Source of the DNA: Candidatus Stahliibacteriota bacterium
GTDB taxonomy: Bacteria; Hydrothermota; Tepidihabitantia; B3-TA06
DNA length: 64,000 nucleotides
Reading direction: 5' to 3'
Assembly (NCBI GenBank): GCA_004375895.1
Contig: SOJW01000020.1
Location: 1,170 to 65,169 of the forward strand
Of this stretch, positions 1-64,000 are shown one piece after another. The position numbers and the translations under genes were made by a program. The number at the start of each line of letters is the position of its first letter. Positions within the stretch are counted from its first letter, which is position 1. The notes under the pieces were generated by a model. That model saw only the letters and a list, made by a program, of their open reading frames with translations. It searched no databases and had not been told where the DNA came from.

Positions 1-2
1 AG

Positions 3-710
3 CGCACCGGCAAGCGGACGATGATGTTCCTCCGGGGACCTGTATTCGCAAACATAATCCTTGCCGACGAGATCAACCGCACCCCGCCAAAGACTCAGGC
101 CGCGTTGCTTCAGGCGATGCAGGAGCGCCAGGTCACGGTGGGCGGCATCACCTACGACCTTGATCTTCCCTTCGCTGTGCTGGCCACTCAGAACCCAATC
201 GAGCAGGAGGGAACCTATCCTTTGCCCGAGGCGCAGCTTGACCGCTTTATGTTCTCCATACCCGTGGATTACCCGTCGTCTGACGAGGAGGAGGAGATCG
301 TGAAGGAGACCACCTCGGCGTATCTGCCCAAGCTTCAGGAGGTTGTCTCGAAGAAGGAGATCCTTGAGTTGCAGATGCTGATGCGCCGGGTGCCGGTCTC
401 GGATGCGCTTATCAAACAAGCGGTGGCGTTGGTGGCAAGGACAAGGCCCAACAAGGCCAACAAGCTTGGCTACATCAACCAGTATGTGAGCTGGGGAGCG
501 GGTCCGCGGGCGTCGCAGTATCTGATATTGGGGGCAAAGGCGCGGGCGATACTTCGGGGTGAGCTGACACCGGGTGAGGAGGATTTGAAGGCCATGGCGC
601 ATCCGGTATTAAGGCACAGGTTGGTGACCTCGTTCGCTGCCGAGGCTGAGGGTGTTACCACCGACGATCTCGTGGACAGGCTGCTTGCCGAGGCCGGCGC
701 TTTCACTTAA
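3..710 (+). CDS. MoxR-family AAA+ ATPase, C-terminal part (5' end outside window)
   Basis: ORF open to the left edge; [28 protein letters not shown]...[23 protein letters not shown] is the MoxR core. Confidence 0.85.
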
Positions 711-736
711 AGTTCGTGTGGCGCTTGGCAGGGGTG

Positions 737-838
737 TCAAATGGGGGATTCTACGATGCGGATTTCATCCTCGGTCAGGTCGTAGAGCTTGTATACAAGC
801 TTGTCAATCTCACGGTCGAAGCAATCGGTAGAGCAGAG
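737..838 (-). pseudogene. Relic of a restriction-modification enzyme C-terminus (no start codon)
   Basis: Minus-strand frame reads ...DREIDKLVYKLYDLTEDEIRIVESPI*; identical 23-aa motif to ORF 1990..2187; stop lies inside the GTGTCAAATGGGGG motif. Confidence 0.5.
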
Positions 839-840
839 AT

Positions 841-1941
841 TTAAGATTCCTTGCCAGCACGACCATGTTTGTGGCGATGGTGAAGGTCGGGCTTGTGACG
901 GTGACTATGGGTTACTTGCTCGTGCTCATGCAGATGAGAATGACTGTCGCCTGTCGTGCTTTCGTTATCCGAATGTGCGTGGTGTAGGTCGTCGTGGCGG
1001 TGGCGATGCTCATGCACAATCGGTCCATGAGTATGAATATGCGCGTGTCTTTCGCCGAGAAGGAGCCAGGCTCCAGCCACCATGAGTAGCGCTGAGACAG
1101 CGAACTGCCAGGTGAATGTCTCCCTGAAAAGCAGGAAAGAGAGGAGCATGCCAAAGAACGGGGCTGTTCCGAATAATGCGCTCGATCTTGCCGCTCCCAT
1201 ATTCCGCATGGCAAGGATAAAGAGAACGATACTGACGCCGTAGCTTAAGCTGCCGATGGCAAGGGCCAGGGCTATCAACTCAAAAGGCGGTAGCTTCTGC
1301 CGCAAGAGCAGCGCCAGGACAAGTGAAAAAAGCCCTGCAGCCAGTCCCTTAATCACAACTATCGCAAAAGGGTCTTTTCCGGAAATTGCGCGTGTGAAGT
1401 TGTTGTCCGCCCCCCAAAGCACGCAAGCACCGAGCACTCCAAGAGCGCCCAGGGAGAAACCCCACGCGCCGCCCCATTTTAGGGACAAAAGAATGCTTGC
1501 GAGCGTGATTACGGCGACTGCTATCCAGGTGCGCAAACCGCCGGACTCGCGGAAGAAGAGCACTGCGATGAGCGTTGTTGCGACAGCTTCGAAATTCAAA
1601 AGAAGTGAAGCAGTTGCAGCAGGCGTTGACTTGAGGCCGAAGAGAAAAACAATTGGCGCGGCTACCCCACCCGCAAGAACTGCTCCGGATAACCACGGCA
1701 GATCCTTAAGACGAAGAGGGGCCTCAGCCTGAGTCCAGGTTTTGCGAGTCTTGCGCAGTAACAGCAAAAGGAATGCCCCCAGCCCGCTTCCCAAATAAAG
1801 AAAGGAAGCCAGCGGAACCGGTTCTACACGGCTCAAAAGCAGCTTGGCCGCAGGTGCGCTAGCTCCAAACAGGGCTGCCGCCAGAAGGACTTGAAGGATT
1901 GGGAGTAGAAGCTGACTCTTGTAAGCGCCTTTGTTATTCAT
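841..1941 (-). CDS. EamA/DMT-family multipass transporter with a His-rich C-terminal tail
   Basis: Hydrophobic multipass protein with two EamA-like halves; last ~68 aa contain 22 His (HAHIHTHGPIVHEHRHRHDDLHHAHS...HSHRHKPDLHHRHKH). Confidence 0.8.
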   Translation of the reverse strand: MNNKGAYKSQLLLPILQVLLAAALFGASAPAAKLLLSRVEPVPLASFLYLGSGLGAFLLLLLRKTRKTWTQAEAPLRLKDLPWLSGAVLAGGVAAPIVFLFGLKSTPAATASLLLNFEAVATTLIAVLFFRESGGLRTWIAVAVITLASILLSLKWGGAWGFSLGALGVLGACVLWGADNNFTRAISGKDPFAIVVIKGLAAGLFSLVLALLLRQKLPPFELIALALAIGSLSYGVSIVLFILAMRNMGAARSSALFGTAPFFGMLLSFLLFRETFTWQFAVSALLMVAGAWLLLGERHAHIHTHGPIVHEHRHRHDDLHHAHSDNESTTGDSHSHLHEHEQVTHSHRHKPDLHHRHKHGRAGKES

Positions 1942-1989
1942 CTTGAGGATACGATACTTGAGCGGAGAAAAAAATCAAGGGAAATACAT

Positions 1990-2187
1990 TCAATTCCCTT
2001 CCACAATCCTTATCTCATCCTCGGTGAGGTCGTAAAGCTTGTACACCAGCTTATCAATCTCCCGGTCGGTGTAGTCAATCTGACGCTTGAGCGCTTCGCT
2101 TTCGTGGGAGGACACCCTCTCAGGGTGTCCGGGCAGTCTGGAGAGGCTGCCCTCCTTTGAAGTCTCAAACTCCCTTAACTTATCCAT
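1990..2187 (-). CDS. 65-aa ORF carrying an RM-methyltransferase-type C-terminal helix (relic or small protein)
   Basis: ...DREIDKLVYKLYDLTEDEIRIVEGN*; LVYxLYxLTxEEIxIVE tail is typical of type IIG/type I RM enzymes; own consensus promoter 5 nt upstream of the ATG. Confidence 0.5.
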   Translation of the reverse strand: MDKLREFETSKEGSLSRLPGHPERVSSHESEALKRQIDYTDREIDKLVYKLYDLTEDEIRIVEGN

Positions 2188-2192
2188 GCCTA

Positions 2193-2221
2193 AATATACT
2201 CCAATTGTTAGGGAGTGTCAA
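2193..2221 (-). promoter_or_regulatory. Sigma-70 promoter, probably leaderless, for the 65-aa ORF
   Basis: Minus strand TTGACA-17 nt-TATATT-taggc-ATG; the -35 lies inside a GTGTCAAATGGGGG motif copy. Confidence 0.6.
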
Positions 2222-2231
2222 ATGGGGGGTA

Positions 2232-3461
2232 TCAGGTGATTAAGAATTCTTCTTCCTTGGCTTGTTTCCTTTGATTACATCTTCTATGGGCAAGTTGAGC
2301 GTTGCTTTCGACTGTTTTTCCGCCCTTCGCCCAAGGTACGATGTGGTCTAGTGTTACATTTTGATAGCGCTTGACTTCTTTTTTGCAAATCTGGCATATA
2401 TGTTTTGAATCCCGGCGCCAAATCTTTTGTTTCAAAGCCGCGGGAAAATTTCTCGTTTGATCTAGCTTTTGGGAATGCTTTAACACTAACTCACTTATTA
2501 TCTTCACTCTCTCCTCCCTCTTTGTTTTTTGTCTTATAGCACCCAATACACTCTTTTTGTACTTCTCGGAGGGATCAACTATGAAATCAAGTAAATCCTT
2601 CTTTAGCGCATCCGGTTTCCTTAGGATATAATACTTGTTGATCAGTAAACCTATCGCAAGAAACAAGCTAATGAAATGGGTTCTTTTACCGAAAGAAGAC
2701 GCTTGGATATCTTGTTTTGAAAACAATGTTTCGATATTCGCCAGGGTTTTTCTGAATTTGGATTTCAATTTTGATGATTTACTCTCCGATATATTTCTAT
2801 TGGTTTTTAAGCAGGAATCAAGCTCAGGCTTCCTACCGCTTGCCACGACACCCTTATTCAAGCAGTTACAAAGATCAATGATGTCGTCTAGTGGAATCAT
2901 TCTCTTGACGTTCTCGTTCGTGTATATAAGATCTTCATAGAAGTGTCTATGCTCAAGGTAAATTTCCTTTACCATTTCAAGGATGTTAGTTTTATCATAT
3001 TCATTATTCCATTTTTCCATGTTATTCAACTTTATGCCAGTACTGTTAATTCTTTGGAACAGAAAATTAATATCTGGTTGATTGAAATTCTGAAGATAGT
3101 GGCCATTGAATTTGTAAGTCGTGATCTTCTGTTGAGTCGTGCGATCTAAGTCTTTGAAAAAATATTCCTTACCATCTATCTTTATTACGAATTTGTTGTC
3201 TAGAAATCTATAGATAGCTGTAAGCCTTTGTTGCCCATCAACCACATAATGAACGCTGCATCCCTTCTTTGCATCGTATTCTTCTGTCAGATAGAACTTC
3301 GGAATTGGCATCCCTTTCAGAATAGAATCGATTAATAATTGCTCATCCCTAAGCTTCCATATATAACCTCTTTGCCAATCGGGATCAGAAATTAACTCCC
3401 CCCTATCCATTTTCCCCTTTAGCTCATGAATTCTCAATTCCCAATTATAGTATTCTACCAC
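2232..3461 (-). CDS. DUF262 (ParB-like, DGQQR) + C-terminal HNH endonuclease; GmrSD-like candidate type IV restriction enzyme
   Basis: YVVDGQQRLTAIYRF and FQRINSTGIKLNNMEKW (DUF262); CQICKK...LDHIVPWAKGG...NAQLAHRRCNQRK (HNH); GTG start after GGAGG; markedly AT-rich. Confidence 0.85.
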   Translation of the reverse strand: MVEYYNWELRIHELKGKMDRGELISDPDWQRGYIWKLRDEQLLIDSILKGMPIPKFYLTEEYDAKKGCSVHYVVDGQQRLTAIYRFLDNKFVIKIDGKEYFFKDLDRTTQQKITTYKFNGHYLQNFNQPDINFLFQRINSTGIKLNNMEKWNNEYDKTNILEMVKEIYLEHRHFYEDLIYTNENVKRMIPLDDIIDLCNCLNKGVVASGRKPELDSCLKTNRNISESKSSKLKSKFRKTLANIETLFSKQDIQASSFGKRTHFISLFLAIGLLINKYYILRKPDALKKDLLDFIVDPSEKYKKSVLGAIRQKTKREERVKIISELVLKHSQKLDQTRNFPAALKQKIWRRDSKHICQICKKEVKRYQNVTLDHIVPWAKGGKTVESNAQLAHRRCNQRKQAKEEEFLIT

Positions 3462-3480
3462 GGTAGCCTCCTTTTAGAAA

Positions 3481-3508
3481 ATTATAACCAAAATCCTAAA
3501 CTTGTCAA
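3481..3508 (-). promoter_or_regulatory. Consensus sigma-70 promoter of the DUF262-HNH gene
   Basis: Minus strand TTGACA-16 nt-TATAAT, then AAAAGGAGG and GTG start. Confidence 0.7.
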
Positions 3509-3562
3509 CCCCTCTTTGCGCTGGGCGGTGACTTGACATCTCCCTTGGGTCAGGTCAGCGTC

Positions 3563-3587
3563 GGTTTTTGCCAAAAATACCCCGAAA
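3563..3587 (+). repeat. Right-boundary box copy 1 (GGTTTTTGCCAAAAATACCCCGAAA)
   Basis: Near-identical to 8089..8115; followed by TGACGAGTT (3658..3666), as in copy 2. Confidence 0.7.
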
Positions 3588-3605
3588 TTGCCCCAAAATG
3601 TCCAA

Positions 3606-3649
3606 CTTTTGGGTAGCTTTTGACCACCTTTTGACCACCTTTTGACCAG
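3606..3649 (+). repeat. Four tandem 11-bp units CTTTTGACCAC/G (iteron-like)
   Basis: cttttgggtag cttttgaccac cttttgaccac cttttgaccag; exact 11-bp period; related pair at 12586..12607. Confidence 0.85.
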
Positions 3650-3706
3650 CTTAATTGTGACGAGTTCGATGTAAACCTGGCCTGGTTTGCCCGGCAAGGG
3701 CAGGGC

Positions 3707-3735
3707 TTGACATCGCCCTTGGGGAGGGGTATAGT
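3707..3735 (+). promoter_or_regulatory. Sigma-70 promoter of the GlmL-like gene
   Basis: TTGACA-17 nt-TATAGT, 18 nt before GTG 3754; the -35 region CTTGACATCNCCCTTGGG is duplicated at 3533..3550. Confidence 0.6.
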
Positions 3736-3753
3736 AGTGGAATGGAGTAGTTT

Positions 3754-6606
3754 GTGAGATTGCGAGACGCAAAGCTTATCCTTGTTACCGACGTGGGCAG
3801 CACCACGACCAAGGCGCTTTTGATTGCGCGCGAGGGGGACAAGTTCCGCTTCGCCGGTGAGTTAGAGGTGCCCACCACCGTGGAGAAACCTGCAGAAGAC
3901 GTCAAGATTGGGGTGCTTGAGTCGGTGCGGGGGCTTGAGCAAAAGACCGGCACCACGCTCCTTGCCGACGGCAAGATAGCGATCCCATATTTGACCACCA
4001 GCTCGGCGGGCGGCGGGCTACAGATACTTGTGTTCGGGCTATCCGCACTTGAGACCGGCCGCGCGGCCCAGATGACCGCCTACGGCGCTGGCGGGGTGAT
4101 TCTGCGAACCTTCACCATAGACGATCAGATACCGGCGGTGGACAAGATGCGTCTCATCCGCGAGCTTCACCCTGATTTGATTCTGATGGCCGGCGGCGTT
4201 GACGGCGGTGCGATCTCGGGCGTGGTTCGTCTAGCCGAGCTTTTGTCCCTGGCCGATCCTGAGCCGAAGTTCAGGCTCTCGGAGCGCATCCCGCTTGTCT
4301 TCTGCGGCAATGTGGACGCGCGCGGGTTCGTTACACGTGTGCTTGAGGGGAACTTCGAGCTGTATATCACCGACAACATCCGCCCCAGCATGACCGAGCT
4401 TGCGACCGAGCCTGCCAAGCGCAAGGTGCACGAGCTTTTCATGGAGAACGTGATGGAGCGCGCGCCTGGCTACGCCGAGCTTAAGAACTGGGTGGCCGCG
4501 GACATCATGCCCACCCCTGCCGGGGTCGAGAATATCTTAAGGCTCTACGGCGAGAAGCTTAGCCAAAACATCCTTATGGTAGACATGGGCGGCGCGACCA
4601 CCGACATCTTCTCGAATATAGGCGGAGCGTATCATAGAACGGTGGCGGCCAACATCGGGATGAGCTACTCGGTATCGAACGTCCTTGCCGAGGTCGGCAT
4701 AGAGCGGATAATGCGGCACCTGCCTGGGGGTTTCACAGAGACCGAGGTGCGGGATTACATCTCGGGCAAGATGCTTAACCCGACCTACGTGCCCGGGCAG
4801 GCATGCGAGCGTGTGCTGGAGCAGGCCGCGGCCATTGAGGGGATCAACCTAGCCTGGGAGCAGCACAAGGATATGAACTTCAAGGTCTCGCGGATCGGAC
4901 GCCTGGACAGGAGACGATTACGCAAGGACGTCAATAAGTTCGAGGAGCTGTTTTATCTGAACGAAGAGCGCTACTTCCAGCTTTCGGATATCGATTTGAT
5001 CATCGGTGCTGGCGGCGTACTCTCGCATGCCGACCGAGTCGAAGAGGTCTTATGGATGCTTGCCGAGGGGTTCAGGCCATCGGGGATCACGAAGCTCGCG
5101 GTTGACCGCCACTTCAAGAGCCCTCACCTTGGGGTGCTGGCAAAGCTGGACGCTGAGGTTGCGCTTGATCTTTTTAAGGGCGAATGTCTGCAGGAGATCG
5201 GCTACGTTGTAGCGCCTGTGGGCAAGCTTCATCCCAAACGGCTGGCACTGACCATCAAGGATGCCCGAGGCTCAAAGGCCTATGCCCTTAAAGGCGGGGA
5301 GCTGCTGTATCTTCCCCAGGGCGGCGAGTTGGAGATACTGCTGGAGAAGGGGTTATGTATTCGCAACAACCTTGAGCGCTTTGAGTTAAAAACCTCCCTG
5401 CCCGTGCTTTTCGACTGCCGTGGCAGGGGCGAGAAGCTGTTGGGCGTGCCGCTTGCCTGCTCAGGGATAGAGGAGTTCTCACCAGCCGCAGGGACGTTCA
5501 AAACAGAAGTAAGGAAGGAAGCGGCTGAGATATCTGCAGGCACCTACAAAATCCAGCGCCGGCTCCCATACGAGGGCGAGATATTCGTCAAGCCCGGCCA
5601 GGAGGTGAAGCCTGACGATATCATAGGAGAGAACCGGTTCGGGCCGCCCAAGCTTTATATCATCGATATGCAGCGGGTGGTAGGATACGATAAGCCGTTA
5701 AGCGAGGAGGACTTCCTTGAAGGTCTCAAGGTAAAGATCGGTGATACGGTCAAACTCGGCCAGAACATCTTTCACTTCAAGCCCAAAGGCGCATTGCAGA
5801 TTCCATACAACTATCAATCCCCCATCAGGGGCATAGTGACGGGTATCGAGCAAGCCAGTAAGATGATAATAATGCGGGAGATCCAGGACTACGACGGCAG
5901 ACCCCACGTTGTAGACGTAGCCGGGAAGCTGGACATAAAGCCCGGACACATCAAGGCATACATGAAGTTCCAGGAGGGCGACTTTATCGAGATCGGTCGT
6001 ATAATTGCCCAAAACACATCCCAGGGCCGATTCCTGGTGGCAAAGGCCACCTCAACCGGGATGTTGAAGAAGATAGATACAAAGAAGGGCACGGTTACGA
6101 TCCAGTACCACATCACGCCGATACCGTTGCGCTCGTTCGTTTCGGGCAAGGTGAGCAGGGTGAAGGAGAACCTCGGCGTCGAGATAACCGGTCAGGGCAC
6201 AACGCTTTACGGCATCATAGGCTTCGGCGGCGAGGCTTCGGGCAAGATTCTTCTGAGCTCTCGCGAGCCGGACAGCTCTGCCAAAGCAAAGATTGTGGTT
6301 ACCTTTAATCCCGTTGACGAGGCTTTCTTGAGAAAGGCTGCTGAGGCAGGTGTTGCCGGGCTAATCGCGCCCTCGATTCACAACGCCGATTGGGTTCGCT
6401 TCTACGGGGAAGAGATCGGCGTGGCGCTGACAGGCGACGAGCAAATCCCGTTTACGTTGATACTTACCGAGGGGTTCGGTCGCTTTGCGATGAACGAGCG
6501 CTACCGCAGCTTCTTTGAGGCCGCGACGGGCAAGCTAGCCAGCCTTTCGGGCCGCACCCAGATACGCGCCGGCGTCACAAGACCCACGGTTATCGTAAGC
6601 GAATAG
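3754..6606 (+). CDS. GlmL/MutL-type ASKHA ATPase domain fused to a ~450-aa uncharacterised C-terminal region
   Basis: VTDVGSTTTKALL and MVDMGGATTDIFS phosphate-binding motifs, as in the glutamate-mutase accessory protein GlmL; C-terminal half has repeated KxGDxVxxGQxI barrel-like motifs. Confidence 0.6.
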   Translation: MRLRDAKLILVTDVGSTTTKALLIAREGDKFRFAGELEVPTTVEKPAEDVKIGVLESVRGLEQKTGTTLLADGKIAIPYLTTSSAGGGLQILVFGLSALETGRAAQMTAYGAGGVILRTFTIDDQIPAVDKMRLIRELHPDLILMAGGVDGGAISGVVRLAELLSLADPEPKFRLSERIPLVFCGNVDARGFVTRVLEGNFELYITDNIRPSMTELATEPAKRKVHELFMENVMERAPGYAELKNWVAADIMPTPAGVENILRLYGEKLSQNILMVDMGGATTDIFSNIGGAYHRTVAANIGMSYSVSNVLAEVGIERIMRHLPGGFTETEVRDYISGKMLNPTYVPGQACERVLEQAAAIEGINLAWEQHKDMNFKVSRIGRLDRRRLRKDVNKFEELFYLNEERYFQLSDIDLIIGAGGVLSHADRVEEVLWMLAEGFRPSGITKLAVDRHFKSPHLGVLAKLDAEVALDLFKGECLQEIGYVVAPVGKLHPKRLALTIKDARGSKAYALKGGELLYLPQGGELEILLEKGLCIRNNLERFELKTSLPVLFDCRGRGEKLLGVPLACSGIEEFSPAAGTFKTEVRKEAAEISAGTYKIQRRLPYEGEIFVKPGQEVKPDDIIGENRFGPPKLYIIDMQRVVGYDKPLSEEDFLEGLKVKIGDTVKLGQNIFHFKPKGALQIPYNYQSPIRGIVTGIEQASKMIIMREIQDYDGRPHVVDVAGKLDIKPGHIKAYMKFQEGDFIEIGRIIAQNTSQGRFLVAKATSTGMLKKIDTKKGTVTIQYHITPIPLRSFVSGKVSRVKENLGVEITGQGTTLYGIIGFGGEASGKILLSSREPDSSAKAKIVVTFNPVDEAFLRKAAEAGVAGLIAPSIHNADWVRFYGEEIGVALTGDEQIPFTLILTEGFGRFAMNERYRSFFEAATGKLASLSGRTQIRAGVTRPTVIVSE

Positions 6607-6617
6607 ACTATACTAAA

Positions 6618-6632
6618 GGTGTCAAATGGGGG
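6618..6632 (+). repeat. GGTGTCAAATGGGGG motif copy (left boundary of AT-rich islet 2)
   Basis: Same 15-mer at 733..747, 2215..2229 (1 mismatch) and 13958..13972 (1 mismatch). Confidence 0.8.
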
Positions 6633-6656
6633 AAGAGATATAGAGGGAAACGGCTG

Positions 6657-6685
6657 TTGACAACGAAGAGATTCGGACTATTATT
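6657..6685 (+). promoter_or_regulatory. Putative promoter of the DUF488 gene
   Basis: TTGACA-17 nt-ATTATT in AT-rich DNA; GGAGA SD before ATG 6716. Confidence 0.4.
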
Positions 6686-6715
6686 ATATAATAAAACAGA
6701 AAGGAGAAACGGATA

Positions 6716-7183
6716 ATGAAACCGTGGGTTCTCTATACAATCGGTTATCAAGGTATTTCAATCGAGGAACTGATTGGGGATCTCAAACAAAATAACGTGA
6801 AGTGCATAGTGGATGTTAGGCGTAATGCTATTTCCCGAAAGCAAGGTTTCTCAAAAGAATCTTTGCGGAAGTCATGCCAAGCTGCTGAGATTGAATACTT
6901 CCATATCCCTCAGTTGGGCATTGAAAGTAAGATGCGACGTGGGCTAAAGGCTAATTGGGAATATGTAAAGTTATTGGACACTTACGAGAAAGAGCTTCTC
7001 CCTCAGAAAGAAGAATATATAAATGAGCTTAGGAGAATCGTCGAATCGCAAGTCTGCGCGCTTTTCTGTTTTGAAGCGACTCCCCAACTATGCCATCGTA
7101 GTAGGCTCGCTGCTAAGTTAGAAGAAATATCCCATTTAAGGATTAGACATCTGGAGCCTGCTTGGGACTTAGCAAGTACATAA
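6716..7183 (+). CDS. DUF488-family protein
   Basis: LYTIGYQGISIEELI...KCIVDVRRNAISRKQGFSK...FCFEATPQLCHRS matches the DUF488 pattern. Confidence 0.75.
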   Translation: MKPWVLYTIGYQGISIEELIGDLKQNNVKCIVDVRRNAISRKQGFSKESLRKSCQAAEIEYFHIPQLGIESKMRRGLKANWEYVKLLDTYEKELLPQKEEYINELRRIVESQVCALFCFEATPQLCHRSRLAAKLEEISHLRIRHLEPAWDLAST

Positions 7184-7974
7184 AAAAGAAAGTTCTCATA
7201 ACAATTAAGACCTATCCCCTTCCTTCTCCATTCCACAGAGAAATAGTTTGTACTGGTGGGATTGAAGAAAACGGAGGGTTTATAAGACTTTATCCCATAA
7301 GTTTTAGATACCTAGATTGGTGGAGGAGATACAGAAAGTATGACTGGATAGAAGTGGAGTGTGAAAAAAGCAATGACCCTCGCAAGGAAAGCTATAAACC
7401 CAATCAGCAATCTATTAGGATAATTGGATATATCCCAACCAAAAGGGGGAATTGGGATGAAAGAGCCAAACACGTTTTGCCTAATTTGTCAAAATCCATA
7501 GAGGAGCTTAAAGAGCAACAGAAAATCGAGAAAACTTCTATGGGGATCATAAGACCCAAAGAGATAGAGGATTTAGTCGTAGAAAAGGATGAAGAAGATT
7601 GGCCAGATAGATGGAAGAAGGTTTTCAAACAGCTAAACCTCATAGGTCCAAATCAAAAGCCACTCGATAAAATACCCTTTAAGTTCTCCTATAAATTCAC
7701 TTGCGACGATGAAAGATGTCGGGGCCATAAGATGATGATCTCTGATTGGGAAGTCGGCGCATGTTATCTCAATGTTCTGAAAAGCGGTTCTTCCCCAGAA
7801 GAGGCGGCTCAAAAAGTACGCCAACAGTTTTTCGATAGGATCTGTTCCCCAAAACGGGATACGTATTTCTATGTAGGTACGCTTCTAATACACCCCCAAA
7901 CCTGGATCGTCGTGGGACTTTTTTATCCTAAAAAGAAAAACTTTCCTCAAAATAAACAGAAAAGATTTTTGTAA
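7162..7974 (+). CDS. Hypothetical 270-aa protein, no family recognised
   Basis: Long ORF in an AT-rich islet with no in-frame ATG near the 5' end (TTG 7162 overlaps the DUF488 stop by 22 nt); CDDERCRGHKMMISDWE Cys/His cluster. Confidence 0.6.
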   Translation: MGLSKYIKKKVLITIKTYPLPSPFHREIVCTGGIEENGGFIRLYPISFRYLDWWRRYRKYDWIEVECEKSNDPRKESYKPNQQSIRIIGYIPTKRGNWDERAKHVLPNLSKSIEELKEQQKIEKTSMGIIRPKEIEDLVVEKDEEDWPDRWKKVFKQLNLIGPNQKPLDKIPFKFSYKFTCDDERCRGHKMMISDWEVGACYLNVLKSGSSPEEAAQKVRQQFFDRICSPKRDTYFYVGTLLIHPQTWIVVGLFYPKKKNFPQNKQKRFL

Positions 7975-8088
7975 CCATAATTTTGATCCCTTTATTTCCT
8001 ACCTCTTACTTTTCGGCCTTTTGGCGTAGAGTAGGTAGAAGAGGGGGCGGAGGGAAATTGTGGCGGCCTTTTTTCACAAATCTGCACC

Positions 8089-8115
8089 GGGTTTTGCTCA
8101 AAAATACCCCAAAAA
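8089..8115 (+). repeat. Right-boundary box copy 2 (GGGTTTTGCTCAAAAATACCCCAAAAA)
   Basis: Aligns with 3563..3587; TGACGAGTT recurs at 8139..8147. Confidence 0.7.
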
Positions 8116-8170
8116 ATGCGACGAATGCCATTAAAACCTGACGAGTTTGCGCGGCGTGGGACGATATATC

Positions 8171-8198
8171 TTGACAAATAGACCGTGGCGGCTATGCT
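8171..8198 (+). promoter_or_regulatory. Sigma-70 promoter of the small OM protein gene
   Basis: TTGACA-16 nt-TATGCT, then TAGGAGG and ATG 8218. Confidence 0.6.
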
Positions 8199-8217
8199 TA
8201 TAAAATTAGGAGGCAAG

Positions 8218-8700
8218 ATGAAAAGGACACTTATGATTTCTGCGCTGCTTTTAATTGCTCTCGCAGGGGCAGCCCAGGCAGCGCACGCAAGCCATGGGGA
8301 CGTGGGCATCGGCTTCCAGCTTGGAGAACCAACCGGTATTACCGCCAAGTTCTGGCTTGACCGTACCAGCGCGATAGACGCGACCGTGGGCTGGAACTTG
8401 ATCAGCGACAGGTTTACCCTCCAGGCCGGGTATCTCTACCACTTCCCTCTGGATGTTCCCACAGGAGCCCTTGCCGCTTACGTTGGCGTGGGTGGATTGC
8501 TGGGCGGAGGCAGCTACCGTCCTGACCATCCCCACTATCCAGACGAGGCGTACATACTACTTGCCGGGCGCATTCCACTTGGTCTAGAGTATATCTACAG
8601 CCCGGTAAGCTTCTACGCGGAGCTTGACCCTCTTATTACCCTCTTGCCTGCAGTAGGACTCGGCTTCGGCGGAGGAATCGGCTTCAGGTTCTACTTTTAG
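8218..8700 (+). CDS. Small secreted protein, predicted outer-membrane beta-barrel
   Basis: Signal peptide MKRTLMISALLLIALAGAAQA; alternating Gly/aromatic beta-strand pattern; C-terminal GFRFYF. Confidence 0.6.
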   Translation: MKRTLMISALLLIALAGAAQAAHASHGDVGIGFQLGEPTGITAKFWLDRTSAIDATVGWNLISDRFTLQAGYLYHFPLDVPTGALAAYVGVGGLLGGGSYRPDHPHYPDEAYILLAGRIPLGLEYIYSPVSFYAELDPLITLLPAVGLGFGGGIGFRFYF

Positions 8701-8749
8701 TTAACCCCACGAAGTTGCTTCACCCGACGGGGGTGCAGGCGCACCTTCG

Positions 8750-8791
8750 CACCCAAAGGACGGGCACAAGCACCCAAAGGACGGGCACAAG
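8750..8791. repeat. Perfect 21-bp tandem duplication
   Basis: cacccaaaggacgggcacaag x2. Confidence 0.9.
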
Positions 8792-8844
8792 CGGGGACCC
8801 TGAAAATAAATACTCCTTTTGCGTAACCCTCTAAAGCATCACTC

Positions 8845-9546
8845 CTACCGCGTTACCGAATCAGGCGGCGTTATCGGGTGAGGGTCTTCCTGTGCGGAAA
8901 GTGACGATATCTCGAACGCCTGTGAAGGGGTGATCTGGGTGCCGCGATGCCTGAGGTATATCCTGGCCCAATCGTAAGGAGCTATCGTCACGTGCCAGGA
9001 GAGACCCATCTCCCAATCTTTGAAGAAGAAGAGGTAATGGGAAACGACCAGGATGTTAGGGCGTCCGGATGTTCCTGTCCAGGAGGCCTGTTCGTCTATT
9101 CCCAGTTCAGGATGGTTCTCAGCCAGCCACGGGATAAACCTGTCACGGACTTCAATAGCACTCTGTTCGTCTGTAGCGAAACCATCTACAACCGCAATCA
9201 ACACTTGCACAGTGTCGCGGTAAGAACCTCTTTCACCTTGTATGGTAACAACTACCGTGTCTTTAAGGCTCGAAGAATCAGGGATAACCGTAACCTCTGC
9301 GACCTTGTTCCCGTTTATAGGCGAATACTCTAGGAGAACCTCTGCACCCTCGGCTGAAGCCCTGATCTCTATCTCTTCTCCTCCCTCGTCTTCTTCAGGC
9401 CATGCAAGAAACACGCAGCGCCGCCCCACAAGGGCTTCCATTGTTCCAGGCACGACCTCAAGAGAGAATGCCTCATCCTTTGAACAGGCACTGAAAGAAC
9501 CTATCAAAAGGATTACGGTTACCACAAAAAGCTTTACCCTTAACAT
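8845..9546 (-). CDS. Hypothetical lipoprotein
   Basis: MLRVKLFVVTVILLIGSFSAC lipobox at internal Met; upstream ORF extension has no support. Confidence 0.6.
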   Translation of the reverse strand: MLRVKLFVVTVILLIGSFSACSKDEAFSLEVVPGTMEALVGRRCVFLAWPEEDEGGEEIEIRASAEGAEVLLEYSPINGNKVAEVTVIPDSSSLKDTVVVTIQGERGSYRDTVQVLIAVVDGFATDEQSAIEVRDRFIPWLAENHPELGIDEQASWTGTSGRPNILVVSHYLFFFKDWEMGLSWHVTIAPYDWARIYLRHRGTQITPSQAFEISSLSAQEDPHPITPPDSVTR

Positions 9547-9702
9547 ACTCTTTCTCTCCTTTCTACAAGAATTGATGCCCGCATTTCTGGACACAAAAGT
9601 CTTTATTCTCGAATTCACTCCTAATCCTGCCTTTAGAGAAGAGAGATTCAACACTCTCTAAAAATCTTCTGCGATTTTTTTGTCGAAGACAAAAAGGAGC
9701 AT

Positions 9703-9921
9703 TTACTTCCCCTTGAGGTTGGCCTCGAACCAGCGCAGGATGTGGTTCAGCCGTGCTATGCGACGGTCGGTGCGACCTGAGCGAGGAGGTTCGGGAATTT
9801 CGGCAGGATAACTCACCATCCCGGTGTGAACGCCGAGTTTCTTGCCTGCGACTTGACTCAGGGCACGTGTGGCCCGTCATATATCGCCAGGAACGAAGCG
9901 GAGAGTGATATTGCAATTCAT
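9703..9921 (-). pseudogene. Possible relic of an alpha/beta-hydrolase (S9 peptidase-like) C-terminus
   Basis: Minus frame LRFVPGDI*RATRALSQVAGKKLGVHTGMVSYPAE...RLNHILRWFEANLKGK* with an in-frame TGA. Confidence 0.3.
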
Positions 9922-9933
9922 CCATCCTAGCAC

Positions 9934-10686
9934 TCACTTCAAAGGCTTGGTGCCTATCAGGATGGGGACTTCCGGATAATTGGGATCGTCTAACTTGAGG
10001 TTTGCAAGCGTTACCTCAAAGCCCACCTTCTTTGCAAGATCAATCCAGGTTGCAAGATGGAATATCCCCAGAAGATGGCGGTCTGCTTCGATCGCAAGAT
10101 CGCCTCCGCGCCGGATCAGGAATATGAAGGTGGCTTCAAAGGTGGTATCTCGCGGATCAGGATCGTACTGATTCTCTATAAGGGTTATCTCTACCCCGCC
10201 CTTGGTGTGGGTTGAGACCGTGGTCTTGTTCTGTTTGAAGCGCTCCGGGGTCTCTTCTTCCATGTAGGTGAGGAACACCCCGCCTGGATTCAGATGAACG
10301 TAAGCGGTCTGGAACGCGGCGCGGAGATCCTCAACCGTGAGCATGTAGGAGATTGAATCGAAGATGGTCACCGCGTCAAAGGTCTTACCTAATCTGACCG
10401 AACGCATATCGCCGGATAGATATGTGACTTCGGGATTGAGTTTTTTTGCCCCCTCGAGCATCTGTGAGCTTACGTCAACGCCGGTGATTTCAAAGTAGCG
10501 CTTCAAGGTAAAGTCGTTGTGCCCGCCGCCGCAGCCCAGATCGAGTAAGGTTTTAACCTCTATCTTTGAGTGTTTGATGATCAGATCGCGGAACTTCTTT
10601 GACTCCTCTATATAGTCCTCAGGCGGGCTGATTATGGGCCAGGTCCATGCAAGGTCATTGTATAGCCTGTTCTTGTTCTTATCCAT
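9934..10686 (-). CDS. Class I SAM-dependent methyltransferase
   Basis: Motif I LLDLGCGGGHND; acidic loop ITGVDVS; typical ~250-aa size. Confidence 0.85.
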   Translation of the reverse strand: MDKNKNRLYNDLAWTWPIISPPEDYIEESKKFRDLIIKHSKIEVKTLLDLGCGGGHNDFTLKRYFEITGVDVSSQMLEGAKKLNPEVTYLSGDMRSVRLGKTFDAVTIFDSISYMLTVEDLRAAFQTAYVHLNPGGVFLTYMEEETPERFKQNKTTVSTHTKGGVEITLIENQYDPDPRDTTFEATFIFLIRRGGDLAIEADRHLLGIFHLATWIDLAKKVGFEVTLANLKLDDPNYPEVPILIGTKPLK

Positions 10687-10707
10687 TTCCCATCCAAGGC
10701 ACAGACC

Positions 10708-10826
10708 GTGGAGGATACCCTCTCAGGGTGTTCCTTCTCAGGGTCCCAATATGTCATCCCTGCGGGATGACATGGGCAGGCTGAGAGCCTACCCTCCATA
10801 AGTCCGTTCTCCATATTAAAAGAAGG
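10708..10826 (+). repeat. REP-like repeat copy 1
   Basis: gtggaggatacc[ctctcagggtgt insertion]ccttctcagggtcccaatATGTCATCCCTGCGGGATGACATgggcagg... Confidence 0.9.
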
Positions 10827-10858
10827 TTTTCTTCCGATATTCCGCATACTCCGGGTAA

Positions 10859-11353
10859 TCATTCCTCACCCTCAACCCAAGCCCTCCATAGCCAGGGATA
10901 ATCATCAACCTTTTTCACCAGGCCTTTTCTGACTGGATTGGCACAGATGTATTCGACCTTGCTTTCGGCATGTTCATAGGAACGCAGGATGCGGTCAAAG
11001 TATTCCTTCTGCCACACCTTACCTTCCCTGCCTAACGCTCTATTGATACTGCGGGCTGAAGCTCCTTTTATCCCCTGCATAATCTCTGCTAGGCCGTAGG
11101 TGACGCCTTGATCATCCTTCAATGGAGTAATAATCATATGGACATGGTCAGGCATAACGACAACACCGTGAAGAAAAAACTTTTTCCCGTGGTCGTGCAG
11201 GCAGTGTTTAATAACCAGATGCCGAACTGATTCGGGAAGTATCCAGCGTTTGAAAGTTGAAAAGGTTACAAAAAGGGATTTCCCTTCTCTCTGCAGATGG
11301 GGCAGCTTCCGGCAGTAGCTTTCTTTAGCAGGTTTTGCAGACGGTCGTTTCAT
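10859..11353 (-). CDS. REP-associated tyrosine transposase (IS200/IS605 Y1 HUH family, RAYT-like)
   Basis: HUH motif MPDHVHMII; catalytic-Tyr helix VEYICANPVRKGL; 164 aa; no TnpB partner. Confidence 0.8.
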   Translation of the reverse strand: MKRPSAKPAKESYCRKLPHLQREGKSLFVTFSTFKRWILPESVRHLVIKHCLHDHGKKFFLHGVVVMPDHVHMIITPLKDDQGVTYGLAEIMQGIKGASARSINRALGREGKVWQKEYFDRILRSYEHAESKVEYICANPVRKGLVKKVDDYPWLWRAWVEGEE

Positions 11354-11370
11354 TTTCTAATCCTTTCCCC

Positions 11371-11475
11371 GTGGAGGATACCTTCTCAGGGTCCCAATAT
11401 GTCATCCCTGCGGGATGACATGGGCAGGCTGAGAGCCTACCCTCCATAAGTCCGTTCTCCATATTAAAAGAAGGA
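11371..11475 (+). repeat. REP-like repeat copy 2
   Basis: Same orientation and sequence as copy 1, without the 12-13 nt insertion. Confidence 0.9.
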
Positions 11476-11799
11476 CCGAGTAGATGCCGGTGGTCACCAG
11501 CTTACCCCTCTCTTGGCAAGGTCCGAGTAGATGAAAAGACCAAGGCCTATTACGAACATCCCGGCCCCGATGTAGCGCGGCCAACCGATGAAGACCATCT
11601 TCACCGGATCGGAAAGACTCATGAACCCCCAAGCCGCCCACATGAGGAACATAACAATCATAATGAGAGCGAAAACCCCTCTGCTCTTCCCTTCCCCGGG
11701 CCGGCGGCGCATGAGAATGTAGTAAACGTTGCGGGTAACCGAGGTGGCAAGCCAGACTGCGAAAGCCGCAAAGAACCATGGGGTGATCTCTATGGACAT
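11476..11799 (-). pseudogene. ICMT/PEMT-family membrane methyltransferase, frameshifted and truncated at the REP repeat
   Basis: GGAGGAG SD + ATG 11799; TM N-terminus in one frame; family motif KLVTTGIYSV in the adjacent frame runs into the repeat where RHPxY should follow. Confidence 0.5.
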
Positions 11800-11974
11800 G
11801 ATTTCTCCTCCATCTAAAGGAATAGCAGGTTTATTAACGATTATACTGAGGATCATAAGAAATTCACCCTTCCCCTTAATCCCCTTACCCTATGGGGTGC
11901 AGTAAAATTGGCACCCCAAGGGGCACGCTGCCCACCAGGGGAGGGGAATTGCTGTTTCCAGCTCAAGCGTAAGG

Positions 11975-12020
11975 TTCTCCTCCCCCTTGACGGGGGAGGG
12001 TTAGGGTGGGGGTGAATAAA
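11975..12020 (+). repeat. GC-rich CCCTTGACGGGGGAGGG-TAGGG module, copy 1
   Basis: cctcccccttgacgggggagggttagggtgggggtgaa; second copy at 12395..12445. Confidence 0.75.
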
Positions 12021-12124
12021 AACGCCCTGTCCGGTTTTACTTACCCGGTAAACCATACCTGAAAAGAGTTCATGTTAATTCAGTCTACTGGGATGAGGTG
12101 GGGTGTCAACCAATTCCTTCCCTA

Positions 12125-12255
12125 GTCATCGCGAGGCTGTCGCAGACAGCCGTGGCGATCTCATAGCACTAGCTTTGAACGGCCACTACCTGCTATGAGA
12201 TTGCTCCCTGCGTTCGCCCTCCGGTGCTTCGTCTCCTTCGGAGACTCGCAATGAC
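12125..12255. repeat. ~130-bp palindromic element
   Basis: Outer GTCATCGCGAG / CTCGCAATGAC and inner GCGATCTCATAGCA / TGCTATGAGATTGC inverted repeats; each arm has its own small hairpin. Confidence 0.75.
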
Positions 12256-12394
12256 AATAAAAAGAAATAAAAACGGGCCGACTTGAAAGTCGGCCCCTAC
12301 GAGGTTATTATTCAATGCTTTCGGGTTGGAACAGGCTTTTGAACAGACACGATGTATTGACCATGGACAGAGATAATCGAATACTACCGCCTCA

Positions 12395-12445
12395 TCCTTA
12401 ATATACCCCTCCCTTGACGGGAGGGGGTAGGGGGAGGGTGAATTA
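12395..12445 (+). repeat. GC-rich CCCTTGACGGGAGGGGGTAGGG module, copy 2
   Basis: cccctcccttgacgggagggggtagggggagggtgaa. Confidence 0.75.
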
Positions 12446-12585
12446 ACAACAGCGGGCCGACCTAACGCTTGTGCCCCCGTCGGGTACGAAGCGGACGCCA
12501 TAGGCGTCAACGTCGGCCCCTACATTTTTCGCTCACCCCACACAGCTGCTACGCATCGTCGCGGGGACCCCGTAAGGGTGTCCAG

Positions 12586-12630
12586 CTTTTGACCAGCTTT
12601 TGACCAGTATTTGGGGAGTTTTTGTCACCC
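12586..12630 (+). repeat. Two 11-bp CTTTTGACCAG units plus an inverted, degenerate boundary box
   Basis: cttttgaccag x2, then tatttggggagtttttgtcaccc, resembling the reverse complement of TTGCCAAAAATACCCCGAAA. Confidence 0.6.
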
Positions 12631-12643
12631 TTTTTCTGAGACT

Positions 12644-13798
12644 TCAAAACAGCTGAACCCCTGCCGAGAATCCAGCCCAGATGCGGGTCCAGGTATTGCC
12701 GGAGCGGCCCTCATAAAGAGCAAGATCAAAGATGGGTATATCCGAACCGTCCTCCTCGGTGGAGACCCAGACGTTAATGGTCGGGCCTGCGGTTACGGCA
12801 AGCTTGGGGCTAATCTGCCAACCGGCGGTAATGCGCAGCTTGTTGAGCATGTTGAGTCCTTCCTGACTCCAGAATATCAGCCCTTCTGAGACATTGTAAC
12901 CCACAGCGTCGATATCGAGGAAGAACGGATCGGCCGGTATGTGTCCGCCGATCCCCAGTCCCAGCCTGCTTCTGAGAGGTGAACCCAGCGGCTGCAGTCC
13001 GACGGCATAAACGTTGTAGACGTGCTTGGAGCCGAGCTTTATACCCACGTTGAGAAGTGAGCTTTCATCCGTCCAGGCGTTAACGTGGAACTGCCCGTTC
13101 TTGACGATGCTGACGATGCCGATAGGTACGCCGTCGTGATCGGTGGCTACGTTAACCACGCCCAGCTGCAGGCCACGGGCGTGCCCCGCGATGTTAACCA
13201 CACCCGCCTGCGTGTACGTCTCGCCAAGCGCAATGTTAACCACACCTATCTGGACGGTACTGTTCCTGCCTACCATATTCCCGGCACCGGCAATCTGCAC
13301 TCCGGTTACGTCACCCAAGGCGAAGTTCATCACTCCGGCAAGTTGCAGCCCTGTGACATGGGTAAGTGTAATGTTTGCCACTCCGGCGAGCTGTGCACCC
13401 TCAAAGTCGCCTCGAACCACATTAGTTACGCCTGCGATTTGGGCAACACTGAATTCTCCACCGACAACGTCAATTAAGCCTGCGATCTGTAAGCCGGCCA
13501 CGTCGCCGCCTGCGAAGTTGCCCACACCTGCGGCTTGAAAACCTGTGACGTGACCCTTATCTATGTTTAATACAGAGCCTATCTCGCAGCCCTCGATGTT
13601 ACCGATAAGACCTCCGATTATGTTAAGCGAGAAGTTAGAAGTAACGTGAGTGTAGGGTGGACCATTCGAACCAAAGCCGGGAACGAACGAAACGGATACA
13701 GGCCTGTGGACAGGCTCGGCTTGGGCTGAGATCACCGACGGCATGAAAAGCGCCATGATACTGACGACTAAGATACAAATCCTTTCTGAGTTGCGCAT
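12644..13798 (-). CDS. Secreted repeat protein (LA_2272-like AGxxNxAxGxVxGxQxAG repeats) with beta-barrel-like C-terminus
   Basis: GGAGGAG SD + ATG 13798; signal peptide ...MPSVISAQA; about 10 tandem repeats, e.g. GLQIAGLIDVVGGEFSVAQIAGVTNVVRGDFEGAQLAGVANI. Confidence 0.7.
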   Translation of the reverse strand: MRNSERICILVVSIMALFMPSVISAQAEPVHRPVSVSFVPGFGSNGPPYTHVTSNFSLNIIGGLIGNIEGCEIGSVLNIDKGHVTGFQAAGVGNFAGGDVAGLQIAGLIDVVGGEFSVAQIAGVTNVVRGDFEGAQLAGVANITLTHVTGLQLAGVMNFALGDVTGVQIAGAGNMVGRNSTVQIGVVNIALGETYTQAGVVNIAGHARGLQLGVVNVATDHDGVPIGIVSIVKNGQFHVNAWTDESSLLNVGIKLGSKHVYNVYAVGLQPLGSPLRSRLGLGIGGHIPADPFFLDIDAVGYNVSEGLIFWSQEGLNMLNKLRITAGWQISPKLAVTAGPTINVWVSTEEDGSDIPIFDLALYEGRSGNTWTRIWAGFSAGVQLF

Positions 13799-13811
13799 AA
13801 AACTCCTCCTT

Positions 13812-13843
13812 GTGATCTTTTGCGCGAAGCGCAAAAGGAGCAT
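13812..13843 (-). repeat. ATGCTCCTTTT-hairpin-AAAAGATC element copy in a 5' UTR
   Basis: Minus strand ATGCTCCTTTTGCGCttcGCGCAAAAGATCAC, between promoter 13938..13965 and ATG 13798. Confidence 0.7.
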
Positions 13844-13937
13844 TGAAAACATTTGCTCCTCCTTTTGAGGACTGAACTTAAACTCTCTTGAAAGGGGCAC
13901 TCAATCTACGAAAGTAGTGCCATCCTAACTAAATAGA

Positions 13938-13965
13938 ATTATAGCTGAGACCGCGGGGGTGTCAA
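13938..13965 (-). promoter_or_regulatory. Consensus sigma-70 promoter of the repeat-protein gene
   Basis: Minus strand TTGACA-16 nt-TATAAT; the -35 lies in a GTGTCAAATG motif copy. Confidence 0.65.
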
Positions 13966-14076
13966 ATGTGGGATGGATAAAAGAACGCTGGTCGAGCGGG
14001 TGCCTGTGCCATAGAGGGGGAAGCCCGCTGCCGATACGATGCTTCCGACGGACGCCAATCGAGTCGGCAGGCGTCC

Positions 14077-14104
14077 TTGACAGGGTAAAGCTAACGGCTA
14101 TACT
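14077..14104 (+). promoter_or_regulatory. Sigma-70 promoter with no obvious downstream gene
   Basis: TTGACA-16 nt-TATACT; only 14-aa and 28-aa mini-ORFs follow. Confidence 0.5.
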
Positions 14105-14366
14105 CTGGTTGTCGTGATGAAAAAGCTAGCACAGACCTCTATAGATGAAGGTGCAAGGTGAGAAGAGTATTGTATCGGGGGGCTATTTTGTTGATGGCAA
14201 CCATTGCCCTCTCAAGTTGTTCGCGGGTAACATCGTCTCGATAATCAAAAAGTTATGATAGATACCTCCCTGACTACCGAACCCATACTAGAAACAAGAT
14301 AATTCAGGTTTTAGCGTCTGCGACCACCCCGGCAACTATCTCTCGACTCAAGAACGACCAAAGTAG

Positions 14367-14395
14367 TTGACAGCCCTGCTAAGTTCGTGTATAGT
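14367..14395 (+). promoter_or_regulatory. Sigma-70 promoter of the Roadblock/GTPase cluster
   Basis: TTGACA-17 nt-TATAGT; AAGGAGG SD before ATG 14426. Confidence 0.65.
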
Positions 14396-14425
14396 TCGTT
14401 TTAATGAAGAACTCAAGGAGGCAAC

Positions 14426-14893
14426 ATGCCTGGACTTAAGGATGAATTGCAAGAAGTGCTAACCCACCTCAACCGATCGGCGCCTGAGATAAAATCTTCG
14501 GCGTTCGTGAGCCTTGATGGACTCATGCTGGCCTCGGCCCTGCCTAGCAGCACTGATGAAGACGCAATCGCCGCTATGAGTGCCACTGTCCTGGGATTGG
14601 GTGAGCGTACAACCAAGGAGTTCGCGGTAGGTGAGCTGGAACAGGTCTACTTCAAAGGCGGCGGAGGCTACATAATACTTCAGGCTGCAGGGGATGACGG
14701 CGTCCTGGTAGCGGTTACAGACGAATCCGCCAAGCTGGGGATACTGTTTCTTTTGCTTTCCAGGACAGCAGAGGAGATTCGCATCATAGTTAATCGAGCT
14801 ATAGCCCCGAAGGTCCCTTCCCCCCCGCCACAGCCTGAAGATAGGTCATCCGGGCCTGCTACAGGCCAATCACCATCCCAGTGGAGCCCCTGA
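14426..14893 (+). CDS. Roadblock/LC7 (MglB/CvnB-like) protein with Pro-rich tail
   Basis: SAFVSLDGLMLAS...AAMSATVLGLGER...VYFKGGGGYIILQAAGDDGVLVAV is the Roadblock/LC7 fold pattern. Confidence 0.8.
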   Translation: MPGLKDELQEVLTHLNRSAPEIKSSAFVSLDGLMLASALPSSTDEDAIAAMSATVLGLGERTTKEFAVGELEQVYFKGGGGYIILQAAGDDGVLVAVTDESAKLGILFLLLSRTAEEIRIIVNRAIAPKVPSPPPQPEDRSSGPATGQSPSQWSP

Positions 14894-14985
14894 GTTTAGC
14901 GATGCCAGAGGATTTGAACAACAAGAAGAACACAGGACAACCCAAACTTAATATGGGGAGTGGCGCGCTGAGTAACCTCTTGTAG

Positions 14986-15270
14986 ATGACAGACGAATTG
15001 AGGGTTTACACGTGTCTCTTAGTTGAGAACTCCGGGAGGAAGGATTGCTGCATCATGATGCCTCGAGAAGGGGAGTGTGTTCCTACAAGGGGTGGGCTGC
15101 CATTCTGGAACCGTTTGCTGGCTCGAGGGCCGGTGGAGCGTGAAGGACTCAAACACTACCTGATATGCCTCATCGGTATTCAACCTCTCACCTCGGTCTA
15201 CTGTCCTTCAGGCATCCCTCGCCGCGTAAATAAAGGGGCGATCAATCTTGTTTCAGGAGAAAGCAAATGA
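14986..15270 (+). CDS. Hypothetical Cys-rich 94-aa ORF (coding status uncertain)
   Basis: Stop overlaps the GTPase start (ATGA); weak SD; occupies the position of CvnC/DUF742 in conservons but has no DUF742 motif. Confidence 0.3.
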   Translation: MTDELRVYTCLLVENSGRKDCCIMMPREGECVPTRGGLPFWNRLLARGPVEREGLKHYLICLIGIQPLTSVYCPSGIPRRVNKGAINLVSGESK

Positions 15271-15797
15271 AGCTTGCAAAGGTTGTAATAGTGGGTAAGG
15301 ACGAAGCAGGGAAATCAACGCTTGTGCAAAACATCGTTCCGGGGGCCATTAACATCGAGCGTCACGGTCGCACCATAGCGTTGGATTACGGCAATCGAGA
15401 ACATCTAGGTTGCAAGCTACACCTTTTCGGCACCCCGGGTCAGGCTCGTTTTCGCATAGTGCGCGACGTAGTGGCAAGGGGGATGGACGTGGCGGTGTGG
15501 GTCTTGGATTACTCCAGGCGATTCGACGATCGTGATAAAGAGATCCTTGAGTTTCTCAGCGAGTCAAAGGTTCCCTTTATCGTGTTCGCCAACATAAAGC
15601 CGGGGGTACAGAAGGAACGCCGCCGGGTTACCCGGCTTATAGGAGAGCCCGAGGGACTCAAGGACATAATTATCGGATCGGCCAAGTCCGGCTTCCGTGT
15701 GACCGAGCTCCTTGACGAGATCGTCAGCGTTCTTGAGACACTGGATGACCCTAGAAACCGGGAGGAAGCACTGAAGAAATCCGCTTCCAACCGATAA
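15267..15797 (+). CDS. Small Ras-like GTPase, CvnD/MglA-like (COG2229-type)
   Basis: P-loop GKDEAGKST; switch II LHLFGTPGQARF as in conservon CvnD; no canonical NKxD (ANIKPG at that position). Confidence 0.75.
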   Translation: MKLAKVVIVGKDEAGKSTLVQNIVPGAINIERHGRTIALDYGNREHLGCKLHLFGTPGQARFRIVRDVVARGMDVAVWVLDYSRRFDDRDKEILEFLSESKVPFIVFANIKPGVQKERRRVTRLIGEPEGLKDIIIGSAKSGFRVTELLDEIVSVLETLDDPRNREEALKKSASNR

Positions 15798-15861
15798 CTA
15801 GAAAGCAAGGGTTATCCAGAAGGAGGCGAGGGGAGATCGCCTGCAAGAATAAGCAATAGGT

Positions 15862-16710
15862 CTATCCCGTGGTCCCCGATTGAGCACTTCGTGTTCGGTC
15901 TGGGTGATTACCCTTGCGGCGCCGTAATGGGGAGATAGCAAGGGAGAGGAGGAAGACGGCCGTTCCCAGAATCACAATCGTTGCACCCGATGGGATATCG
16001 ATCCAGTAGGAGATTGCGAGCCCGCTCACTGTGTAGGCAAGGCCGAAGAGCGCTGAAAGCGCAAGCACCCGGCCGTAACGCTCCGACCACTGAAGTGCTG
16101 TAGCCGCGGGCAGCACAAGTAGTGCCGAGACGAGGATTATCCCCACGAGCTTGATGGCTGAAACGATCCCCAGGGAGACCAGTCCCAGGAGAAGATAGAA
16201 CAAAAATCCCTCGGGTATACCCGACGCGCGAGCAAGCTCGGCATCAAAGCTTGAGGCAAGAAGCTCCTTGAAGAAGAGGGCAAGCAGGACGAGAATGAGG
16301 AATGCTGCGGCGGCAATAATCCAGAGATCTGTAGGGGTAACCGCCAGAATCGAGCCGAACAGGTAGCTTGCAAGGTCAGTGATGTAGCCCGGTTTAAGGG
16401 AGAGAAAAAGCACCCCCAGAGCCATGCCTGCGGCAAAAAAAATGCCGATCGCCGTGTCCTCCTTGATCCTTCCACGGCGGGTTACCGCACCTATGCCAAG
16501 ACCGGCGGCCACGGAGAATACCGAGGCGGAAAGAAAGACAGGAATACCTAAAAGATGTCCCAGGGCCACACCACCGAACGCGGCGTGAGCGATACCCACC
16601 CCGATGAAGCTCATCCTGCGAAGAACCACGAAGAACCCCAACACGGAAAGCAGGATCGAGACCAGCACCCCGGCGATCAGTGCTCGCTGCATGAACGCAG
16701 CCTGGAACAC
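15862..16710 (-). CDS. Metal (Zn/Mn) ABC transporter permease, ZnuB/TroC-type
   Basis: FMQRALIAGVLVSILLSVLGFFVVLRRMSFIGVGIAHAAFGG; multipass; start overlaps the upstream stop. Confidence 0.85.
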   Translation of the reverse strand: MFQAAFMQRALIAGVLVSILLSVLGFFVVLRRMSFIGVGIAHAAFGGVALGHLLGIPVFLSASVFSVAAGLGIGAVTRRGRIKEDTAIGIFFAAGMALGVLFLSLKPGYITDLASYLFGSILAVTPTDLWIIAAAAFLILVLLALFFKELLASSFDAELARASGIPEGFLFYLLLGLVSLGIVSAIKLVGIILVSALLVLPAATALQWSERYGRVLALSALFGLAYTVSGLAISYWIDIPSGATIVILGTAVFLLSLAISPLRRRKGNHPDRTRSAQSGTTG

Positions 16711-17558
16711 TATTTCTTCCCCTTCTCCGATTTTGGTGTGTTACGGGTGTTACGGGTGTTACGGGTACGGGCGGGGTCCCCCCGCGAAGGCTTCGCCTTC
16801 GCGGGGGGTTCAACCATCCGGTGGGGTACCTTTCCGTGGAAGATCGCCTCCATCTGGGTCCCGTATAACCGCTGGAAATGCTCCTCATCCCAGATCTCGG
16901 AGGGACAAGCGTGCAGATGCACACTCTTCGCCACGCAGGCCACATCGTCAACGAAACTCGGCACCACCACAAGATCGTGGCTTGCCACCAGTATGGTGAG
17001 GGAAAGTTCCTCCTTCAACTCGCGGATAAGGGAATAGAAGCGGTCCTTTGCCTCAACGTCCGCGCCTGAGGTGGGTTCGTCGAGCAGGATAAGCTTCGGC
17101 TCACCAACAAGCGCACGGGCGATGGCCACGCGCTGCTTCTGCCCGCCGGATAGTGCCCCTACCGGACGGATGGCCACATCCCTAAGCCCCACGCGAGCAA
17201 GCATAGTAAGTGCGATCTCGCGGTCGTGCCTGCCCGCTCGTCTTATGAGACCTAAAGCCGGGTACCGTCCCATGAGCACCACATCCAGGGCACTCACAGG
17301 GAAGCGCCAGTCAACCACGCTCTCCTGGGGAACGTAACCTATCCTGGCGCGCTTGAGATCATAGTAACGCACCCTTCCCTGGGTAGGCTTGATAAGGCCT
17401 GCTATCACCTTGAGAAGCGTTGTCTTCCCGCCCCCGTTCGGGCCTATGAGCGCCGTAGATGAGCCCGCCGTTATCTGGATGTTCACATCATGAAGAGCCG
17501 TGAGCTCTTGAAAGCGTACGCTGACGTCCTCAAGGCTAACCAGGATTTTGGAACTCAC
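16710..17558 (-). CDS. Metal ABC transporter ATP-binding protein (ZnuC/TroB-type) with repeat-encoded C-terminal extension
   Basis: Walker A GPNGGGKTT, signature LSGGQKQR, Walker B LILLDEP; tail EPPAKAKPSRGDPARTRNTRNTRNTPKSEKGKK is encoded by the hairpin + GTGTTACGG array. Confidence 0.85.
   Translation of the reverse strand: MSSKILVSLEDVSVRFQELTALHDVNIQITAGSSTALIGPNGGGKTTLLKVIAGLIKPTQGRVRYYDLKRARIGYVPQESVVDWRFPVSALDVVLMGRYPALGLIRRAGRHDREIALTMLARVGLRDVAIRPVGALSGGQKQRVAIARALVGEPKLILLDEPTSGADVEAKDRFYSLIRELKEELSLTILVASHDLVVVPSFVDDVACVAKSVHLHACPSEIWDEEHFQRLYGTQMEAIFHGKVPHRMVEPPAKAKPSRGDPARTRNTRNTRNTPKSEKGKK
16736..16808 (+). repeat. GTGTTACGG array + GC hairpin element, copy 1
   Basis: gtgttacgg x3 + gtacggg, then ccccccgcgaaggcttcgccttcgcgggggg; lies inside the znuC-like 3' end. 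Confidence 0.85.
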
Positions 17559-18445
17559 CTGCCCCCCATAGCCTCTGAAAGTACCGCCAGGTTGCGATCC
17601 ATTAGCTTGATGTAGGATTCATTCTGCTTGCCCAATGGGTCCAAGAAGAGCACCTCAACGCCTGCCTCTTTTGCGATAACCTGAGCCGCCTTGGGCGAGA
17701 GCTGGGGCTCGGCAAAAACCGCGCGTGCACCGGTCTTCTTGATAGACTCGATCACCTCCTGTAGGTGTCTCGGAGTAGGTTCCTTGCCTGGCGAGGAGAC
17801 GATTACGGCAACGCGTTCAAGACTGTAACGTAAGGCGAAGTAGATCCAGGCGGGATGCAAGGAGACGTACTTTTTTGAGCCGAACTCGGCTACCGCGGCC
17901 TCGATGCGAATATGAAGCGAGTCAAGCTCCGTGAGGTACCGATCCCTCTCTTTTTCATAGACCGCCTGGGCCCGAGGATCGATGCGCCCTAATTCCTCGG
18001 CTATGGCGGAGCAGATAATCTTGGCGTAGGCAGGATCAAGCCAGATGTGGGGATTGGCGCTGTGGTGGGGGTGAGCTTCACCTTGATTCTCGGTGATTAA
18101 TTCTATCCCTTCAAGCTCGGCAGCGGTGATAACCGGAGCACCCTCGGGCAAGAGTCCGTGGATCCAGCGATCGGCGTCAAGACCGATGCGGACCACAAGA
18201 TCGGCCTGGGCCGCTGCTCTGGCCTGGGAGGGTGTGGGCTCAAAGGTGTGAGGTGATGCCCCCGGAGAAAGCAGCGTGGTAACCTGGACCCGGTCGCCGC
18301 CCACCTGCCTGGCGAAAGCCGCAAGGACGGGTATTGTAACAACCACCTTGACCTTGTCGGTTGAGGGTTTAGATGGCTTGTTCTTGCAATGGATCAAACC
18401 GAAGATACTCAACAGGACGCTCGCAAGAGCCACTGCACGCCTCAT
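17555..18445 (-). CDS. Metal ABC transporter substrate-binding lipoprotein (ZnuA/TroA-type)
   Basis: Signal/lipobox ...FGLIHC; SPGASPHTFEPTP and HIWLDP metal-binding motifs. Confidence 0.85.
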   Translation of the reverse strand: MRRAVALASVLLSIFGLIHCKNKPSKPSTDKVKVVVTIPVLAAFARQVGGDRVQVTTLLSPGASPHTFEPTPSQARAAAQADLVVRIGLDADRWIHGLLPEGAPVITAAELEGIELITENQGEAHPHHSANPHIWLDPAYAKIICSAIAEELGRIDPRAQAVYEKERDRYLTELDSLHIRIEAAVAEFGSKKYVSLHPAWIYFALRYSLERVAVIVSSPGKEPTPRHLQEVIESIKKTGARAVFAEPQLSPKAAQVIAKEAGVEVLFLDPLGKQNESYIKLMDRNLAVLSEAMGGR

Positions 18446-18472
18446 GAATCCTCCTTGTTCTCTTGGCTAATA

Positions 18473-18500
18473 GAATTAGGAAGAGAAAGCGAAATGTCAA
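18473..18500 (-). promoter_or_regulatory. Putative promoter of the metal-uptake operon with overlapping CTAATtctATTAG palindrome
   Basis: Minus strand TTGACA-16 nt-TAATTC; AAGGAGG SD before ATG 18445. Confidence 0.4.
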
Positions 18501-18522
18501 GCCAGATTTTGCTCCTTTTTGA

Positions 18523-18560
18523 ATGCTCCTTTCGTTGCTACGCAACGAAAGTTCGCAGAA
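18523..18560 (+). repeat. ATGCTCCTTT-hairpin-AAAGTTCGCAGAA element copy (plus orientation)
   Basis: atgctcctttcgttgctacgcaacgaaagttcgcagaa. Confidence 0.75.
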
Positions 18561-18600
18561 AAGAGAGAAGGCCGACCTTGGGGTCAAAAGATCGCAAGCA

Positions 18601-18631
18601 AAGAAAAGAGACCGACTTAAAATCGGCCTCC
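18601..18631 (-). terminator. Rho-independent terminator after the EF-G paralogue
   Basis: Minus strand GAGGCCGAttttaagTCGGTCTC followed by TTTTCTTT. Confidence 0.6.
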
Positions 18632-18640
18632 ACAGATTCA

Positions 18641-18677
18641 TTCTGCGATCTTTTCCCCTTCTAGGGGAAAAGGAGCA
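18641..18677 (-). repeat. AATTAATGCTCCTTTT-hairpin-AAAAGATCGCAGAA element copy abutting a stop codon
   Basis: Minus strand (AAT TAA)TGCTCCTTTTCCCCtagaaGGGGAAAAGATCGCAGAA; the TAA is the EF-G paralogue stop. Confidence 0.8.
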
Positions 18678-20756
18678 TTAATTCTCTTTAGCCTTTTTCG
18701 CTTCCTCGATGACCTTGGCCGAGAGCTCACGAGGCACCGGCTCGTAGTGATCGAATGTCGCGGTGAAGAACCCGCGTCCCTGGGTTACCGATCTGAGAGT
18801 CGTCGCGTACTTGTACATCTCCGCCTCGGGCACTAAAGCCTTGATCACCTGGTTGCGACCCACCGAGTCCATGCCCTGTATCTTTCCCCGCCGGGAGTTC
18901 AAATCGCCTATAACGTCGCCCATGAACTCCTCGGGAACGGTTACTTCGACGGTCAGGATGGGTTCAAGCAGTATGGGTTTTGCCTTCTCACAAGCAGCGC
19001 GGAACGCTATCTGCGCGGCCAGCTTGAAGGCGATATCCGATGAGTCCACTTGGTGAAAGCTTCCGTCGTAGACCGTGGCCTTGAGGTCAACCATCGGGTA
19101 GCCGGCCAAAAAGCCCTGTGCAACGGTCTCGCGCACACCCTTCTCCACGGACGGGATGAACTTGGAGGGGATGGCGCCGCCGAAGATCTCCGAGGCGAAC
19201 TCCGCCCCTGACCCCAAGGACAGAGGCTCCAGGCGAAGGAACACGTCGCCGAACTGACCGCGACCGCCGGTCTGCTTCTTGTGACGTCCCCGGGCGGTCG
19301 CCTCTAGGGTGACGGTCTCGCGATAGGGGATGCGCGGCTTGCGGGTATCCACCGAAACCCCGAACTTCTTCTTGAGCTTGGACAGGATGACGTCGAGATG
19401 CAGCTCGCCCATGCCTGAAATAAGCTGCTGCTTGAGTTCGGGGTCAAACCGGTAGACGAAGGTGGGGTCCTCGTCGTGCAACCTGGCGAGCGCATTGGAG
19501 ACCTTTTCCTCGTCGCCCTTGGACTGGGGCACGATAGCCACCGAGATGGGCGGGTTGGGAAACTCCATCTTGCCCATGGAGTGAGCCGCCTTGGAGGAGA
19601 GGGTGTCTCCAGTGCCGGTGGACTTCAATTTAACCAGACCGCCTATCATGCCGCAGGAAAGTTTACCGATCTCGGAGCGCTCGCGGCCCTGGATGGAAAG
19701 GATCTGTCCGATACGTTCCGAGGAGCCCTGATCGGTGTTCTTAAGGGTGGAGCCGGATGCAATCTCGCCAGAGAAGACACGAACGTAGAGCAGATCACCC
19801 AGATGAGGGTCGGAGACGGTCTTGAAAACGTAGGCCAGCGCGTCGCCCGCGGGATGGGGAGCGATTTCCTTCTCTTCACCACCTTCCTGCACCTTTAGTG
19901 GAAGTATCTCAAGGGGCGAGGGGAATAAGGAGGCCGCGAACTCGATGAAGGGCTTCACACCGACGAGAGAGAGCGCGTCTCCAGCGAACAGAGGATAGGC
20001 TGCCCCCTCGGCGATACCCTTCCTGAGCACCGGGGTAAGCTGCTCCACCGTTGGGATGTTACCTTCGAGATAGGACTCCAAGAGGTCCTCATCCAGCTCG
20101 ACAATAGCCTCTATGAGCTTCTCGCGGTAGGTTCCCACGTCGCCTTTGACGTCGGCAGGGATCGGAGCCTCCTCGGTCTTGCCGTCCTTGGTCACATAGG
20201 CCTTTTCGTTGAGGAGATCTACCACCCCGGAAAGGCTTGAGCCTGAACCTATGGGTATAGTTATCGGCGCAACCGAGGTCCCGTATGCATCAACCATTTG
20301 GCTATAGTCGGAGGCAAAGTCGGTATCCTCCTTGCCCAGCTTGTTTATAAAGAGCGCCTTGCTCTTTTTTTCTTCGGCAAGACGTTCCCAGCTCATCTCG
20401 GTGCCCACCCCGATGCCTTCGGCAGCATCTATCACCACTACACCAAGATCAACCGCGCGGGCACCGGAGATCATCTCGCCCACAAAATCCGCATAGCCCG
20501 GGGTGTCAACCATGTTAAAGATGGTGCCTGCATGCTCGCACGAAGCAAGGGCAAGGTTGAGACTGATCTTTCTCTCTATCTCGGCCTCGTCGAAGTCGAA
20601 GATCGAGGTGCCTGCGTCCACCTTGCCCTGTCTGGAGTTGGCACCGGTGAGGTAAAGGACAGCGTCGGCCAGACTGGTCTTTCCCGAGCCGCCGTGTCCG
20701 AAGAATCCAAAGGTCCTTATCTTCTTAGGATCGTTCACCAAACCTCCTTCAGACAA
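18678..20756 (-). CDS. Elongation factor G paralogue (EF-G2-type)
   Basis: Five-domain EF-G architecture; G1 GHGGSGKTS instead of AHIDAGKTT; DTPGYADF G3. Confidence 0.85.
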   Translation of the reverse strand: MSEGGLVNDPKKIRTFGFFGHGGSGKTSLADAVLYLTGANSRQGKVDAGTSIFDFDEAEIERKISLNLALASCEHAGTIFNMVDTPGYADFVGEMISGARAVDLGVVVIDAAEGIGVGTEMSWERLAEEKKSKALFINKLGKEDTDFASDYSQMVDAYGTSVAPITIPIGSGSSLSGVVDLLNEKAYVTKDGKTEEAPIPADVKGDVGTYREKLIEAIVELDEDLLESYLEGNIPTVEQLTPVLRKGIAEGAAYPLFAGDALSLVGVKPFIEFAASLFPSPLEILPLKVQEGGEEKEIAPHPAGDALAYVFKTVSDPHLGDLLYVRVFSGEIASGSTLKNTDQGSSERIGQILSIQGRERSEIGKLSCGMIGGLVKLKSTGTGDTLSSKAAHSMGKMEFPNPPISVAIVPQSKGDEEKVSNALARLHDEDPTFVYRFDPELKQQLISGMGELHLDVILSKLKKKFGVSVDTRKPRIPYRETVTLEATARGRHKKQTGGRGQFGDVFLRLEPLSLGSGAEFASEIFGGAIPSKFIPSVEKGVRETVAQGFLAGYPMVDLKATVYDGSFHQVDSSDIAFKLAAQIAFRAACEKAKPILLEPILTVEVTVPEEFMGDVIGDLNSRRGKIQGMDSVGRNQVIKALVPEAEMYKYATTLRSVTQGRGFFTATFDHYEPVPRELSAKVIEEAKKAKEN

Positions 20757-21807
20757 ACTTGGTAATCTCAGAAAGCTTTTTGGAGTCCAGGCGTTGGGTA
20801 ACAGCCTTCATCAAGTTAAGGAGAGCTGAGTAGTCCTCCTCATAGATTGCCGAGACGTGTGAGTGGATGTAGCGCGATGGCAAACCCAGTGCTATGGAGG
20901 GGACGCCGATCTTTGAGATGTGTATAGCACCGGTGTCGTAGCCGCCGTGAAGGGATGTCAGGTGATACTTGATGCCCTCGGCCTCTGCAACCTCGCACAC
21001 GAAATCGCGCAAGGCTACGTTAGGTATCATGGTTGAGTCGTGAACAAGCACTGCGGCTCCTGCCCCGAACTTCTCTACCGCGTCGGAATCGGCACCAGGG
21101 GTGTCTGAGGAAAGCGATACGTCTATGGCGAACGCCACATCAGGCTCAACCAGACCGGCGACGGTTCGAGCGCCGCGAAGCCCTACCTCCTCCTGAACGG
21201 TCCCGGCCAGATAGAGCCTTGAGGGATGTTTTGGAAGATCGTTGGCTAATTCGGCGAGCACCGCACATCCCACCCGGTCGTCCCACGCCTTGGCCGCCAG
21301 TACCCCGTTGGCAAGCGGTCGGAAATCCCCGACCGGTACGATAGGGTCGCCGGGGCGCACACCTGCATCGGCTGCCCCCTTCTCTCCGACCACACCAAGG
21401 TCTATGAAGAGCTCGTCTATCTCTGGAGGCTTCTTTCGTTCGTCCTCCTTCATGGCGTGCGGTGGTTTGGAGCCTATGATCCCTTCGAAATCACCCTTGC
21501 GGGTGCGCACATTGACCCGCTGGCTTAAAAGCACCTGCGGCCACCAGCCGCCTATGGGCAGGAAGCGGATGTAGCCTTCCTTGGTGATGTGCTTGACCAT
21601 GAACCCGACCTCGTCCATGTGGGCGGCGAGGAGGATCTTAGGGCCTTTCGCCTCGCCCTCATGTGAGGCGACTACCGAGCCGAGCCGGTCGGTGGATACA
21701 CTCATAGGGCCTGAAAAGTGCCCCGCCATGATAGCACGAACGTCGCCCTCGTAACCGGAAGGCCCAAAAGCCTCGGTCAACTCTGCAAACATCGCGTGTC
21801 TTTCCAC
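20749..21807 (-). CDS. M42-family aminopeptidase (FrvX/CelM-type)
   Basis: LTEAFGPSGYE..., HMDEVGFMV, VQEEVGLRGA. Confidence 0.85.
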   Translation of the reverse strand: MERHAMFAELTEAFGPSGYEGDVRAIMAGHFSGPMSVSTDRLGSVVASHEGEAKGPKILLAAHMDEVGFMVKHITKEGYIRFLPIGGWWPQVLLSQRVNVRTRKGDFEGIIGSKPPHAMKEDERKKPPEIDELFIDLGVVGEKGAADAGVRPGDPIVPVGDFRPLANGVLAAKAWDDRVGCAVLAELANDLPKHPSRLYLAGTVQEEVGLRGARTVAGLVEPDVAFAIDVSLSSDTPGADSDAVEKFGAGAAVLVHDSTMIPNVALRDFVCEVAEAEGIKYHLTSLHGGYDTGAIHISKIGVPSIALGLPSRYIHSHVSAIYEEDYSALLNLMKAVTQRLDSKKLSEITKFV

Positions 21808-21815
21808 AAATCCTC

Positions 21816-23711
21816 CTAGATGTCCAGATTCTCAACAAACTGTGCGTTTTTTTCTATGAACTCCCGTCGCGGCGCGACCTCCGAGCCCATGAGCACCGAA
21901 AAGACCTTGTGAGCCTCGGCCGCATCCGCCACGCTGACCTTCTTTAAGATGCGCTTCTCCGGATTCATGGTAGTCTCCCACAGCTGCTCCGGATTCATCT
22001 CACCCAGTCCCTTAAATCGCTGCACCTCCAGACGCTCCGGATGGGATTCACCCTTACGGAACGCCTCAAGCTCCTCCTCGGAGTAAAGGTAGACCTCCTT
22101 CTTTCCCTTTTTTATTCGGTAAAGCGGTGGCTGCGCGATGTAGATCATTCCGTTCTCTATAAGATCGCGCATGTGCCGGTAGAAAAGGGTTAAAAGCAGT
22201 GTTCGGATGTGCGAGCCGTCCACGTCCGCATCGGCCATGATGATGATCTTGGAGTATCGCACCCGTGAATCGTCGAAGCTCTCCTCACCGAAGCCCGTCC
22301 CCACCGAGCTGATGATGGCCTTTATCTCCGTATTGGCCAGTATCTTATTAAGCCCGGACTTCTCCACGTTGAGTATCTTTCCGCGCAGGGCAAGCACGGC
22401 CTGGAAGCGGCGGTCGCGTCCTTGCTTGGCCGAGCCGCCTGCCGAGTTTCCCTCGACTATGAAGAGCTCGCACTCATCTGGATTGTCGGACGAGCAGTCG
22501 GCAAGCTTGCCCGGCAGGGTGTCGGAGGCTAAAAGGCTCTTCTTTCGTTCGAGTTCGCGCGCTTTACGCGCCGCCTCTCGCAAGCGCGCCGCTGCAGTTG
22601 TCTTCTGAAGGATGAGATTTAAAACCCGCGGCTGCTCATCGAAGTGACTGGATAGTCCCTCCGAAACTATGGATTCTACTACTCCTCGCACCTCGCTGTT
22701 GCCAAGCTTTGTCTTTGTCTGCCCCTCAAACTGGGGGTTGCGCATCCGCACCGAGATTATCGCCGTAAGCCCCTCACGAACGTCCTCACCGGTAAGATCG
22801 ATGGCCTTGCCCTTGGAGTTGGATTTGCGCGCGGCCTCGTTTAAGGTCTTTGTTAGCGCCGCCTTGAAACCCACAAGATGCGTTCCCCCCTCATGGGTGT
22901 TGATGGTGTTGACAAAGGTAACGATGTTCTCGGCGAAGCTGTCTGTGTACTCGATGGCAGTCTCCACCTCGATCCCGTTGCGCGAATCCTTGAAGTATAA
23001 AGGTTTGTGAAGCCTGATGCGCCCCTGATCAAGGTAGGCCAAAAAGTCTACGATGCCCCGCTTGAAGGCAAAGACCTGCTCTGTTCCCTTGACCTTATCC
23101 GCAAGCTTGATAGCGAGATCAGGATTAAGATAGGCGACCTCACGCAGCCGGGTGGCGATGATCTCAGGATTGAAGCTGGTGCGTTTGAAGATGGTAGGAT
23201 CAGGGATAAAGGTCGTCTTCGTGCCGGTCTTCTTCGTATTGCCCTTGATTTGTATCGGCCCTGTGGTTACCCCCTTCTCGTAGGACTGAACATAGATCTT
23301 GCCCTGGCGGTAAATCTCCACCTCCATCCACTGTGAAAGCGCGTTCACCACCGACGCACCCACCCCGTGCAGACCGCCGGAGATGGTGTATACCTTGCCC
23401 GAGAACTTGGCCCCGGCGTGAAGAAGGGTCATAACTACCTCAAGACCGGGAAGACCCAGTTCAGGATGAATATCAACAGGGATACCGCGCCCGTCATCCT
23501 CAATGGAGATCTTGTCAGGCTCCTGGAGGGTAACGGTTATGTGCTTGCATACCCCGGCCATAGCCTCGTCTATAGAGTTGTCGACGATCTCTACAACCAG
23601 ATGGTGCAGACCTCGCACACCCACGTCGCCGATGTACATGGCCGGACGACGCCTGACTCCCTCCAGTCCCTTCAAGACTTGAATCTTTGATGAATCGTAG
23701 CGTTCTGTCAT
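21816..23711 (-). CDS. gyrB: DNA gyrase subunit B
   Basis: GLEGVRRRPAMYIGD, HHLVVEIVDNSIDEA, EGNSAGGSAKQGRDR, PLRGKILNVE. Confidence 0.95.
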   Translation of the reverse strand: MTERYDSSKIQVLKGLEGVRRRPAMYIGDVGVRGLHHLVVEIVDNSIDEAMAGVCKHITVTLQEPDKISIEDDGRGIPVDIHPELGLPGLEVVMTLLHAGAKFSGKVYTISGGLHGVGASVVNALSQWMEVEIYRQGKIYVQSYEKGVTTGPIQIKGNTKKTGTKTTFIPDPTIFKRTSFNPEIIATRLREVAYLNPDLAIKLADKVKGTEQVFAFKRGIVDFLAYLDQGRIRLHKPLYFKDSRNGIEVETAIEYTDSFAENIVTFVNTINTHEGGTHLVGFKAALTKTLNEAARKSNSKGKAIDLTGEDVREGLTAIISVRMRNPQFEGQTKTKLGNSEVRGVVESIVSEGLSSHFDEQPRVLNLILQKTTAAARLREAARKARELERKKSLLASDTLPGKLADCSSDNPDECELFIVEGNSAGGSAKQGRDRRFQAVLALRGKILNVEKSGLNKILANTEIKAIISSVGTGFGEESFDDSRVRYSKIIIMADADVDGSHIRTLLLTLFYRHMRDLIENGMIYIAQPPLYRIKKGKKEVYLYSEEELEAFRKGESHPERLEVQRFKGLGEMNPEQLWETTMNPEKRILKKVSVADAAEAHKVFSVLMGSEVAPRREFIEKNAQFVENLDI

Positions 23712-24046
23712 CTCTTCCTCTTAAAACTCCGAGTCTTAGGAACTCCGATTTGAAATCTGATTCCCTTCACCACCTCCTTCCCCAACTTCTCGTTGATGCT
23801 CTGGATCAACTTCTCCTTTAAAGCACTAAGCTCGGTGAGCCAGACATTGGTTGGCACTGCAACATAAAGTATACCCGATTTTATCCCCAATGCAACACAT
23901 CTTTTAGCGATCCCTGGTCCTGCGGCCTTGGGCCAAACCTTACAAGCATCATAGGAGGCAAGCCGCTTGCCCAGCCGTCCTTTGATGACCCGCTGCAGCG
24001 CCTGCCCCAGGTCCTCAAACCGGCCTGATCTTTCCTTGCCTGACAT
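23708..24046 (-). CDS. DUF721 (DciA-like) protein
   Basis: Internal Met MSGKERSG...; classic recF-DUF721-gyrB position; the upstream 127 codons of the ORF overlap recF and are discounted. Confidence 0.65.
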   Translation of the reverse strand: MSGKERSGRFEDLGQALQRVIKGRLGKRLASYDACKVWPKAAGPGIAKRCVALGIKSGILYVAVPTNVWLTELSALKEKLIQSINEKLGKEVVKGIRFQIGVPKTRSFKRKR

Positions 24047-25085
24047 GGAAACGTCTTCCTTCAACTGCGGGGGGGCGGGCCGAGGCATAAAAAAGCTGAC
24101 CCTTGGAACGAATAAGATCGAAGAGCAGGTGTGTGTTGTCGTTATCAAGCTCGGCAGCCACGTCGTCCATGAGATAGATTGGCCTGCGACCTGAAGCAAG
24201 AGCTGTCTCGGCCTCAGCCAGGGCAAGCGCGAGGGCGGCAAGCCGATGCTCGCCGTAGGAACCGAAGACACGCAATGGGCGAGAGTTGAGAAGAATACGA
24301 AAGTCGTCGCGGTGCGGACCGCGGCGGGTGTAGCCAATCTGACGCTCCGCCTCCCTGCTTCGAGCCAGAACCTCAAGATAGTTTTCTTTCCCGCCCACGT
24401 TTGGAAGATACTCCAACCGAATCTCATCAGCGGGCAGGAAACGCCGGCTCATCTGCTCAAAGTGACCATTGAAGTTTTGCCAGTACTCCAAGCGCCGCTC
24501 GCGGATCTCGCCTGCCAGCTCGGCCAGGCGCTTATCCCATACCGAAAGCTCATCGTCGCCTCCACGCCTGCGCAGCAGCGCGTTGCGGTGGGCAAGTACC
24601 CTGCGGAACTCTGAAAGCATCCATCGGTAAGCGTGAGAAAGCTTGGCTACAGCTTCGTCGATGAACGTCCTGCGGTATGCAGGGGGACCAGCCACAATGC
24701 GGCGGTCGTCCAGGAGAAAAACCGAAACAGGCAGCCACCCGGCATAAAGGGAGCGTTTGGCTATCTCGCGCCGGTCAAAGAAGTAGTGCTTGCGTTCGGC
24801 AGGCGAGAAGTAAACCCTCGCAGACCACTCCTTATCCTTGGAACTTCTTGCCTTCCCAGCTATACGGAAATGAGGGGCTTCAAAACCCAGGAGCTGATCG
24901 TCCTGGATGGTACGGAAGCTGCGGCCCGAGGCAAGCACGGTGATCGCCTCCAAAAGATTCGTCTTACCCGAGCCGTTAGGCCCGAAGATAATGTTGGCCC
25001 GCGGATCGAACTCCAGACCCTGCTCGGCAAGGTTGCGAAAACCAGAGACGGAGATCTCAGCAAGCCACACAGTTTCACCCCACAA
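24015..25085 (-). CDS. recF: DNA replication/repair protein RecF
   Basis: FRNL...IIFGPNGSGKTNLLEAI Walker A; C-terminal LMDDVAAELD; exact start uncertain (TTG 25085 or GTG 25070). Confidence 0.9.
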   Translation of the reverse strand: MWGETVWLAEISVSGFRNLAEQGLEFDPRANIIFGPNGSGKTNLLEAITVLASGRSFRTIQDDQLLGFEAPHFRIAGKARSSKDKEWSARVYFSPAERKHYFFDRREIAKRSLYAGWLPVSVFLLDDRRIVAGPPAYRRTFIDEAVAKLSHAYRWMLSEFRRVLAHRNALLRRRGGDDELSVWDKRLAELAGEIRERRLEYWQNFNGHFEQMSRRFLPADEIRLEYLPNVGGKENYLEVLARSREAERQIGYTRRGPHRDDFRILLNSRPLRVFGSYGEHRLAALALALAEAETALASGRRPIYLMDDVAAELDNDNTHLLFDLIRSKGQLFYASARPPAVEGRRFHVRQGKIRPV

Positions 25086-25106
25086 GAGCGCGAAGCGCTC
25101 TTGTGG
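25080..25106 (-). terminator. Hairpin after the SPFH gene
   Basis: CCACAAGAGCGCgaaGCGCTCTTGTGG perfect 12-bp stem. Confidence 0.5.
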
Positions 25107-25128
25107 GGACCCAGGATAAACCTCTCAT

Positions 25129-26085
25129 CTAAGGACCGATAAGCCCTTTGAGATCTATGATGGTGGACTGATCGGAAACGATAACCTTCACGTCGTCGGC
25201 GATCTTGTCAACGTAGAGGTACTTGATGTAGTTCGGGTTGGTGCGAAGCTCACGGGAAACGATCTTGATCGCCTTTGCCTTACCCTGTGCTTCTATCTCC
25301 TTGCGCTCCGCCTCCTTGCGTTCCTCCTCCAAAACGTACTCCATCTTCTGGGCCTTCTGCTGGGCTATCTGCTTTTCTTCAACCGACTTGGCGAACTCCC
25401 CGGTGAACTGAACGTTTCGGATCGCCACCCCTTCGATGATTATCCCGTCCAGTCCAAGCTGGCGCTTGATTTTCTTGTATATTTGATCCTGGATCTCCTC
25501 GCGTTTGTTTGAGTAGATGTCCATGATACCGTAGCCGGACATGGCCATACGTACAATGGAGCGTATAGCGGGCCTCACCACCTTATTCTCGAAGTCGGGT
25601 CCGATAAGGCGGTGGATATCAAAGACCTTTTCCGGGTTCAACCGGTACCAGACGGTGAGATCAAGTCCCACCTGCAAGCCTTCGTTGGTAGGCGCCCACA
25701 ACGCGTCATCCGTCCCCTTGCGCCGCCCCTCCTCGGCCTCACTCGACATGGTGTAGTCGATGCGGCGAAGGTCGTAAAGCGAGGTCTGAGTGATGACGGG
25801 CGGGATGAAGTTGATGCCCTCACGGGCAACGCTGTAGGTCTTTGGGATGATCCAGAAGATAACAAGTGCGTGGCCCACAGGGACAATTCGGATGAAGCTT
25901 GCCAGTATGGCCAGAAACAGTACAACCACCGCTCCCAGTACATAGGCGATGGGTTTAACCCGCCTGCGGGTCTTGCCGACCTCGCCCGTTGACTGCCGCT
26001 TAACAAGCATCCGCTGAAGCCTGAAGCCGAAGAACAAAAGCACACCCACTCCGATGAGGAGTATGACTATCAGGAATCCGATCAT
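25129..26085 (-). CDS. SPFH/band-7 (prohibitin/HflC-like) membrane protein
   Basis: N-terminal TM, SPFH core, C-terminal coiled coil EEKQIAQQKAQKMEYVLEEERKEAERKEIEAQGKA. Confidence 0.85.
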   Translation of the reverse strand: MIGFLIVILLIGVGVLLFFGFRLQRMLVKRQSTGEVGKTRRRVKPIAYVLGAVVVLFLAILASFIRIVPVGHALVIFWIIPKTYSVAREGINFIPPVITQTSLYDLRRIDYTMSSEAEEGRRKGTDDALWAPTNEGLQVGLDLTVWYRLNPEKVFDIHRLIGPDFENKVVRPAIRSIVRMAMSGYGIMDIYSNKREEIQDQIYKKIKRQLGLDGIIIEGVAIRNVQFTGEFAKSVEEKQIAQQKAQKMEYVLEEERKEAERKEIEAQGKAKAIKIVSRELRTNPNYIKYLYVDKIADDVKVIVSDQSTIIDLKGLIGP

Positions 26086-26126
26086 AAAGCCTCCTTAAGC
26101 TCTTGGTTCAATCGTTGTAATTTGTG

Positions 26127-26154
26127 ATGATAACGCCCTGGGGGTTAATGTCAA
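26127..26154 (-). promoter_or_regulatory. Sigma-70 promoter of the SPFH gene
   Basis: Minus strand TTGACA-16 nt-TATCAT; AAGGAGG SD. Confidence 0.6.
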
Positions 26155-26205
26155 CAACTTACCCTACGCGGATACTTCGTCTCCGCACGGGGATGCCGAA
26201 AATTA

Positions 26206-26260
26206 ATGCTCCTTTTCGCTGAAGGTGACGTGTGCTCCGGAGTGCTAAAAGCTCGCAGAA
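26206..26260 (+). repeat. AATTAATGCTCCTTTT...AAAAGCTCGCAGAA element copy
   Basis: atgctccttttcgctgaagg...gctccggagtgctaaaagctcgcagaaATGAATCTG; tail matches 18631..18648. Confidence 0.7.
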
Positions 26261-26306
26261 ATGAATCTGGATGGGCGAGCTTTAGATCACTCCGAACTTA
26301 GATACC

Positions 26307-26334
26307 TTGACAACCCGGTTCCTGATTTTATAAT
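26307..26334 (+). promoter_or_regulatory. Consensus sigma-70 promoter of the zinc-ribbon gene
   Basis: TTGACA-16 nt-TATAAT; ACGGAGG SD; ATG 26366. Confidence 0.7.
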
Positions 26335-26365
26335 CGCGTTTACTGGTTATCACGGAGGTCTTGCG

Positions 26366-26725
26366 ATGTTCGAGATAGAATGCCCGACTTGCGAGGCAAG
26401 GTTTTCTGTTAGAAGAGAACTCAAGGTCGGGGACAAGCTTGAATGTCCCGAGTGCGGCGAGTTGCTGAAGGTTATCTGTGACGATTCCTTAGAGATATCC
26501 TATTGCGATGAAGAGGAAGGCAAGGAACCCGATTCATATGAGGAATCATTGGATGAGGTGCAGGGGTTAGGGAAAAAGTCAGGCCGGCCGGTATTTCCGG
26601 AGGACGAGGAGAACGAACCCATCGAGCTCCCGGAAAGAAGCACCCTCTTTGATGACGCAGATAAAGAGGAAGAAAGTGAGGAAGACGAAACCTCAGAGGA
26701 GTCATTGGAAGAGAACCAGGGTTGA
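26366..26725 (+). CDS. Zinc-ribbon protein (LysW-like CPxC...CPxC) with long acidic tail
   Basis: MFEIECPTCEARFSV...KLECPECGELLKV, then ~75 aa rich in D/E; promoter and SD place the start at 26366, not 26261. Confidence 0.65.
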   Translation: MFEIECPTCEARFSVRRELKVGDKLECPECGELLKVICDDSLEISYCDEEEGKEPDSYEESLDEVQGLGKKSGRPVFPEDEENEPIELPERSTLFDDADKEEESEEDETSEESLEENQG

Positions 26726-26796
26726 ATCCAGAGGTCTAAATCAATACCTTCCCACAGCCCATGTTGCCATGGGTTGCGGGGCGGATTCTGCCCTCC

Positions 26797-26825
26797 TTGA
26801 CATCACCCTTCAGAAGGGCTAAAAT
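26797..26825 (+). promoter_or_regulatory. Sigma-70 promoter, leaderless-type, of the PGM/PMM-glmS operon
   Basis: TTGACA-17 nt-TAAAAT-7 nt-ATG 26833; no SD. Confidence 0.6.
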
Positions 26826-26832
26826 CATCCAA

Positions 26833-28143
26833 ATGGTGAAGTTTTCCGTAGCAGGTCTCCGAGGAGTCGTCGGGGAAGACCTTAAGATAGGTGATTTCGT
26901 AGGCCTCTCCCAGGCGTTCGCCCGGTTCATGGAAGCCAAAGAAGTGCTTTTGGCCAGGGACGCGCGGGAGTCAGGCGCCGAGATTCATAGGGCGGTTCAG
27001 ATTGGTTTGATGGACGCAGGCGTGAAGGTGCTGGATACAGGGATGGTCACTACCCCTACAGCGGTCTTTGGCACCAGGGCCTTTGATGCTGATGCAGGTT
27101 TAGTTATCACCGCGAGCCACAACCCAGCTGATCAGAACGGTCTTAAGTTCCTCCAGCCGGGTCGCTTCCTTTTACCCGCTAGAAGCGAAGAATTTATCAA
27201 TTTTGTCAAGGATAAAGGGCCGGTATCTGGTGGTCTAAACGGCGGGTATGAGCGTGTCAACGCCCTTGACAGGCACCTTGCCGTACTGCTTGAGCTTTTT
27301 GGAAAGGACTCAAAGGAGCCTCGCCTGCGGGTTGGGCTTGATCCGGTGAACGGTGCGGCCGGACCTGAGGCGAGAATGCTGCTTGAGGAACTGGGCTGCG
27401 AGGTTCATGCCGTCAACTTCGAGCCGAACGGTCGTTTCGGACGAGGCAGTGAACCTGTGTCCGAAAATCTTCAAGGGTTGAGGTCTCTGGTAAAGGAGAA
27501 GGGGCTTGATGTGGGATTCGCATTCGACCCGGACGGTGACCGGCTTGCTTTTGTGGACGAACGTGGTCGGGCTCCTGGCGAGGAGTACACCGTTCCGCTC
27601 TCCGCTCGCTGGGCGCTTGAGAGAAGGAAAGGAGATATTGTCGTCAATCTTTCAACCTCTCGGCTTATCGAACAGGTCGCCGAGGAGGCTGGAGTTGCCG
27701 TGCATCGCACACCGGTAGGTGAAGCGCACGTGGTTGATCGCCTTTTAGAGATCGAGGGGTGTTGCGGAGGCGAAGGCAACGGCGGATTTATTTTACCCCG
27801 CGTCAACGCCACCCGTGACGGGCTCCTTGCCATGGCTGTTTTAGTCCAGCTTAAGCGCAAGCACGGTTCTCTCGCCGAGATGGTGGATGCGCTGCCTACC
27901 TATCACCGGCACAAGGAGAAGTTCGAGATGGAATGGTCAGAGAGATTAGCGGAGATGGTTTCTTCCTTTTTCCCTTCCGCCAGAAAGGATACCCGGGACG
28001 GCCTGTGGCTCTCGGAGGAGGATTTCTGGCTGCACCTGCGGCCCTCGAATACAGAGCCGGTGGTGCGATTGATACTTGAGGCGGATTCGAGGGAGCGGGC
28101 GGATAACATCTTTGAAGAGGTGAAAAGAGTATGTGTGGGATAG
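26833..28143 (+). CDS. Phosphoglucosamine/phosphomanno-mutase family protein (GlmM-like)
   Basis: MVKFSVAGLRGVVG start; active-site TASHNPADQNGLKF; FDPDGDR metal loop; overlaps glmS. Confidence 0.85.
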   Translation: MVKFSVAGLRGVVGEDLKIGDFVGLSQAFARFMEAKEVLLARDARESGAEIHRAVQIGLMDAGVKVLDTGMVTTPTAVFGTRAFDADAGLVITASHNPADQNGLKFLQPGRFLLPARSEEFINFVKDKGPVSGGLNGGYERVNALDRHLAVLLELFGKDSKEPRLRVGLDPVNGAAGPEARMLLEELGCEVHAVNFEPNGRFGRGSEPVSENLQGLRSLVKEKGLDVGFAFDPDGDRLAFVDERGRAPGEEYTVPLSARWALERRKGDIVVNLSTSRLIEQVAEEAGVAVHRTPVGEAHVVDRLLEIEGCCGGEGNGGFILPRVNATRDGLLAMAVLVQLKRKHGSLAEMVDALPTYHRHKEKFEMEWSERLAEMVSSFFPSARKDTRDGLWLSEEDFWLHLRPSNTEPVVRLILEADSRERADNIFEEVKRVCVG

Positions 28144-29963
28144 TTGGGTATCTCGGGAGCCGCGATATAGAGTCGGTTATACTTGTTGGTCTTGAGAGGC
28201 TTGAGTACCGGGGCTACGACTCCTGCGGCATCGCGGTCGCAGATGAAGGAAAGATCAAGATCACCAAGGTCACCGGAAGGCTGCAGAATCTCAAGGATGC
28301 ATTAGAGAAGCATCCCCTTTCGGGAGATGTAGGTATCGGTCACACCCGTTGGGCCACGCACGGACCGCCAACTCAGCGTAACGCCCACCCCTTCACCGAT
28401 CCCGAAGGGCTTTTTGCGGTCGTCCATAACGGGATCATCGAGAATCACGCCGAACTTCGCCGTGAGCTCGAAGCCAAGGGGCATAAGTTTGTCTCGCAGA
28501 CAGATTCTGAGATTATACCTCATCTTCTGGCCTCTTACTACAAGGGCAATCTACTGAAGGCTGTCCTTCGGACGCTCAAGCGTCTTAAGGGCAGTTTTGC
28601 CCTGGTTGCGGTGATGCGCGATCGTCCGGATTGTCTTTTGGGTGTCCGGATGGGTTCACCCCTGGTGGTCGGTATAGGCAAGGGGGAGTTTGCCCTCGCA
28701 TCCGACCCGCTGGCTCTTGTGGGTATCACCCAGCGTATGATAGCTCTTGACGACGGGGAGGTGGTTCTAATCCATAGGGGCCATCTACCTGAGGTTTATT
28801 CATTCGACGGCAAACGAATCAAGGCGAAGGTTGTTCCTATTGAGTTCAGTCCCAAGGCGGTTTCCAAAGGGCGTTACCGGCACTTCATGCGCAAGGAGAT
28901 ATTCGAACAGCCCAAGGTTATCGCAAATAGCCTCGAGCGCCGGATACGCAACGGGCGCATCGTGCTGGGATCTGCCTATCGCTTTTACCCTGAGGAGCTC
29001 GCTGATTTCGAGCACATCCTTATCCAGGCCTGCGGCACAAGCTACCATGCCGGTCTGGTGGCACGCTACTTTATCGAACGCTTCACCGGCGTGCACACTG
29101 AGGTCGAGATCGCATCCGAGCTTATAGATCGCACCTCCATCTTCGGCAAGCACGAGCTCATGATCGCCATCAGCCAGTCGGGTGAGACCGCGGATACCCT
29201 GGCCGCCCTGCGTGCGGCGCGTCGCAACTCCAATCTTAAGGTGCTTTCAATAGTCAACGTGAAACGAACCTCTGTCGATCGTGAGTCCGACTCGTCAATC
29301 TACATCCACGCCGGGCCGGAGATAGGCGTGGCTTCAACCAAGGCCTACACTGCAGAGCTATTTGCACTCCTTATCTTCACCCTGGAGCTTGCCCGACGTA
29401 AAGCTACGATGAAACCAAGCCAGTTAAGGAAGATCAAGTCAGCCTTTTCGGCCTTGCCCGACCAGATGGCCCAGGTGCTCAAACAGGACCGCCGGATTCG
29501 CGAGATCGCCAGGCAATTCCAAAAACGAAAATCCTACCTCTTCCTGGGGCGTGGGGTTAACTTTCCCACCGCTTTGGAGGGGGCGCTCAAGCTCAAGGAG
29601 ATAAGCTACATCCACGCCACCGGCTACCCGGCGGGTGAGATGAAGCACGGGCCGATATCACTTATCGATTCCAAGACGCCTGTTGTGGTCGTAGCACCAC
29701 GTGATGCGACCTATGAGAAGATGAACGCAAACATCGAAGAGGTGGCCGCGCGCGGAGGACAGGTGATCGCAGTGGGTACGGCAGGCGACCATGAGTTGGC
29801 CAAGCGCAGTGCTGCGTTTATCCCCATCCCAGAGGCCCCGGACTACATCCTTCCATTCCTTACGGTTATCCCCTTGCAGCTTCTTGCCTATCACACCGCC
29901 TGCTTCCGTGGCTGCGACGTGGACAAGCCGCGCAACCTGGCAAAGAGCGTGACCGTAGAGTGA
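28131..29963 (+). CDS. glmS: Glutamine--fructose-6-phosphate aminotransferase
   Basis: MCGIVGY N-terminal nucleophile; two SIS domains; C-terminal NLAKSVTVE. Confidence 0.95.
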   Translation: MCGIVGYLGSRDIESVILVGLERLEYRGYDSCGIAVADEGKIKITKVTGRLQNLKDALEKHPLSGDVGIGHTRWATHGPPTQRNAHPFTDPEGLFAVVHNGIIENHAELRRELEAKGHKFVSQTDSEIIPHLLASYYKGNLLKAVLRTLKRLKGSFALVAVMRDRPDCLLGVRMGSPLVVGIGKGEFALASDPLALVGITQRMIALDDGEVVLIHRGHLPEVYSFDGKRIKAKVVPIEFSPKAVSKGRYRHFMRKEIFEQPKVIANSLERRIRNGRIVLGSAYRFYPEELADFEHILIQACGTSYHAGLVARYFIERFTGVHTEVEIASELIDRTSIFGKHELMIAISQSGETADTLAALRAARRNSNLKVLSIVNVKRTSVDRESDSSIYIHAGPEIGVASTKAYTAELFALLIFTLELARRKATMKPSQLRKIKSAFSALPDQMAQVLKQDRRIREIARQFQKRKSYLFLGRGVNFPTALEGALKLKEISYIHATGYPAGEMKHGPISLIDSKTPVVVVAPRDATYEKMNANIEEVAARGGQVIAVGTAGDHELAKRSAAFIPIPEAPDYILPFLTVIPLQLLAYHTACFRGCDVDKPRNLAKSVTVE

Positions 29964-30110
29964 GTGGATACGGCTCAAAGATGTACAGTGAGAGGAGATT
30001 CATAACGAGCAAGAGGTACCTTGCGGGGGCGGCAGGGATCAAGAGAGGTGAGGTGAAGGGTAAGGATCTTAAAACCTCCTCATTTATTTGAGGAGAGCAA
30101 AGGAGGATAC

Positions 30111-31190
30111 ATGGTTAAGAATATTGCAAATCGACCAAAAGAGCAGGACGATAGGCGCAAGGCGTTGGATACCGCGATCGGCCAAATCCAGAAGCAATTT
30201 GGGGAAGGTGCTATCATGCGGCTTGGGGAACACCCTGCAAGGATAAATGTTCAGGTCATCCCTACCGGTTCCCTGACCCTTGACGTCGCTCTGGGTATCG
30301 GTGGGCTTCCCAGAGGTAGGTTGATCGAGATCTTCGGATCGGAGGCCTCAGGTAAGACCACTATTGGGCTTCAGGTAGTGGCAAGTGCTCAGAGGATGGG
30401 TGGGCAGGCGGCGTTCATCGATGCCGAGCACGCCCTTGATCTGACCTACGCCCAGGCGCTGGGAGTCAACGTAGAAGAGCTCCTTCTCTCCCAGCCGGAC
30501 ACCGGCGAGCAAGCTCTTGAAATCGCAGAGGTGCTCACCCGTTCCGGCGGCATAGATGTTTTCGTTATCGACTCGGTTGCGGCCCTTGTGCCGCGAGCAG
30601 AGATAGAAGGGGAGATGGGTGACGTGCACGTGGGACTTCAGGCGCGGCTTATGTCACAGGCACTCAGAAAACTCACTGCGGTTATCTCTCGCTCCAATAC
30701 CTGCGCTATCTTCATTAACCAGATTCGTATGAAGATTGGTGTAATGTGGGGCAACCCGGAGACCACACCCGGCGGTCTGGCGCTTAAGTTCCACTCAACC
30801 ATCCGTCTGGACATCCGGCGTATCGCCTCTATCAAAAAGGGCGACGAGGTCATCGGCAACCGCACCAGAATCAAAGTCGCAAAAAATAAACTCGCACCGC
30901 CCTTCCGCAAGGCCGAGTTCGACATCATCTACGGCAAGGGCGTAAACTACCTTGGTGAGCTTGTTGATGTCGGTGTGGACCTAGGGTTCGTTCAGAAGTC
31001 CGGCACCTGGTTTTCCTACGACGATGAGCGGATGGGCCAGGGCCGTGACGCGGCCATCGCTTTCCTTGAGGAGAATCCCGAGGCTAAAGAGAAACTCGAA
31101 AAAGAGGCAAGAGAGAAGCTCTTCCCTACCCCTACCGCCCCCAAGGAGGTCGTGGAGCCTGAAGCAGCAGAAGAGGAGAAGAAGGATTAG
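30111..31190 (+). CDS. recA: Recombinase RecA
   Basis: [38 protein letters not shown]. Confidence 0.97.
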
Positions 31191-31199
31191 TGTTCGTCC

Positions 31200-31661
31200 A
31201 TGAAGGCCAAAGACGAACGCGAACGGGTTCGGGCAGCGGCTTTGAGACTCCTGCGTTACCGGGAAAGAAGCGTCGCCGAGATGCGAGAGCGGCTGCGCCG
31301 CAAGGGATTCGATCACGAGACAATCGATGTGGAGATCGAGAATCTCAAGGAGCAAGGCTTACTTGACGATGAACGCTTCACCGGTATCTGGATCAGGCAC
31401 AAGCTTACTATCTCCCACAAGGGGAAGCGCTTGATAAGAGCCGAGCTTGCCGCAAAGGGGATCAGCTCTGAGCTCTTCGCCAAGATATGGGCAGCACATG
31501 CAGATCAGGAGCGCCGCTCCGCCTGCGAGTGGGCCAGAGCCAAAGCAGAAGGTTATTCCTCACTTGAGGGCTTCGAGCGTCGCGGACGCATCAGGCAAGG
31601 CCTTTACCGCAGGGGCTACTCGCAGGAGGCTATCCAGGAAGCCCTCAAGGAGATCGGATGA
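31200..31661 (+). CDS. recX: RecA regulator RecX
   Basis: ALRLLRYRERSVAEMRERLRRKGF; three-repeat helical pattern; follows recA. Confidence 0.85.
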   Translation: MKAKDERERVRAAALRLLRYRERSVAEMRERLRRKGFDHETIDVEIENLKEQGLLDDERFTGIWIRHKLTISHKGKRLIRAELAAKGISSELFAKIWAAHADQERRSACEWARAKAEGYSSLEGFERRGRIRQGLYRRGYSQEAIQEALKEIG

Positions 31662-34282
31662 ACTCAGCCGAGCTTAGAGAGGCGTTCCTTAGATTCTTTG
31701 AAGAGCGCGGACATACGCGGGTGGATTCTGCACCGCTTGTTCCCAAACGAGACCCTACCATACTCTTCAACGTTGCGGGTATGGTTCAGTTCAAGCCGTT
31801 GTGGGCCGGCTTGGTCGAGCCACTTCCCTACACCCGCGCCGTCTCGGTTCAGAAGTGCCTGCGGTTGGAAGACTTGGATGTAGTAGGCTCTGACGCCACC
31901 CACGATACCTTCTTTGAGATGCTGGGCAACTTTTCATTCGGTGACTACCAGAAGGAGGAGGCGATACGCTGGGCCTGGGAATTCATCATCCAGGTGATGA
32001 ATCTGCCTGCCGAACGGCTTTGGGTTTCGGTTCACGAGCAAGATGAGGAAGCGGCTTCTATCTGGCGTGATGTGGTGGGAGTACCTAAAGAGCGTGTGGT
32101 CTATCTGGGCGATGAGCATAACTTTTGGGAACCTGCAGGCGGCAGGGGTGCGTGTGGGCCGTGTTCGGAGATATTCTGGGACCTTAAATGGAAGGAAGGG
32201 GACTGCGGACTTGGACCGGCTGAGGACGAAGATGCGGAAGCGCGCTACACCGAGATATGGAACCTGGTGTTCCCTCAGTTTGACCAGCAGGAATCGGGCT
32301 CCCGTCCCCTCCTCAAGTATCGGGGTGTAGACACCGGCGCCGGTCTTGAGCGTATGGTGTTGGCCGCCCAGAACGTGGAAACCATCTTCCACACCGATCT
32401 CTTCTATCCTTTAATGCAAGCTGCGGCGGATACATTGAAAGTCAAAATCTCAGCCGATACCTGGGAGTTCCTGGCTATCACCGCCGATCACATACGTGCA
32501 GCCACCTTCGTGATTGCCGAAGGCGTACGTCCATCGAACACCAAACAGGGATACGTAATAAGAAGGGTTCTCAGACGTGCCATAGGAGCACTTTACCTCT
32601 TAGGGATTCAGGAGTCACTCCTGTACAAACTCTCGGGCCATGTGATTGAGCAGATGCGGCACGTCTACCCTGAACTCGAAGATCGCCGCGAGCAGGTGGC
32701 GCTCATGATTAAGGGAGAGGAGGAACGATTTCTTAAAACCCTTGAGGGTGGTATGCGGTTATTCTCCGATTCCGCCCACGCGGGAAAGATATCTGGAGAA
32801 GATGCCTTCAAGTTGCATGACACCCATGGCTTTCCTATAGATCTAACCAAGTGGCTGGCTAAACACAAGGGGGTCGAGGTCGATTTACAAGGTTTTCAAG
32901 CCGCTATGGAAATTCAGAGGGAAAGATCGAGAGTTGCCATTGCTAGTGCGGAAATAAGGGAAGTAGTATCAGACGAACCTGTTAAAACAACTTTCGTCGG
33001 ATACGATCATGGCAGTTTGAAGACAAGTACGGAAATTGTTGGTGTTGAGAAGTATTTAAGTGGGATAGGGATAGTGCTTGAAGAATCTCCTTTTTATGCT
33101 GAAGCTGGAGGACAAGTGGGAGATTCAGGTAAGATAATCCTGAATGATGGCACGGAATTGAAAGTTGAAGGTTGCGAGTTTGACGCCAGAGGTAAACATA
33201 TCTGTCTTGTAACAGGGATTCAATCAGGGTTTAATCTAAGAACCTTACTCCGTCAGCAAGTTGATGTGGAAGTCGACCTCAACCGCCGTATGGAAATCGA
33301 GCGGGCGCATACCGCCACTCACCTCCTCCACGCGGCGCTGCGCAAAATCCTGGGCGAGCACGTAAAGCAGGAAGGTTCGCTGGTAGAACCCGGCCGGCTG
33401 CGCTTTGACTTCTACCATCCCGAACCGATGAAGACTGAGGAGATTACAGAGGTTGAAAAACAAGTCTATGCCTGGATAATTGCCAATCATGAAGCGAAGC
33501 CAGACGAAATGAGTCGGGAAGAAGCGGAAGCACTCGGGGCATTGGCATTTTTTGGAGAAAAGTACGGCGATAAGGTCCGAGTACTTCAAATCAGAGACAA
33601 GAATACTGAGGAGCTCATATCCGCCGAGCTGTGCGGTGGAACCCACCTGGACCGCACCGGCGATATCGGGATGTTCATTATCGCATCAGAAACCGGTGTT
33701 GCTGCAGGCATCCGCCGCATCGAGGCGCTTACCGGCCAGCGCGCCTTTGCAGAGATCGAGCATACCAGGGAAGTAATCTCAGAACTCTCCAGCTCCATCG
33801 GCACCGACCGGGACAAGCTGGTCAAAAGAGTGGAGGAGCTTAAAACCAGCCTCTCCGCCGAGACCAAGGCGCGTGAGCAGCTCGCCCGCCGGTACGTAGA
33901 GAGTCTTGCCGAAGGTATCCTTAAGAACTCTCAAAAGATTGACGACGTTGAGTTTGTTACCGGTCGTGTCGAAGGCATCTCCCGCGATGAGTTGCGTCTG
34001 CTTGCCGATGCCCTCAAGTCCCGACGCGATCGCATCGTAGGACTCCTGGCCGCACCTGACAAGAACCGGTTGGCCGTGCTCTGCTTCTCCTCCAAGTCTA
34101 CTTCTAAAGACTATCCCGCCGGAGAAATGCTTAAAAAAGTCGCCTCCAGGTTCAAGGGCGGAGGCGGCGGTTCTGCCACCCTTGCCGAGGGCAGCATTGC
34201 CGAGGCATCTTTGGATAAGCTCACGTCGGTATTCTTGGAAGTCGTTAATGCAGCCGCTGCTGCCAGAAGGGAGGAAAAATGA
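31658..34282 (+). CDS. alaS: Alanine--tRNA ligase
   Basis: REAFLRFFEERGH, FTNAGM-like FNVAGMVQF, editing-domain HTATHLLH, CGGTH. Confidence 0.97.
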   Translation: MNSAELREAFLRFFEERGHTRVDSAPLVPKRDPTILFNVAGMVQFKPLWAGLVEPLPYTRAVSVQKCLRLEDLDVVGSDATHDTFFEMLGNFSFGDYQKEEAIRWAWEFIIQVMNLPAERLWVSVHEQDEEAASIWRDVVGVPKERVVYLGDEHNFWEPAGGRGACGPCSEIFWDLKWKEGDCGLGPAEDEDAEARYTEIWNLVFPQFDQQESGSRPLLKYRGVDTGAGLERMVLAAQNVETIFHTDLFYPLMQAAADTLKVKISADTWEFLAITADHIRAATFVIAEGVRPSNTKQGYVIRRVLRRAIGALYLLGIQESLLYKLSGHVIEQMRHVYPELEDRREQVALMIKGEEERFLKTLEGGMRLFSDSAHAGKISGEDAFKLHDTHGFPIDLTKWLAKHKGVEVDLQGFQAAMEIQRERSRVAIASAEIREVVSDEPVKTTFVGYDHGSLKTSTEIVGVEKYLSGIGIVLEESPFYAEAGGQVGDSGKIILNDGTELKVEGCEFDARGKHICLVTGIQSGFNLRTLLRQQVDVEVDLNRRMEIERAHTATHLLHAALRKILGEHVKQEGSLVEPGRLRFDFYHPEPMKTEEITEVEKQVYAWIIANHEAKPDEMSREEAEALGALAFFGEKYGDKVRVLQIRDKNTEELISAELCGGTHLDRTGDIGMFIIASETGVAAGIRRIEALTGQRAFAEIEHTREVISELSSSIGTDRDKLVKRVEELKTSLSAETKAREQLARRYVESLAEGILKNSQKIDDVEFVTGRVEGISRDELRLLADALKSRRDRIVGLLAAPDKNRLAVLCFSSKSTSKDYPAGEMLKKVASRFKGGGGGSATLAEGSIAEASLDKLTSVFLEVVNAAAAARREEK

Positions 34283-34965
34283 ATGCTTTAATAGCACTTT
34301 TACTGATCGCCGCGGGTTTCAGTGACCCCGGCATCCCAAACGGCGAGCGGGTCGTCTACCTTGGCTATGATCAGGGAACCACCCGCGAGATAATCCACGA
34401 AATCTACGATAAAGGAGACCACTACTACTCCATCCACAAGCACATAGATACCACGAAAATAATCGTCAAGTGCTGGGTGCGTAAGAGCGATTTTTCCACC
34501 ATCCGGATGATAAAGGATCGCTCGGGCCGCTTTCAGCTTGGGGTGGAGTCTATAGAGGGGGGCATCCTGGTCTCCGACGGGTTCAAGGGCAAACAATCCA
34601 TGCTCAAGCATGAGGGTCGCTTCTACGACCGCCATACGTTGATCGAGGCGTTTCGCGCCTTCCCGTTCGATGATCCGGGGACCATCGAGTTCGGGTTCTT
34701 CGAGTCCAATGTAGGCACGGTCATCACAGGCGCCTGCGTATACGGAGGGATACACACAATCCAGACCGAAATCGGTGATTTCCGGTGTCACAAGCTGACC
34801 CTGGGGTTCAAGAGCTTTATTGTGAAGACCCTCTACAAGGTGGTGCTGGCCGGGCGCAGCTTTGATTTCTACTACGAGGTTGATGCACCTCACCGCATGA
34901 TCTACTGGACCGACAACAAGGATGGCTACATGAAGCTTATACGCATAGAAAACGAGGGCGAATGA
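34279..34965 (+). CDS. Hypothetical secreted protein
   Basis: Signal-like MNALIALLLIAAGFS; 4-nt overlaps with alaS and scpB; antisense ORF 34300..34893 discounted. Confidence 0.55.
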   Translation: MNALIALLLIAAGFSDPGIPNGERVVYLGYDQGTTREIIHEIYDKGDHYYSIHKHIDTTKIIVKCWVRKSDFSTIRMIKDRSGRFQLGVESIEGGILVSDGFKGKQSMLKHEGRFYDRHTLIEAFRAFPFDDPGTIEFGFFESNVGTVITGACVYGGIHTIQTEIGDFRCHKLTLGFKSFIVKTLYKVVLAGRSFDFYYEVDAPHRMIYWTDNKDGYMKLIRIENEGE

Positions 34966-35666
34966 GCGAGCCCTGGCAGATTATTGAGGCGCTGCTTTTT
35001 GCCTCGCCCGAGAGTGTCAGCAGCAGGCGCTTGGCGAATGCTACCAACCTTGCTCCTTCCGAGGTAGAAGCCTGCATCCAAAAGCTCAACAGGGATTACG
35101 AAGGGCATGGCCGGTCGTTTCAAATCCGTAAGCTGGCTGGCGGCTGGCAGATGGTTACCCTTCCGCGCTTTGCCCCGTGGATTGCCCGGCTCTTGCAGCG
35201 TAAGGGCCGCGGCCGCCTGTCCACGGCTGCTTTGGAGACCCTGGCTGTGATCGCCCATCGCCAGCCGATAAACAAGCCCGATATCGATCAGGCAAGGGGG
35301 ATCGAGTCATCCTATATCCTTTCCTCCCTTCTTGAACGCGGTATTATACGCATCAAGGGACGGGACAAGCGGGCAGGGCATCCCTACGTGTACGTCACCA
35401 CCTCCAAGTTTTTGGAGTTCTTCGGCCTGGCATCGCTTGAGGAGCTGCCCGATCTTGAGGAACCCTCGGTAAAGGAAGCCGACATCCTGCCCATTGAGGA
35501 GGGGGATGAGACTGGGCAAGCAGAAGAACATCGGGAAGAATCGGCGGGGGAAGAGGTGAATCAAGATGCTCTGGCCGCCATAGGTTACCGCATCGAGAAG
35601 GCTAAGAGTAAGCAGAAGTCAAAACGGAAAGAGGCATCCCATGGAGAGTCCAATGAAACCCCTTGA
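34962..35666 (+). CDS. scpB: Segregation and condensation protein B
   Basis: IIEALLFASPESVS..., two winged-helix repeats, LETLAVIAHRQPI. Confidence 0.85.
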   Translation: MSEPWQIIEALLFASPESVSSRRLANATNLAPSEVEACIQKLNRDYEGHGRSFQIRKLAGGWQMVTLPRFAPWIARLLQRKGRGRLSTAALETLAVIAHRQPINKPDIDQARGIESSYILSSLLERGIIRIKGRDKRAGHPYVYVTTSKFLEFFGLASLEELPDLEEPSVKEADILPIEEGDETGQAEEHREESAGEEVNQDALAAIGYRIEKAKSKQKSKRKEASHGESNETP

Positions 35667-36183
35667 TCCCCAAAGGCCTCAGGCTCTTTTGATATGCGGG
35701 CTGCTTTCTGCCGACAGCCGGTTGATGAAGGAGATAGAAACGACACTAGTAGAGCACTTTGGACCCGTGGGTCTGCGGAGCGAGATCGTTCCCTTCACCT
35801 GGACCGATTACTACAACGCGGAGATGGGGGAGAAGATTCTACGGCGCTGGCTTGTCTTCTCTAGTCCGGTAAACCTTTTGGAATCCTGGCGGTTCAAGCT
35901 TGCCAGTTGCGAAGTCGAGAATGACCTACGTAGGGAGGGTAAGCGCAGAATAAACATAGACCCCGGATTCATCCGACTGGAGGGCCTGTGGCTTTTAACC
36001 ACCAAGGCGGCCGGGCACCGCGCATACCTTGATGAAGGGATATGGATCGAGCTTACCTTAAGGTTTCTGCGCGAGCACTGCGAGGAGTTGCCCTGGACAT
36101 ATCCTGACCACCGTGATCCAGTAGCACAGGCATTCTTCTTAAAGGCAAGAGAGCTTTTGAAGAAAGAGCTGCGCGATGTTTGA
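35641..36183 (+). CDS. DUF4416-like protein
   Basis: FTWTDYYNAEMG...INIDPGFI pattern as recalled for DUF4416. Confidence 0.5.
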   Translation: MESPMKPLDPQRPQALLICGLLSADSRLMKEIETTLVEHFGPVGLRSEIVPFTWTDYYNAEMGEKILRRWLVFSSPVNLLESWRFKLASCEVENDLRREGKRRINIDPGFIRLEGLWLLTTKAAGHRAYLDEGIWIELTLRFLREHCEELPWTYPDHRDPVAQAFFLKARELLKKELRDV

Positions 36184-36541
36184 GGCCCAGGTTAGGGTTC
36201 CCTTAAGTTTCAGTCACCGCCTGGAAGGGTTCGGGAGCGAGTCCCAGAAGGTTCACGAACATACCTGGGATGTTGCTGTTACCCTTGCCACCGCTGCGTT
36301 GGATCAAAGGGGCGCAAGCGTAGATTTCGTTGGGTTAAAGAAAGACCTTGCCGAACTGCTTGAGCCGTATCAGGGTAAGCTTCTTAACGACTGCGAGGCC
36401 TTTCACGAACTGCAGCCTACAGCTGAACATATCGCGATCTGGGTGGCCGGGAATCTGGCCAAGACTTACCCGGGTCTTATCCGCGCGGTAACCGTCGGTA
36501 CAGGAGAAGAATGGGCTCGGTTTATTTTAGAGGGTTCCTGA
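36176..36541 (+). CDS. 6-pyruvoyl-tetrahydropterin synthase/QueD-family protein
   Basis: SFSHRLEG...HEHTWDVAV...VDFVGLKKDL...LLND...PTAEHIAIWV. Confidence 0.65.
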   Translation: MFEAQVRVPLSFSHRLEGFGSESQKVHEHTWDVAVTLATAALDQRGASVDFVGLKKDLAELLEPYQGKLLNDCEAFHELQPTAEHIAIWVAGNLAKTYPGLIRAVTVGTGEEWARFILEGS

Positions 36542-36652
36542 TGTAATCCTTTCAGTTCATTCTTCCGCAACCAGCGAATAAGTCTGCTTTAGTTTTTCCG
36601 CCACGAATTCGCACAGAGGTTTACGTGTTGGTTTTCAGCTCGGCCCGCACGA

Positions 36653-36686
36653 TCTCCGATCTTTTCCCCGTAGGGGAAAAGGAGGA
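36653..36686 (-). repeat. AATTAATCCTCCTTTT-hairpin-AAAAGATCGGAG element copy abutting a stop codon
   Basis: Minus strand (AAT TAA)TCCTCCTTTTCCCCtacGGGGAAAAGATCGGAG; the TAA is the stop of gene 36687..38183. Confidence 0.8.
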
Positions 36687-38183
36687 TTAATTTGCGCTCC
36701 TTATTGTGAAGGTCAAGGCATTACCTTCGTGCTCCATACCTATCAGCAAGGCCTTCATCTCAAACGCGTCTAAAAACGGAAAGAGCTTTTCCTCAACGTT
36801 CGCCGGGGTAAAGCCTGCGGTGCGGTCGGCGGCGTAGATCAGGTACTCCTTTAAGGCTTCCCTGAACAGCGGCCAGTTGAGGCAGGCAACGGGTTCGGTT
36901 ATTCCTGCCGCTTCAAGATAGCCTGCGAACTCCTCCGAGCCGTCAAGGGTTAGACCGGCAGAGTACGCGTCAAGCAACCAGGGGACAAGCGCTGAGTCCG
37001 AGGTAACGGTAAGGTAGGAGTTATTAAAAAGATAGGTTATCGGCGGCAGATCCTCGCCCAGATCGAGCATGGTGTAGGCAACCTCGCCGTGAGTCAGGGT
37101 GGTGTCCCAGGCTGCGGGGAAGAACCAGGGTGCGAGTGCAGTCCAGCTCTCGAACGAACGCTCCGAGCCTGCCTCCACAGAAACCAGCCAGCGAGCCGGG
37201 GCATACCATCTATCTACATCCCAGCCCTGCATGATAAACATGGCTTCGTCCTTAAGGTCGACAGCTATCCGGGCAAACTCCTTTTCTATATCGAGATTAC
37301 CCAGAACCTCTAGCGCTCCCTCCTCTGCAGAAAGCTTGCCTGCTTCCTTCCAGACCCTGTAGGGATTGACACCGGCAAGGCTTATGAAGAGCGCGGCGTC
37401 TGCAGGTATCTTTGAGTAATCTTCAGGAGGCTTTGCATTGGCGATGAGGCCGCCCAGGACGCCTGAGGGTTTATCCATCTGGATTATTGCTTCGATTCCG
37501 TTCTCGCCTTCCTGGATAATCCATCTTGCTTCATCGAAGATCAAGTATTTACCGTGCTTACGCAAGAGCCCGTAGGCCAGCGGCTCAATGCCTCTACCGA
37601 TTGGGAAGGCTTTCTCTTCCTTCAGGTCTTCGGAGGAGGCGATCGCAAGACCCTTAAGCAGAAGCTTTTCCGAGGAGGCATACCAGAAGTAGTCTCCGGC
37701 AAAGAATGCCGCGGTGCCGCCCGTGAAAACTGTGTAGGGGATGCCTTGTGAGGACTTCTCATCGCCTTTAGCGATAATACTGCGCCACATCGCCTTTACC
37801 TTCCAGCTAGGCTGGGTGATGAGAAGGAAGCGCTTCTCGCCGTAGCTTGCGTAGATGAAGCGTGCACCAAGAACGTCCCAGAATCTGCCCTTGGTCTGTT
37901 CCTGAACCTTACTCACTTTCTCAAGGTTTGAGAAGTCTTTGTCTATCTCGTGCTTGCGGGCCAGGTGTCCTATTTTCGATGACTTGTAGAGTTTGCCGGC
38001 AGCTGTAAGATCGGCAGTCATATAGCTTTCCGCGCCCTTGGGAAGGAGCTCTTCCAGCACACCTACCTCGCGTTCTAGACCCGGGGTATCGGTCATCACC
38101 GCATAGGCGATCCCAGCTCCTATCACAAGCACTCCCAGACCTATCCCCACACCGATTAGAATTCTTTTAAGCTTTTTATTCAT
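36687..38183 (-). CDS. Membrane-anchored hypothetical protein (last gene of the A2M operon)
   Basis: N-terminal TM KRILIGVGIGLGVLVIGAGIAYAV; 4-nt overlap with the upstream gene. Confidence 0.6.
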   Translation of the reverse strand: MNKKLKRILIGVGIGLGVLVIGAGIAYAVMTDTPGLEREVGVLEELLPKGAESYMTADLTAAGKLYKSSKIGHLARKHEIDKDFSNLEKVSKVQEQTKGRFWDVLGARFIYASYGEKRFLLITQPSWKVKAMWRSIIAKGDEKSSQGIPYTVFTGGTAAFFAGDYFWYASSEKLLLKGLAIASSEDLKEEKAFPIGRGIEPLAYGLLRKHGKYLIFDEARWIIQEGENGIEAIIQMDKPSGVLGGLIANAKPPEDYSKIPADAALFISLAGVNPYRVWKEAGKLSAEEGALEVLGNLDIEKEFARIAVDLKDEAMFIMQGWDVDRWYAPARWLVSVEAGSERSFESWTALAPWFFPAAWDTTLTHGEVAYTMLDLGEDLPPITYLFNNSYLTVTSDSALVPWLLDAYSAGLTLDGSEEFAGYLEAAGITEPVACLNWPLFREALKEYLIYAADRTAGFTPANVEEKLFPFLDAFEMKALLIGMEHEGNALTFTIRSAN

Positions 38184-38818
38184 AAGGCCTCCTCTTTGAT
38201 TAGTCGGACTAAACTGTCTAGTCCCATTCCATCTATTTTTTCCTGAGTCAACCGAGCTGCTGCCAGATAGCCGAGCTTTAAGTCCAACGTATCCTTGCTT
38301 TTAAGCAATGTCTCAATCCTTTCTTTCTCTTTAGGCAAATCTTTCAAACTTACATCCTCTGCTAGCCTCCTCGCCTGCCCGGAACATATCACCGCCAGCC
38401 CCTCGTTGAGCCATAAAGGGACCTCATATGGCTCAAGCACAAGGTGCACGTACTCGTGAACCACTACCTCCTCAAGCACCCCGCGACGTTCAAGAACAGC
38501 CAGGGGCTGAACGATGAGCTCCCCGTTTCTTACCGCCGCACCATGCCAGATAGAACATCCGGTCCAGGCAGCAAAATCCCCACTCGAAGGCGCCACCCGT
38601 AACACACCACCCCGTAACACCCGTAACACACCATTCTCCCACCCTACCCCCATCGAATGATCTTCAAAGTAATCATCAACTACCCTTTCTGAGGTTCTCA
38701 GAACCTCCACCCACCTAGAAATCTCCTGTCGGTTAACTTCTTCCCCCGATGTAATGATTACCCATCTATCCATGGGCACCACCGCGCTCCAGAGAATCGC
38801 CAAGAAAAGCCTTACCAT
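38180..38818 (-). CDS. Peptidase-MA-like metalloprotein (HExxH...NEGLA)
   Basis: VVVHEYVHLVLEP...WLNEGLAV; carries an in-frame GTGTTACGG-element insert (GWENGVLRVLRGGVLRVAPSSG). Confidence 0.6.
   Translation of the reverse strand: MVRLFLAILWSAVVPMDRWVIITSGEEVNRQEISRWVEVLRTSERVVDDYFEDHSMGVGWENGVLRVLRGGVLRVAPSSGDFAAWTGCSIWHGAAVRNGELIVQPLAVLERRGVLEEVVVHEYVHLVLEPYEVPLWLNEGLAVICSGQARRLAEDVSLKDLPKEKERIETLLKSKDTLDLKLGYLAAARLTQEKIDGMGLDSLVRLIKEEAL
38575..38640 (-). repeat. GTGTTACGG element copy 2, inside a coding sequence
   Basis: Minus strand gagaatggtgtgttacgggtgttacggggtggtgtgttacgggtggcgccttcgagtgggg. Confidence 0.8.
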
Positions 38819-39834
38819 CTCTTCACCTCAGTTCCTGGATAGTAGTGCGCCAGTATCTCTTTGAAACCCGCGCCATCATCTGCCATGCCTGCCGCTCCCC
38901 ACTGGGAAAACCCGACCCCGTGTCCAAGACCGTGTCCTGTGAATATAAAGCCCTCCCCATCCTTGTGCACCTCGAACCACGAACTTTTAAGAGTCCCCCA
39001 GCCCAACTTTCGGGTCATAATCATCCTGAACTGCCAGCCAAGATAGATCACTGACTCCGAACCTCTAATCCTTATCTCTATCACCCGATTGTCAGGGGCA
39101 GACTCAACGACCTCTATATCAGATACGTGGGTGATATCCAAGGCCTGCGCGATCTGGGATGAGGTGAGCGTGTATCGCCACGAGTAGTGAGGGGAGGCTG
39201 AGCAATAGTGGTCCGGAACCGAGCGAAGATACGGTGCATACTCATCAGGCCAGATCGAGCGAGCGTCTGCGGTGCGTCCGCCAGAGGTCGAGTGGTAATA
39301 TATCTTGCAAGGCTCCCCGTGATAGGTTAAAAACATCCCTTCTGTCTCGGCTACCGCCTTCCCGGTTGCGGCGGTTACCGTTTCCAGCCCTCTATATGAC
39401 TGGCAGTGGGTGAGGTCGCATAAGTCCCAAGGCTCGTCTTGATGCCTGCAGCCGGTGTAGATGAACGTCCGGCAGAGCACGACCTGGGCCTTGAGTGCCT
39501 CAAGCTCAGCCCCCGGAACCATCTCAGCACCTACCACAGATGCAAGGTAGGCATCTTCTTCTACTTTATTAACCAGAATCAGCTCGCCGTCCTCTGCCCA
39601 AACCTCAAGAGATCCTTCATAACTGCGAGACTTATCCTTCCATTCGATGCTGAAGCCTTCGGATGGTGATCTGTAACGCTCACTGGACTTTTCGTTTACG
39701 TATAAATTGCTTCTCCTAGCTTTGAGTATATCCTTATGCCCGTCAACGATGACTGCTGCTTCCTCTAGATGGTGTGAGGAAAGAATGTTGACATTCACTC
39801 CGACGATCATCATGATTAACTTAATGCTCAGCAT
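38812..39834 (-). CDS. SpoIID/LytB-domain protein
   Basis: YYHSTSGGRTADARSIW...PYLRSV...GHGLGHGVGFSQWGA. Confidence 0.85.
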   Translation of the reverse strand: MLSIKLIMMIVGVNVNILSSHHLEEAAVIVDGHKDILKARRSNLYVNEKSSERYRSPSEGFSIEWKDKSRSYEGSLEVWAEDGELILVNKVEEDAYLASVVGAEMVPGAELEALKAQVVLCRTFIYTGCRHQDEPWDLCDLTHCQSYRGLETVTAATGKAVAETEGMFLTYHGEPCKIYYHSTSGGRTADARSIWPDEYAPYLRSVPDHYCSASPHYSWRYTLTSSQIAQALDITHVSDIEVVESAPDNRVIEIRIRGSESVIYLGWQFRMIMTRKLGWGTLKSSWFEVHKDGEGFIFTGHGLGHGVGFSQWGAAGMADDGAGFKEILAHYYPGTEVKRW

Positions 39835-40729
39835 AGACCCCTCTGAAGTAGTCTGAAAATACTATGCCTGCGATGCGGGCCGCGTCCTTGCCCTCGCCTC
39901 TATCCAGGAAAACAACCACCGCGATCTCGGGCGCCTCGTATGATGCGAATCCTACGAACCAGCCGTGTGTGACCCAGTTGCCGAGCACGGTTGATGAGCC
40001 TGTCTTGCCTGCGACCTGCACCGTTGTTATATCGGCATGTTTACCGGTTCCGCTTCGCACCACGTCTCGCAGGAGCGGTCTTATTTTAGCCAGAGCCTTT
40101 TGATTGGGGAAGGAGGAGAGCACTTCTGGCTGTCCCTCAGAAAGCCTTGGTCTCAGCAGTTCCCCTTGGGTTGCTATGCCTGAGATCAGCGCAAGCATCG
40201 CCACCGGGGTGAGCTGAATCGAGTAACCCTGACCGATAGCGAATGCAAGCTTTGCTGAGTCGGATGAGGGAGTCTCGACGATGCTCTCCGCCTCTCCGGG
40301 CAGATCAACGCCGACTCGTCCATCTAGCTTGAGTCTTCTAGGTAATGCGGCCAGGTCCTCCGCCGATAAATCTTTTGCCAGGCTCTGGAAGTAGAGGTTG
40401 CATGATTGTGAAAGAGCCCTTGAGAAGTCCACAATACCGTGTCCTCCTCGTAGCGAGCAGCGCAATGTCTCGTCCCCTGGACAGTAGAAGCCGTCTGGAA
40501 GCTCTATTCCCTTTTCTATGGCCACGAGTCCGGTGAGGAGCTTGGCGACCGATCCTGGCGGGTAACGCTTGGCAAAGAGGGTCTCCGGATCGGTCGCCGC
40601 AAGAAGTCTACCTGTCGCAAGATCCATCACCGCCACAGCGCCTCTCGAGCCTATCAATTCGGCACAGCGCTCGGCGAACGCACCCTCGGGTAACGCAGCC
40701 GCGAGGGCCAGGATGATAAGTCCGCTCAC
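39821..40729 (-). CDS. Transpeptidase-domain-only penicillin-binding protein
   Basis: SxxK (PGSVAK), SxN (SQSCN), KTG (GKTGSS); 302 aa with no glycosyltransferase domain. Confidence 0.8.
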   Translation of the reverse strand: MSGLIILALAAALPEGAFAERCAELIGSRGAVAVMDLATGRLLAATDPETLFAKRYPPGSVAKLLTGLVAIEKGIELPDGFYCPGDETLRCSLRGGHGIVDFSRALSQSCNLYFQSLAKDLSAEDLAALPRRLKLDGRVGVDLPGEAESIVETPSSDSAKLAFAIGQGYSIQLTPVAMLALISGIATQGELLRPRLSEGQPEVLSSFPNQKALAKIRPLLRDVVRSGTGKHADITTVQVAGKTGSSTVLGNWVTHGWFVGFASYEAPEIAVVVFLDRGEGKDAARIAGIVFSDYFRGVYAEH

Positions 40730-43700
40730 TCCTCGATCACGGTGATTACGGCTTCTGATGAGTGGCCGCGTTTATCCGGGAAGTACATGAGCGATACCAC
40801 TGCGGGCATGGTGTGGTAAACCCCGGGTAGGTAGGGTTCGATGACGTAGGATAGCTCTCGCCTGCCTCCCCACAGTCGGCTTATGAAGAGTGCGGTGTGG
40901 TCGTCGTGGATCTCGCGCCCGGAGTACATGTAGCCCCAGCTCTCATAGTCGTAGTAGCCGCGCCAGTATCGCTCGCCCGAGATGGGGTAGCGCGAGTTGT
41001 CCTTTACCACCTCAAAGCCGGCAGGGATCGGGTCCTGAATCATCACGTACTCGAAGTTCTCCGTGCAGTCCACAAAGAGCTTCACGAATAAAGGCTCTCC
41101 TACCTTGACCGGTCCGGAGAGCCTCTTCTTGTCGTAGACCAGTCTGTCTTTCTCCACGCGCGGGATCAACCGGTAGTACTCGCGGGTGATCTTCAGGTCG
41201 GTTCCGCCTGCCGTGATACCCTCCTCCTTGCTGTAGTATGAAAAGACCAGGCTCGTGAACAGGTTCCCGGAGCCCTTCTTGTGTATCTTGAGTGAGTTTT
41301 CCCCGTGCACCACACCTGATAGTTCGAGATCCAGTGGACGGTTGAACTGTAAGATCTCGTACTGCGAGATCTTGTAGCTTGCGATCCTGCGGTTGTTGAG
41401 CAGGAACTCGATCTCCATCCGAGGGCTGGTGTCCTTGGTGGTTTTGAAGAACTCGGCTAAAGCCAGGAGTGCCAGGGCGGAATCTTTCGAGGATTTCCAG
41501 TGGTTACCACGCCGCTCGCGCAGGAGCCAGTATATGATCTTGGGGATCATCCCCTCGCTGGGGTAGATGGCAAGAAATGCCCGCAGGGTCGTAGCTGTAA
41601 TCTCAACCGGGTCATCCTGCCAGCGCGCAAAAATGTGAACCCTGCCGCTCCAGTATACCATCTCCTCGTCTGCTATCGCCTCTTGCTTGAGACGCTCAAG
41701 CGTCTGGCGCGCCTTGGGGTCCTCACCGATCTCGTGGTAGGAAAGCGCCATAAACGCCTGCGAGTAGGGGTCGAGTTGGGTCTTCTCAAGAGCTAGAAGC
41801 TGGGCTTTTATGAACTCTTTGTCCTGGTCGGGTGCCATGGAGAGAGCGTAGAGCATGTAGGCGCGGTCGGTGGTGGCGACGTCTTTATCCTTGCGCAGCA
41901 TCCTGTTGATGGCTTCCAAGCCTCTTCTTATCACGGTTGGGTTCACATCGTAACCAAGCTGGGTGGCATACAGTAGCCCGTGCATCACGTAGGTGGTGTT
42001 GAAGTGCATGGTCTCGTCGTGCTCGAACCATCCCCAGCCGCCGTCTGAGTGCTGGTAGCCGTAGAGCTTGGCAAGGCCCTTGGCTATCATCTTTGGCAGC
42101 TCGGCGGCAAGCTGCGGGTCTCCGCGCTTGGGATCCCGGATGAGGTCGGCGACCACAAGATCCGGGAAGAAGCACGACATGGTCTGCTCCACGCATCCGT
42201 ATGGATATTTCGCAAGGTAGGAGAGCCCTGCAAAGAGTGCTGAGCTCAGTGTAGGGGTAAGTGTCAGCTTGCCAGTGATGGTTCGCAGCTCTGCCTCCTC
42301 GGGTATACTGAAGGTGCGGGCGATGCCTTGGTCAGGCTTGGGCATGAACGCCGAGATCACGAGGTTGCGCTCTATCCCGTGAGGGTTGGCCGGGATGGTA
42401 AGCTGCATGGCGTCCGAGGCATCGGTTCCTATGGCCTTGGCAATAAGGGTTACGTCGCCCGGGGCCTCGCACCGCACCGGCCAGTCCACACGGAAGGTTG
42501 AGCCTGGCTGGATGGTGTCAGTATGGGTGGTGTTGTCGAAAAGTTTTAACCCTTTGACCGAGAAGGAGAGCCTGACCTCCTGGGATGTGGGAGTGTAGTT
42601 GTGGACGATGGTCGGGATAACCAGGCTGTCTCGCTCGGTTACGAACCTGGGCGGCACGATGCGAACCAGAAGATCCTTGGTCACCAGGATCTTTTCTCGC
42701 GACTCGCCAACCTTGGTGTCCATGCTGATTGCGCGTGCAGTGGCTCGCCAGGTGGTCAGGTTATCTGGCCAGATTAACTCAACCTGGGCGCGGCCAGAGC
42801 CGTCTGTTCTCACAAACGCGTTCCAGTATGCCACGTCCTTGAACTTCTTGCGCACCTTCGGTTCTTCGCGTCCCTTGTAGGCGGCAAGCACCACGCTGTC
42901 CGCTGCCGCGGCAGAAAGCCTCTGATATTGCCGCTCGTAGCCGTAGAATGAGTAGTATACAGAGGAAGAGGTGGCAACCTGATCGGCACGCTCGCCGTAG
43001 AAGTAGTCCTCGATTGAGGGTGCGATCTCTGCGGCAAGCGAGTAGAGCGCCTCGTCCACCACGGCAAGAGAGATATCCGCCTTGATGGGTTTGCCCCGGA
43101 CGTCCTTGACCAGCACGTTCAACTTGGCCCGCTCGCCCGGCTCGTAGCGCTGTCTCTCAGGGACAAGCTCCACCGTGAGCATCCTTGCTTTGCGGTTCAC
43201 GAGCATCTTCTCTTTGTGTTCGAAGAACTCCCCTTCGTAAATCCCGCACACCGAAAGGAACACGTTAGGCACGAACATGGAGCGAACCTTGAAGCGCAGC
43301 ATCGCGGTGTTCCCCTCAAGTTCGATTATGTCAACGTCGTACAGGTTGTCCGCCTCAAGTGATGCGATTATGCTGGCGTTCTCGTAAGGGGTTATCACCA
43401 GCGCCTCGGCCCAGTCACCCACCTCGTAGGTTTCTGCATCGAAGATGATCTGGATTCTGTCGGTTTTCCAGGTGTAGTAGCCGCCGCGCTCGGAGGAGTA
43501 GAACCAGCGTTTCTCCTCGCTTTCGTTGCCTTGCTTGTCCTTGGCCTTCGCTATAACATAGTAGGGGCCTGCTTGGCTGGGGGTGAAGGTGAAGGTGGTG
43601 AATCCTATCTTGCCTGTAGAGGTGGTTTTTCTGGCGAGGACCTTGTCCTCCTTGTCCCAGTAATGCCGGTAAACTACTATCTCGACCGTGCCGGGAACAG

Positions 43701-45330
43701 GTTTATTGAGGATATCGTGGGTGTGAATGTCGATCTCAAGCTTCTCGCCAGGCTCCACCACGTAGCGGGTGGGTTTCAGGTCAACCAGCACTGCGGAGGA
43801 GGCCACGAACGCTGAGGCCTCACCGGATTCAGCACGACGGGATTCGTCCCGGACCTGCGCCTCGAAGGTGTAGCGGTAGTTGCGGTCCTTCTTGGGTGTG
43901 ACGTAGGTGAAGGTGATGCGGCCCTGCGAGTCGGTCTTGCCGGCAAGCTCGTCCACGTAGGAGGTGCCGTACCAGTAGTAGCGATGGTGCTCGCGTCTGT
44001 ATATCTTCAGCTTGGTCTCCGCCTTGGCCACCGGAGCGCCGAAGAAGTAGTCGGCCGCCACCTCGATCTTTACCGTATCGCCCTGCACGTACTGCTCGGC
44101 GTCTAGCTCAACCTCCACCTTGTAGGAGGGCTTGCGGTACTCCTCCACCCGGAACTGAACCGAGTGGTAGGTTTCCTCAAGGGTGGCGCTTAACGTATAT
44201 CTTCCCAGACGTGATGATGAGGGCACTATCAACGAGTCCGCAAACGCACCCCAGGAGTCACTGGCGAGGGCGTGTCGGTAGATCTCGTTGCCCTCTGGAT
44301 CTGTCACCACCACCTCGACCTCATCGCCTGCAGGGGTACGGTAGGTGCCGCGGCGCATCCGCCGGACTACTCCCTTGAAGTAGACGGTCTGGTCAGGCCG
44401 GTAGATGGGTCGTTCGGTGTGCAGATAGACCTTTATTGCCCCGTCCTGACCCTCCTCATCGGAATAGTAGTAGTACTTATCCAGGAGCGCGAAGTTATCG
44501 CCGTCCTGGACCAGCACCCTTAACCTGGTGGTGTCGAAGGAGGTATGGAAGAGTCCTTTGCCGTCGGTGCGGCCGGTGGCTATCCGGTTGGTGTCCGAAA
44601 GCACCACCACCACTGCCCCTCGGCGAGGCTTGCCGTCTTTTGCGTTCACTGCGAAGACGTATACCTCCCGAGGGTCTTGCTTGGTTACCACAGACATCTC
44701 CGAGACCACCACCGGCGTGTATGCTACGCGCGTCCCGTAGTAGGCCTCAACAAGGTAGACGCCAGGCTTGGTGATCTCAAGGTCTATGGTCTCGTAATGA
44801 TAGCGACCGTAGTAGTAATAGTCGTCCTTATCCTTCTTCTTTTTCTCGAACCCAATAGACCACTCCCGAAGCACCTCATAGCCCTCAAGCCGAGGTATAC
44901 TATTCGGCCCGAGGCGTTCGGGTGTTTCGGCCTCCTTCTTCTCGAGCGGTGGAAGACCGAGATAATCCCTTAACCCTATGCGGCTTTCCTTACTCATCAT
45001 CTCGCGGGCAAGATAGCGGGTGTTGCGCTTGGTTCTATCGCCAAGGCCTTCCAGCATGTGGAAGAAGTTGACAGGCTTGGCCTTGCCCCGCACCCTGGGC
45101 GAGCGCATGTTCTTCTGAGCTTCGAAGAAATCTATCGGGTCCTCGATTGCGTACAATCGGAAGTGGATTACGTCCAAGTCTCTGGTTTCCAGTCGGATCT
45201 CTGTTTCCTCCCCGGGTGAGTATATCCGGGAGGTTGAGAGGTGAATGTAGGGGTGGGCAAAAAGCCCTCCCGTTAAGGTGGCAAGCAAAGCAAGAACTTT
45301 CACGATACCCTCCTTTCGGGGCAGTGGCAA
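40726..45330 (-). CDS. Bacterial alpha-2-macroglobulin with thioester motif
   Basis: 1534 aa; MG-domain repeats; thioester KYPYGCVEQT (codons near 42184..42198); signal peptide. Confidence 0.9.
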   Translation of the reverse strand: MPLPRKEGIVKVLALLATLTGGLFAHPYIHLSTSRIYSPGEETEIRLETRDLDVIHFRLYAIEDPIDFFEAQKNMRSPRVRGKAKPVNFFHMLEGLGDRTKRNTRYLAREMMSKESRIGLRDYLGLPPLEKKEAETPERLGPNSIPRLEGYEVLREWSIGFEKKKKDKDDYYYYGRYHYETIDLEITKPGVYLVEAYYGTRVAYTPVVVSEMSVVTKQDPREVYVFAVNAKDGKPRRGAVVVVLSDTNRIATGRTDGKGLFHTSFDTTRLRVLVQDGDNFALLDKYYYYSDEEGQDGAIKVYLHTERPIYRPDQTVYFKGVVRRMRRGTYRTPAGDEVEVVVTDPEGNEIYRHALASDSWGAFADSLIVPSSSRLGRYTLSATLEETYHSVQFRVEEYRKPSYKVEVELDAEQYVQGDTVKIEVAADYFFGAPVAKAETKLKIYRREHHRYYWYGTSYVDELAGKTDSQGRITFTYVTPKKDRNYRYTFEAQVRDESRRAESGEASAFVASSAVLVDLKPTRYVVEPGEKLEIDIHTHDILNKPVPGTVEIVVYRHYWDKEDKVLARKTTSTGKIGFTTFTFTPSQAGPYYVIAKAKDKQGNESEEKRWFYSSERGGYYTWKTDRIQIIFDAETYEVGDWAEALVITPYENASIIASLEADNLYDVDIIELEGNTAMLRFKVRSMFVPNVFLSVCGIYEGEFFEHKEKMLVNRKARMLTVELVPERQRYEPGERAKLNVLVKDVRGKPIKADISLAVVDEALYSLAAEIAPSIEDYFYGERADQVATSSSVYYSFYGYERQYQRLSAAAADSVVLAAYKGREEPKVRKKFKDVAYWNAFVRTDGSGRAQVELIWPDNLTTWRATARAISMDTKVGESREKILVTKDLLVRIVPPRFVTERDSLVIPTIVHNYTPTSQEVRLSFSVKGLKLFDNTTHTDTIQPGSTFRVDWPVRCEAPGDVTLIAKAIGTDASDAMQLTIPANPHGIERNLVISAFMPKPDQGIARTFSIPEEAELRTITGKLTLTPTLSSALFAGLSYLAKYPYGCVEQTMSCFFPDLVVADLIRDPKRGDPQLAAELPKMIAKGLAKLYGYQHSDGGWGWFEHDETMHFNTTYVMHGLLYATQLGYDVNPTVIRRGLEAINRMLRKDKDVATTDRAYMLYALSMAPDQDKEFIKAQLLALEKTQLDPYSQAFMALSYHEIGEDPKARQTLERLKQEAIADEEMVYWSGRVHIFARWQDDPVEITATTLRAFLAIYPSEGMIPKIIYWLLRERRGNHWKSSKDSALALLALAEFFKTTKDTSPRMEIEFLLNNRRIASYKISQYEILQFNRPLDLELSGVVHGENSLKIHKKGSGNLFTSLVFSYYSKEEGITAGGTDLKITREYYRLIPRVEKDRLVYDKKRLSGPVKVGEPLFVKLFVDCTENFEYVMIQDPIPAGFEVVKDNSRYPISGERYWRGYYDYESWGYMYSGREIHDDHTALFISRLWGGRRELSYVIEPYLPGVYHTMPAVVSLMYFPDKRGHSSEAVITVIEE

Positions 45331-45426
45331 TATCTTTTCAAATTATCCAATCTTAGTTAAGACTCGGGCCTTCGGCCCTCGTCTTCTGAAGCCTCCCGGA
45401 GACTGGAGCCTCCGAGAGACGTTCAG

Positions 45427-46143
45427 TCAGTCCAGTATCTTGAACCTGTAGAACCCGGCAAAGGCTGGATTCGCCTCATCCGGCCGCCAGGTCTCCTCGT
45501 CAAGCGACATAAGCGTCTCAAACTTAACCAATCTCATCTCCCCCGGCGTCTCTTCGCCCGAAACGCCGTCCGCTCCCGGCCCTGTGTGATAAAGCACGTA
45601 TGGCTCGCCCTTAAGCTCAAAGTAGATCATCACGTGCGAGGACTTGTCTTTTGGCGTGAAGAACAACAAATCCCCTGCCAGCACACCATCGTCCAACCTT
45701 CTCGTGAGCTTTACCGTATGGTAATTCATAAGATGCGGAACGTCGGCAAAGTTGCCCAGCTTGCCCCTCTCGCGGTCCCCCGGCTCATACGGACCGTCGG
45801 CCAGGCGAAAGATCTCTGTCCCGATGTAGGGAACCTTCGGGTAGTGAAACGCCGCGATCTCCGGGATCGAGGGGTCTAAGAGCTCGCCGAACTGCGCGCG
45901 CCAATCCTCGTCATGGGACTTGAGTGCCTCCCTGTATGAATACAGAACAAGGCCTGCGCAGTCTCTAACGTCATCTTGCGGGTTAAGGTGTCTTGATAGC
46001 GCTATGGTTACAAACCATCGGCGGAAGTTGTGGCGGTCGGCTGATGTTTTGAGCTCTGCCGCGTCAGGGAAGCCGTCTCTGTCCGCATCCACGGCTTGAT
46101 GTGGGGTTGCTCCCAGGATAAAGAGAAATATCAAGGTATACAT
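45427..46143 (-). CDS. DUF1175 (YfaT-like) protein
   Basis: GAGGAGGAG SD + ATG 46143; DADRDGFPDAAEL...FRRWF...DCAGLVLYSYREAL; the longer ORF to 46329 overlaps the tRNA. Confidence 0.7.
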   Translation of the reverse strand: MYTLIFLFILGATPHQAVDADRDGFPDAAELKTSADRHNFRRWFVTIALSRHLNPQDDVRDCAGLVLYSYREALKSHDEDWRAQFGELLDPSIPEIAAFHYPKVPYIGTEIFRLADGPYEPGDRERGKLGNFADVPHLMNYHTVKLTRRLDDGVLAGDLLFFTPKDKSSHVMIYFELKGEPYVLYHTGPGADGVSGEETPGEMRLVKFETLMSLDEETWRPDEANPAFAGFYRFKILD

Positions 46144-46225
46144 TCTTTTCTCCTCCTCAATTGTTAGAATCTGTACCGTTATTTGACGCCACAAGCGACC
46201 CAAAAGGTTTGCTCTTCGGTTTGGC

Positions 46226-46254
46226 AGTATAGAGCGGTTGGGCTTTATTGTCAA
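46226..46254 (-). promoter_or_regulatory. Consensus sigma-70 promoter of the DUF1175/A2M operon
   Basis: Minus strand TTGACA-17 nt-TATACT. Confidence 0.65.
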
Positions 46255-46282
46255 GTAACTCCAGTTCACCAATAAAGGTGAA

Positions 46283-46300
46283 CCGGGCCTTGTTGCCCGG
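46283..46300 (-). terminator. Hairpin just 3' of tRNA-Thr
   Basis: CCGGGCaacaagGCCCGG followed by a T-rich run. Confidence 0.5.
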
Positions 46301-46305
46301 CTGTA

Positions 46306-46377
46306 AGCCGACGAGTGGATTCGAACCACCGGCCTACGCTTTACGAAAGCGTTGCTCTACCGCTGAGCTACGTCGGC
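46306..46377 (-). tRNA. tRNA-Thr (anticodon CGT)
   Basis: GCCGACG/CGTCGGC acceptor, GCTC/GAGC D-stem, ACGCT-TTCGTAA-AGCGT anticodon arm, GGTGG-TTCGAAT-CCACT T-arm; 72 nt, no encoded CCA. Confidence 0.9.
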
Positions 46378-46406
46378 AAAATAATCAGCGTCATCCTCTA
46401 CTTTGA

Positions 46407-46434
46407 ATTGTAGCTGGGTTCCGAGTTCTGTCAA
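46407..46434 (-). promoter_or_regulatory. Sigma-70 promoter of tRNA-Thr
   Basis: Minus strand TTGACA-16 nt-TACAAT, about 30 nt upstream of the tRNA 5' end. Confidence 0.55.
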
Positions 46435-46605
46435 CATCACGTTCGAGATTGGCGTTATTGGTTCGGATGAGTTGTGGTTGCACGCCCCGCGACTCAAGCC
46501 ACTCCTCAACCCGCGCAAGATCGAAGCGAAAGACCTTACCAAGACGATACTGAAGGATTCACCGTCCCCCCCTGTAACTTTCAATAAAATAGACTTATAA
46601 TTAAT

Positions 46606-46634
46606 TTGACATCGTTCGGAATTTAATCTATAAT
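46606..46634 (+). promoter_or_regulatory. Consensus sigma-70 promoter of the SDR gene
   Basis: TTGACA-17 nt-TATAAT; AAGGAGG SD before ATG 46717. Confidence 0.65.
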
Positions 46635-46716
46635 TCGTCAATGATAAAAATAATAGGATGTCAACGGCTTCAATGACAGATTTTAAAAACATCAACCCGG
46701 AAACAAGGAGGCTAAG

Positions 46717-47565
46717 ATGAATGAAATGAAAGGCAAGGTCTGCCTGGTGACAGGGGCGAACTCGGGGATTGGCAAGGAAACCGCTCTGGGATTGGCAAAG
46801 ATGGGCGCGACCGTAGTTATGGCCTGCCGCAGCAAGGAACGAGGCGAGGCAGCCAGGCTCGAGATCAAGAGGGAGAGCGGAAACACCTCGGTTGATCTGA
46901 TGCTTGCCGACCTCTCATCGCAGAGCCAGATTTACAGGCTGGCAAAGGAATTTAAGGAGCGCTATAAACGCCTGGACGTTTTGATAAACAACGCCGGGAT
47001 CGGTCTTGCCGAACGAGCCAAGAGCTCCGACGGTATCGAGATGTTCTTCGCCGTCAACCATATCGCACCTTTTTTGTTAACTCACCTGCTGCTTGAACGG
47101 CTCAAGGCCAGCGCTCCGTCCCGCATAGTCAACGTTTCCTCCTTCATGCACGCATGGGTGAATGGGTTAAATCTTAACGAACTACCAGGCAGGGAAAAAT
47201 TCTTCGGTATCCCAGCATATACCCACTCCAAGCTTGCCCTGCTCATGTTCAGCTACGAACTCGCGCGGCGGCTCGCAGGAACCGGGGTCACGGTCAACGC
47301 ACTCAATCCTGGCTTTGTGAAGACCAACGTGGGGCATCAGGTCAGGGGAGCTCTTAGGATAGTCAGGTGGGTGATTTTTAACGTCTTTCGGGCGATTACT
47401 CCCCAGGAAGGTGCGCAAACCAGCATCTATCTGGCGTCCTCACCTGAGGTGGAGGGCGTCACCGGAAAGTATTTCTCTAAGCAAAAGCTCAAAGCCTCTT
47501 ATGACCGCGAGGCCTGGCAGCGGCTATGGAAGGTAAGCGAGGAGCTGACAGGGCTGGCGTCATGA
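46717..47565 (+). CDS. Short-chain dehydrogenase/reductase (retinol-dehydrogenase-like)
   Basis: TGANSGIGKETA, NNAGI, S...YxxxK (YTHSK). Confidence 0.85.
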   Translation: MNEMKGKVCLVTGANSGIGKETALGLAKMGATVVMACRSKERGEAARLEIKRESGNTSVDLMLADLSSQSQIYRLAKEFKERYKRLDVLINNAGIGLAERAKSSDGIEMFFAVNHIAPFLLTHLLLERLKASAPSRIVNVSSFMHAWVNGLNLNELPGREKFFGIPAYTHSKLALLMFSYELARRLAGTGVTVNALNPGFVKTNVGHQVRGALRIVRWVIFNVFRAITPQEGAQTSIYLASSPEVEGVTGKYFSKQKLKASYDREAWQRLWKVSEELTGLAS

Positions 47566-47620
47566 AGAAAACAATCAAGCTGTAGGCTAAACTCTAAAGG
47601 AGGGTGAACCGAAGAGCAAA

Positions 47621-47654
47621 GTCCCCACGAAGTCGTTTCCAACCCCGTGGGGAC
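47621..47654. terminator. Bidirectional hairpin between the convergent SDR and LuxC-like genes
   Basis: GTCCCCACgaagtcgtttccaaccccGTGGGGAC; related CCCCACGAAGT module at 8705..8735. Confidence 0.5.
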
Positions 47655-47683
47655 GTGTTTAGCCCCCCAGTTTTTTCTTGTTC

Positions 47684-49123
47684 TCAGCTTATGTTGAGCC
47701 CCTCCTCTATATCAGTCCATCTCAAGAGATCGAGTATGTTGAAGCGTCCGTCGTGATGCCAGGTGAGTGAAGGAGCGGTCATCTTGCCCAGAGGGCAGAT
47801 GCGATCTGCCCCTAGTTGGCCCATCTTATTCGCCAGGGATAAGAACCTTTCTTGTGGCAGAGCTGCGCCTACCGTCTGCAGGTAGCCCTTTATGGGTTCG
47901 ATCAATCCAACCACTTCTGATACGTCTTTCACCGGCTTGATGCGGATGGTTCGATTCAGACACGACGGCACGAATGCCGGATCGCTCTCGTAGATAACCG
48001 TCCAGTCCGTACCCCGTGAGCTCGCATGAAGTGCTACACCTTGGTCTTCAAACTCCCGGAACTCGTATGAGCCACGTAGCTGGTTGATATGTGCCGATTC
48101 GTCAGGCGAGATCCTCCCGCGAGGGATCTTTTGGTTAAAGGCCTCCATCTCGCTAGCCAACAGCCTCGCAAACTCCTTGGGCGTGGTCTGGCCGCCTTCT
48201 TCGGTGTAGAAGACGTGAGGGGAGAGGCAACCCTGCTGGTCAAAGACTGATGCGTCTATCGCCGCCTGTACCGCCGTCTGCCTGACGCGGTCCGCTGCCA
48301 GGTATTCGCGGCCTATGACCCCGAAGCTGAGCTTATGCCCGTAGGCGATGAAGCGGGTTCGGACAGGAACCCGCTTCCGGACTTCATTCACCGAATGTTC
48401 AGCGCCGTAGACGATCACCGCATCCGAGTAGCCAAAGGCTATCTTTTCGATCTCCTCGTCTCCGCCTTTCCAGCAAACCATAGCGACAGAGCGAGCCAGC
48501 TCAGGATCTACCTCAGCAAGCGATTGGGCGAACAGGGCGGCAAACAACGGCTCCTCAGAGGCGGATTTGCCAAGGATGGCCGACTTCATGAGCAGCGCAT
48601 AGACGATGTTTGCCACAGGCAGCCCTGGGACGTTGCCAGCAAACACGGTGGTCGTGAGGCGAGGCCCATACGCCTTGCACATTCCATCGCTATTCGGTCG
48701 CGGTCGAAACTGATCCAGAAACCGTGGATCGCCTAACTCGTCTTTAAGAAGGAGCCTCAGGTTTTCTCCATTGAACATAGAGATGATCCCATCCAGGGTT
48801 TGGGTGACCATCGGTCCCGAGTAGCCTGTGATTAGGGGCAGCAGCGCCTCGGCTTGTTGCCGCAGGGGGTAATTCCCATCGCTCCAAAGGTCCATAACCT
48901 TGTCTATGGCCTTGATAACGTCATAAACCGAGAGATGGGATAGATACCCTTCTCGCGCCTGGTTGAGGCGCGAGATGACTTCAGACAGCAAAGACGGTGT
49001 GAGCACGGGCGAATGCATCGTAACTCGATCCTTGCCTGTTCCGAACTCAAGGGTTACGAACTCTCCGATGTCAGCCTCATCAAAGCCGGGCAGGAAGAAT
49101 GCTGGAATTGATGTTTCTGTCAT
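47684..49123 (-). CDS. LuxC-family acyl-CoA (acyl-protein) reductase
   Basis: ~480 aa aldehyde-dehydrogenase-like fold with a QQGCLSPH active-site Cys region; follows the LuxE-like gene. Confidence 0.7.
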   Translation of the reverse strand: MTETSIPAFFLPGFDEADIGEFVTLEFGTGKDRVTMHSPVLTPSLLSEVISRLNQAREGYLSHLSVYDVIKAIDKVMDLWSDGNYPLRQQAEALLPLITGYSGPMVTQTLDGIISMFNGENLRLLLKDELGDPRFLDQFRPRPNSDGMCKAYGPRLTTTVFAGNVPGLPVANIVYALLMKSAILGKSASEEPLFAALFAQSLAEVDPELARSVAMVCWKGGDEEIEKIAFGYSDAVIVYGAEHSVNEVRKRVPVRTRFIAYGHKLSFGVIGREYLAADRVRQTAVQAAIDASVFDQQGCLSPHVFYTEEGGQTTPKEFARLLASEMEAFNQKIPRGRISPDESAHINQLRGSYEFREFEDQGVALHASSRGTDWTVIYESDPAFVPSCLNRTIRIKPVKDVSEVVGLIEPIKGYLQTVGAALPQERFLSLANKMGQLGADRICPLGKMTAPSLTWHHDGRFNILDLLRWTDIEEGLNIS

Positions 49124-49131
49124 CTTGCTGG

Positions 49132-50298
49132 CTACTTCATTTTTTGGGCACTGATCAGCTCGTCAATGGCAACGGAACAACCGCGGGATTCAGCGCCTGC
49201 TGCTCTGCCGACGCATTCAAAACCTCTCCCGATCTCATAGCCGAGGTCGTCGGTCTGTACAGCCTGTACCGTGTTTATATTGCCAAGGGAATAGTGGCGC
49301 AGGAGTCCGGTTTCACCTTTTGGCAATGGCTCCAGGGTATCGGGATCAACAACAAGGGTTCTTGTCCAGGCTGGATTGACCTTGTAGCGCGGTTCTTTCA
49401 AACCCTTCACAAGGTTGCGCAATACGTTATCAGGGAAGACCGCCTGGACCTCGGTCATGCCGTAGTTGTTTAACATGTACTCCGGTGGGACACCCGTAAC
49501 CTCTTGCGCCAGTTTGACGAACTCTTCTCTGGTCAATTCCCTTGATTTGCCTTTGTAGCCTGCACCATCGACGAAACGGCTGCCGGAAGGTAGGTTGAAG
49601 GAAAGGCCCTTTTCACGGCAATAGTCAAAGAAGTGGACATACGCAAATGTCGTGCCCACGATAATCACCGGCTCGCCATCATCTTCTGCCTGCTTCAACC
49701 TCGCGGCAAGGCCCTGAAAATCGAGCCCCTCAGGACCGACGAAGTATTCCAGTTCACCGATATGGTGGCCTTCTATGACTTTGCCTATCCCATATGTTGC
49801 TGTGGCAGTGGCGGGTAGTTTATCCAGAGGGGGTGCGAGCAGCAAGGCATGGAGGTTCTTCTCCCCGGAGGGGTAAAAGAACCCTTCTATGGATTCGAGA
49901 TAGGATAGATCCAGCAATCGAACGCCCATCTCATCCATATGTACCTTAGACCGCCTGGTCTGATCCCGTGTCCCACTGCTCTCGAGGATTCTCACCGCCT
50001 GTTCAGGGGGGAAGGTGCATAGATCGACTTCCTTGAAGGCATCTGTGGGAACTGCAAGAATCTCGGTCCAGGAGCGGATGTCTCCGGGCGCAACACCGCG
50101 TTTCTGGCAGTATTTCCGATAGGGCGTATTCTCATTGTATTGATACTCGAACAGACGAAGAGCCAGTTCATTGAACCTCTCATCGGTGCCTGGTTGATCA
50201 ACGCCGCCCTTTATGAAGGCGGTGATGTCTCGCTCCAGATCGCGGACAAAGTCCGAATCTATTGCATACTTGTTTGTTTTTTTTGTGGTTTTCGGCAT
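49132..50298 (-). CDS. LuxE-family acyl-protein synthetase
   Basis: FNELALRLFEYQYNENTPYRKYC, ESSGT adenylation motif, C-terminal ESRGCS. Confidence 0.7.
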   Translation of the reverse strand: MPKTTKKTNKYAIDSDFVRDLERDITAFIKGGVDQPGTDERFNELALRLFEYQYNENTPYRKYCQKRGVAPGDIRSWTEILAVPTDAFKEVDLCTFPPEQAVRILESSGTRDQTRRSKVHMDEMGVRLLDLSYLESIEGFFYPSGEKNLHALLLAPPLDKLPATATATYGIGKVIEGHHIGELEYFVGPEGLDFQGLAARLKQAEDDGEPVIIVGTTFAYVHFFDYCREKGLSFNLPSGSRFVDGAGYKGKSRELTREEFVKLAQEVTGVPPEYMLNNYGMTEVQAVFPDNVLRNLVKGLKEPRYKVNPAWTRTLVVDPDTLEPLPKGETGLLRHYSLGNINTVQAVQTDDLGYEIGRGFECVGRAAGAESRGCSVAIDELISAQKMK

Positions 50299-50317
50299 TT
50301 AGCTCTCCTTTTTAATA

Positions 50318-50339
50318 CTTGATACTTAAATGTATCAAG
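50318..50339. promoter_or_regulatory. Perfect 8-bp inverted repeat (CTTGATAC-6 nt-GTATCAAG) abutting the luxE-like SD
   Basis: Read directly; lies 20-40 nt upstream of ATG 50298. Confidence 0.4.
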
Positions 50340-50640
50340 CACTTTCGGCTAACGTTTTCAGGCTTTTAGAAGCGGTAAAGCCTGCGTTAGTCTTTGCTGA
50401 AACACCCGCTGTGGGCGAAGCAGTTCTTCATCTCTAAAGAACGACTCTTTTTGTTCATTGATTGATTATAATCAAAAAATTGCATATGTCAAGTGAACAT
50501 TTAGGTCATTTTCCAAATAGGAATGGATAGCCAATAAGACTACAGATGGTTCCATTTAGTTGGTTCCTTTAGATAAATGTAATAAAATAATATTATTTAG
50601 GGATGTTCGGGCATTAATAGAGTGAGTTAATCAAATGGGC

Positions 50641-50668
50641 TTGACAAAGGAAAGAAAAACAGTAATAT
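50641..50668 (+). promoter_or_regulatory. Sigma-70 promoter of the STAS/stressosome operon
   Basis: TTGACA-16 nt-TAATAT, about 150 nt before ATG 50826. Confidence 0.55.
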
Positions 50669-50825
50669 GTCCAAAGATTCCCCGCTTACAAGTATGGGTA
50701 GTGTGGGCATAGAGAACTGTAATGCTTGCTGTGACTGAATCAGGCTTAAAACCAGATTCGCTGCAAGCAAGAGACTCGCTTTTATTGCGCGAGGAAACCC
50801 TTAAATCGCTGAAAGGAGAAGAAAA

Positions 50826-51245
50826 ATGATAGAGAAAACCAAATTCAAACTCTGGTACGACGAGGAAAACGGGGTGATGCGCACAGTTATCTTTGAGACA
50901 TTAGACGCGGAGGCTTCCTCTAGCTTATTCGATTCTATCAAGGACAATTTTGAACCCGAGCAGCACCGCTACTTCCTCGCCGACCTGAGCACCGAGGAGG
51001 CTCAAACCCTCCACGATAAGGAGACCCGCAGGACGTTGCGCAAAAAGATGCCCCAGGTCAATTGGGGTAAGATAGCGATCCTGGGGGCGAACCCCGGACT
51101 CCGGATGCTTACCAAAATCGTAATGACAGCGGTAGGAAAAGCGAGGGATGCCAAGTTCTTCGACAAGGAAGAAGAAGCCCTTGCCTGGTTGAAAGCCGAA
51201 AAGGAAAAGGAAAAGGAAAAAGAAAAAGAGAAGGAATCAAAGTAA
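50826..51245 (+). CDS. STAS-like (SpoIIAA-like) protein with (EK)n tail
   Basis: ...YFLADLS...KIAILGANPGLRM...DAKFFDKEEEALAWL; tail KAEKEKEKEKEKEKESK from a GAAAAG microsatellite. Confidence 0.55.
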   Translation: MIEKTKFKLWYDEENGVMRTVIFETLDAEASSSLFDSIKDNFEPEQHRYFLADLSTEEAQTLHDKETRRTLRKKMPQVNWGKIAILGANPGLRMLTKIVMTAVGKARDAKFFDKEEEALAWLKAEKEKEKEKEKEKESK

Positions 51246-51270
51246 TCACCTCATTGTGAAGGAGTGAAGT

Positions 51271-51915
51271 ATGGCCAAAACCAAAGGGATAGCTGATCTG
51301 GAGAGCCGAATTGCAAGGATGGAAGAGATTCTTTCAGTGGCGGCATGCGGCGATTTCAGTGTCCAGATTGAGATCGATATAGAGAAGGCAGACGCCCTTA
51401 CTGCAATAGAGACCGGGATAAATCTCCTGATTTCCGATATGGGCGACGAGGTCCACGAGAGCACGAAGAAGGCCGAAGAGCTTGAGGAAAAACTGGCCCT
51501 TATCGGGCAACAGCGCAAGGCGATCGAGGAGCTTTCAACACCCATCATCAAGATATGGGATCGGGTGCTGGTTCTGCCCCTTATCGGCACCCTTGATACC
51601 CGGCGTTCGCAGAGACTCACCGAGGCCCTCTTGACTGATATCGCTACCACCCAGATCAAGGTAGCCATCCTTGACATCACCGGCGTTGCCACCGTTGATT
51701 CGGCTGTTGCCAATCACCTGATGAAGACCGTTGCCGCGGTGCAGCTTCTGGGTGCCTCCTGCGTTATCACCGGCATACGGCCGGAGGTCGCCCAGACCAT
51801 CGTGCATCTGGGGGTGGATCTCTCAGGGGTAGAGACACTCTCTACCCTGGCTGAAGGTTTGAAGTGGGCCTTTGGGCGTCTGCACATAAGGATGGTAGAA
51901 GAGCGGAAAGTCTAG
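51271..51915 (+). CDS. rsbR: RsbR-like stressosome protein (short N-domain + STAS)
   Basis: LSTPIIKIWDRVLVLPLIGTLDTRRSQ...AILDITGVATVDS...ITGIRPEVAQT. Confidence 0.8.
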   Translation: MAKTKGIADLESRIARMEEILSVAACGDFSVQIEIDIEKADALTAIETGINLLISDMGDEVHESTKKAEELEEKLALIGQQRKAIEELSTPIIKIWDRVLVLPLIGTLDTRRSQRLTEALLTDIATTQIKVAILDITGVATVDSAVANHLMKTVAAVQLLGASCVITGIRPEVAQTIVHLGVDLSGVETLSTLAEGLKWAFGRLHIRMVEERKV

Positions 51916-51917
51916 GC

Positions 51918-52355
51918 ATGCTAGAGAACACCCCTATTCCTATCCTTAAGCTGAAGGATTTCCTGCTCGTCTCAATCCAGATCGACCTGCACGACCGGAT
52001 GGCCCAGCAGCTTCAGCAAGATATCCTCGAGCGCATCTCCCAGACTCAGGCCAAGGGCGTACTCATTGACATCTCAGCCCTTGAGATGGTTGATTCCTTC
52101 ATGGGGCGCACCCTTGCGGACACAGCCAGGATGGCCTCTACACTTGATGCGGAGATCGTGATCGTGGGTATGCAGCCCGCGGTTGCCATCACATTGGTGG
52201 AGTTGGGGCTTCCCTTAGGTGGGGTAAGAACAGCAATAAACCTTGACGAAGGCTACGAACTCCTGCAGGAGAGCCTGAAGGAGAAGGCCTCAGAGAAGCA
52301 AGGTATCGAGGAGGAAAGCGAAGAAGAGGAAGCGGATGATAGTGGTTCCGATTAA
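51918..52355 (+). CDS. rsbS: RsbS-like STAS protein
   Basis: IPILKLKDFLLVSIQIDLHD...VLIDISALEMVDS...IVGMQPAVAITL. Confidence 0.8.
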   Translation: MLENTPIPILKLKDFLLVSIQIDLHDRMAQQLQQDILERISQTQAKGVLIDISALEMVDSFMGRTLADTARMASTLDAEIVIVGMQPAVAITLVELGLPLGGVRTAINLDEGYELLQESLKEKASEKQGIEEESEEEEADDSGSD

Positions 52356-52728
52356 AGAGGAATCTGACATCGTCCACGCACGCGCCGCAGCAAAAGATGT
52401 GGCTCGAAAGTTAGGTTTCGGGCTTGTTGATCAGACCCGGATCAGCACCGCGGTATCTGAGCTGGCCCGAAACATCTACCTCTACGCAGGCGAAGGAGAA
52501 GTTCACATAGAAGAACACCCCGATTCTCACCGCGGGATTCGCGTAACCTTCATCGATAATGGTCCGGGAATAGATGATGTGGAACTGGCTCTAAAGGACG
52601 GCTGGTCCTCAACGAAAGCCATGGGGAAAGGATTGCCCGGTGCAAAAAGGCTTACTGACCATATGGAGATCAACACCCAACCAGGTCATGGAACCACCGT
52701 CACAATAGAGAAATGGCTGGCGCAATGA
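52336..52728 (+). CDS. rsbT: RsbT-like serine kinase (HATPase_c)
   Basis: ISTAVSELARNIYLYAGEGEV...FIDNGPGI...GKGLPGAKRL...GHGTTV. Confidence 0.8.
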   Translation: MIVVPIKEESDIVHARAAAKDVARKLGFGLVDQTRISTAVSELARNIYLYAGEGEVHIEEHPDSHRGIRVTFIDNGPGIDDVELALKDGWSSTKAMGKGLPGAKRLTDHMEINTQPGHGTTVTIEKWLAQ

Positions 52729-53061
52729 ACGATACAGCTAAACTAAGGATAGAAAAACTTAAGGGATAACCCCAAGATTGACGGCGACGGTTTTTATAAA
52801 CTGTTGGACTTAGTAATTAGCTATAATCCCCCAACCAGGCTTATCTATCTCTCTGGACCAACACTCATTAGAATCTCAAACATATACCCTTCATCTCTCC
52901 ATAATCGAAGCCCACAGTTCTATCGCTTGTATCCAGACAAATTTGCAATTTGAATTGAGCGACACCCTCGTGCACAGAGGCAGGTGAGGCTGTTGTCCAT
53001 CTTTCCCTCACCCTATCACGATACCCTGGTAACAATCTCTTGGCGCACAGACTATTGCCTC

Positions 53062-53089
53062 TTGACATACAGGAATAGACGGATAGAGT
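53062..53089 (+). promoter_or_regulatory. Sigma-70 promoter, leaderless-type, of the TonB-dependent receptor gene
   Basis: TTGACA-16 nt-TAGAGT-5 nt-ATG 53095. Confidence 0.55.
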
Positions 53090-53094
53090 TCGCT

Positions 53095-55437
53095 ATGCGC
53101 AAGGGAATAATATGGGCAGTTCTTTTTCTCACGGAGTTCCTTTTTGCCGCCGAGACCGGAATGGTTGCAGGGTTCGTGCGCGAAGCGGAGTCAGGCGAGT
53201 TCCTGAGCTACGTCAACGTTTATCTCGCGGATAAAAGCATGGGCACCGCCACCAACAAGCAGGGCTACTACGTGCTTTCACGTGTACCCGAGGGCAAGCA
53301 CACCTTGATCGTTTCGATGATAGGTTATCGGGAGGAACGCTTAGAGATAGACGTCAGAGCCGATAAGAGGCTGCGCCGCGACTTCTACCTTAAGCCCCAG
53401 CCCCTGGGTATGGAACCGGTCGAGGTAACAGCGGAGCGTGCGCGTTTCGAGCACGAGGTGGACGTGGGGGTGAAGCGTATGGACTTTACCGAGATGAGGC
53501 AGATACCCGGTTTCGTGGAGCAGGATTTGTTTCGCTCCCTTGCGATGCTGCCCGGGGTCGTTTCAGTCTCCGATTTCACCTCCGCCCTCTATATTCGCGG
53601 GGGAACCATGGATCAGAACCTCATCCTTCTCGACGGGGTAACCGTGTACAATCCATATCACCTTATGGGATTCTTTTCCACTTTCATTCTCGAATCCCTC
53701 AAAGGGGCGGAATTATATACCGGCGGTTACCCGGCCCGGTACGGCGGAGCGATTTCCTCGGTGCTTGACGTGGAGATGAAGGCGGGCAACAGCGAACGGA
53801 TAGCCGGTTATGGAGAGATCGGACTTTTGACCTCCAAGCTTGTCGTAGAGGGGCCGCTTCCCTGGGGTGCCAAAGGTTCCTGGCTCGCGGCAGGACGAAG
53901 GACTTACATCGATGCCATCACCTGGACGCTGGATAAGATATTCAATCCCGATTTCTCCATCTATCTTCCTTACCACTTCTACGATCTTCAGGCCAAGGTG
54001 AACTGGGACGCAAGTGAGCGCTCACGATTCACCTTATCCGGGTTCTTCGGCGACGACGTGCTTAGCTTTAAGGAAGAAGAAGAGGTGGACTTGGACTTCC
54101 GGTGGGGAAACGGAACCCTTGGTTTGAGGTGGCGTTATCTGTTCACGCCTCAGCTTTTCTCGCTTCTGGGGTTCAACGCCACACGCTACCGGCTTGATAC
54201 CGAGGTGATTGAAAGAGACGAACCTGATTTTGAGGAGACGAGTAAGAAAATAGAGGAATATACCTACGGGTTGGAAAGCGGTGTCGGCGAGCTGGGATTG
54301 CAATGGGGGCTGACCTGGTTCAGCGGTCCTGGACATACGGTGGAATTTGGAGTGGAGAGCAAGGTTATAGAGACCATGAACTTCATGGAAGAGGGTTGGG
54401 CGAGATACGATAAGGATAAACGGAATCAACCGGATACCTCCTGGGATACGGTCCGGGTCAACCAGCGCGATACGTTCTGGCTTGCCGCCGTCTATCTGCA
54501 GGACAAGTGGGAGCCTGGTCCGTTCTGGGTCATTGAGACCGGTGTGCGTGGAGAGTATTTCTCGAATGGGAACTACTGGCGTGCCTCGCCCCGATTGGGC
54601 ATCAAGCGTCGCCTTACCGCCGACTGGGCAATAAAGGCCGGGGCAGGATTATACTATCAGTACTTATACGTTCCTTATCCCCGTGACGAGATGATGCTCA
54701 AGATCCCCATTCAGTTCTTCCAGCAATGGATGGGAGCGGCTGAACGTTATCCTCCTCTGAAGTCTACCCTATTTACTTTGGGAACCGAGCATCTGTTTCC
54801 CAAAGACATGAGTGCCTCTGTCGAATTCTACTACAAGGATCTGCGCAACCTGCGGGAGGCCGACCTGATGGGTGGAGAAGGTCCGACTACGGACACGGCG
54901 TCCATAACTCTCGGACAGGGTTACTCCTACGGCGCAGAACTGCTCCTCAAGCGCGGCTACTCCTGGGTCGGCTACTCCTACTCGGTCACACGCTACCGGT
55001 TCGGCGATGAGGATTGGTTCTTTCCCGTGCACGATTCCCGTCACAACCTCAATCTGTCCTTTGCATTGCCCCTGGGCAAGAAGGGTTGGACCCTGACCTC
55101 GGCGTGGGTGTTTTCCTCCGGGTTCCCGTTCACCGCCCAGATCGGCTGGTATCAGCATGTTAATGAAGAGGGAGAGATTGACTGGATGCCTATCTCGGGC
55201 AGACGGGGCGAGGTTCGTTATCCGCCCTATCACAGACTTGATGCAGGCTTCACGAAATCCTTCAGGCTGTTTAAACGCTTTGACGCCGAGTTCTACATCC
55301 AGGTGCTCAACGTTTACGCCAGGCGCAACGTACTCTTCTACGACTACGAGATCGACGAAAACGGAGTCACCCAAAGAGAAGCAGTACCGATGCTGCCCGT
55401 ACCCATACCCAGCTTTGGAATAAGGGCCAGGTTGTGA
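53095..55437 (+). CDS. TonB-dependent receptor with CarboxypepD_reg-like N-domain
   Basis: Signal peptide; GFVREAESGEFLSYVNVYL...YYVLSRVPEGKHTL; plug LPGV...IRGG; C-terminal beta-barrel ending in aromatic-rich strands. Confidence 0.85.
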   Translation: MRKGIIWAVLFLTEFLFAAETGMVAGFVREAESGEFLSYVNVYLADKSMGTATNKQGYYVLSRVPEGKHTLIVSMIGYREERLEIDVRADKRLRRDFYLKPQPLGMEPVEVTAERARFEHEVDVGVKRMDFTEMRQIPGFVEQDLFRSLAMLPGVVSVSDFTSALYIRGGTMDQNLILLDGVTVYNPYHLMGFFSTFILESLKGAELYTGGYPARYGGAISSVLDVEMKAGNSERIAGYGEIGLLTSKLVVEGPLPWGAKGSWLAAGRRTYIDAITWTLDKIFNPDFSIYLPYHFYDLQAKVNWDASERSRFTLSGFFGDDVLSFKEEEEVDLDFRWGNGTLGLRWRYLFTPQLFSLLGFNATRYRLDTEVIERDEPDFEETSKKIEEYTYGLESGVGELGLQWGLTWFSGPGHTVEFGVESKVIETMNFMEEGWARYDKDKRNQPDTSWDTVRVNQRDTFWLAAVYLQDKWEPGPFWVIETGVRGEYFSNGNYWRASPRLGIKRRLTADWAIKAGAGLYYQYLYVPYPRDEMMLKIPIQFFQQWMGAAERYPPLKSTLFTLGTEHLFPKDMSASVEFYYKDLRNLREADLMGGEGPTTDTASITLGQGYSYGAELLLKRGYSWVGYSYSVTRYRFGDEDWFFPVHDSRHNLNLSFALPLGKKGWTLTSAWVFSSGFPFTAQIGWYQHVNEEGEIDWMPISGRRGEVRYPPYHRLDAGFTKSFRLFKRFDAEFYIQVLNVYARRNVLFYDYEIDENGVTQREAVPMLPVPIPSFGIRARL

Positions 55438-56291
55438 TGAGATTCAGGATAATACCCGCAATCATCCTTCTTTTATCCGTAATCGCCTGCGACACCACTC
55501 CGGAAACCTACGAGGGTGAACCTAACATCTACGCGGTGCTCACTACCGACTCCTCGTTCGCGTGCATCATGGTTGGAAAAACCACTTCAATAGACGATAC
55601 CCTGACGCTGGAGCCTGATACCATCATGGATACCTTCTGGCGTGACGATACGTTTGAAGTCTGGCCGGAGATAGTTTTCCCGTGGAACGGGGTCAGCGGG
55701 GCTGAAGTCAGTCTCAAACAGGGGGGACACAGATATGTTCTCCTCGAGGATCCCGACTCGGCAGGCTATTACGGTTCCGATTCCATTCAGTTCTCAGCGA
55801 GGAAAACCTGGGAGCTTGAGGTTACCTATCCTTCGGGAGAGGAGATCGAGGCGCAGACCACTATTCCTGGAAACTTCGAGATTACGTCACCTTTGGTCGA
55901 TACCCTTTCGGATACCGACGTCCTGGAGTGGACTCCCTCAGCTCACGCTGCCGGATATCTTATAGAGTTGCTCCAGTGGTTGTCGTGGGAAGATGAGGAA
56001 GAGGATACACTGGTTGTTGATTCTTCTTTTGACTGTCTCATGCTTGTTCAAGCCGATACAACTTCCTTGCCCATGCAGGAGTTGGAGTTATTCGATTATC
56101 TTTGGGCTTGGGCTGACTCTTTGATTATCTTCGTATCTGCTCTGGACACAAACGCTTATGACTACCGGTATTATGGAGAAGATCGCTGGGACCCTGACAT
56201 CCGCGTGGAAGACTACATGCACATCGAAGGTGCTTGGGGTGTGTTCGGCTCCCAGACGGTGGCCTGTTCTCAGCGCTACGTCCTCCGGTGA
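55434..56291 (+). CDS. DUF4249-like lipoprotein (TonB-receptor partner)
   Basis: Lipobox LLLSVIAC; 4-nt overlap with the receptor gene. Confidence 0.55.
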   Translation: MMRFRIIPAIILLLSVIACDTTPETYEGEPNIYAVLTTDSSFACIMVGKTTSIDDTLTLEPDTIMDTFWRDDTFEVWPEIVFPWNGVSGAEVSLKQGGHRYVLLEDPDSAGYYGSDSIQFSARKTWELEVTYPSGEEIEAQTTIPGNFEITSPLVDTLSDTDVLEWTPSAHAAGYLIELLQWLSWEDEEEDTLVVDSSFDCLMLVQADTTSLPMQELELFDYLWAWADSLIIFVSALDTNAYDYRYYGEDRWDPDIRVEDYMHIEGAWGVFGSQTVACSQRYVLR

Positions 56292-56434
56292 TATAAATCC
56301 CGGTCTGAGGGCAGACACCCGACCCTCTGAGGCTCATCCGCTCGGTATTATTCACAAAGACCTACGTGTAGAGAAAGGCCGGGGCTCAGGCCCCGACCTG
56401 GTTTGAGCTGAACCCCTTCTAGGGGAAATTTATG

Positions 56435-56476
56435 CCCGTGTTACGGGTTACGGGTTACGGTGTTACGGGTTACGGG
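56435..56476 (+). repeat. GTTACGG/GTGTTACGG array, copy 3
   Basis: cccgtgttacgggttacgggttacggtgttacgggttacggg; includes the stop codon of the GDH paralogue. Confidence 0.85.
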
Positions 56477-57738
56477 AAGATACCTCGTCTCTTGTAGATT
56501 CTCTCCAGTCTGGTAAGTGCCTCGATGCGTGCCGCGGTGCACCAGTCGGTCTTGAACTCCGCTGCGCGGTCGCGCACCCGGTGGTAAGCGTCCTTCATCT
56601 TGTTCTGCAGTTTGCGGTCTACCTCTTCAAGTTCCCACAGCTCGCTTCGTTTGTTCTGCAGCCACTCGAAGTAGCTCACGATCACGCTGCCGGAGTTGCA
56701 CAGGATGTCTGGGAGCACCTCAATTCCCCTCTCCTTCAAGATCTTTGAGCCATCTCGATCGCAGGGGCAGTCGGCTCCCTCGACCACCAACTTGACGTTG
56801 AGCTTGGGTGCGGTCTGGGCGGTGATCTGATACTCCAACGCGGCTGGGATGAATATATCGGCTTTTGTAGCAAGGAAGGCCTCGTGATCTATCGGTTTTG
56901 CATTGGGGTAGCCTGCTATGCGTCCGTTCTCCTTGTCGTATGTCAAAAGGTCGGAGGGATCGATTCCACGAGGGTTATAGATCGGGCCGGAGGTATCCTC
57001 GACCGCAACGAGTTTTGCTCCTTTTTGATTGAGCAAGATGGAGGTCCAAACACCTACACTTCCGAATCCTTGAACCGTGTAGGCAGCACCCTCAAGATCG
57101 AAGCGGTGACCAGCTGCCCATTCCTCGATGGCAAAGACAAGCCCCTGGCCCGCTGCTTTGTCATGCCCGACGCTGCCGCCCAGGTGGATGGGTTTGCCGG
57201 TGACCACGTGTGTTTTGGCCTGCCTTTTTTCCGGAGGCATGGTAGAGAGGTAGGTATCCAGTATCCAGGCCATAGTCTGGGGGTTTGTGTTCACGTCCGA
57301 GGTGAGTATGTCGTACTCCGCTCCGATGTTCGAGCCAAGGGAGTAGGTAAAGCGGCGGGTGATTCGTTCCACATCAGAGAAGTTGTAGTCAGAGGGGTTG
57401 AACTGGACCCCGCCTGCAGCCCCGCCGAATGGGATACCGGCGATAGCCGCCTTACACGTCATCACAGTAGCAAGCGCGCGCATCTCTCCCAGATCAACCC
57501 AGGGATGAAAGCGAAGTCCGCCCGAGTAGGGACCCATCACGTTGTTGTGCTGCACACGATAGCCAGTGAACATCTCCACCCGACCGTTTGACATCTTAAC
57601 CGGGAAGTTGACGGTAATCTCGTTGGTAGTCTTGGCCAGGATTTTGAGAACCTCACGGTCTAGCTTCATCAAATCCGCGGCATTATGGAGCCCCTCAAGA
57701 ACGTCGCCGTAGAAACCGGTTTCCTTCTTCATCATCAC
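56470..57738 (-). CDS. Glutamate-dehydrogenase-family paralogue lacking the catalytic lysine
   Basis: Full-length Glu/Leu/Phe/Val-DH fold, but IPFGGAAGGVQFNP (K->A) and GPYSGGLR (K->S); GFGSVG Rossmann motif intact. Confidence 0.85.
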   Translation of the reverse strand: MMMKKETGFYGDVLEGLHNAADLMKLDREVLKILAKTTNEITVNFPVKMSNGRVEMFTGYRVQHNNVMGPYSGGLRFHPWVDLGEMRALATVMTCKAAIAGIPFGGAAGGVQFNPSDYNFSDVERITRRFTYSLGSNIGAEYDILTSDVNTNPQTMAWILDTYLSTMPPEKRQAKTHVVTGKPIHLGGSVGHDKAAGQGLVFAIEEWAAGHRFDLEGAAYTVQGFGSVGVWTSILLNQKGAKLVAVEDTSGPIYNPRGIDPSDLLTYDKENGRIAGYPNAKPIDHEAFLATKADIFIPAALEYQITAQTAPKLNVKLVVEGADCPCDRDGSKILKERGIEVLPDILCNSGSVIVSYFEWLQNKRSELWELEEVDRKLQNKMKDAYHRVRDRAAEFKTDWCTAARIEALTRLERIYKRRGIFP

Positions 57739-57742
57739 TCCT

Positions 57743-57845
57743 TACGGTTTGCTGTTACCGTGTGTTACGTGTGTTACGGGTGTTATTTCCTTGTGATTCA
57801 AGCTGATTATGAGAATCCCCCGAAGGGGGGCGGGTGTTACGGGGC
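57743..57845 (+). repeat. GTGTTACGG composite element, copy 4 (between the two GDH genes)
   Basis: gtgtgttacgggtgttatttcctt...tgagaatcccccgaaggggggcgggtgttacgggg. Confidence 0.85.
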
Positions 57846-57848
57846 TGC

Positions 57849-59111
57849 TCATGGGAAGATCCCACGTTCCTTGTATACCGTTTCAAGACGTGAGAGAGCG
57901 ACGATGTAGGCCGCGGTTCGCCAGTCTATGTTGTGCTCTCGAGCCGTATCGCGAACGCGTTCGTAGCCTGCAACGATCTTGCGGTGCAGTTTTCCATCCA
58001 CCTCTTCAAGATCCCAGAACTCGCTGCGCTTGTTCTGCAGCCACTCGAAGTAGCTTACGATCACGCCGCCGGAGTTGCAAAGGACGTCTGGAAGAAGATC
58101 GGTTCCCTTTTCATGAAGAATCTTATCACCGTCCGGATCGGTGGGACCGTTTGCGCCTTCGGCAACCAGCTTCACGTTAAGCATGGGAGCGGTCTTTAGT
58201 GTGATCTGGTTCTCAAGAGCCGCCGGGATGAAGATGTCGGCCTTGGTCGCAAGGAAGGTTTCGTGATCAATAGGTTTGGCCTTTGCGTAGCCGCCAATCA
58301 ATCCCTTATTCTTTTGCGTATACTCATAAAGGTCGTCGGGATCGATCCCCTTTGGATTGGCAATAGCCCCGCTTACGTCCTCGACAGCAACGAGCTTTGA
58401 ACCGTGTGGTTTGAGGAGACGGGACGCCCAGGAACCCACGTTCCCGAACCCCTGAACGAAGTATGCCGCACCCTCAAGATCAAAGTTGGTATCTTTGGCC
58501 CACTGCTCGATGGTAAAGACCACACCCTGGCCAGTAGCCTTGTTGCGGCCTATGCTCCCACCCGACTCGACAGGCTTGCCGGTAACTACATGGACTGCCG
58601 CCTGACGCTCGTGGGCAGGCATGGTGGAGAGGTAGGTATCCAGGATCCAGGCCATTATCTGAGGGTTGGTGTTTACGTCCGGTGCAGGGATGTCGAACTC
58701 AGGCCCTATGTTCGAGCCCAGGGCAAAGGTGAATCGGCGGGTGATGTGCTCAAGCTCGCTTGCCGAGTACTTGAATGGATCGATCTGGATGCCGCCTTTT
58801 GCTCCACCGAACGGGAGGTTCACTATGGCCGATTTCCAGGTCATCCAGGTAGCCAGCGCCCGAACCTCATCAATGTCCACGGCAGGGTGATAGCGCAGCC
58901 CCCCTTTGTAAGGGCCAAGCGCGTTGTTGTGCTGCACCCGGTAACCGGTGAACATCTCGATGTGGCCGTTGTCCATCTTAACCGGAAAGTTGACGATTAC
59001 CTCATTGTTGGTTCTAGCAAGTATCTTGCGGATCTCAGGATCCAGATGCATCAAATCAGCAGCCTTGTTAAACTGCTTGGTTACGTTATCGTAAACGCTC
59101 GCCTTTTTCAT
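57849..59111 (-). CDS. gdhA: Glutamate dehydrogenase
   Basis: GPYKGGLRYH, active-site signature LPFGGAKGGIQIDP, PAPDVNT, GFGNVG. Confidence 0.92.
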   Translation of the reverse strand: MKKASVYDNVTKQFNKAADLMHLDPEIRKILARTNNEVIVNFPVKMDNGHIEMFTGYRVQHNNALGPYKGGLRYHPAVDIDEVRALATWMTWKSAIVNLPFGGAKGGIQIDPFKYSASELEHITRRFTFALGSNIGPEFDIPAPDVNTNPQIMAWILDTYLSTMPAHERQAAVHVVTGKPVESGGSIGRNKATGQGVVFTIEQWAKDTNFDLEGAAYFVQGFGNVGSWASRLLKPHGSKLVAVEDVSGAIANPKGIDPDDLYEYTQKNKGLIGGYAKAKPIDHETFLATKADIFIPAALENQITLKTAPMLNVKLVAEGANGPTDPDGDKILHEKGTDLLPDVLCNSGGVIVSYFEWLQNKRSEFWDLEEVDGKLHRKIVAGYERVRDTAREHNIDWRTAAYIVALSRLETVYKERGIFP

Positions 59112-59123
59112 CTCTTTAGCCTG

Positions 59124-59426
59124 CTAACAATACTCGTCGCACTGCCAAACACCGCCTGCAGGCTTGGGAAAGACGCAGTGATGACGGTTCTCGCAGTTGC
59201 GGCACAGTCCTTTGAACTCCACCTCGTCGGCGGCCTCCGGCTTGGCAACCCTTGGGACTACCTTAGTCTTTGGACCCTCGTAGCCATCGAACTCGTCGCA
59301 GTGCATTATTGGACGAGCGGGGTCACGAGGAAAGGTGCAGGTTGCAGCGTTCTTGCAGGTAGAGCAAAGCCCCCGATACTTCGGCTTAACAGCCTTTTTG
59401 GTCTCTTGAACTGTTGATGTCTGCAT
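59124..59426 (-). CDS. Small protein with two Cys4 modules
   Basis: GLCSTCKNAATCTFPRD...HCDEF and GLCRNCENRHHCVFPKP...QCDEY; AAGGAGG SD; first gene after the sigma-54 promoter. Confidence 0.7.
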   Translation of the reverse strand: MQTSTVQETKKAVKPKYRGLCSTCKNAATCTFPRDPARPIMHCDEFDGYEGPKTKVVPRVAKPEAADEVEFKGLCRNCENRHHCVFPKPAGGVWQCDEYC

Positions 59427-59502
59427 GAAATCCTCCTTTGCGTGTGATTTCTTTTCACGAGCTTTTCCAGGAGCCGTTCTTGTGAGCGACTCACCCCCTA
59501 GC

Positions 59503-59520
59503 TTGCAATATTCGTGCCAG
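59503..59520 (-). promoter_or_regulatory. Sigma-54 (-24/-12) promoter
   Basis: Minus strand CTGGCACGAATATTGCA matches YTGGCACG-N4-TTGCW exactly. Confidence 0.85.
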
Positions 59521-59641
59521 GCTAGCCTAAATGTGAGTTACGATGAGGATGGCTTAGTTAAGTCAAGCTAGATTAAATAGTTAGAAGTGGATGGATGGGC
59601 TTTGGGATGCAGCTTCAGTCTCCCCCTGGATTAAAATTGGC

Positions 59642-59677
59642 GGGGAGATGTGCCCCGGTGGGGAGAAACGCCCCACC
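59642..59677 (-). terminator. Tandem hairpins after the response-regulator gene
   Basis: Minus strand GGTGGGGcgtttctCCCCACC, then GGGGcacatctCCCC, then gccaatttt. Confidence 0.55.
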
Positions 59678-59680
59678 TTC

Positions 59681-61018
59681 TTACTGGGATTCTTCCATCT
59701 TCCTGAGTTTTTCGCGCAAGGTCTTTCGGTCGATCCCCAGTATTTCTGCGGCCTTTGTTTTGTTGCCGTTAACGCTTGCCAACACGTTGCGTATGTGTTC
59801 TGCCTCCACCTCGGCCAATGTCCTTTCAAATCCCTGAGCCTTTGGAGAAAAGCGCATAAGTGCCGGCAAATCCTTAACGTCTATCGTATCTTGCTCCACC
59901 ATAACCACCAGCCGCTGGATTACGTTCTCAAGCTCCCGAACGTTACCGGGCCAGTGGTAGTTCTTTAGAACCTCAAGCGCTTCGTCAGAGAAGCTAGGTG
60001 TGGGTTTGCCAAGCTCCTCTGCAAACTTTTCCGTAAAATGTCGAAGCATCAGGAGTATGTCGTCATCCCTCTCCCGCAGCGGTGGAAGATCAATGGTAAT
60101 GACGTTGAGGCGGTAGTAAAGGTCCTCCCTGAAGCTTTGCTTTTTGACAAGGGCCTGTAGGTCTTTATTTGTTGCGGCAATAATCCTCACATCAACCTTT
60201 TCGGATTTTCGTGAGCCGAGCATGAAGATCTCCTTGTCCTGCAGCACCCGCAAGAGCTTAACCTGCATGGCCGGACTTGTTTCACTGATCTCGTCAAGGA
60301 AGATGGTGCCGCCGTCTGCAGTTTGAAAGAAACCTGCCCTGGTCGTTGCCGCGCCGGTAAACGCACCCTTAACATACCCGAAGAGCTCAGATTCCAGAAG
60401 TTCATGCGGTATAGCCCCGCAGTTGATAGGCACGAAGGGTGGTGAGGCACGCGGGCTTGAGTAGTGGATAGCCCTGGCCACAAGCTCCTTGCCAGTGCCG
60501 CTTTCCCCTGTGATGAGCACCGTAGCCGGGGTTGACGCCGCCTTATGGATGGCGCTGAAGACCTCGCGCATGACCTTTGAGGAGCCGATTATCCCGTGAG
60601 GCGACGGGATATCCTCGGATACCTGCGTGGCCCTGCGCATACGTAGTTTGTCAAGCGCCTTTCTTACCGCCAAGAAAAGCTCCTCGTCGGTAAAGGGCTT
60701 TGAAAGATACTCCTCGGCCCCTTGCTTTACCGCCTGAACAGCACCCTCTACGGTGGCATATCCTGTAATCATCATCACCTCGGTGTCCGCAAGGTTCTCC
60801 CGCACGTATCGCACCAGATCCAGGCCACTTGCCCCGGGCATCTTTAAATCAGTTATCACCAGATCAACCTGGGTGTCTTCAAGCAACCTTAAGGCTTCCG
60901 GCACGTTTTGCGCGGTAAAGACCTGATAACCCTGTGATGTCAGATTACGATCGAGGACCTCAAGGGTATCGGTCGCGTCGTCTACCACCAGGATGCGTTC
61001 CCTTTCAGGTGACGTCAT
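59681..61018 (-). CDS. Sigma-54-dependent response regulator (NtrC family)
   Basis: REC (VVDD...DLKMPG), AAA+ (GESGTGKE, GAFTGA, ESELFGY), C-terminal Fis-type HTH. Confidence 0.92.
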   Translation of the reverse strand: MTSPERERILVVDDATDTLEVLDRNLTSQGYQVFTAQNVPEALRLLEDTQVDLVITDLKMPGASGLDLVRYVRENLADTEVMMITGYATVEGAVQAVKQGAEEYLSKPFTDEELFLAVRKALDKLRMRRATQVSEDIPSPHGIIGSSKVMREVFSAIHKAASTPATVLITGESGTGKELVARAIHYSSPRASPPFVPINCGAIPHELLESELFGYVKGAFTGAATTRAGFFQTADGGTIFLDEISETSPAMQVKLLRVLQDKEIFMLGSRKSEKVDVRIIAATNKDLQALVKKQSFREDLYYRLNVITIDLPPLRERDDDILLMLRHFTEKFAEELGKPTPSFSDEALEVLKNYHWPGNVRELENVIQRLVVMVEQDTIDVKDLPALMRFSPKAQGFERTLAEVEAEHIRNVLASVNGNKTKAAEILGIDRKTLREKLRKMEESQ

Positions 61019-62853
61019 TTGGTCTCCTTGTTAGTTTCATCGCGTCCATCAGGACGCGTAGGTGTGTTACGGGTGTTATTTCCTTTTGAACGGAGCGTAT
61101 GCTCCGAGTAATTGTGAGAATGCCCCGAAGGGGTACGGGTAAGGGGTAGTTTTACGGTGAAGCGTGATCCCTTGCCTTTCTTGCTTTCAACCTTGATTGT
61201 CCCCCCGTGTGAGGTGACGATCCCGTGAACCACGGCCAACCCAAGACCGGTTCCTTGCCCGACCTCCTTGGTGGTAAAGAATGGCAGGAATATCTGTCTT
61301 TGAACCTCCTCGTCCATACCCGTACCCGTATCCTCCACGATCAGAATAACCTCCTCCTCTGTTGCTCTTGTTCTTATGGTGAGCCTTCCTCCGCCAGACA
61401 TTGCCTGGAGTCCATTTACGACCAGATTGACAAGTACCTGGTTCAGCTGTGACGGGTCGGCGGTGATCTCAGCCAGCCCCTCGGTAAGATCGCGCACCAC
61501 CTCGATCCCCTCCTTTTCGCAGCGGCTCTCAAGGAAGTAAAGCCCCTCTTCCACTATCCGGTTAAGATTGACCAGTGTTTTATGGGCGGGCATCTGACGG
61601 GCGAATATGAGAAGCTTCTTTACCACCTCCCTGGCGTGAAGTGCTGCGTTTTCGATCCTCCTCATGTCCTTGCGCGCCTGTTCAGGCAACCCATCGGACT
61701 TGCGGGCAAGCTGGGCAAATCCAAGGATAGCGCCCAGGGGTTCGTTAAGCTCGTGTGCCACGCCTGCTGCAAGCTGGCCCAGAGTAGCCAGGCGATCCGC
61801 GTGACGAAGCTGTTCCTCAAGCTTGGTCCGTTCGGCTTCCCACTGCCTGCGTTCGATTATAAGCACGAGCTGAGCGGCCACCGCGTCCAGAAGGCTCTGC
61901 TCCTCTGCGATGAAAAGCTCCACCTCAAGCTCAGGCTTCTCCTCTGAGTAGAACACCTCCACCACGCCTCGTTTTACTCCATCGACTACGATATCCGCGG
62001 CCAGCCGGTAGCGGGTTTCGGTACATCTCGGCGGGCAGCAGTAATCCTTATCATCCAGTATTATCCTAGCCGAGGCTATATCCGGGTATCGCATGGCTGG
62101 TGGCAACAAATCGGCTATGCCGCCAAGGATCTTCTCGAGAGATATGCCCGGTTCCTCAACCAGTCGGGCTATCCCGTAAAGGCAGTAGAGTTCCTTGACG
62201 CGCTCACGCAGTTTGGTCTGCGCTCTGCGGCCTGCCATTGCTATCCCTATGGTCTGGGCAACGCCCTCGTAGAACTCTATCTCTTCAACGGTAAAGAAGT
62301 TCTTCTCTCTGCTTTTTAATTGAATCAGCCCGTTATTGTTATCGTCTATTACAAAAGGGATCATTGCGAGTGAGGAGTAATCACCGGTAGACGCCAGATC
62401 AGTAGGGGTTTCCTCGCCCGTTTGGGAACTCAGCGCCTCCTTCAGGTTGCCAGTCCAGAAGCTGCCGGTTTTGGTGAAGTAAGGGTAGGAGCTGTCAAAG
62501 TTACCACCTAACAGTATCTTACAGGTTTGTTCCAGGCTTGAACCATCCGGCAGGCATGGGAGCGCCAGCCCCTTCTCATCCTGTATATAGGGGAGTTTCT
62601 CGAACTGAAAGCGCTCATTGGGTTCCATCCTGGCTTCCCACCGGTAGTGCAGCTTGCCGTCGGTGATGCGCAGCTCAACCGCATCGCATCCGGAGAAGCG
62701 GATGAGCATCCTTGAGACCTCGCGCTGGAACTCAATCCTCGGCGCGCCGCGGTTGGCGAACTGCAGTATCCTCCGCGAGAGTGCCGAGAAATCGTGAGAT
62801 CTCTTGCTTGCCCTCGCTTTGGTGTCAACCGACCTTGAGCTTTTGCCTGTCAT
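61015..62853 (-). CDS. Cytoplasmic GAF-containing sensor histidine kinase with repeat-encoded tail
   Basis: H-box HELNEPLGAI, N/G boxes, no TM segment; last ~45 aa (...NNTRNTPTRPDGRDETNKETK) are encoded by GTGTTACGG element copy 5; ATGA overlap with the regulator gene. Confidence 0.88.
   Translation of the reverse strand: MTGKSSRSVDTKARASKRSHDFSALSRRILQFANRGAPRIEFQREVSRMLIRFSGCDAVELRITDGKLHYRWEARMEPNERFQFEKLPYIQDEKGLALPCLPDGSSLEQTCKILLGGNFDSSYPYFTKTGSFWTGNLKEALSSQTGEETPTDLASTGDYSSLAMIPFVIDDNNNGLIQLKSREKNFFTVEEIEFYEGVAQTIGIAMAGRRAQTKLRERVKELYCLYGIARLVEEPGISLEKILGGIADLLPPAMRYPDIASARIILDDKDYCCPPRCTETRYRLAADIVVDGVKRGVVEVFYSEEKPELEVELFIAEEQSLLDAVAAQLVLIIERRQWEAERTKLEEQLRHADRLATLGQLAAGVAHELNEPLGAILGFAQLARKSDGLPEQARKDMRRIENAALHAREVVKKLLIFARQMPAHKTLVNLNRIVEEGLYFLESRCEKEGIEVVRDLTEGLAEITADPSQLNQVLVNLVVNGLQAMSGGGRLTIRTRATEEEVILIVEDTGTGMDEEVQRQIFLPFFTTKEVGQGTGLGLAVVHGIVTSHGGTIKVESKKGKGSRFTVKLPLTRTPSGHSHNYSEHTLRSKGNNTRNTPTRPDGRDETNKETK
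61061..61150 (+). repeat. GTGTTACGG composite element, copy 5
   Basis: gtgtgttacgggtgttatttcctt...tgagaatgccccgaaggggtacgggtaagggg. Confidence 0.85.
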
Positions 62854-62864
62854 AGGTATAAACT

Positions 62865-62892
62865 ATACTAATAATTTAGCCTCAAATGTCAA
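62865..62892 (-). promoter_or_regulatory. Putative promoter of the kinase/regulator operon
   Basis: Minus strand TTGACA-16 nt-TAGTAT, 11 nt before ATG 62853, no SD. Confidence 0.45.
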
Positions 62893-62963
62893 GCGATGTT
62901 TGGACACCCCAACCCCTTGACAATAGCCACCTCGGGGATGAACTATTTGCATAAGGAGGAGAT

Positions 62964-63267
62964 ATGTTACGTAAGACGAGTATTTTGATACTACTTCTTG
63001 CCCTCGGCTTAAGTGCTGAGCTTTGGGTGAACGCCATCCGCTACCCTGCAGGCAACGTGCGGGAGAAGAACTTATTCTGGACAGGTTGAAATCTACGATG
63101 CTTCGGGCCGAGAGGTTTACAGCCGCTCTATTCAACCTGGCACCCGCAAACTTCTCTGTGCAACGGATGATATTCCGGCAGGACTTTACTTCTATCGGTT
63201 CAGGTAGGGGGATCGAATCATAGCCGCGAAGCCGGTGATTCTGAGGTTGTTTTCACCCGTAAGCTAG
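62964..63267 (+). pseudogene. Decayed secreted protein: signal peptide + T9SS-type C-terminal sorting domain
   Basis: AAGGAGG + MLRKTSILILLLALGLSA...; after a frameshift QVEIYDASGREVYSRSIQPGTRKLL...DIPAGLYFYRFR*GDRIIAAKPVIL with an internal TAG. Confidence 0.5.
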
Positions 63268-63274
63268 TGGATGA

Positions 63275-63901
63275 TTAACTTTCCGTGTGTCCAGGCAGGA
63301 GCGGCACGAACTGGCACTCGGAGAGCTCGCGTAAACGCAATCCTCCTCGAGTTTTGGTTATCAGGTTGATACGACCTTTCAACGGGATAACCATCCGGCT
63401 GCCCGGCTTGAGTTGATCCACCAGGTTAGACGGCACCTCCTCGGTCCCAGCGCTCACGATGATTGCGTCGTAAGGGGCATGCTCTGACCATCCCAGCATC
63501 CCGTCACCTGCACGAAGATGTGCTGTTCCACACCCGGCACGAACGAGCCTCTCACTTACCTCCTTTAGTAGAGAAAGATTGCGTTCGATGCTGTAGACCT
63601 CGGCGACCAGTTTGGTCAAGAGCGCCGTCTGAAAGCCCGAACCTGTCCCGATCTCAAGCACGCGGTCTCGAGAAGATAATTGGAGAGCGGTAAGCATCGC
63701 TGCCACCGTGGATGGGGCGGAGATCGTTTGAGAGCCGCCTATGGGAAGGGCTGCGTCAGTATAGGCTTTATGTTCCAGCCCCGGCGGCACGAAGAGGTGA
63801 CGAGGTACGCTCACGAACGCTTTGAGTATCCTCTCATCTCCTATGCCCTTGCTGCGCAGGGCGTGGATCAACCTTTGAAGATCTCGTTCGTTGAATTGCA
63901 T
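63275..63901 (-). CDS. pcm: Protein-L-isoaspartate O-methyltransferase
   Basis: VPRHLFVP, GGSQTISAPSTVA, VLEIGTGSGFQTALL. Confidence 0.9.
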   Translation of the reverse strand: MQFNERDLQRLIHALRSKGIGDERILKAFVSVPRHLFVPPGLEHKAYTDAALPIGGSQTISAPSTVAAMLTALQLSSRDRVLEIGTGSGFQTALLTKLVAEVYSIERNLSLLKEVSERLVRAGCGTAHLRAGDGMLGWSEHAPYDAIIVSAGTEEVPSNLVDQLKPGSRMVIPLKGRINLITKTRGGLRLRELSECQFVPLLPGHTES

Positions 63902-63906
63902 CTTCC

Positions 63907-63935
63907 ATTATAGCGTATGCTTGAGTGTGGGTCAA
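63907..63935 (-). promoter_or_regulatory. Sigma-70 promoter, leaderless-type, of pcm
   Basis: Minus strand TTGACC-17 nt-TATAAT-5 nt-ATG 63901. Confidence 0.6.
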
Positions 63936-64000
63936 CACACTCGGTCTGGCAAGAAAACCCTGTGTTCCTACACCAAGGGATGGTTACCAGGACGCCAGGG

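Follow-up and report, generated by a model that had tools for sequence, protein, structure and literature searches.

A sigma-54 operon pairing a canonical glutamate dehydrogenase with a probably non-catalytic paralogue

Why does a full-length glutamate dehydrogenase (GDH) that has lost its active-site lysine stand directly behind a canonical GDH in the same operon? The locus lies in a 64-kb window (the whole stretch of DNA that was analysed, 64,000 nucleotides, from a Candidatus Stahliibacteriota bacterium), where genes for a soluble histidine kinase and an NtrC-type activator are followed, beyond a promoter, by those for a small cysteine-rich protein (Cys8), GDH1 (gene g1) and GDH2 (gene g2), all on the minus strand (Table 1). 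A first-pass annotation, whose sequence statements all hold at their positions, had offered two explanations for GDH2: a regulatory or heteromeric subunit, or a new chemistry. Here we compare the locus with related loci, and argue from the sequences that GDH2 is probably a non-catalytic partner of GDH1.

Table 1. Positions, strand and basis of assignment of the operon features, numbered along the window.
Feature	Position	Strand	Basis
Soluble sensor histidine kinase, 612 aa	61015..62853	minus	HisKA, HATPase_c, GAF-like N-terminal region (Pfam)
NtrC-type sigma-54 enhancer-binding response regulator, 445 aa	59681..61018	minus	Response_reg, Sigma54_activat, AAA_lid_14, HTH_8
Candidate upstream activator site, two tandem 18-nt GGGG-N7-CCCC copies	59639..59674	minus	direct repeat D2
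Sigma-54 -24/-12 promoter TGGCAC-N5-TTGCA, TGGCACGAATATTGCA	59504-59519	minus	motif match
Cys8 protein, 100 aa, first operon gene	59124-59426	minus	ORF, two Cys4 modules
GDH1 (g1), 420 aa, canonical 50-kDa-class glutamate dehydrogenase	57849-59111	minus	Pfam, complete catalytic motifs
g1-g2 spacer, short GC hairpin and CGTAACAC repeats (57762-57778, 57834-57841)	57739..57848	minus	sequence scan
GDH2 (g2), ORF of 422 aa, full-length GDH paralogue without K125/K89	56470-57738	minus	Pfam, alignment
(C)CGTAAC(AC) repeat array directly after the g2 stop codon	56438..56467	minus	sequence scan

The operon and its control region

The -24/-12 promoter, placed by the first-pass annotation 77 nt upstream of the 100-aa protein, is a perfect match at that distance from the Cys8 ATG and the sole one in the window (TGGCAC-N5-TTGCW, 1 match in 64 kb against 0.06 expected). 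In related loci, too, TGGCA[CT]-N5-TTGC precedes the Cys8 gene by a comparable distance, and the gene order kinase, activator, Cys8, g1, g2 is conserved among the tandem loci compared. The candidate activator site lies ∼120-155 nt upstream of the -24 element; its GGGG and CCCC arms are kept in six related loci, and its exact tandem GGGG-N7-CCCC form was not found in distant loci.

The kinase carries the H-box HELNEP at residue 367, its GAF_2 match falls slightly below the Pfam cut-off, and a scan for hydrophobic, transmembrane-like segments found none (maximum Kyte-Doolittle 19-residue mean of 1.37). The activator contains GAFTGA at residue 218, a receiver Asp within DLVITDLKMPG, and an HTH_8 domain. 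An activator homologue precedes Cys8 in 60 out of 67 loci; where 4 kb or more of sequence is available on that side, 46 of 51 Cys8 loci encode a kinase homologue there, on the same strand. Both the synteny and the promoter are conserved across many loci and support the assignment of a putative sigma-54 operon driven by the adjoining kinase and activator, which had been named as likely regulators from the window alone. Transcription of this nitrogen/glutamate-node operon would start from the sigma-54 promoter, activated by the kinase/activator pair, probably through binding of the activator at the two GGGG-N7-CCCC sites, some 130 bp upstream.

The g1-g2 spacer (110 nt in the window, ∼10-250 nt in other loci) folds no better than shuffled sequences (z -0.13), and neither a sigma-70-like promoter nor a convincing terminator was found between the two genes. 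Identity to the locus L015 falls from 96% to 86% at this spacer. The GTGTTACGG element reported in the first-pass annotation does sit between the GDH genes, and CCGTAACAC, which is GTGTTACGG on the plus strand, is present both between and after them. However, it is a dispersed genomic repeat rather than an operon-specific signal, with 12 copies of CGTAACAC in the window against ∼1 expected, clustered at five places.

Sequence and conservation of the paired dehydrogenases

GDH1, identical to P0035 (annotated as Candidatus Stahlbacteria), is a full member of the canonical hexameric GDHs (T. maritima, Pyrococcus and Thermococcus; PDB 1B26, 1GTM, 1EUZ), and is presumed to be the catalytic subunit. 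GDH2 resembles these enzymes in its length, in its possession of both Pfam domains and in its score to 1B26 (341 bits), but lacks the two lysines described below. The domains PF02812/PF00208 score 187.8/237 bits in GDH1 and 160/210.9 bits in GDH2 (cut-offs 25.3/23.4), and the two proteins are 67% identical without relevant gaps. The likely start of GDH2, judged by its distance from the Shine-Dalgarno sequence, is the ATG at 57732, which makes a protein of 420 aa.

The motifs of GDH1 (GPYKGGLR, PFGGAKGG, GRNKATGQG and EGANGPT) are intact, while those of GDH2 read GPYSGGLR, PFGGAAGG, GHDKAAGQG and EGADCPC. The active-site Lys of PROSITE PS00074 (GG[SAG]K[GV], K125 in C. symbiosum numbering) and the gamma-carboxylate Lys K89 (GPxKGG) are present in GDH1 and absent from GDH2. 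In a phmmer alignment with T. maritima GDH (1B26), whose counterpart of PFGGAAGG is PFGGGKGG, Ala stands opposite K125 and Ser opposite K89, and the same residues are replaced relative to GDH1. Because this alignment to a structurally characterised GDH is gap-free, the lysines are not offset, and their replacement, proposed from the window alone, is confirmed. Further changes include R205 to His, N373 to Asp, and the gain of two Cys in EGADCPC. GDH2 retains its full length and the dinucleotide fold, with GxGxxG and the beta2 acidic residue, as well as D165 and K113, which in the C. symbiosum enzyme are the catalytic Asp and the alpha-carboxylate Lys. To our knowledge, every characterised Glu/Leu/Phe/Val/Trp dehydrogenase retains the active-site lysine (PROSITE PS00074). 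GDH2 is predicted to be incapable of amino-acid dehydrogenation.

The same arrangement recurs in 24 tandem loci, which group into 19 clusters at 90% identity and into 9 at 70%, from WOR-3/Stahlbacteria, Zixibacteria, Ignavibacteria and others. In all 24 the first GDH is canonical, with both K89 and K125, and the second, directly 3' of it, lacks K125; K89 is lost as well in 20/24. Single GDHs in Cys8 loci are canonical (8/8). The K125 position is occupied by A/S/Y/N/M/H across the g2 orthologues, and the K89 position by S/F/Q/E/T/Y/I/H. D165 and the beta2 Glu are retained in 24/24 and K113 in 23/24, and the three glycines of GxGxxG are kept with a single Ala as exception. No g2 protein departs from the glycines immediately around K125; of the two glycines that come before it, the first is replaced by Ser in 2/24. 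The C-terminal RGIFP is conserved in g1 and g2, with a recurrent g2-specific change of E415 to Arg (17/24) adjoining the C-terminal Arg, and 93 alignment columns of at least 95% conservation are identical between the two families. Identity of g2 with GDH1 reaches down to 43-49% across these loci, and the more divergent g2 proteins additionally lose R205, N373 and the GRxxATG motif. The number of Cys per g2 protein ranges from 0 to 8. The g2 orthologues P0001-P0010 form a clade with 72-97% identity; in the clade of the window, His at R205, Asp at N373 and EGADCPC have become fixed, a pattern closer to remodelling than to plain loss.

The dN/dS of g2 is 0.08-0.14, compared with 0.05-0.16 for g1, and g2 evolves at roughly double the rate. 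Between the partners, conservation is highest in domain I, the hexamer core (70% identical). In a tree rooted on T. maritima, g2 forms one clade, with a bootstrap of only 42/100 and possible long-branch attraction, and its topology mirrors that of g1 in part. The comparison supports the view that selection has conserved the lysine-less GDH as a paralogue, against that of a copy in decay.

Possible functions of GDH2

Since GDH2 is conserved and under selection, the option of a regulatory or heteromeric subunit is favoured. We consider it somewhat more probable than improbable that, in this sigma-54 operon, GDH1 is catalytic, GDH2 is its non-catalytic partner in mixed hexamers, and Cys8 belongs to a regulatory cassette. 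GDH2 would then be an ancient paralogue, maintained by selection, from which the catalytic lysine and in most cases that for the gamma-carboxylate have disappeared, while it retains the fold, oligomerisation domain, dinucleotide site, alpha-carboxylate lysine, catalytic Asp and RGIFP tail. It would most likely co-assemble with GDH1, and within the hexamer may be a subunit that binds ligand and determines the activity, the direction or the allosteric response.

A recently disabled, functionless duplicate heading for loss could also have lost two key residues and evolve at twice the rate of g1, but this is refuted by the comparative data (full length without frameshifts, presence in 24 loci down to 43-49% identity with GDH1, dN/dS of ∼0.1, and an identical loss pattern in every locus), and we give it next to no credence. 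An active enzyme with a new, lysine-independent reaction or mechanism, such as oxidoreduction of a substrate that is not a dicarboxylate, or one that employs the new Cys, His and Asp residues, appears improbable. The purifying selection on g2, the retained D165, K113, glycine loops and dinucleotide fold with its NAD site, and the residues fixed in the clade of the window are all compatible with such an enzyme. However, the new chemistry suggested at first is disfavoured because the residues replacing K125 and K89 vary between orthologues, leaving no consistent new catalytic residue where a new mechanism should have fixed one family-wide; in addition, the Cys gains are clade-specific, divergent g2 proteins lose R205, N373 and GRxxATG, and characterised members of the superfamily keep the lysine.

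GDH2 might instead be a free-standing sensor or 'trigger', whose disabled site binds glutamate, 2-oxoglutarate or NAD(P)H and which signals to the kinase, activator or Cys8 without being a GDH subunit. The Bacillus subtilis GDH RocG, which controls the transcription factor GltC, is comparable, and such a role would suit a protein that keeps its ligand-binding features while losing catalysis and is always accompanied by the kinase-activator-Cys8 cassette. We regard this as unlikely, though less so than a new reaction: the hexamer core is the part best conserved between the partners, and g2 occurs only after a canonical GDH (24/24) and never in the 35 loci where Cys8 is followed by NuoEF/GltB-like genes, and is therefore tied to GDH1 rather than to the regulators.

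Mixed hexamers of GDH1 and a non-catalytic GDH2 would resemble a system in Thermus. This precedent, which the first-pass annotation did not bring up, is the GdhA/GdhB hetero-oligomer of Thermus thermophilus, reportedly described by Tomita et al. (2010, 2011). In its hetero-hexamer, GdhB provides the catalysis and GdhA is an inactive, regulatory subunit (PDB 3AOE; PMC9570180; bioRxiv 10.1101/2025.10.31.685773), and their C-terminal residues equivalent to RGIFP are in the leucine allosteric site (PMC9570180). Both systems have two adjoining 50-kDa-class paralogues per operon, one of them non-catalytic (for g2, as predicted from lysine loss), and the R-x-x-(Y/F)-P tail that lines the leucine site at Thermus subunit interfaces is present in g1 and g2. 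The scores of three g2 proteins are 212-241 bits against GdhA (3aoe_E), 256-311 against GdhB (3aoe_A) and 310-341 against T. maritima GDH; the lower scores to GdhA led us to reject g2 as a GdhA orthologue. GDH2 is 67% identical to its own partner, and its origin is therefore independent of Thermus GdhA. In Thermus, gdhA precedes gdhB, the reverse of the operon in the window, where the active gene comes first; the sigma-54 two-component cassette and Cys8 found here also differ from the APRT-like AMP sensor of Thermus. Prozymes, dead paralogues that activate an active twin (e.g. trypanosomatid AdoMetDC and deoxyhypusine synthase; PMC5201418, PMC3663545), are likewise inactive, under selection and acting through hetero-oligomerisation with the active enzyme, but belong to other enzyme families and to eukaryotic parasites, whereas the GDH1-GDH2 complex is a predicted one.

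Cys8 and the regulatory cassette

The Cys8 gene is preceded by a strong Shine-Dalgarno sequence, AAAGGAGGA. The protein consists of two GLCxxCx5CxFP(R/K)...C(D/E)E(F/Y) modules; the eight Cys of these two Cys4 modules, recognised on first pass, are invariant across 90 homologues, while a ninth, C-terminal Cys is not conserved. Its dN/dS is 0.1-0.2 in five pairs with measurable dS, and 0.54 in the near-identical pair from the window and L015 (dS of 0.016). No match to Pfam or NCBIfam reaches the cut-off; the best, RseC_MucC (E of 0.0085, 22/90 members), is well under the gathering score, and the likeness to RseC, NifU and WhiB-type Cys motifs is weak and sub-threshold. A PDB profile search gave chance-level matches only, and AF2 models are of low confidence (pLDDT of 53 and 52.5), too low for a fold search. 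Among known Cys-rich metal or Fe-S domains (rubredoxin, zinc ribbons, ferredoxins, RseC, WhiB, NifU), neither the curated models nor the solved structures searched gave a significant match. The family comprises ∼1,900 clusters at 50% identity, with 499 loci in species-representative genomes, and is a large, previously undescribed family heading glutamate-enzyme operons in many uncultured bacteria.

By Pfam assignment, GDH or NuoEF/GltD/GltB-like genes lie downstream of Cys8 in 62/64 loci. Such a place, before more than one type of glutamate enzyme, speaks for a role in regulation or redox and against a chaperone dedicated to GDH. Cys8 is assigned to the regulatory cassette since, regardless of the enzyme that comes next, it almost invariably stands behind the kinase-activator pair. 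It is probably a metal-binding part of that cassette and would be a small protein whose two Cys4 sites hold metal or Fe-S and which may provide feedback or redox input. PspA, a small feedback regulator acting on PspF, is likewise the product of the first gene of a sigma-54 operon directly downstream of the activator gene, and Cys8 may be likened to it by analogy, but there is no sequence similarity and Cys8 is Cys-rich and presumably metal-binding. A possible but less favoured function for Cys8 is to carry electrons for the downstream enzymes or to help in their assembly. The invariant Cys in Cx2Cx5C...C modules and the sub-threshold RseC, NifU and WhiB resemblance would fit this function, as would the NuoE/NuoF-type Fe-S/flavin proteins encoded within ∼60 nt after Cys8 in 35/64 loci; however, Cys8 shows the same conservation where it precedes ordinary NAD(P)-dependent GDH genes (27/64), for which no Fe-S partner is needed, and its most constant neighbour is the upstream activator.

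The data indicate an independent second origin for the combination of an active GDH and a catalytically dead paralogue, which had been known from a single Thermus system and would be the norm across a wide range of candidate phyla. The K125-less variants offer a natural set for testing how pseudo-subunits tune hexameric GDH. Annotation pipelines name g2 'glutamate dehydrogenase', so that the number of active GDHs would be overestimated when the metabolism of these lineages is reconstructed. The Cys8 family reliably marks sigma-54-controlled operons with a GDH or a NuoEF/GltD/GltB-like, glutamate-synthase-type gene set, and offers a concrete candidate, amenable to testing, for a new component in regulation or redox. 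More speculatively, kinase, activator and Cys8 could form an undescribed, widespread sigma-54 cassette for the glutamate/2-oxoglutarate node, with Cys8 as a new Fe-S/zinc redox-sensing co-regulator and, in the GDH-type operons, the pseudo-GDH g2 as a ligand-sensing subunit. If this is true, the cassette and g2 would make nitrogen assimilation responsive to the redox state across many uncultured phyla, including WOR-3/Stahlbacteria, Zixibacteria, Ignavibacteria, Planctomycetota, Desulfobacterota and others.

Operon organization and predicted sigma-54 control

Five consecutive minus-strand genes, running from 62853 to 56470, encode a histidine kinase, an NtrC-type response regulator, the Cys-rich protein Cys8, a canonical glutamate dehydrogenase (GDH1) and its tandem paralogue (GDH2); the two GDH types are referred to as g1 and g2 across loci. 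The soluble GAF kinase and adjacent NtrC-type activator proposed in the first-pass annotation are both recovered by Pfam, the kinase having no membrane-like segment and a GAF_2 match that falls slightly short of the Pfam threshold. Both the GAFTGA motif and the receiver Asp are present in the regulator. For GDH2, the ATG at 57732 is preferred on Shine-Dalgarno spacing, giving a protein of 420 aa.

Features of the operon and its control region
Feature	Position	Strand	Basis
Histidine kinase, 612 aa	61015-62853	minus	Pfam HisKA/HATPase_c
NtrC-type response regulator, 445 aa	59681-61018	minus	Pfam Response_reg/Sigma54_activat/AAA_lid_14/HTH_8
Candidate activator site, two tandem 18-nt GGGG-N7-CCCC copies	59639-59674	minus	direct repeat
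Sigma-54 -24/-12 promoter TGGCACGAATATTGCA	59504-59519	minus	TGGCAC-N5-TTGCW match
Cys-rich protein Cys8, 100 aa	59124-59426	minus	ORF; no Pfam match
GDH1, 420 aa	57849-59111	minus	Pfam, both ELFV dehydrogenase domains
GDH2	56470-57738	minus	Pfam, both ELFV dehydrogenase domains

The -24/-12 promoter TGGCACGAATATTGCA lies 77 nt upstream of the Cys8 gene, as first described, and is the sole match to its pattern in the 64-kb window (0.06 expected); a -24/-12 element also precedes the Cys8 gene in many other loci. The Cys8 gene has a strong ribosome-binding site (AAAGGAGGA). The tandem GGGG-N7-CCCC copies, located immediately past the activator stop codon and ∼120-155 nt upstream of the -24 element, are a good candidate for the activator binding site. 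Six related loci keep these arms, the -24/-12 element and a portion of the 5' UTR; the exact tandem was not seen in distant loci, the strict pattern occurring in 2 of 66 (close relatives and one other locus). A riboswitch or attenuator is unsupported, since an Rfam search of 56200-59800 gave no match at E up to 1, and the 5' UTR (z -0.51) and g1-g2 spacer (z -0.13) fold no better than shuffled sequence. A scan of 56250-59750, including the stretch past g2, found no sigma-70-like promoters and no minus-strand terminators.

The GTGTTACGG element noted earlier between the GDH genes is indeed present in their spacer (57762-57841), but this dispersed repeat is not operon-specific: in the window, CGTAACAC occurs in 12 copies (∼1 expected), and (C)CCGTAACAC forms short tandem arrays also at 16738-16763, 38598-38629 and 56438-56467, with a single copy at 61064. 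The array at 16738-16763 lies behind a GC-rich hairpin, shortly upstream of a gene start. The repeat-bearing spacer coincides with a mosaic boundary relative to the related Stahlbacteria contig L015, where identity is 96% across activator, Cys8 and g1 (61011-57831, dS 0.02-0.08), versus 86% for g2 (57780-56373, dS 0.51) and 79-90% for the kinase (62853-61142). This pattern suggests a recent recombination tract with an end point in the GDH1/GDH2 spacer.

The Cys8 protein and its probable regulatory cassette

Cys8 consists of two GLCxxCx5CxFP(R/K)...C(D/E)E(F/Y) modules, in agreement with the initial description of two Cys4 modules, and its eight Cys are invariant across 90 homologues. The family comprises 1,913 representatives at 50% identity (E 0.001 or better) and 1,825 clusters at 90% identity (E 1e-5 or better); all of the members listed are 'hypothetical' or unnamed and have no Pfam domain. 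Species-representative genomes contain 499 Cys8 loci, and the taxa include Stahlbacteria/WOR-3, Zixibacteria, Ignavibacteria, Planctomycetota, Verrucomicrobiota, Desulfobacterota, Acidobacteriota, Cloacimonadota, KSB1 and others. Comparison of Cys8 with Pfam, NCBIfam and PDB profiles gave sub-threshold or chance matches only, similarity to RseC, NifU and WhiB-type Cys motifs staying below threshold, and AlphaFold2 predictions with 29 and 90 sequences were uninformative (mean pLDDT 53.2 and 52.5). The longer homologues showed no fused known domain and are instead three-module versions (P0149, P0152 and P0213), in which the ∼28-residue Cx2Cx5C...C unit is a repeatable module.

In the best 80 of the 499 loci, the same strand carries an NtrC-type activator ahead of Cys8 in 60 of 67 cases and a kinase in 46 of 51. 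What follows Cys8 is a GDH (27/64, including the large Bac_GDH type) or a set of NuoE-like, NuoF-like(-GltD-like), 2Fe-2S/4Fe-4S and Glu_synthase-domain genes (35/64), so that, with genes typed by Pfam, one or the other follows Cys8 in 62 of 64. Because the regulators are its constant neighbours and the enzymes its variable ones, we infer that Cys8 belongs to a regulatory cassette with the kinase and activator, to which it could supply feedback, or redox or metal input. Less probably, Cys8 may instead be an electron carrier or assembly factor. The literature searched contains no description of Cys8, and as far as it shows, the Cys8/kinase/activator cassette is undescribed.

The non-GDH operons headed by Cys8 (L022:7300-12200, L034:4172-7631, L044:7877-12047, L004:4389-10334 and ∼30 more loci) are found in Planctomycetota, Desulfobacterota, Ignavibacteria and others. 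They encode a NuoE-like 2Fe-2S protein, a NuoF-like protein that is often fused to a GltD-like flavoprotein (∼1,060-1,120 aa), a 225-aa 2Fe-2S/4Fe-4S protein and a 529-aa Glu_synthase-domain protein, which together look like an uncharacterised multi-subunit glutamate-synthase-type complex. In two loci (L004:1904-4334 and L006:1518-3840), two distinct Cys8 paralogues (111 aa; 123-151 aa) flank one canonical GDH of 439 aa, and the NuoEF/GltB-like genes lie downstream.

Lysine loss and conservation of the g2 family

Over 419 residues, GDH1 and GDH2 share 67% identity, and the single gap lies well away from the motifs. The motif readings agree with the first-pass annotation of a second GDH devoid of both lysines: GPYKGGLR in GDH1 is replaced by GPYSGGLR in GDH2, PFGGAKGG by PFGGAAGG, GRNKATGQG (R205 region) by GHDKAAGQG, and EGANGPT (N373 region) by EGADCPC. 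The two lost lysines correspond to K89, which binds the gamma-carboxylate, and the catalytic K125 of the C. symbiosum enzyme (PROSITE PS00074), whose numbering is used here. They are missing and not offset, since in a gap-free phmmer alignment to the T. maritima GDH crystal structure (1B26, 341 bits) the GPAKGG and GGGKGG lysines face Ser and Ala of GDH2. GDH2 retains K113, D165, GxGxxG and the beta2 Glu.

The closest database relatives of GDH2 (P0001-P0010, 72-97% identity) all lack both lysines (K89 to S/F, K125 to A/Y) and have in common the fixed changes R205 to His, GFGNVG to GFGSVG, PAPD to LTSD, EGADCPC and E415 to Arg; the matches next in rank (67% or less) are canonical GDHs. The match list contains four more lysine-less proteins, and all three that were looked up show the same five-gene arrangement. 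A Cys8 profile scan of one genome per species, from which the best 80 of 499 loci were taken, yielded 19 loci with tandem GDHs; adding the window itself and four loci from metagenomes brings the set to 24 (19 clusters at 90% and 9 at 70% identity). The first GDH is canonical in all 24, while the second lacks K125 in all 24 (S 11, A 4, Y 3, N 3, M 2, H 1) and K89 in 20. Single GDHs in Cys8 loci are canonical (8/8).

Elsewhere, g2 retains D165 and the beta2 Glu in 24/24, K113 in 23/24 and the C-terminal RGIFP. Every g2 protein keeps the glycines on either side of K125; Ser replaces one of the two preceding ones in 2/24, and Ala replaces one GxGxxG glycine in 1/24. In 93 alignment columns g1 and g2 have the same residue at 95% conservation or more, and domain I, the hexamer core, is the most similar region between partners (70%). 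The dN/dS values are 0.08-0.14 for g2 and 0.05-0.16 for g1. These comparative data refute a decaying duplicate and establish g2 as a conserved, selected paralogue family.

In a tree rooted on T. maritima GDH, g2 forms one clade (bootstrap 42/100) with branches 2-4x longer than those of g1 and an internal topology that partly mirrors it. One old duplication followed by co-divergence of g1 and g2 would be the simplest history; alternatively, lysines may have been lost repeatedly, with long-branch attraction grouping the products. Several g2 lineages gain Cys within or close to what was the active site, including W89 to Cys in 10/24 and the EGADCPC of the window's clade; in the window's GDH2 the gained residues are 93, 322, 324 and 398 (420-aa numbering), and in the g2 alignment the positions concerned are 7 and 89. 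A general Cys gain to match Cys8 was rejected, as g2 proteins contain 0 to 8 Cys in a clade-specific manner. In L069:7298-9739 and L086:7298-9739 (WOR-3 UBA6260, TA06), Cys8 precedes a 409-aa protein with no Pfam match and tblastn similarity to GDH, and then a 402-aa protein with only weak ELFV domain scores; the two may form a GDH-like pair in which erosion has gone further still.

Possible roles of GDH2 and comparison with Thermus GDH

In the most divergent g2 proteins, R205, N373 and the GRxxATG motif are also eroded. The lysine positions vary while the fold, oligomerisation domain and coenzyme motifs persist, a pattern that reads as the signature of a pseudoenzyme still binding ligands and partners. 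In addition, g2 is confined to the position immediately after a canonical GDH, and is absent from all 35 loci among the best 80 in which the cassette drives other enzymes, which ties its role to GDH1. On both grounds we favour, as reasonably probable, a mixed hexamer assembled from g1 and g2, in which g2 would be the non-catalytic, regulatory member. B. subtilis RocG acts on GltC, and GDH2 might likewise be a free-standing sensor, which we consider unlikely. Of the two proposals in the first-pass annotation, a regulatory or heteromeric subunit is thus favoured by the conservation of g2 and its tie to GDH1, while a new chemistry is improbable: it should fix new residues, yet both lysine positions vary.

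Besides the K125 change, the most consistent g2-specific substitution is E415 to Arg (17/24), at a position adjoining the Arg of the C-terminal R-G-I-F-P tail. In the Thermus enzyme the equivalent C-terminal Arg, together with Tyr and Pro, lines the leucine site at subunit interfaces (PMC9570180), and by analogy g2 may alter an effector pocket at the subunit interface of the mixed hexamer.

The closest known system is the GdhA/GdhB hetero-hexamer of Thermus thermophilus (PDB 3AOE), in which GdhB is catalytic, GdhA is catalytically inactive and regulatory, and activity is stimulated by leucine, and by AMP via an APRT-like pseudoenzyme (PMC9570180; bioRxiv 10.1101/2025.10.31.685773; PMC12364357). 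On paper, the g1/g2 pair would operate much as this one does. However, g2 is closest to its own partner g1 and lies on another branch of the family than GdhA: GDH2 scores 241 bits against GdhA (3aoe_E), 311 against GdhB (3aoe_A) and 341 against T. maritima GDH, and two divergent g2 proteins give the same order. On these bit scores, orthology of g2 to Thermus GdhA is rejected. The literature searched does not describe lysine-less GDH paralogues in these phyla, and the pseudo-GDH is best read as a novel counterpart of the Thermus-type hetero-oligomeric GDH, widespread and of independent origin.

Follow-up and report, generated by a model that had tools for sequence, protein, structure and literature searches.

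The stretch of DNA analysed here (64,000 nucleotides, called the window) carries, between two glutamate dehydrogenase (GDH) genes, a short tandem array joined to a hairpin. The question raised by this locus is what kind of repeat it represents, and how such a sequence comes to stand at several unrelated places. An earlier note, made from the letters of the window, had proposed five copies of one composite element, array plus hairpin, belonging to a dispersed family of no recognised kind. The last point is upheld by database and literature searches: a full-text literature search for the unit sequence gave no match, the only Rfam match in the whole window at the gathering score was a tRNA-Thr, and no Rfam match was obtained for positions 56300-61300 even at E <= 1. 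The genomes concerned are those of WOR-3/Stahlbacteria, a group that to our knowledge is almost uncultured and little explored in its genome dynamics.

Arrays of a 9-nt unit at five sites of the window

Arrays of the 9-nt unit GTGTTACGG or its 7-nt form GTTACGG were found at all five sites where the earlier note had placed them (Table 1). The gene contexts given there were also recovered, namely the tail of a znuC-like ORF (copy 1), the interior of an HExxH peptidase-like gene (copy 2), the stop codon of GDH2 (copy 3), the GDH1-GDH2 spacer (copy 4) and the tail of a histidine kinase (copy 5), with all genes flanking the five copies on the minus strand. For array calls in the window Tandem Repeats Finder was used, and it detected arrays at 16738-16766 (9 nt x 3.2), 38611-38629, 56440-56476 (7 nt x 5.1) and 57753-57785. 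The similarity among the sites holds against chance: GTTACGG is present 18 times in the window as compared with 4.6 expected, a count that none of 100 shuffles reached, and the 15-mer GTGTTACGGGTGTTA, with up to two mismatches allowed, is present six times as compared with 0.07 expected. Since 14 of the 18 GTTACGG copies fall in the five sites, the isolated copies are at chance level.

Table 1. Arrays, modules and hairpins at the five sites of the window.
Feature	Position	Strand	Description
Copy 1 array	16736..16772	+	GG(GTGTTACGG)x3 then GTACGGG; 3 x 9-nt units at 16738-16766
Copy 2 array	38594..38632	-	In frame in HExxH peptidase-like gene 38180..38818(-); encodes GVLRVLRGGVLRV
Copy 3 array	56438..56476	+	7- and 8/9-nt units: GTGTTACGG GTTACGG GTTACGG TGTTACGG GTTACGG G
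Copy 4 left units	57760..57779	+	GTGTGTTACG TGTGTTACGG, in GDH1-GDH2 spacer
Copy 4 module, short subtype, 54 nt	57780..57833	+	GTGTTATTTCCTTGTGATTCAAGCTGATTATGAGAAT + hairpin CCCCC-GAA-GGGGG (57817-57829) + GCGG
Copy 4 right unit	57834..57844	+	GTGTTACGGGG; ends 4 nt before GDH1 TGA stop (57849-57851)
Copy 5 left unit	61062..61072	+	GTGTGTTACGG; array at 61064-61072
Copy 5 module, main subtype, 66 nt	61073..61138	+	GTGTTATTTCCTTTTGAA + hairpin 1 + AGTAATTGTGAGAATG + hairpin 2 + TACGG
Copy 5 hairpin 1	61091-61106		CGGAGC-GTAT-GCTCCG
Copy 5 hairpin 2	61123-61133		CCCC-GAA-GGGG

Copy 1 lies within the last 40 codons of the 282-aa znuC-like ORF, where the minus-strand reading is TRNTRNTRNT; the tail of this ORF is ...PSRGDPARTRNTRNTRNTPKSEKGKK, its stop overlaps the GTG start of znuB, and the array is located upstream of that start, 26 nt away. 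The alignment with solved Zn/Mn ABC ATPases, which are 240-251 aa long, covers only residues 6-236 of the ORF. The last unit of copy 3 includes the TAA stop of GDH2 (56470-56472). The two GDH paralogues are arranged in tandem at 56470-59111 with a DNA identity of about 69%, both end in GIFP*, and the GDH2 end, CCG TAA, doubles as the first unit of array copy 3. The peptidase-like gene of copy 2 belongs to a conserved cluster, 38180-45330(-), that also includes an alpha-2-macroglobulin-like protein (1534-aa ORF), a transpeptidase and a SpoIID-like protein.

Short tandem repeats of other kinds are also present in the window, at 8749-8792 (21 nt x 2.1), 3617-3652 (11 nt x 3.3) and 51198-51236 (GAAAAG x 6.5). 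A non-coding stretch at 11860-12620, rich in hairpins and G-runs, includes two G-quadruplex-type motifs and a 45-nt repeat (11979-12023 and 12406-12450, 71% identical). A G-quadruplex as the common feature of the five copies was discarded, the pattern G3N1-7 x4 being found in window copy 1 only.

A hairpin module in register with the arrays

The module, TTTCCTT...TGAGAAT-CCCCGAAGGGG, is present in the window at copies 4 and 5 only. Copies 1-3 consist of arrays alone, and thus the proposal of one composite element in five copies was not borne out. Neither was a module hairpin detected at copies 1 and 2: copy 2 has no hairpin, and the 14-bp GC hairpin by copy 1 (16778-16808, in the tail of the znuC-like ORF), CCCCCCGCGAAGGC-TTC-GCCTTCGCGGGGGG, is of another repeat type. 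Hairpins like GGGGTCCCCGCGAAGG... were also observed at other loci (L093, L122, L141 and L004/L079), and therefore the hairpin at 16778-16808 represents a second repeat family. The segments described as common to copies 4 and 5, GTGTGTTACGGGTGTTATTTCCTT ... TGAGAAT(C/G)CCCCGAAGGGG, are indeed shared. A module profile built from 36 copies, window copy 5 being among them and copy 4 not, matched the window at exactly two places, 61075-61138 (E 3e-21) and 57782-57833 (E 7e-7). At copy 5 the module is read through by the histidine-kinase ORF, giving the tail TRTPSGHSHNYSEHTLRSKGNNTRNT..., and the stop of this ORF overlaps the ATG of a sigma-54 response regulator.

Across 41 distinct copies, the module starts with GTGTTAT.TCCTT and ends with (G/A)CCCC-GNA-GGGG-TACGG. 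In these 41 copies it replaces one unit of the array in register, with junctions GTGTTA|T.TCCTT... and ...GGGGTA|CGG, and its orientation is always that of the flanking array. Measured from GTGTTAT through TACGG, 29 of the 41 copies have a length of 66 nt and the others one of 54, 69, 78 or 93 nt; the length is divisible by 3 in all copies except one (40/41). Modules also occur head to tail, up to three in L142, and an identical 64-mer is found at several unrelated sites.

Hairpin 2 is invariant apart from the middle base of its loop (CCCC-GNA-GGGG). The stems of hairpin 1 differ by subfamily (CGGAGC/GCTCCG, TGGAGC/GCTCCA, GGGGC/GCCCC, CCAGGAA/TTCCTGG and GTGC/GCAC) with GNNA or GNA loops, and the 54-nt subtype, including window copy 4, is devoid of this left hairpin. 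Among the 36 copies, 95.6% of the cells of hairpin 1 are paired, three of the six pairs show changes on both sides, and the observed covariation score was reached by none of 500 shuffles. Folding of the whole module was not clearly better than that of shuffled sequences (z = -0.8 to -2.2).

Some modules carry additional sequence. In the module at L144:1190-1265 an inverted unit of 12 nt, CCGTAACACACC, is inserted after hairpin 1 and before TAATTATGAGAAT, the module length still being a multiple of 3. The modules of the WOR-3 MAG V_C2H3O2Na_Bin.72 (L071:7731-7821 and L104; truncated in L010) include a nested 39-nt palindromic insert, GACCTATGGGATGAAGGCTCATCCCAAGGGTC, which also adjoins an array in L080.

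Distribution among genomes and metagenomes

When one genome per prokaryotic species was scanned with the query GTGTTACGGGTGTTAYKKSYK, at least 110 matching stretches were obtained, at least 70 of which came from seven MAGs labelled candidate division WOR-3 or Candidatus Stahlbacteria. Among the other matches listed, three came from an unlabelled MAG, seven Nostoc stretches were a GVTGVG coding repeat, and the remainder were single matches in unrelated taxa. Among the matches listed, the family thus appears restricted to the WOR-3/Stahlbacteria lineage, a distribution that they suggest short of proof. A metagenome scan with the right end of the module yielded 39 stretches with 41 modules; many of these loci are mutually orthologous, so that the independent sites are fewer than the copies. 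Genes in the fetched loci were called as ORFs.

Two other origins were considered and set aside. A phage origin was rejected, as the 16 matches in viral contigs are collagen-like GVTGVTG coding repeats. An assembly artefact was rejected because the same sites recur in independent assemblies and in metagenomes. The window belongs to a Candidatus Stahlbacteria (WOR-3) genome, and the protein that carries copy 2 is annotated as being from a Candidatus Stahlbacteria bacterium. Positions 47849-64000 of the window match part of a GCA_030588455.1 contig at 100% identity. The window spans two contig ends of that assembly (JAUUXQ010000012 and ...011), with the joint at about 37021-37040 and no repeat at the joint.

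Rapid gain and loss between close relatives

The contig L022, from Ca. Stahlbacteria CSMAG_1024, aligns with window positions 56373-62853 at 86-96% identity and differs from the window at each of the three copies in this region. At the copy 4 site only GTGTGTTACGGGTGTTACGGGG is present and the module is absent from the GDH1-GDH2 spacer; the site lacks 63 nt of the window sequence (the module core and two units) between flanks that are 100% identical. At the copy 5 site there is neither module nor unit, the kinase ending 14 residues after KLPL, and at copy 3 there are three units as compared with five in the window.

The same pattern was observed among the fetched loci, where orthologous sites carry 2-7 units and 0-3 modules. 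At one orthologous site compared in seven contigs, the module is absent from one contig, single in two (of another subtype in one of these), present twice in three and three times in one. In L121 a 66-nt module is located in place of one 9-nt unit of L129, with flanks 97-99% identical. At one orthologous site the modules are 98-100% identical and the flanks about 82%, and in one MAG the array at the copy-2 site is perfect between flanks of just 66% identity. The suggestion that array length and the use of 7- and 9-nt units reflect slippage is supported by these comparisons, in that orthologous sites differ by whole units; from such whole-unit differences, we infer that the unit number changes by slippage.

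Arrays and modules in reading frames

Among 175 arrays in 855 kb, 64 are located in ORFs that continue without a stop for 60 codons or more to either side, the value for random segments being 55%. The arrays in ORFs translate as TRN, VTG, CYG, PVT or VLR repeats. Of the unit spacings inside such long ORFs, 103 of 108 (95%) are multiples of 3, as compared with 157 of 224 (70%) outside (Fisher p = 2.6e-8), indicating that the ORFs are real and that frame-breaking variants have been removed. In 26 aligned peptidase homologues the array, of 0-5 VLR-type repeats, lies directly before the conserved RVAPSSGDF; distant homologues have no array and show a native x[VI]RV at that point.

Five of the six frames are open for arrays and two to four of the six for modules. 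When module-encoded peptides were searched in 5.8 billion proteins, they were found only in 12 short hypothetical proteins, and therefore most modules, like those of the window, lie between genes or in the tails of ORFs. The idea that modules are commonly located inside large proteins was accordingly dropped. Multiple-of-3 lengths together with open frames explain how the pieces persist where genes are translationally coupled and in the linkers of proteins.

A RAYT gene with its own flanking repeats

The window includes a gene for a REP-associated tyrosine transposase (RAYT) at 10859..11353(-), encoding 164 aa, with a score of 105 bits against NF047646 (cut-off 80) and a match to PF01797. A perfect direct repeat of 94 nt stands on either side of it (10733-10826 and 11381-11474) and includes the GTAG-tagged hairpin GTAGGCT-CTCA-GCCTGCC as well as a second one, ATGTCATCCC-GCA-GGGATGACAT. 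The segment 10733-11474 is a REPtron-like unit; adjacent to it are a small membrane ORF of PEMT-like type and a methyltransferase, which are reordered in L173. A REPtron is a cognate RAYT gene flanked by its own repeat (PMC3733652), and by this criterion the RAYT of the window has a repeat of its own.

A RAYT homologue, 76% identical, is present in the array-bearing WOR-3 MAG Zod_Metabat.887. RAYT homologues are flanked by CCCTGAGAGGG-type hairpins, which are not dispersed, and not by units or modules, and the RAYT clade is 65-70% identical to proteins of Deltaproteobacteria and other phyla. No further RAYT/Y1 gene was found by tblastn with the window RAYT in about 850 kb of other element-bearing loci. 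A regular expression for the HUH motif gave no match in the ORFs of the loci, the expression being so strict that it misses the window RAYT too. The RAYT as the cognate enzyme of the GTGTTACGG family was rejected, its flanks being another repeat; some involvement of the RAYT with the family is possible.

Relation to known kinds of repeat

The family appears to be a variant of the small dispersed bacterial repeats, and the comparison of sequence features indicates that it lacks what defines REP, MITE and CRISPR. It resembles REP/REPIN-RAYT systems (PMC3116915, PMC3337134, PMC3733652) in being short, abundant, hairpin-bearing, non-autonomous and lineage-specific, in its location mostly at gene ends and operon junctions, and in the presence of a RAYT gene in the same genome; REPs inside genes have also been reported (PMC3733652). 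A REP is an imperfect palindrome of 20-40 nt, tagged at one of its ends by GTAG or CGTC (PMC3733652), and inverted REP pairs (REPIN) are the common form (PMC3116915). In contrast, no GTAG/CGTC tag was found on the module hairpins, CGGAGC-GNNA-GCTCCG being preceded by ...GAC and CCCC-GNA-GGGG by ...GAGAAT(G). The modules are embedded in 9-nt tandem arrays and are single or head to tail rather than in inverted pairs, the sole inverted pair being in L138, 1.3 kb apart around two PPIase-like ORFs. Unlike in a REPtron, the repeats flanking the window RAYT differ from units and modules. The terminal inverted repeats of MITEs were not found, the left end GTGTTAT.TCCTT and the right end GGGGTACGG (reverse complement CCGTACCCC) not being complementary, nor was any direct repeat, as expected of target-site duplication, detected at the junctions of the copies without flanking units (L138, L033, L130, L116 and L147). 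The family thus departs from REP in tag, REPtron and inverted pairs, and from MITE in inverted ends and duplication. CRISPR was rejected, as in the earlier note, the 7-9-nt units being head to tail with no spacers, as compared with 23-55-nt repeats and unique spacers of similar length in CRISPR.

Miniature, palindrome-associated elements derived from IS200/IS605 are closer in some respects. They share with the module the absence of inverted ends and target duplication, hairpins near the ends, and an apparently precise insertion beside a fixed short sequence containing TTA(C); IS608 inserts 3' of TTAC. The junctions GTGTTA|T... and ...GGGGTA|CGG fit such fixed-site insertion, and homology-guided copying fits equally. 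The similar subterminal hairpins of this type of element were not found, since the two module hairpins differ and the 54-nt subtype is without the left one. Unlike for these miniatures, no matching autonomous element or TnpA was found in the fetched loci and no strand bias was detected: the GC skew of the flanks in element orientation was 0.0036 +/- 0.0035, with 50% of the sites positive, on contigs without an assigned direction of replication.

STRR are short tandemly repeated repetitive heptamer arrays of heterocystous cyanobacteria, of unknown function. The present arrays are likewise dispersed tandem arrays of a short fixed unit in one lineage. Here, however, the unit is of 9 nt (7 nt in a minority), its sequence and host phylum are different, a hairpin module stands in register, and the arrays run in frame in genes; because unit length, sequence and host phylum differ, STRR is an analogy and not a matter of membership. 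Rickettsia palindromic elements (RPE) are 'selfish DNA in protein-coding genes', and like them the present family consists of small repeats tolerated in frame in ORFs, where they add peptide segments. Such in-frame insertion was found for the arrays (the peptidase and the frame constraint); for modules the peptide search gave only the 12 short hypothetical proteins, besides the ORF tails of the window. Unlike RPE (mentioned in PMC10969869 and PMC1779305), it is mainly 9-nt arrays that lie inside proteins, no long palindrome is present and the host group is another. As in simple-sequence-repeat contingency loci and minisatellites, the unit number differs between close relatives, as slippage predicts; unlike in contingency loci, one unit, GTGTTACGG, is shared by dozens of unrelated sites, and the within-ORF spacing by multiples of 3 means that the arrays do not switch genes on and off.

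Discussion

Beyond the earlier note, the analysis adds the apparent restriction to WOR-3/Stahlbacteria, the in-register module with lengths that are multiples of 3, the presence/absence polymorphism and the RAYT gene at 10859-11353. With moderate confidence we regard the sequences as a lineage-specific (Candidatus Stahlbacteria / WOR-3), non-coding and non-autonomous repeat family of two layers, which changes by slippage and by the copying of modules and is probably selfish or neutral. The first layer would be microsatellite-like arrays of the 9-nt GTGTTACGG, with a minor 7-nt form GTTACGG and point variants, at many sites per genome, whole units being won and lost through slipped-strand mispairing. 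The second would be the two-hairpin module of 54-93 nt, mostly 66 nt, in place of one unit; modules would be copied into arrays, and lost from them, with the arrays serving as landing pads or portable homology. Both layers would probably be selfish or neutral passengers. Their persistence at operon junctions, gene ends and protein linkers may be attributed to pieces that are multiples of 3 with mostly open frames, so that upstream ORFs read through them.

For the copying of modules we favour a process guided by homology or microhomology between arrays, by gene conversion or template switching. Alternatively, a Y1 HUH enzyme could act in trans, cleaving and joining single strands in a hairpin-dependent way. 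The arrays would provide homology between sites in the former case and a series of target sites in the latter. The module could not be linked to any transposase, terminal inverted repeats or target duplication, and about 855 kb contained no larger autonomous element with module ends as its borders.

A REP-like element moved on single-stranded DNA by a Y1 HUH transposase, either RAYT or IS200-type, is a doubtful explanation of the whole family. Such an enzyme would bind the module hairpins and cut and join at ...TA^CGG, and the units would be target sites together with the collapsed ends of excised modules, GTGTTA plus CGG making one unit. The RAYT of the window and its relative in Zod_Metabat.887 fit this explanation, as do a module without inverted ends or target duplication, its precise in-register insertion after GTGTTA with a similar GGGGTA at its own end, and hairpins having GNA/GNNA loops and compensatory changes. 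However, the RAYT and its homologues are flanked by GTAG-tagged or CCCTGAGAGGG hairpins and never by units or modules, their clade is close to proteins of other phyla, no Y1 gene was found in about 850 kb of other element-bearing loci, no orientation bias relative to the flanking GC skew was detected, and the short module subtype misses the left hairpin. A wider proposal, which we consider unlikely, is that an active process directed by sequence writes both units and modules into the DNA, through either a Y1 HUH enzyme at TA^CGG or templated synthesis from an abundant single-stranded copy. The arrays (GTGTTACGG)n would then be self-extending landing pads that convert unit-like native sequence and add in-frame peptide repeats. 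Hints in this direction are the native unit-like sites, the inverted unit of L144, the identity of one unit with two collapsed module ends, and perfect units within flanks only 66% identical.

Modules and arrays conserved above their flanks could mean selection for function instead of selfish spread. A cis-acting element under selection could work upstream of promoters, as an array bound by protein, or in the mRNA at operon junctions, as a stabiliser or as a C-rich stretch on which Rho loads. Such an element would agree with this conservation and with the location of window copies 1, 4 and 5 between co-directional genes. Moreover, at 13 of 158 sites, as compared with 3.5 expected, arrays end 0-15 nt upstream of strong promoter-like sites (TTGACA-N17-TAxxxT), next to the -35 box, the G-rich strand always being in the promoter sense (L004, L043, L079, L093, L119, L125, L128, L136, L144, L145 and L150). 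We nevertheless judge it distinctly unlikely for the family as a whole, given that the repeats stand in either orientation to genes, inside ORFs, after stops and before starts, vary in presence between close relatives whose flanks are otherwise identical, and fold not clearly better than shuffled sequence; no consensus promoter or terminator was detected at the window copies. A mobile promoter was rejected, TTGTGA-N17-AATAAT fitting one module subtype only and failing in the 54- and 69-nt subtypes. Several arrays are located at native unit-like sequence, VLRV in the peptidase and CCG TAA at the GDH2 stop, and so a part of the family may have grown in place; the same sites give hints of a homology-seeking process. 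That all arrays arose by slippage from chance unit-like sequence with no movement is very unlikely. The native x[VI]RV-RVAPSS of distant peptidase homologues at the site of the VLR array, the GDH2 end as the start of a unit, and an 'empty' site that reads GGTGGACGGGTGG where filled sites read GGGTGTTACGGGTGG speak for such local growth; against it, dozens of sites per genome share one 9-mer while lone GTTACGG is at chance level, unrelated sites hold identical 64-nt modules, and the relative has neither unit nor module at the copy 5 site. A multicopy gene for a small structured RNA, either an sRNA or a ribozyme, is highly improbable: two conserved hairpins, one of them with compensatory changes, and GNRA-like loops on the G-rich strand (hairpin 2 being UNCG on the other strand) would suit it, but Rfam is silent, the copies have no promoter or terminator of their own and lie in ORF tails in either orientation, and the folding z-scores are weak.

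These repeats represent a natural case of sequences designed, or filtered, for life in reading frames, and real proteins are lengthened by them in the znuC-like tail, the kinase tail and the peptidase linker. It is unusual for a bacterial repeat that a hairpin module stands in register with a 9-nt unit, and this poses the question of how a small element spreads with no inverted ends, target duplication or linked transposase; sequence-directed writing, if true, would be a mode of spread undescribed for bacterial repeats. The family provides a compact and readily recognised marker of one clade, and its quick change between close relatives means that it could serve strain typing.
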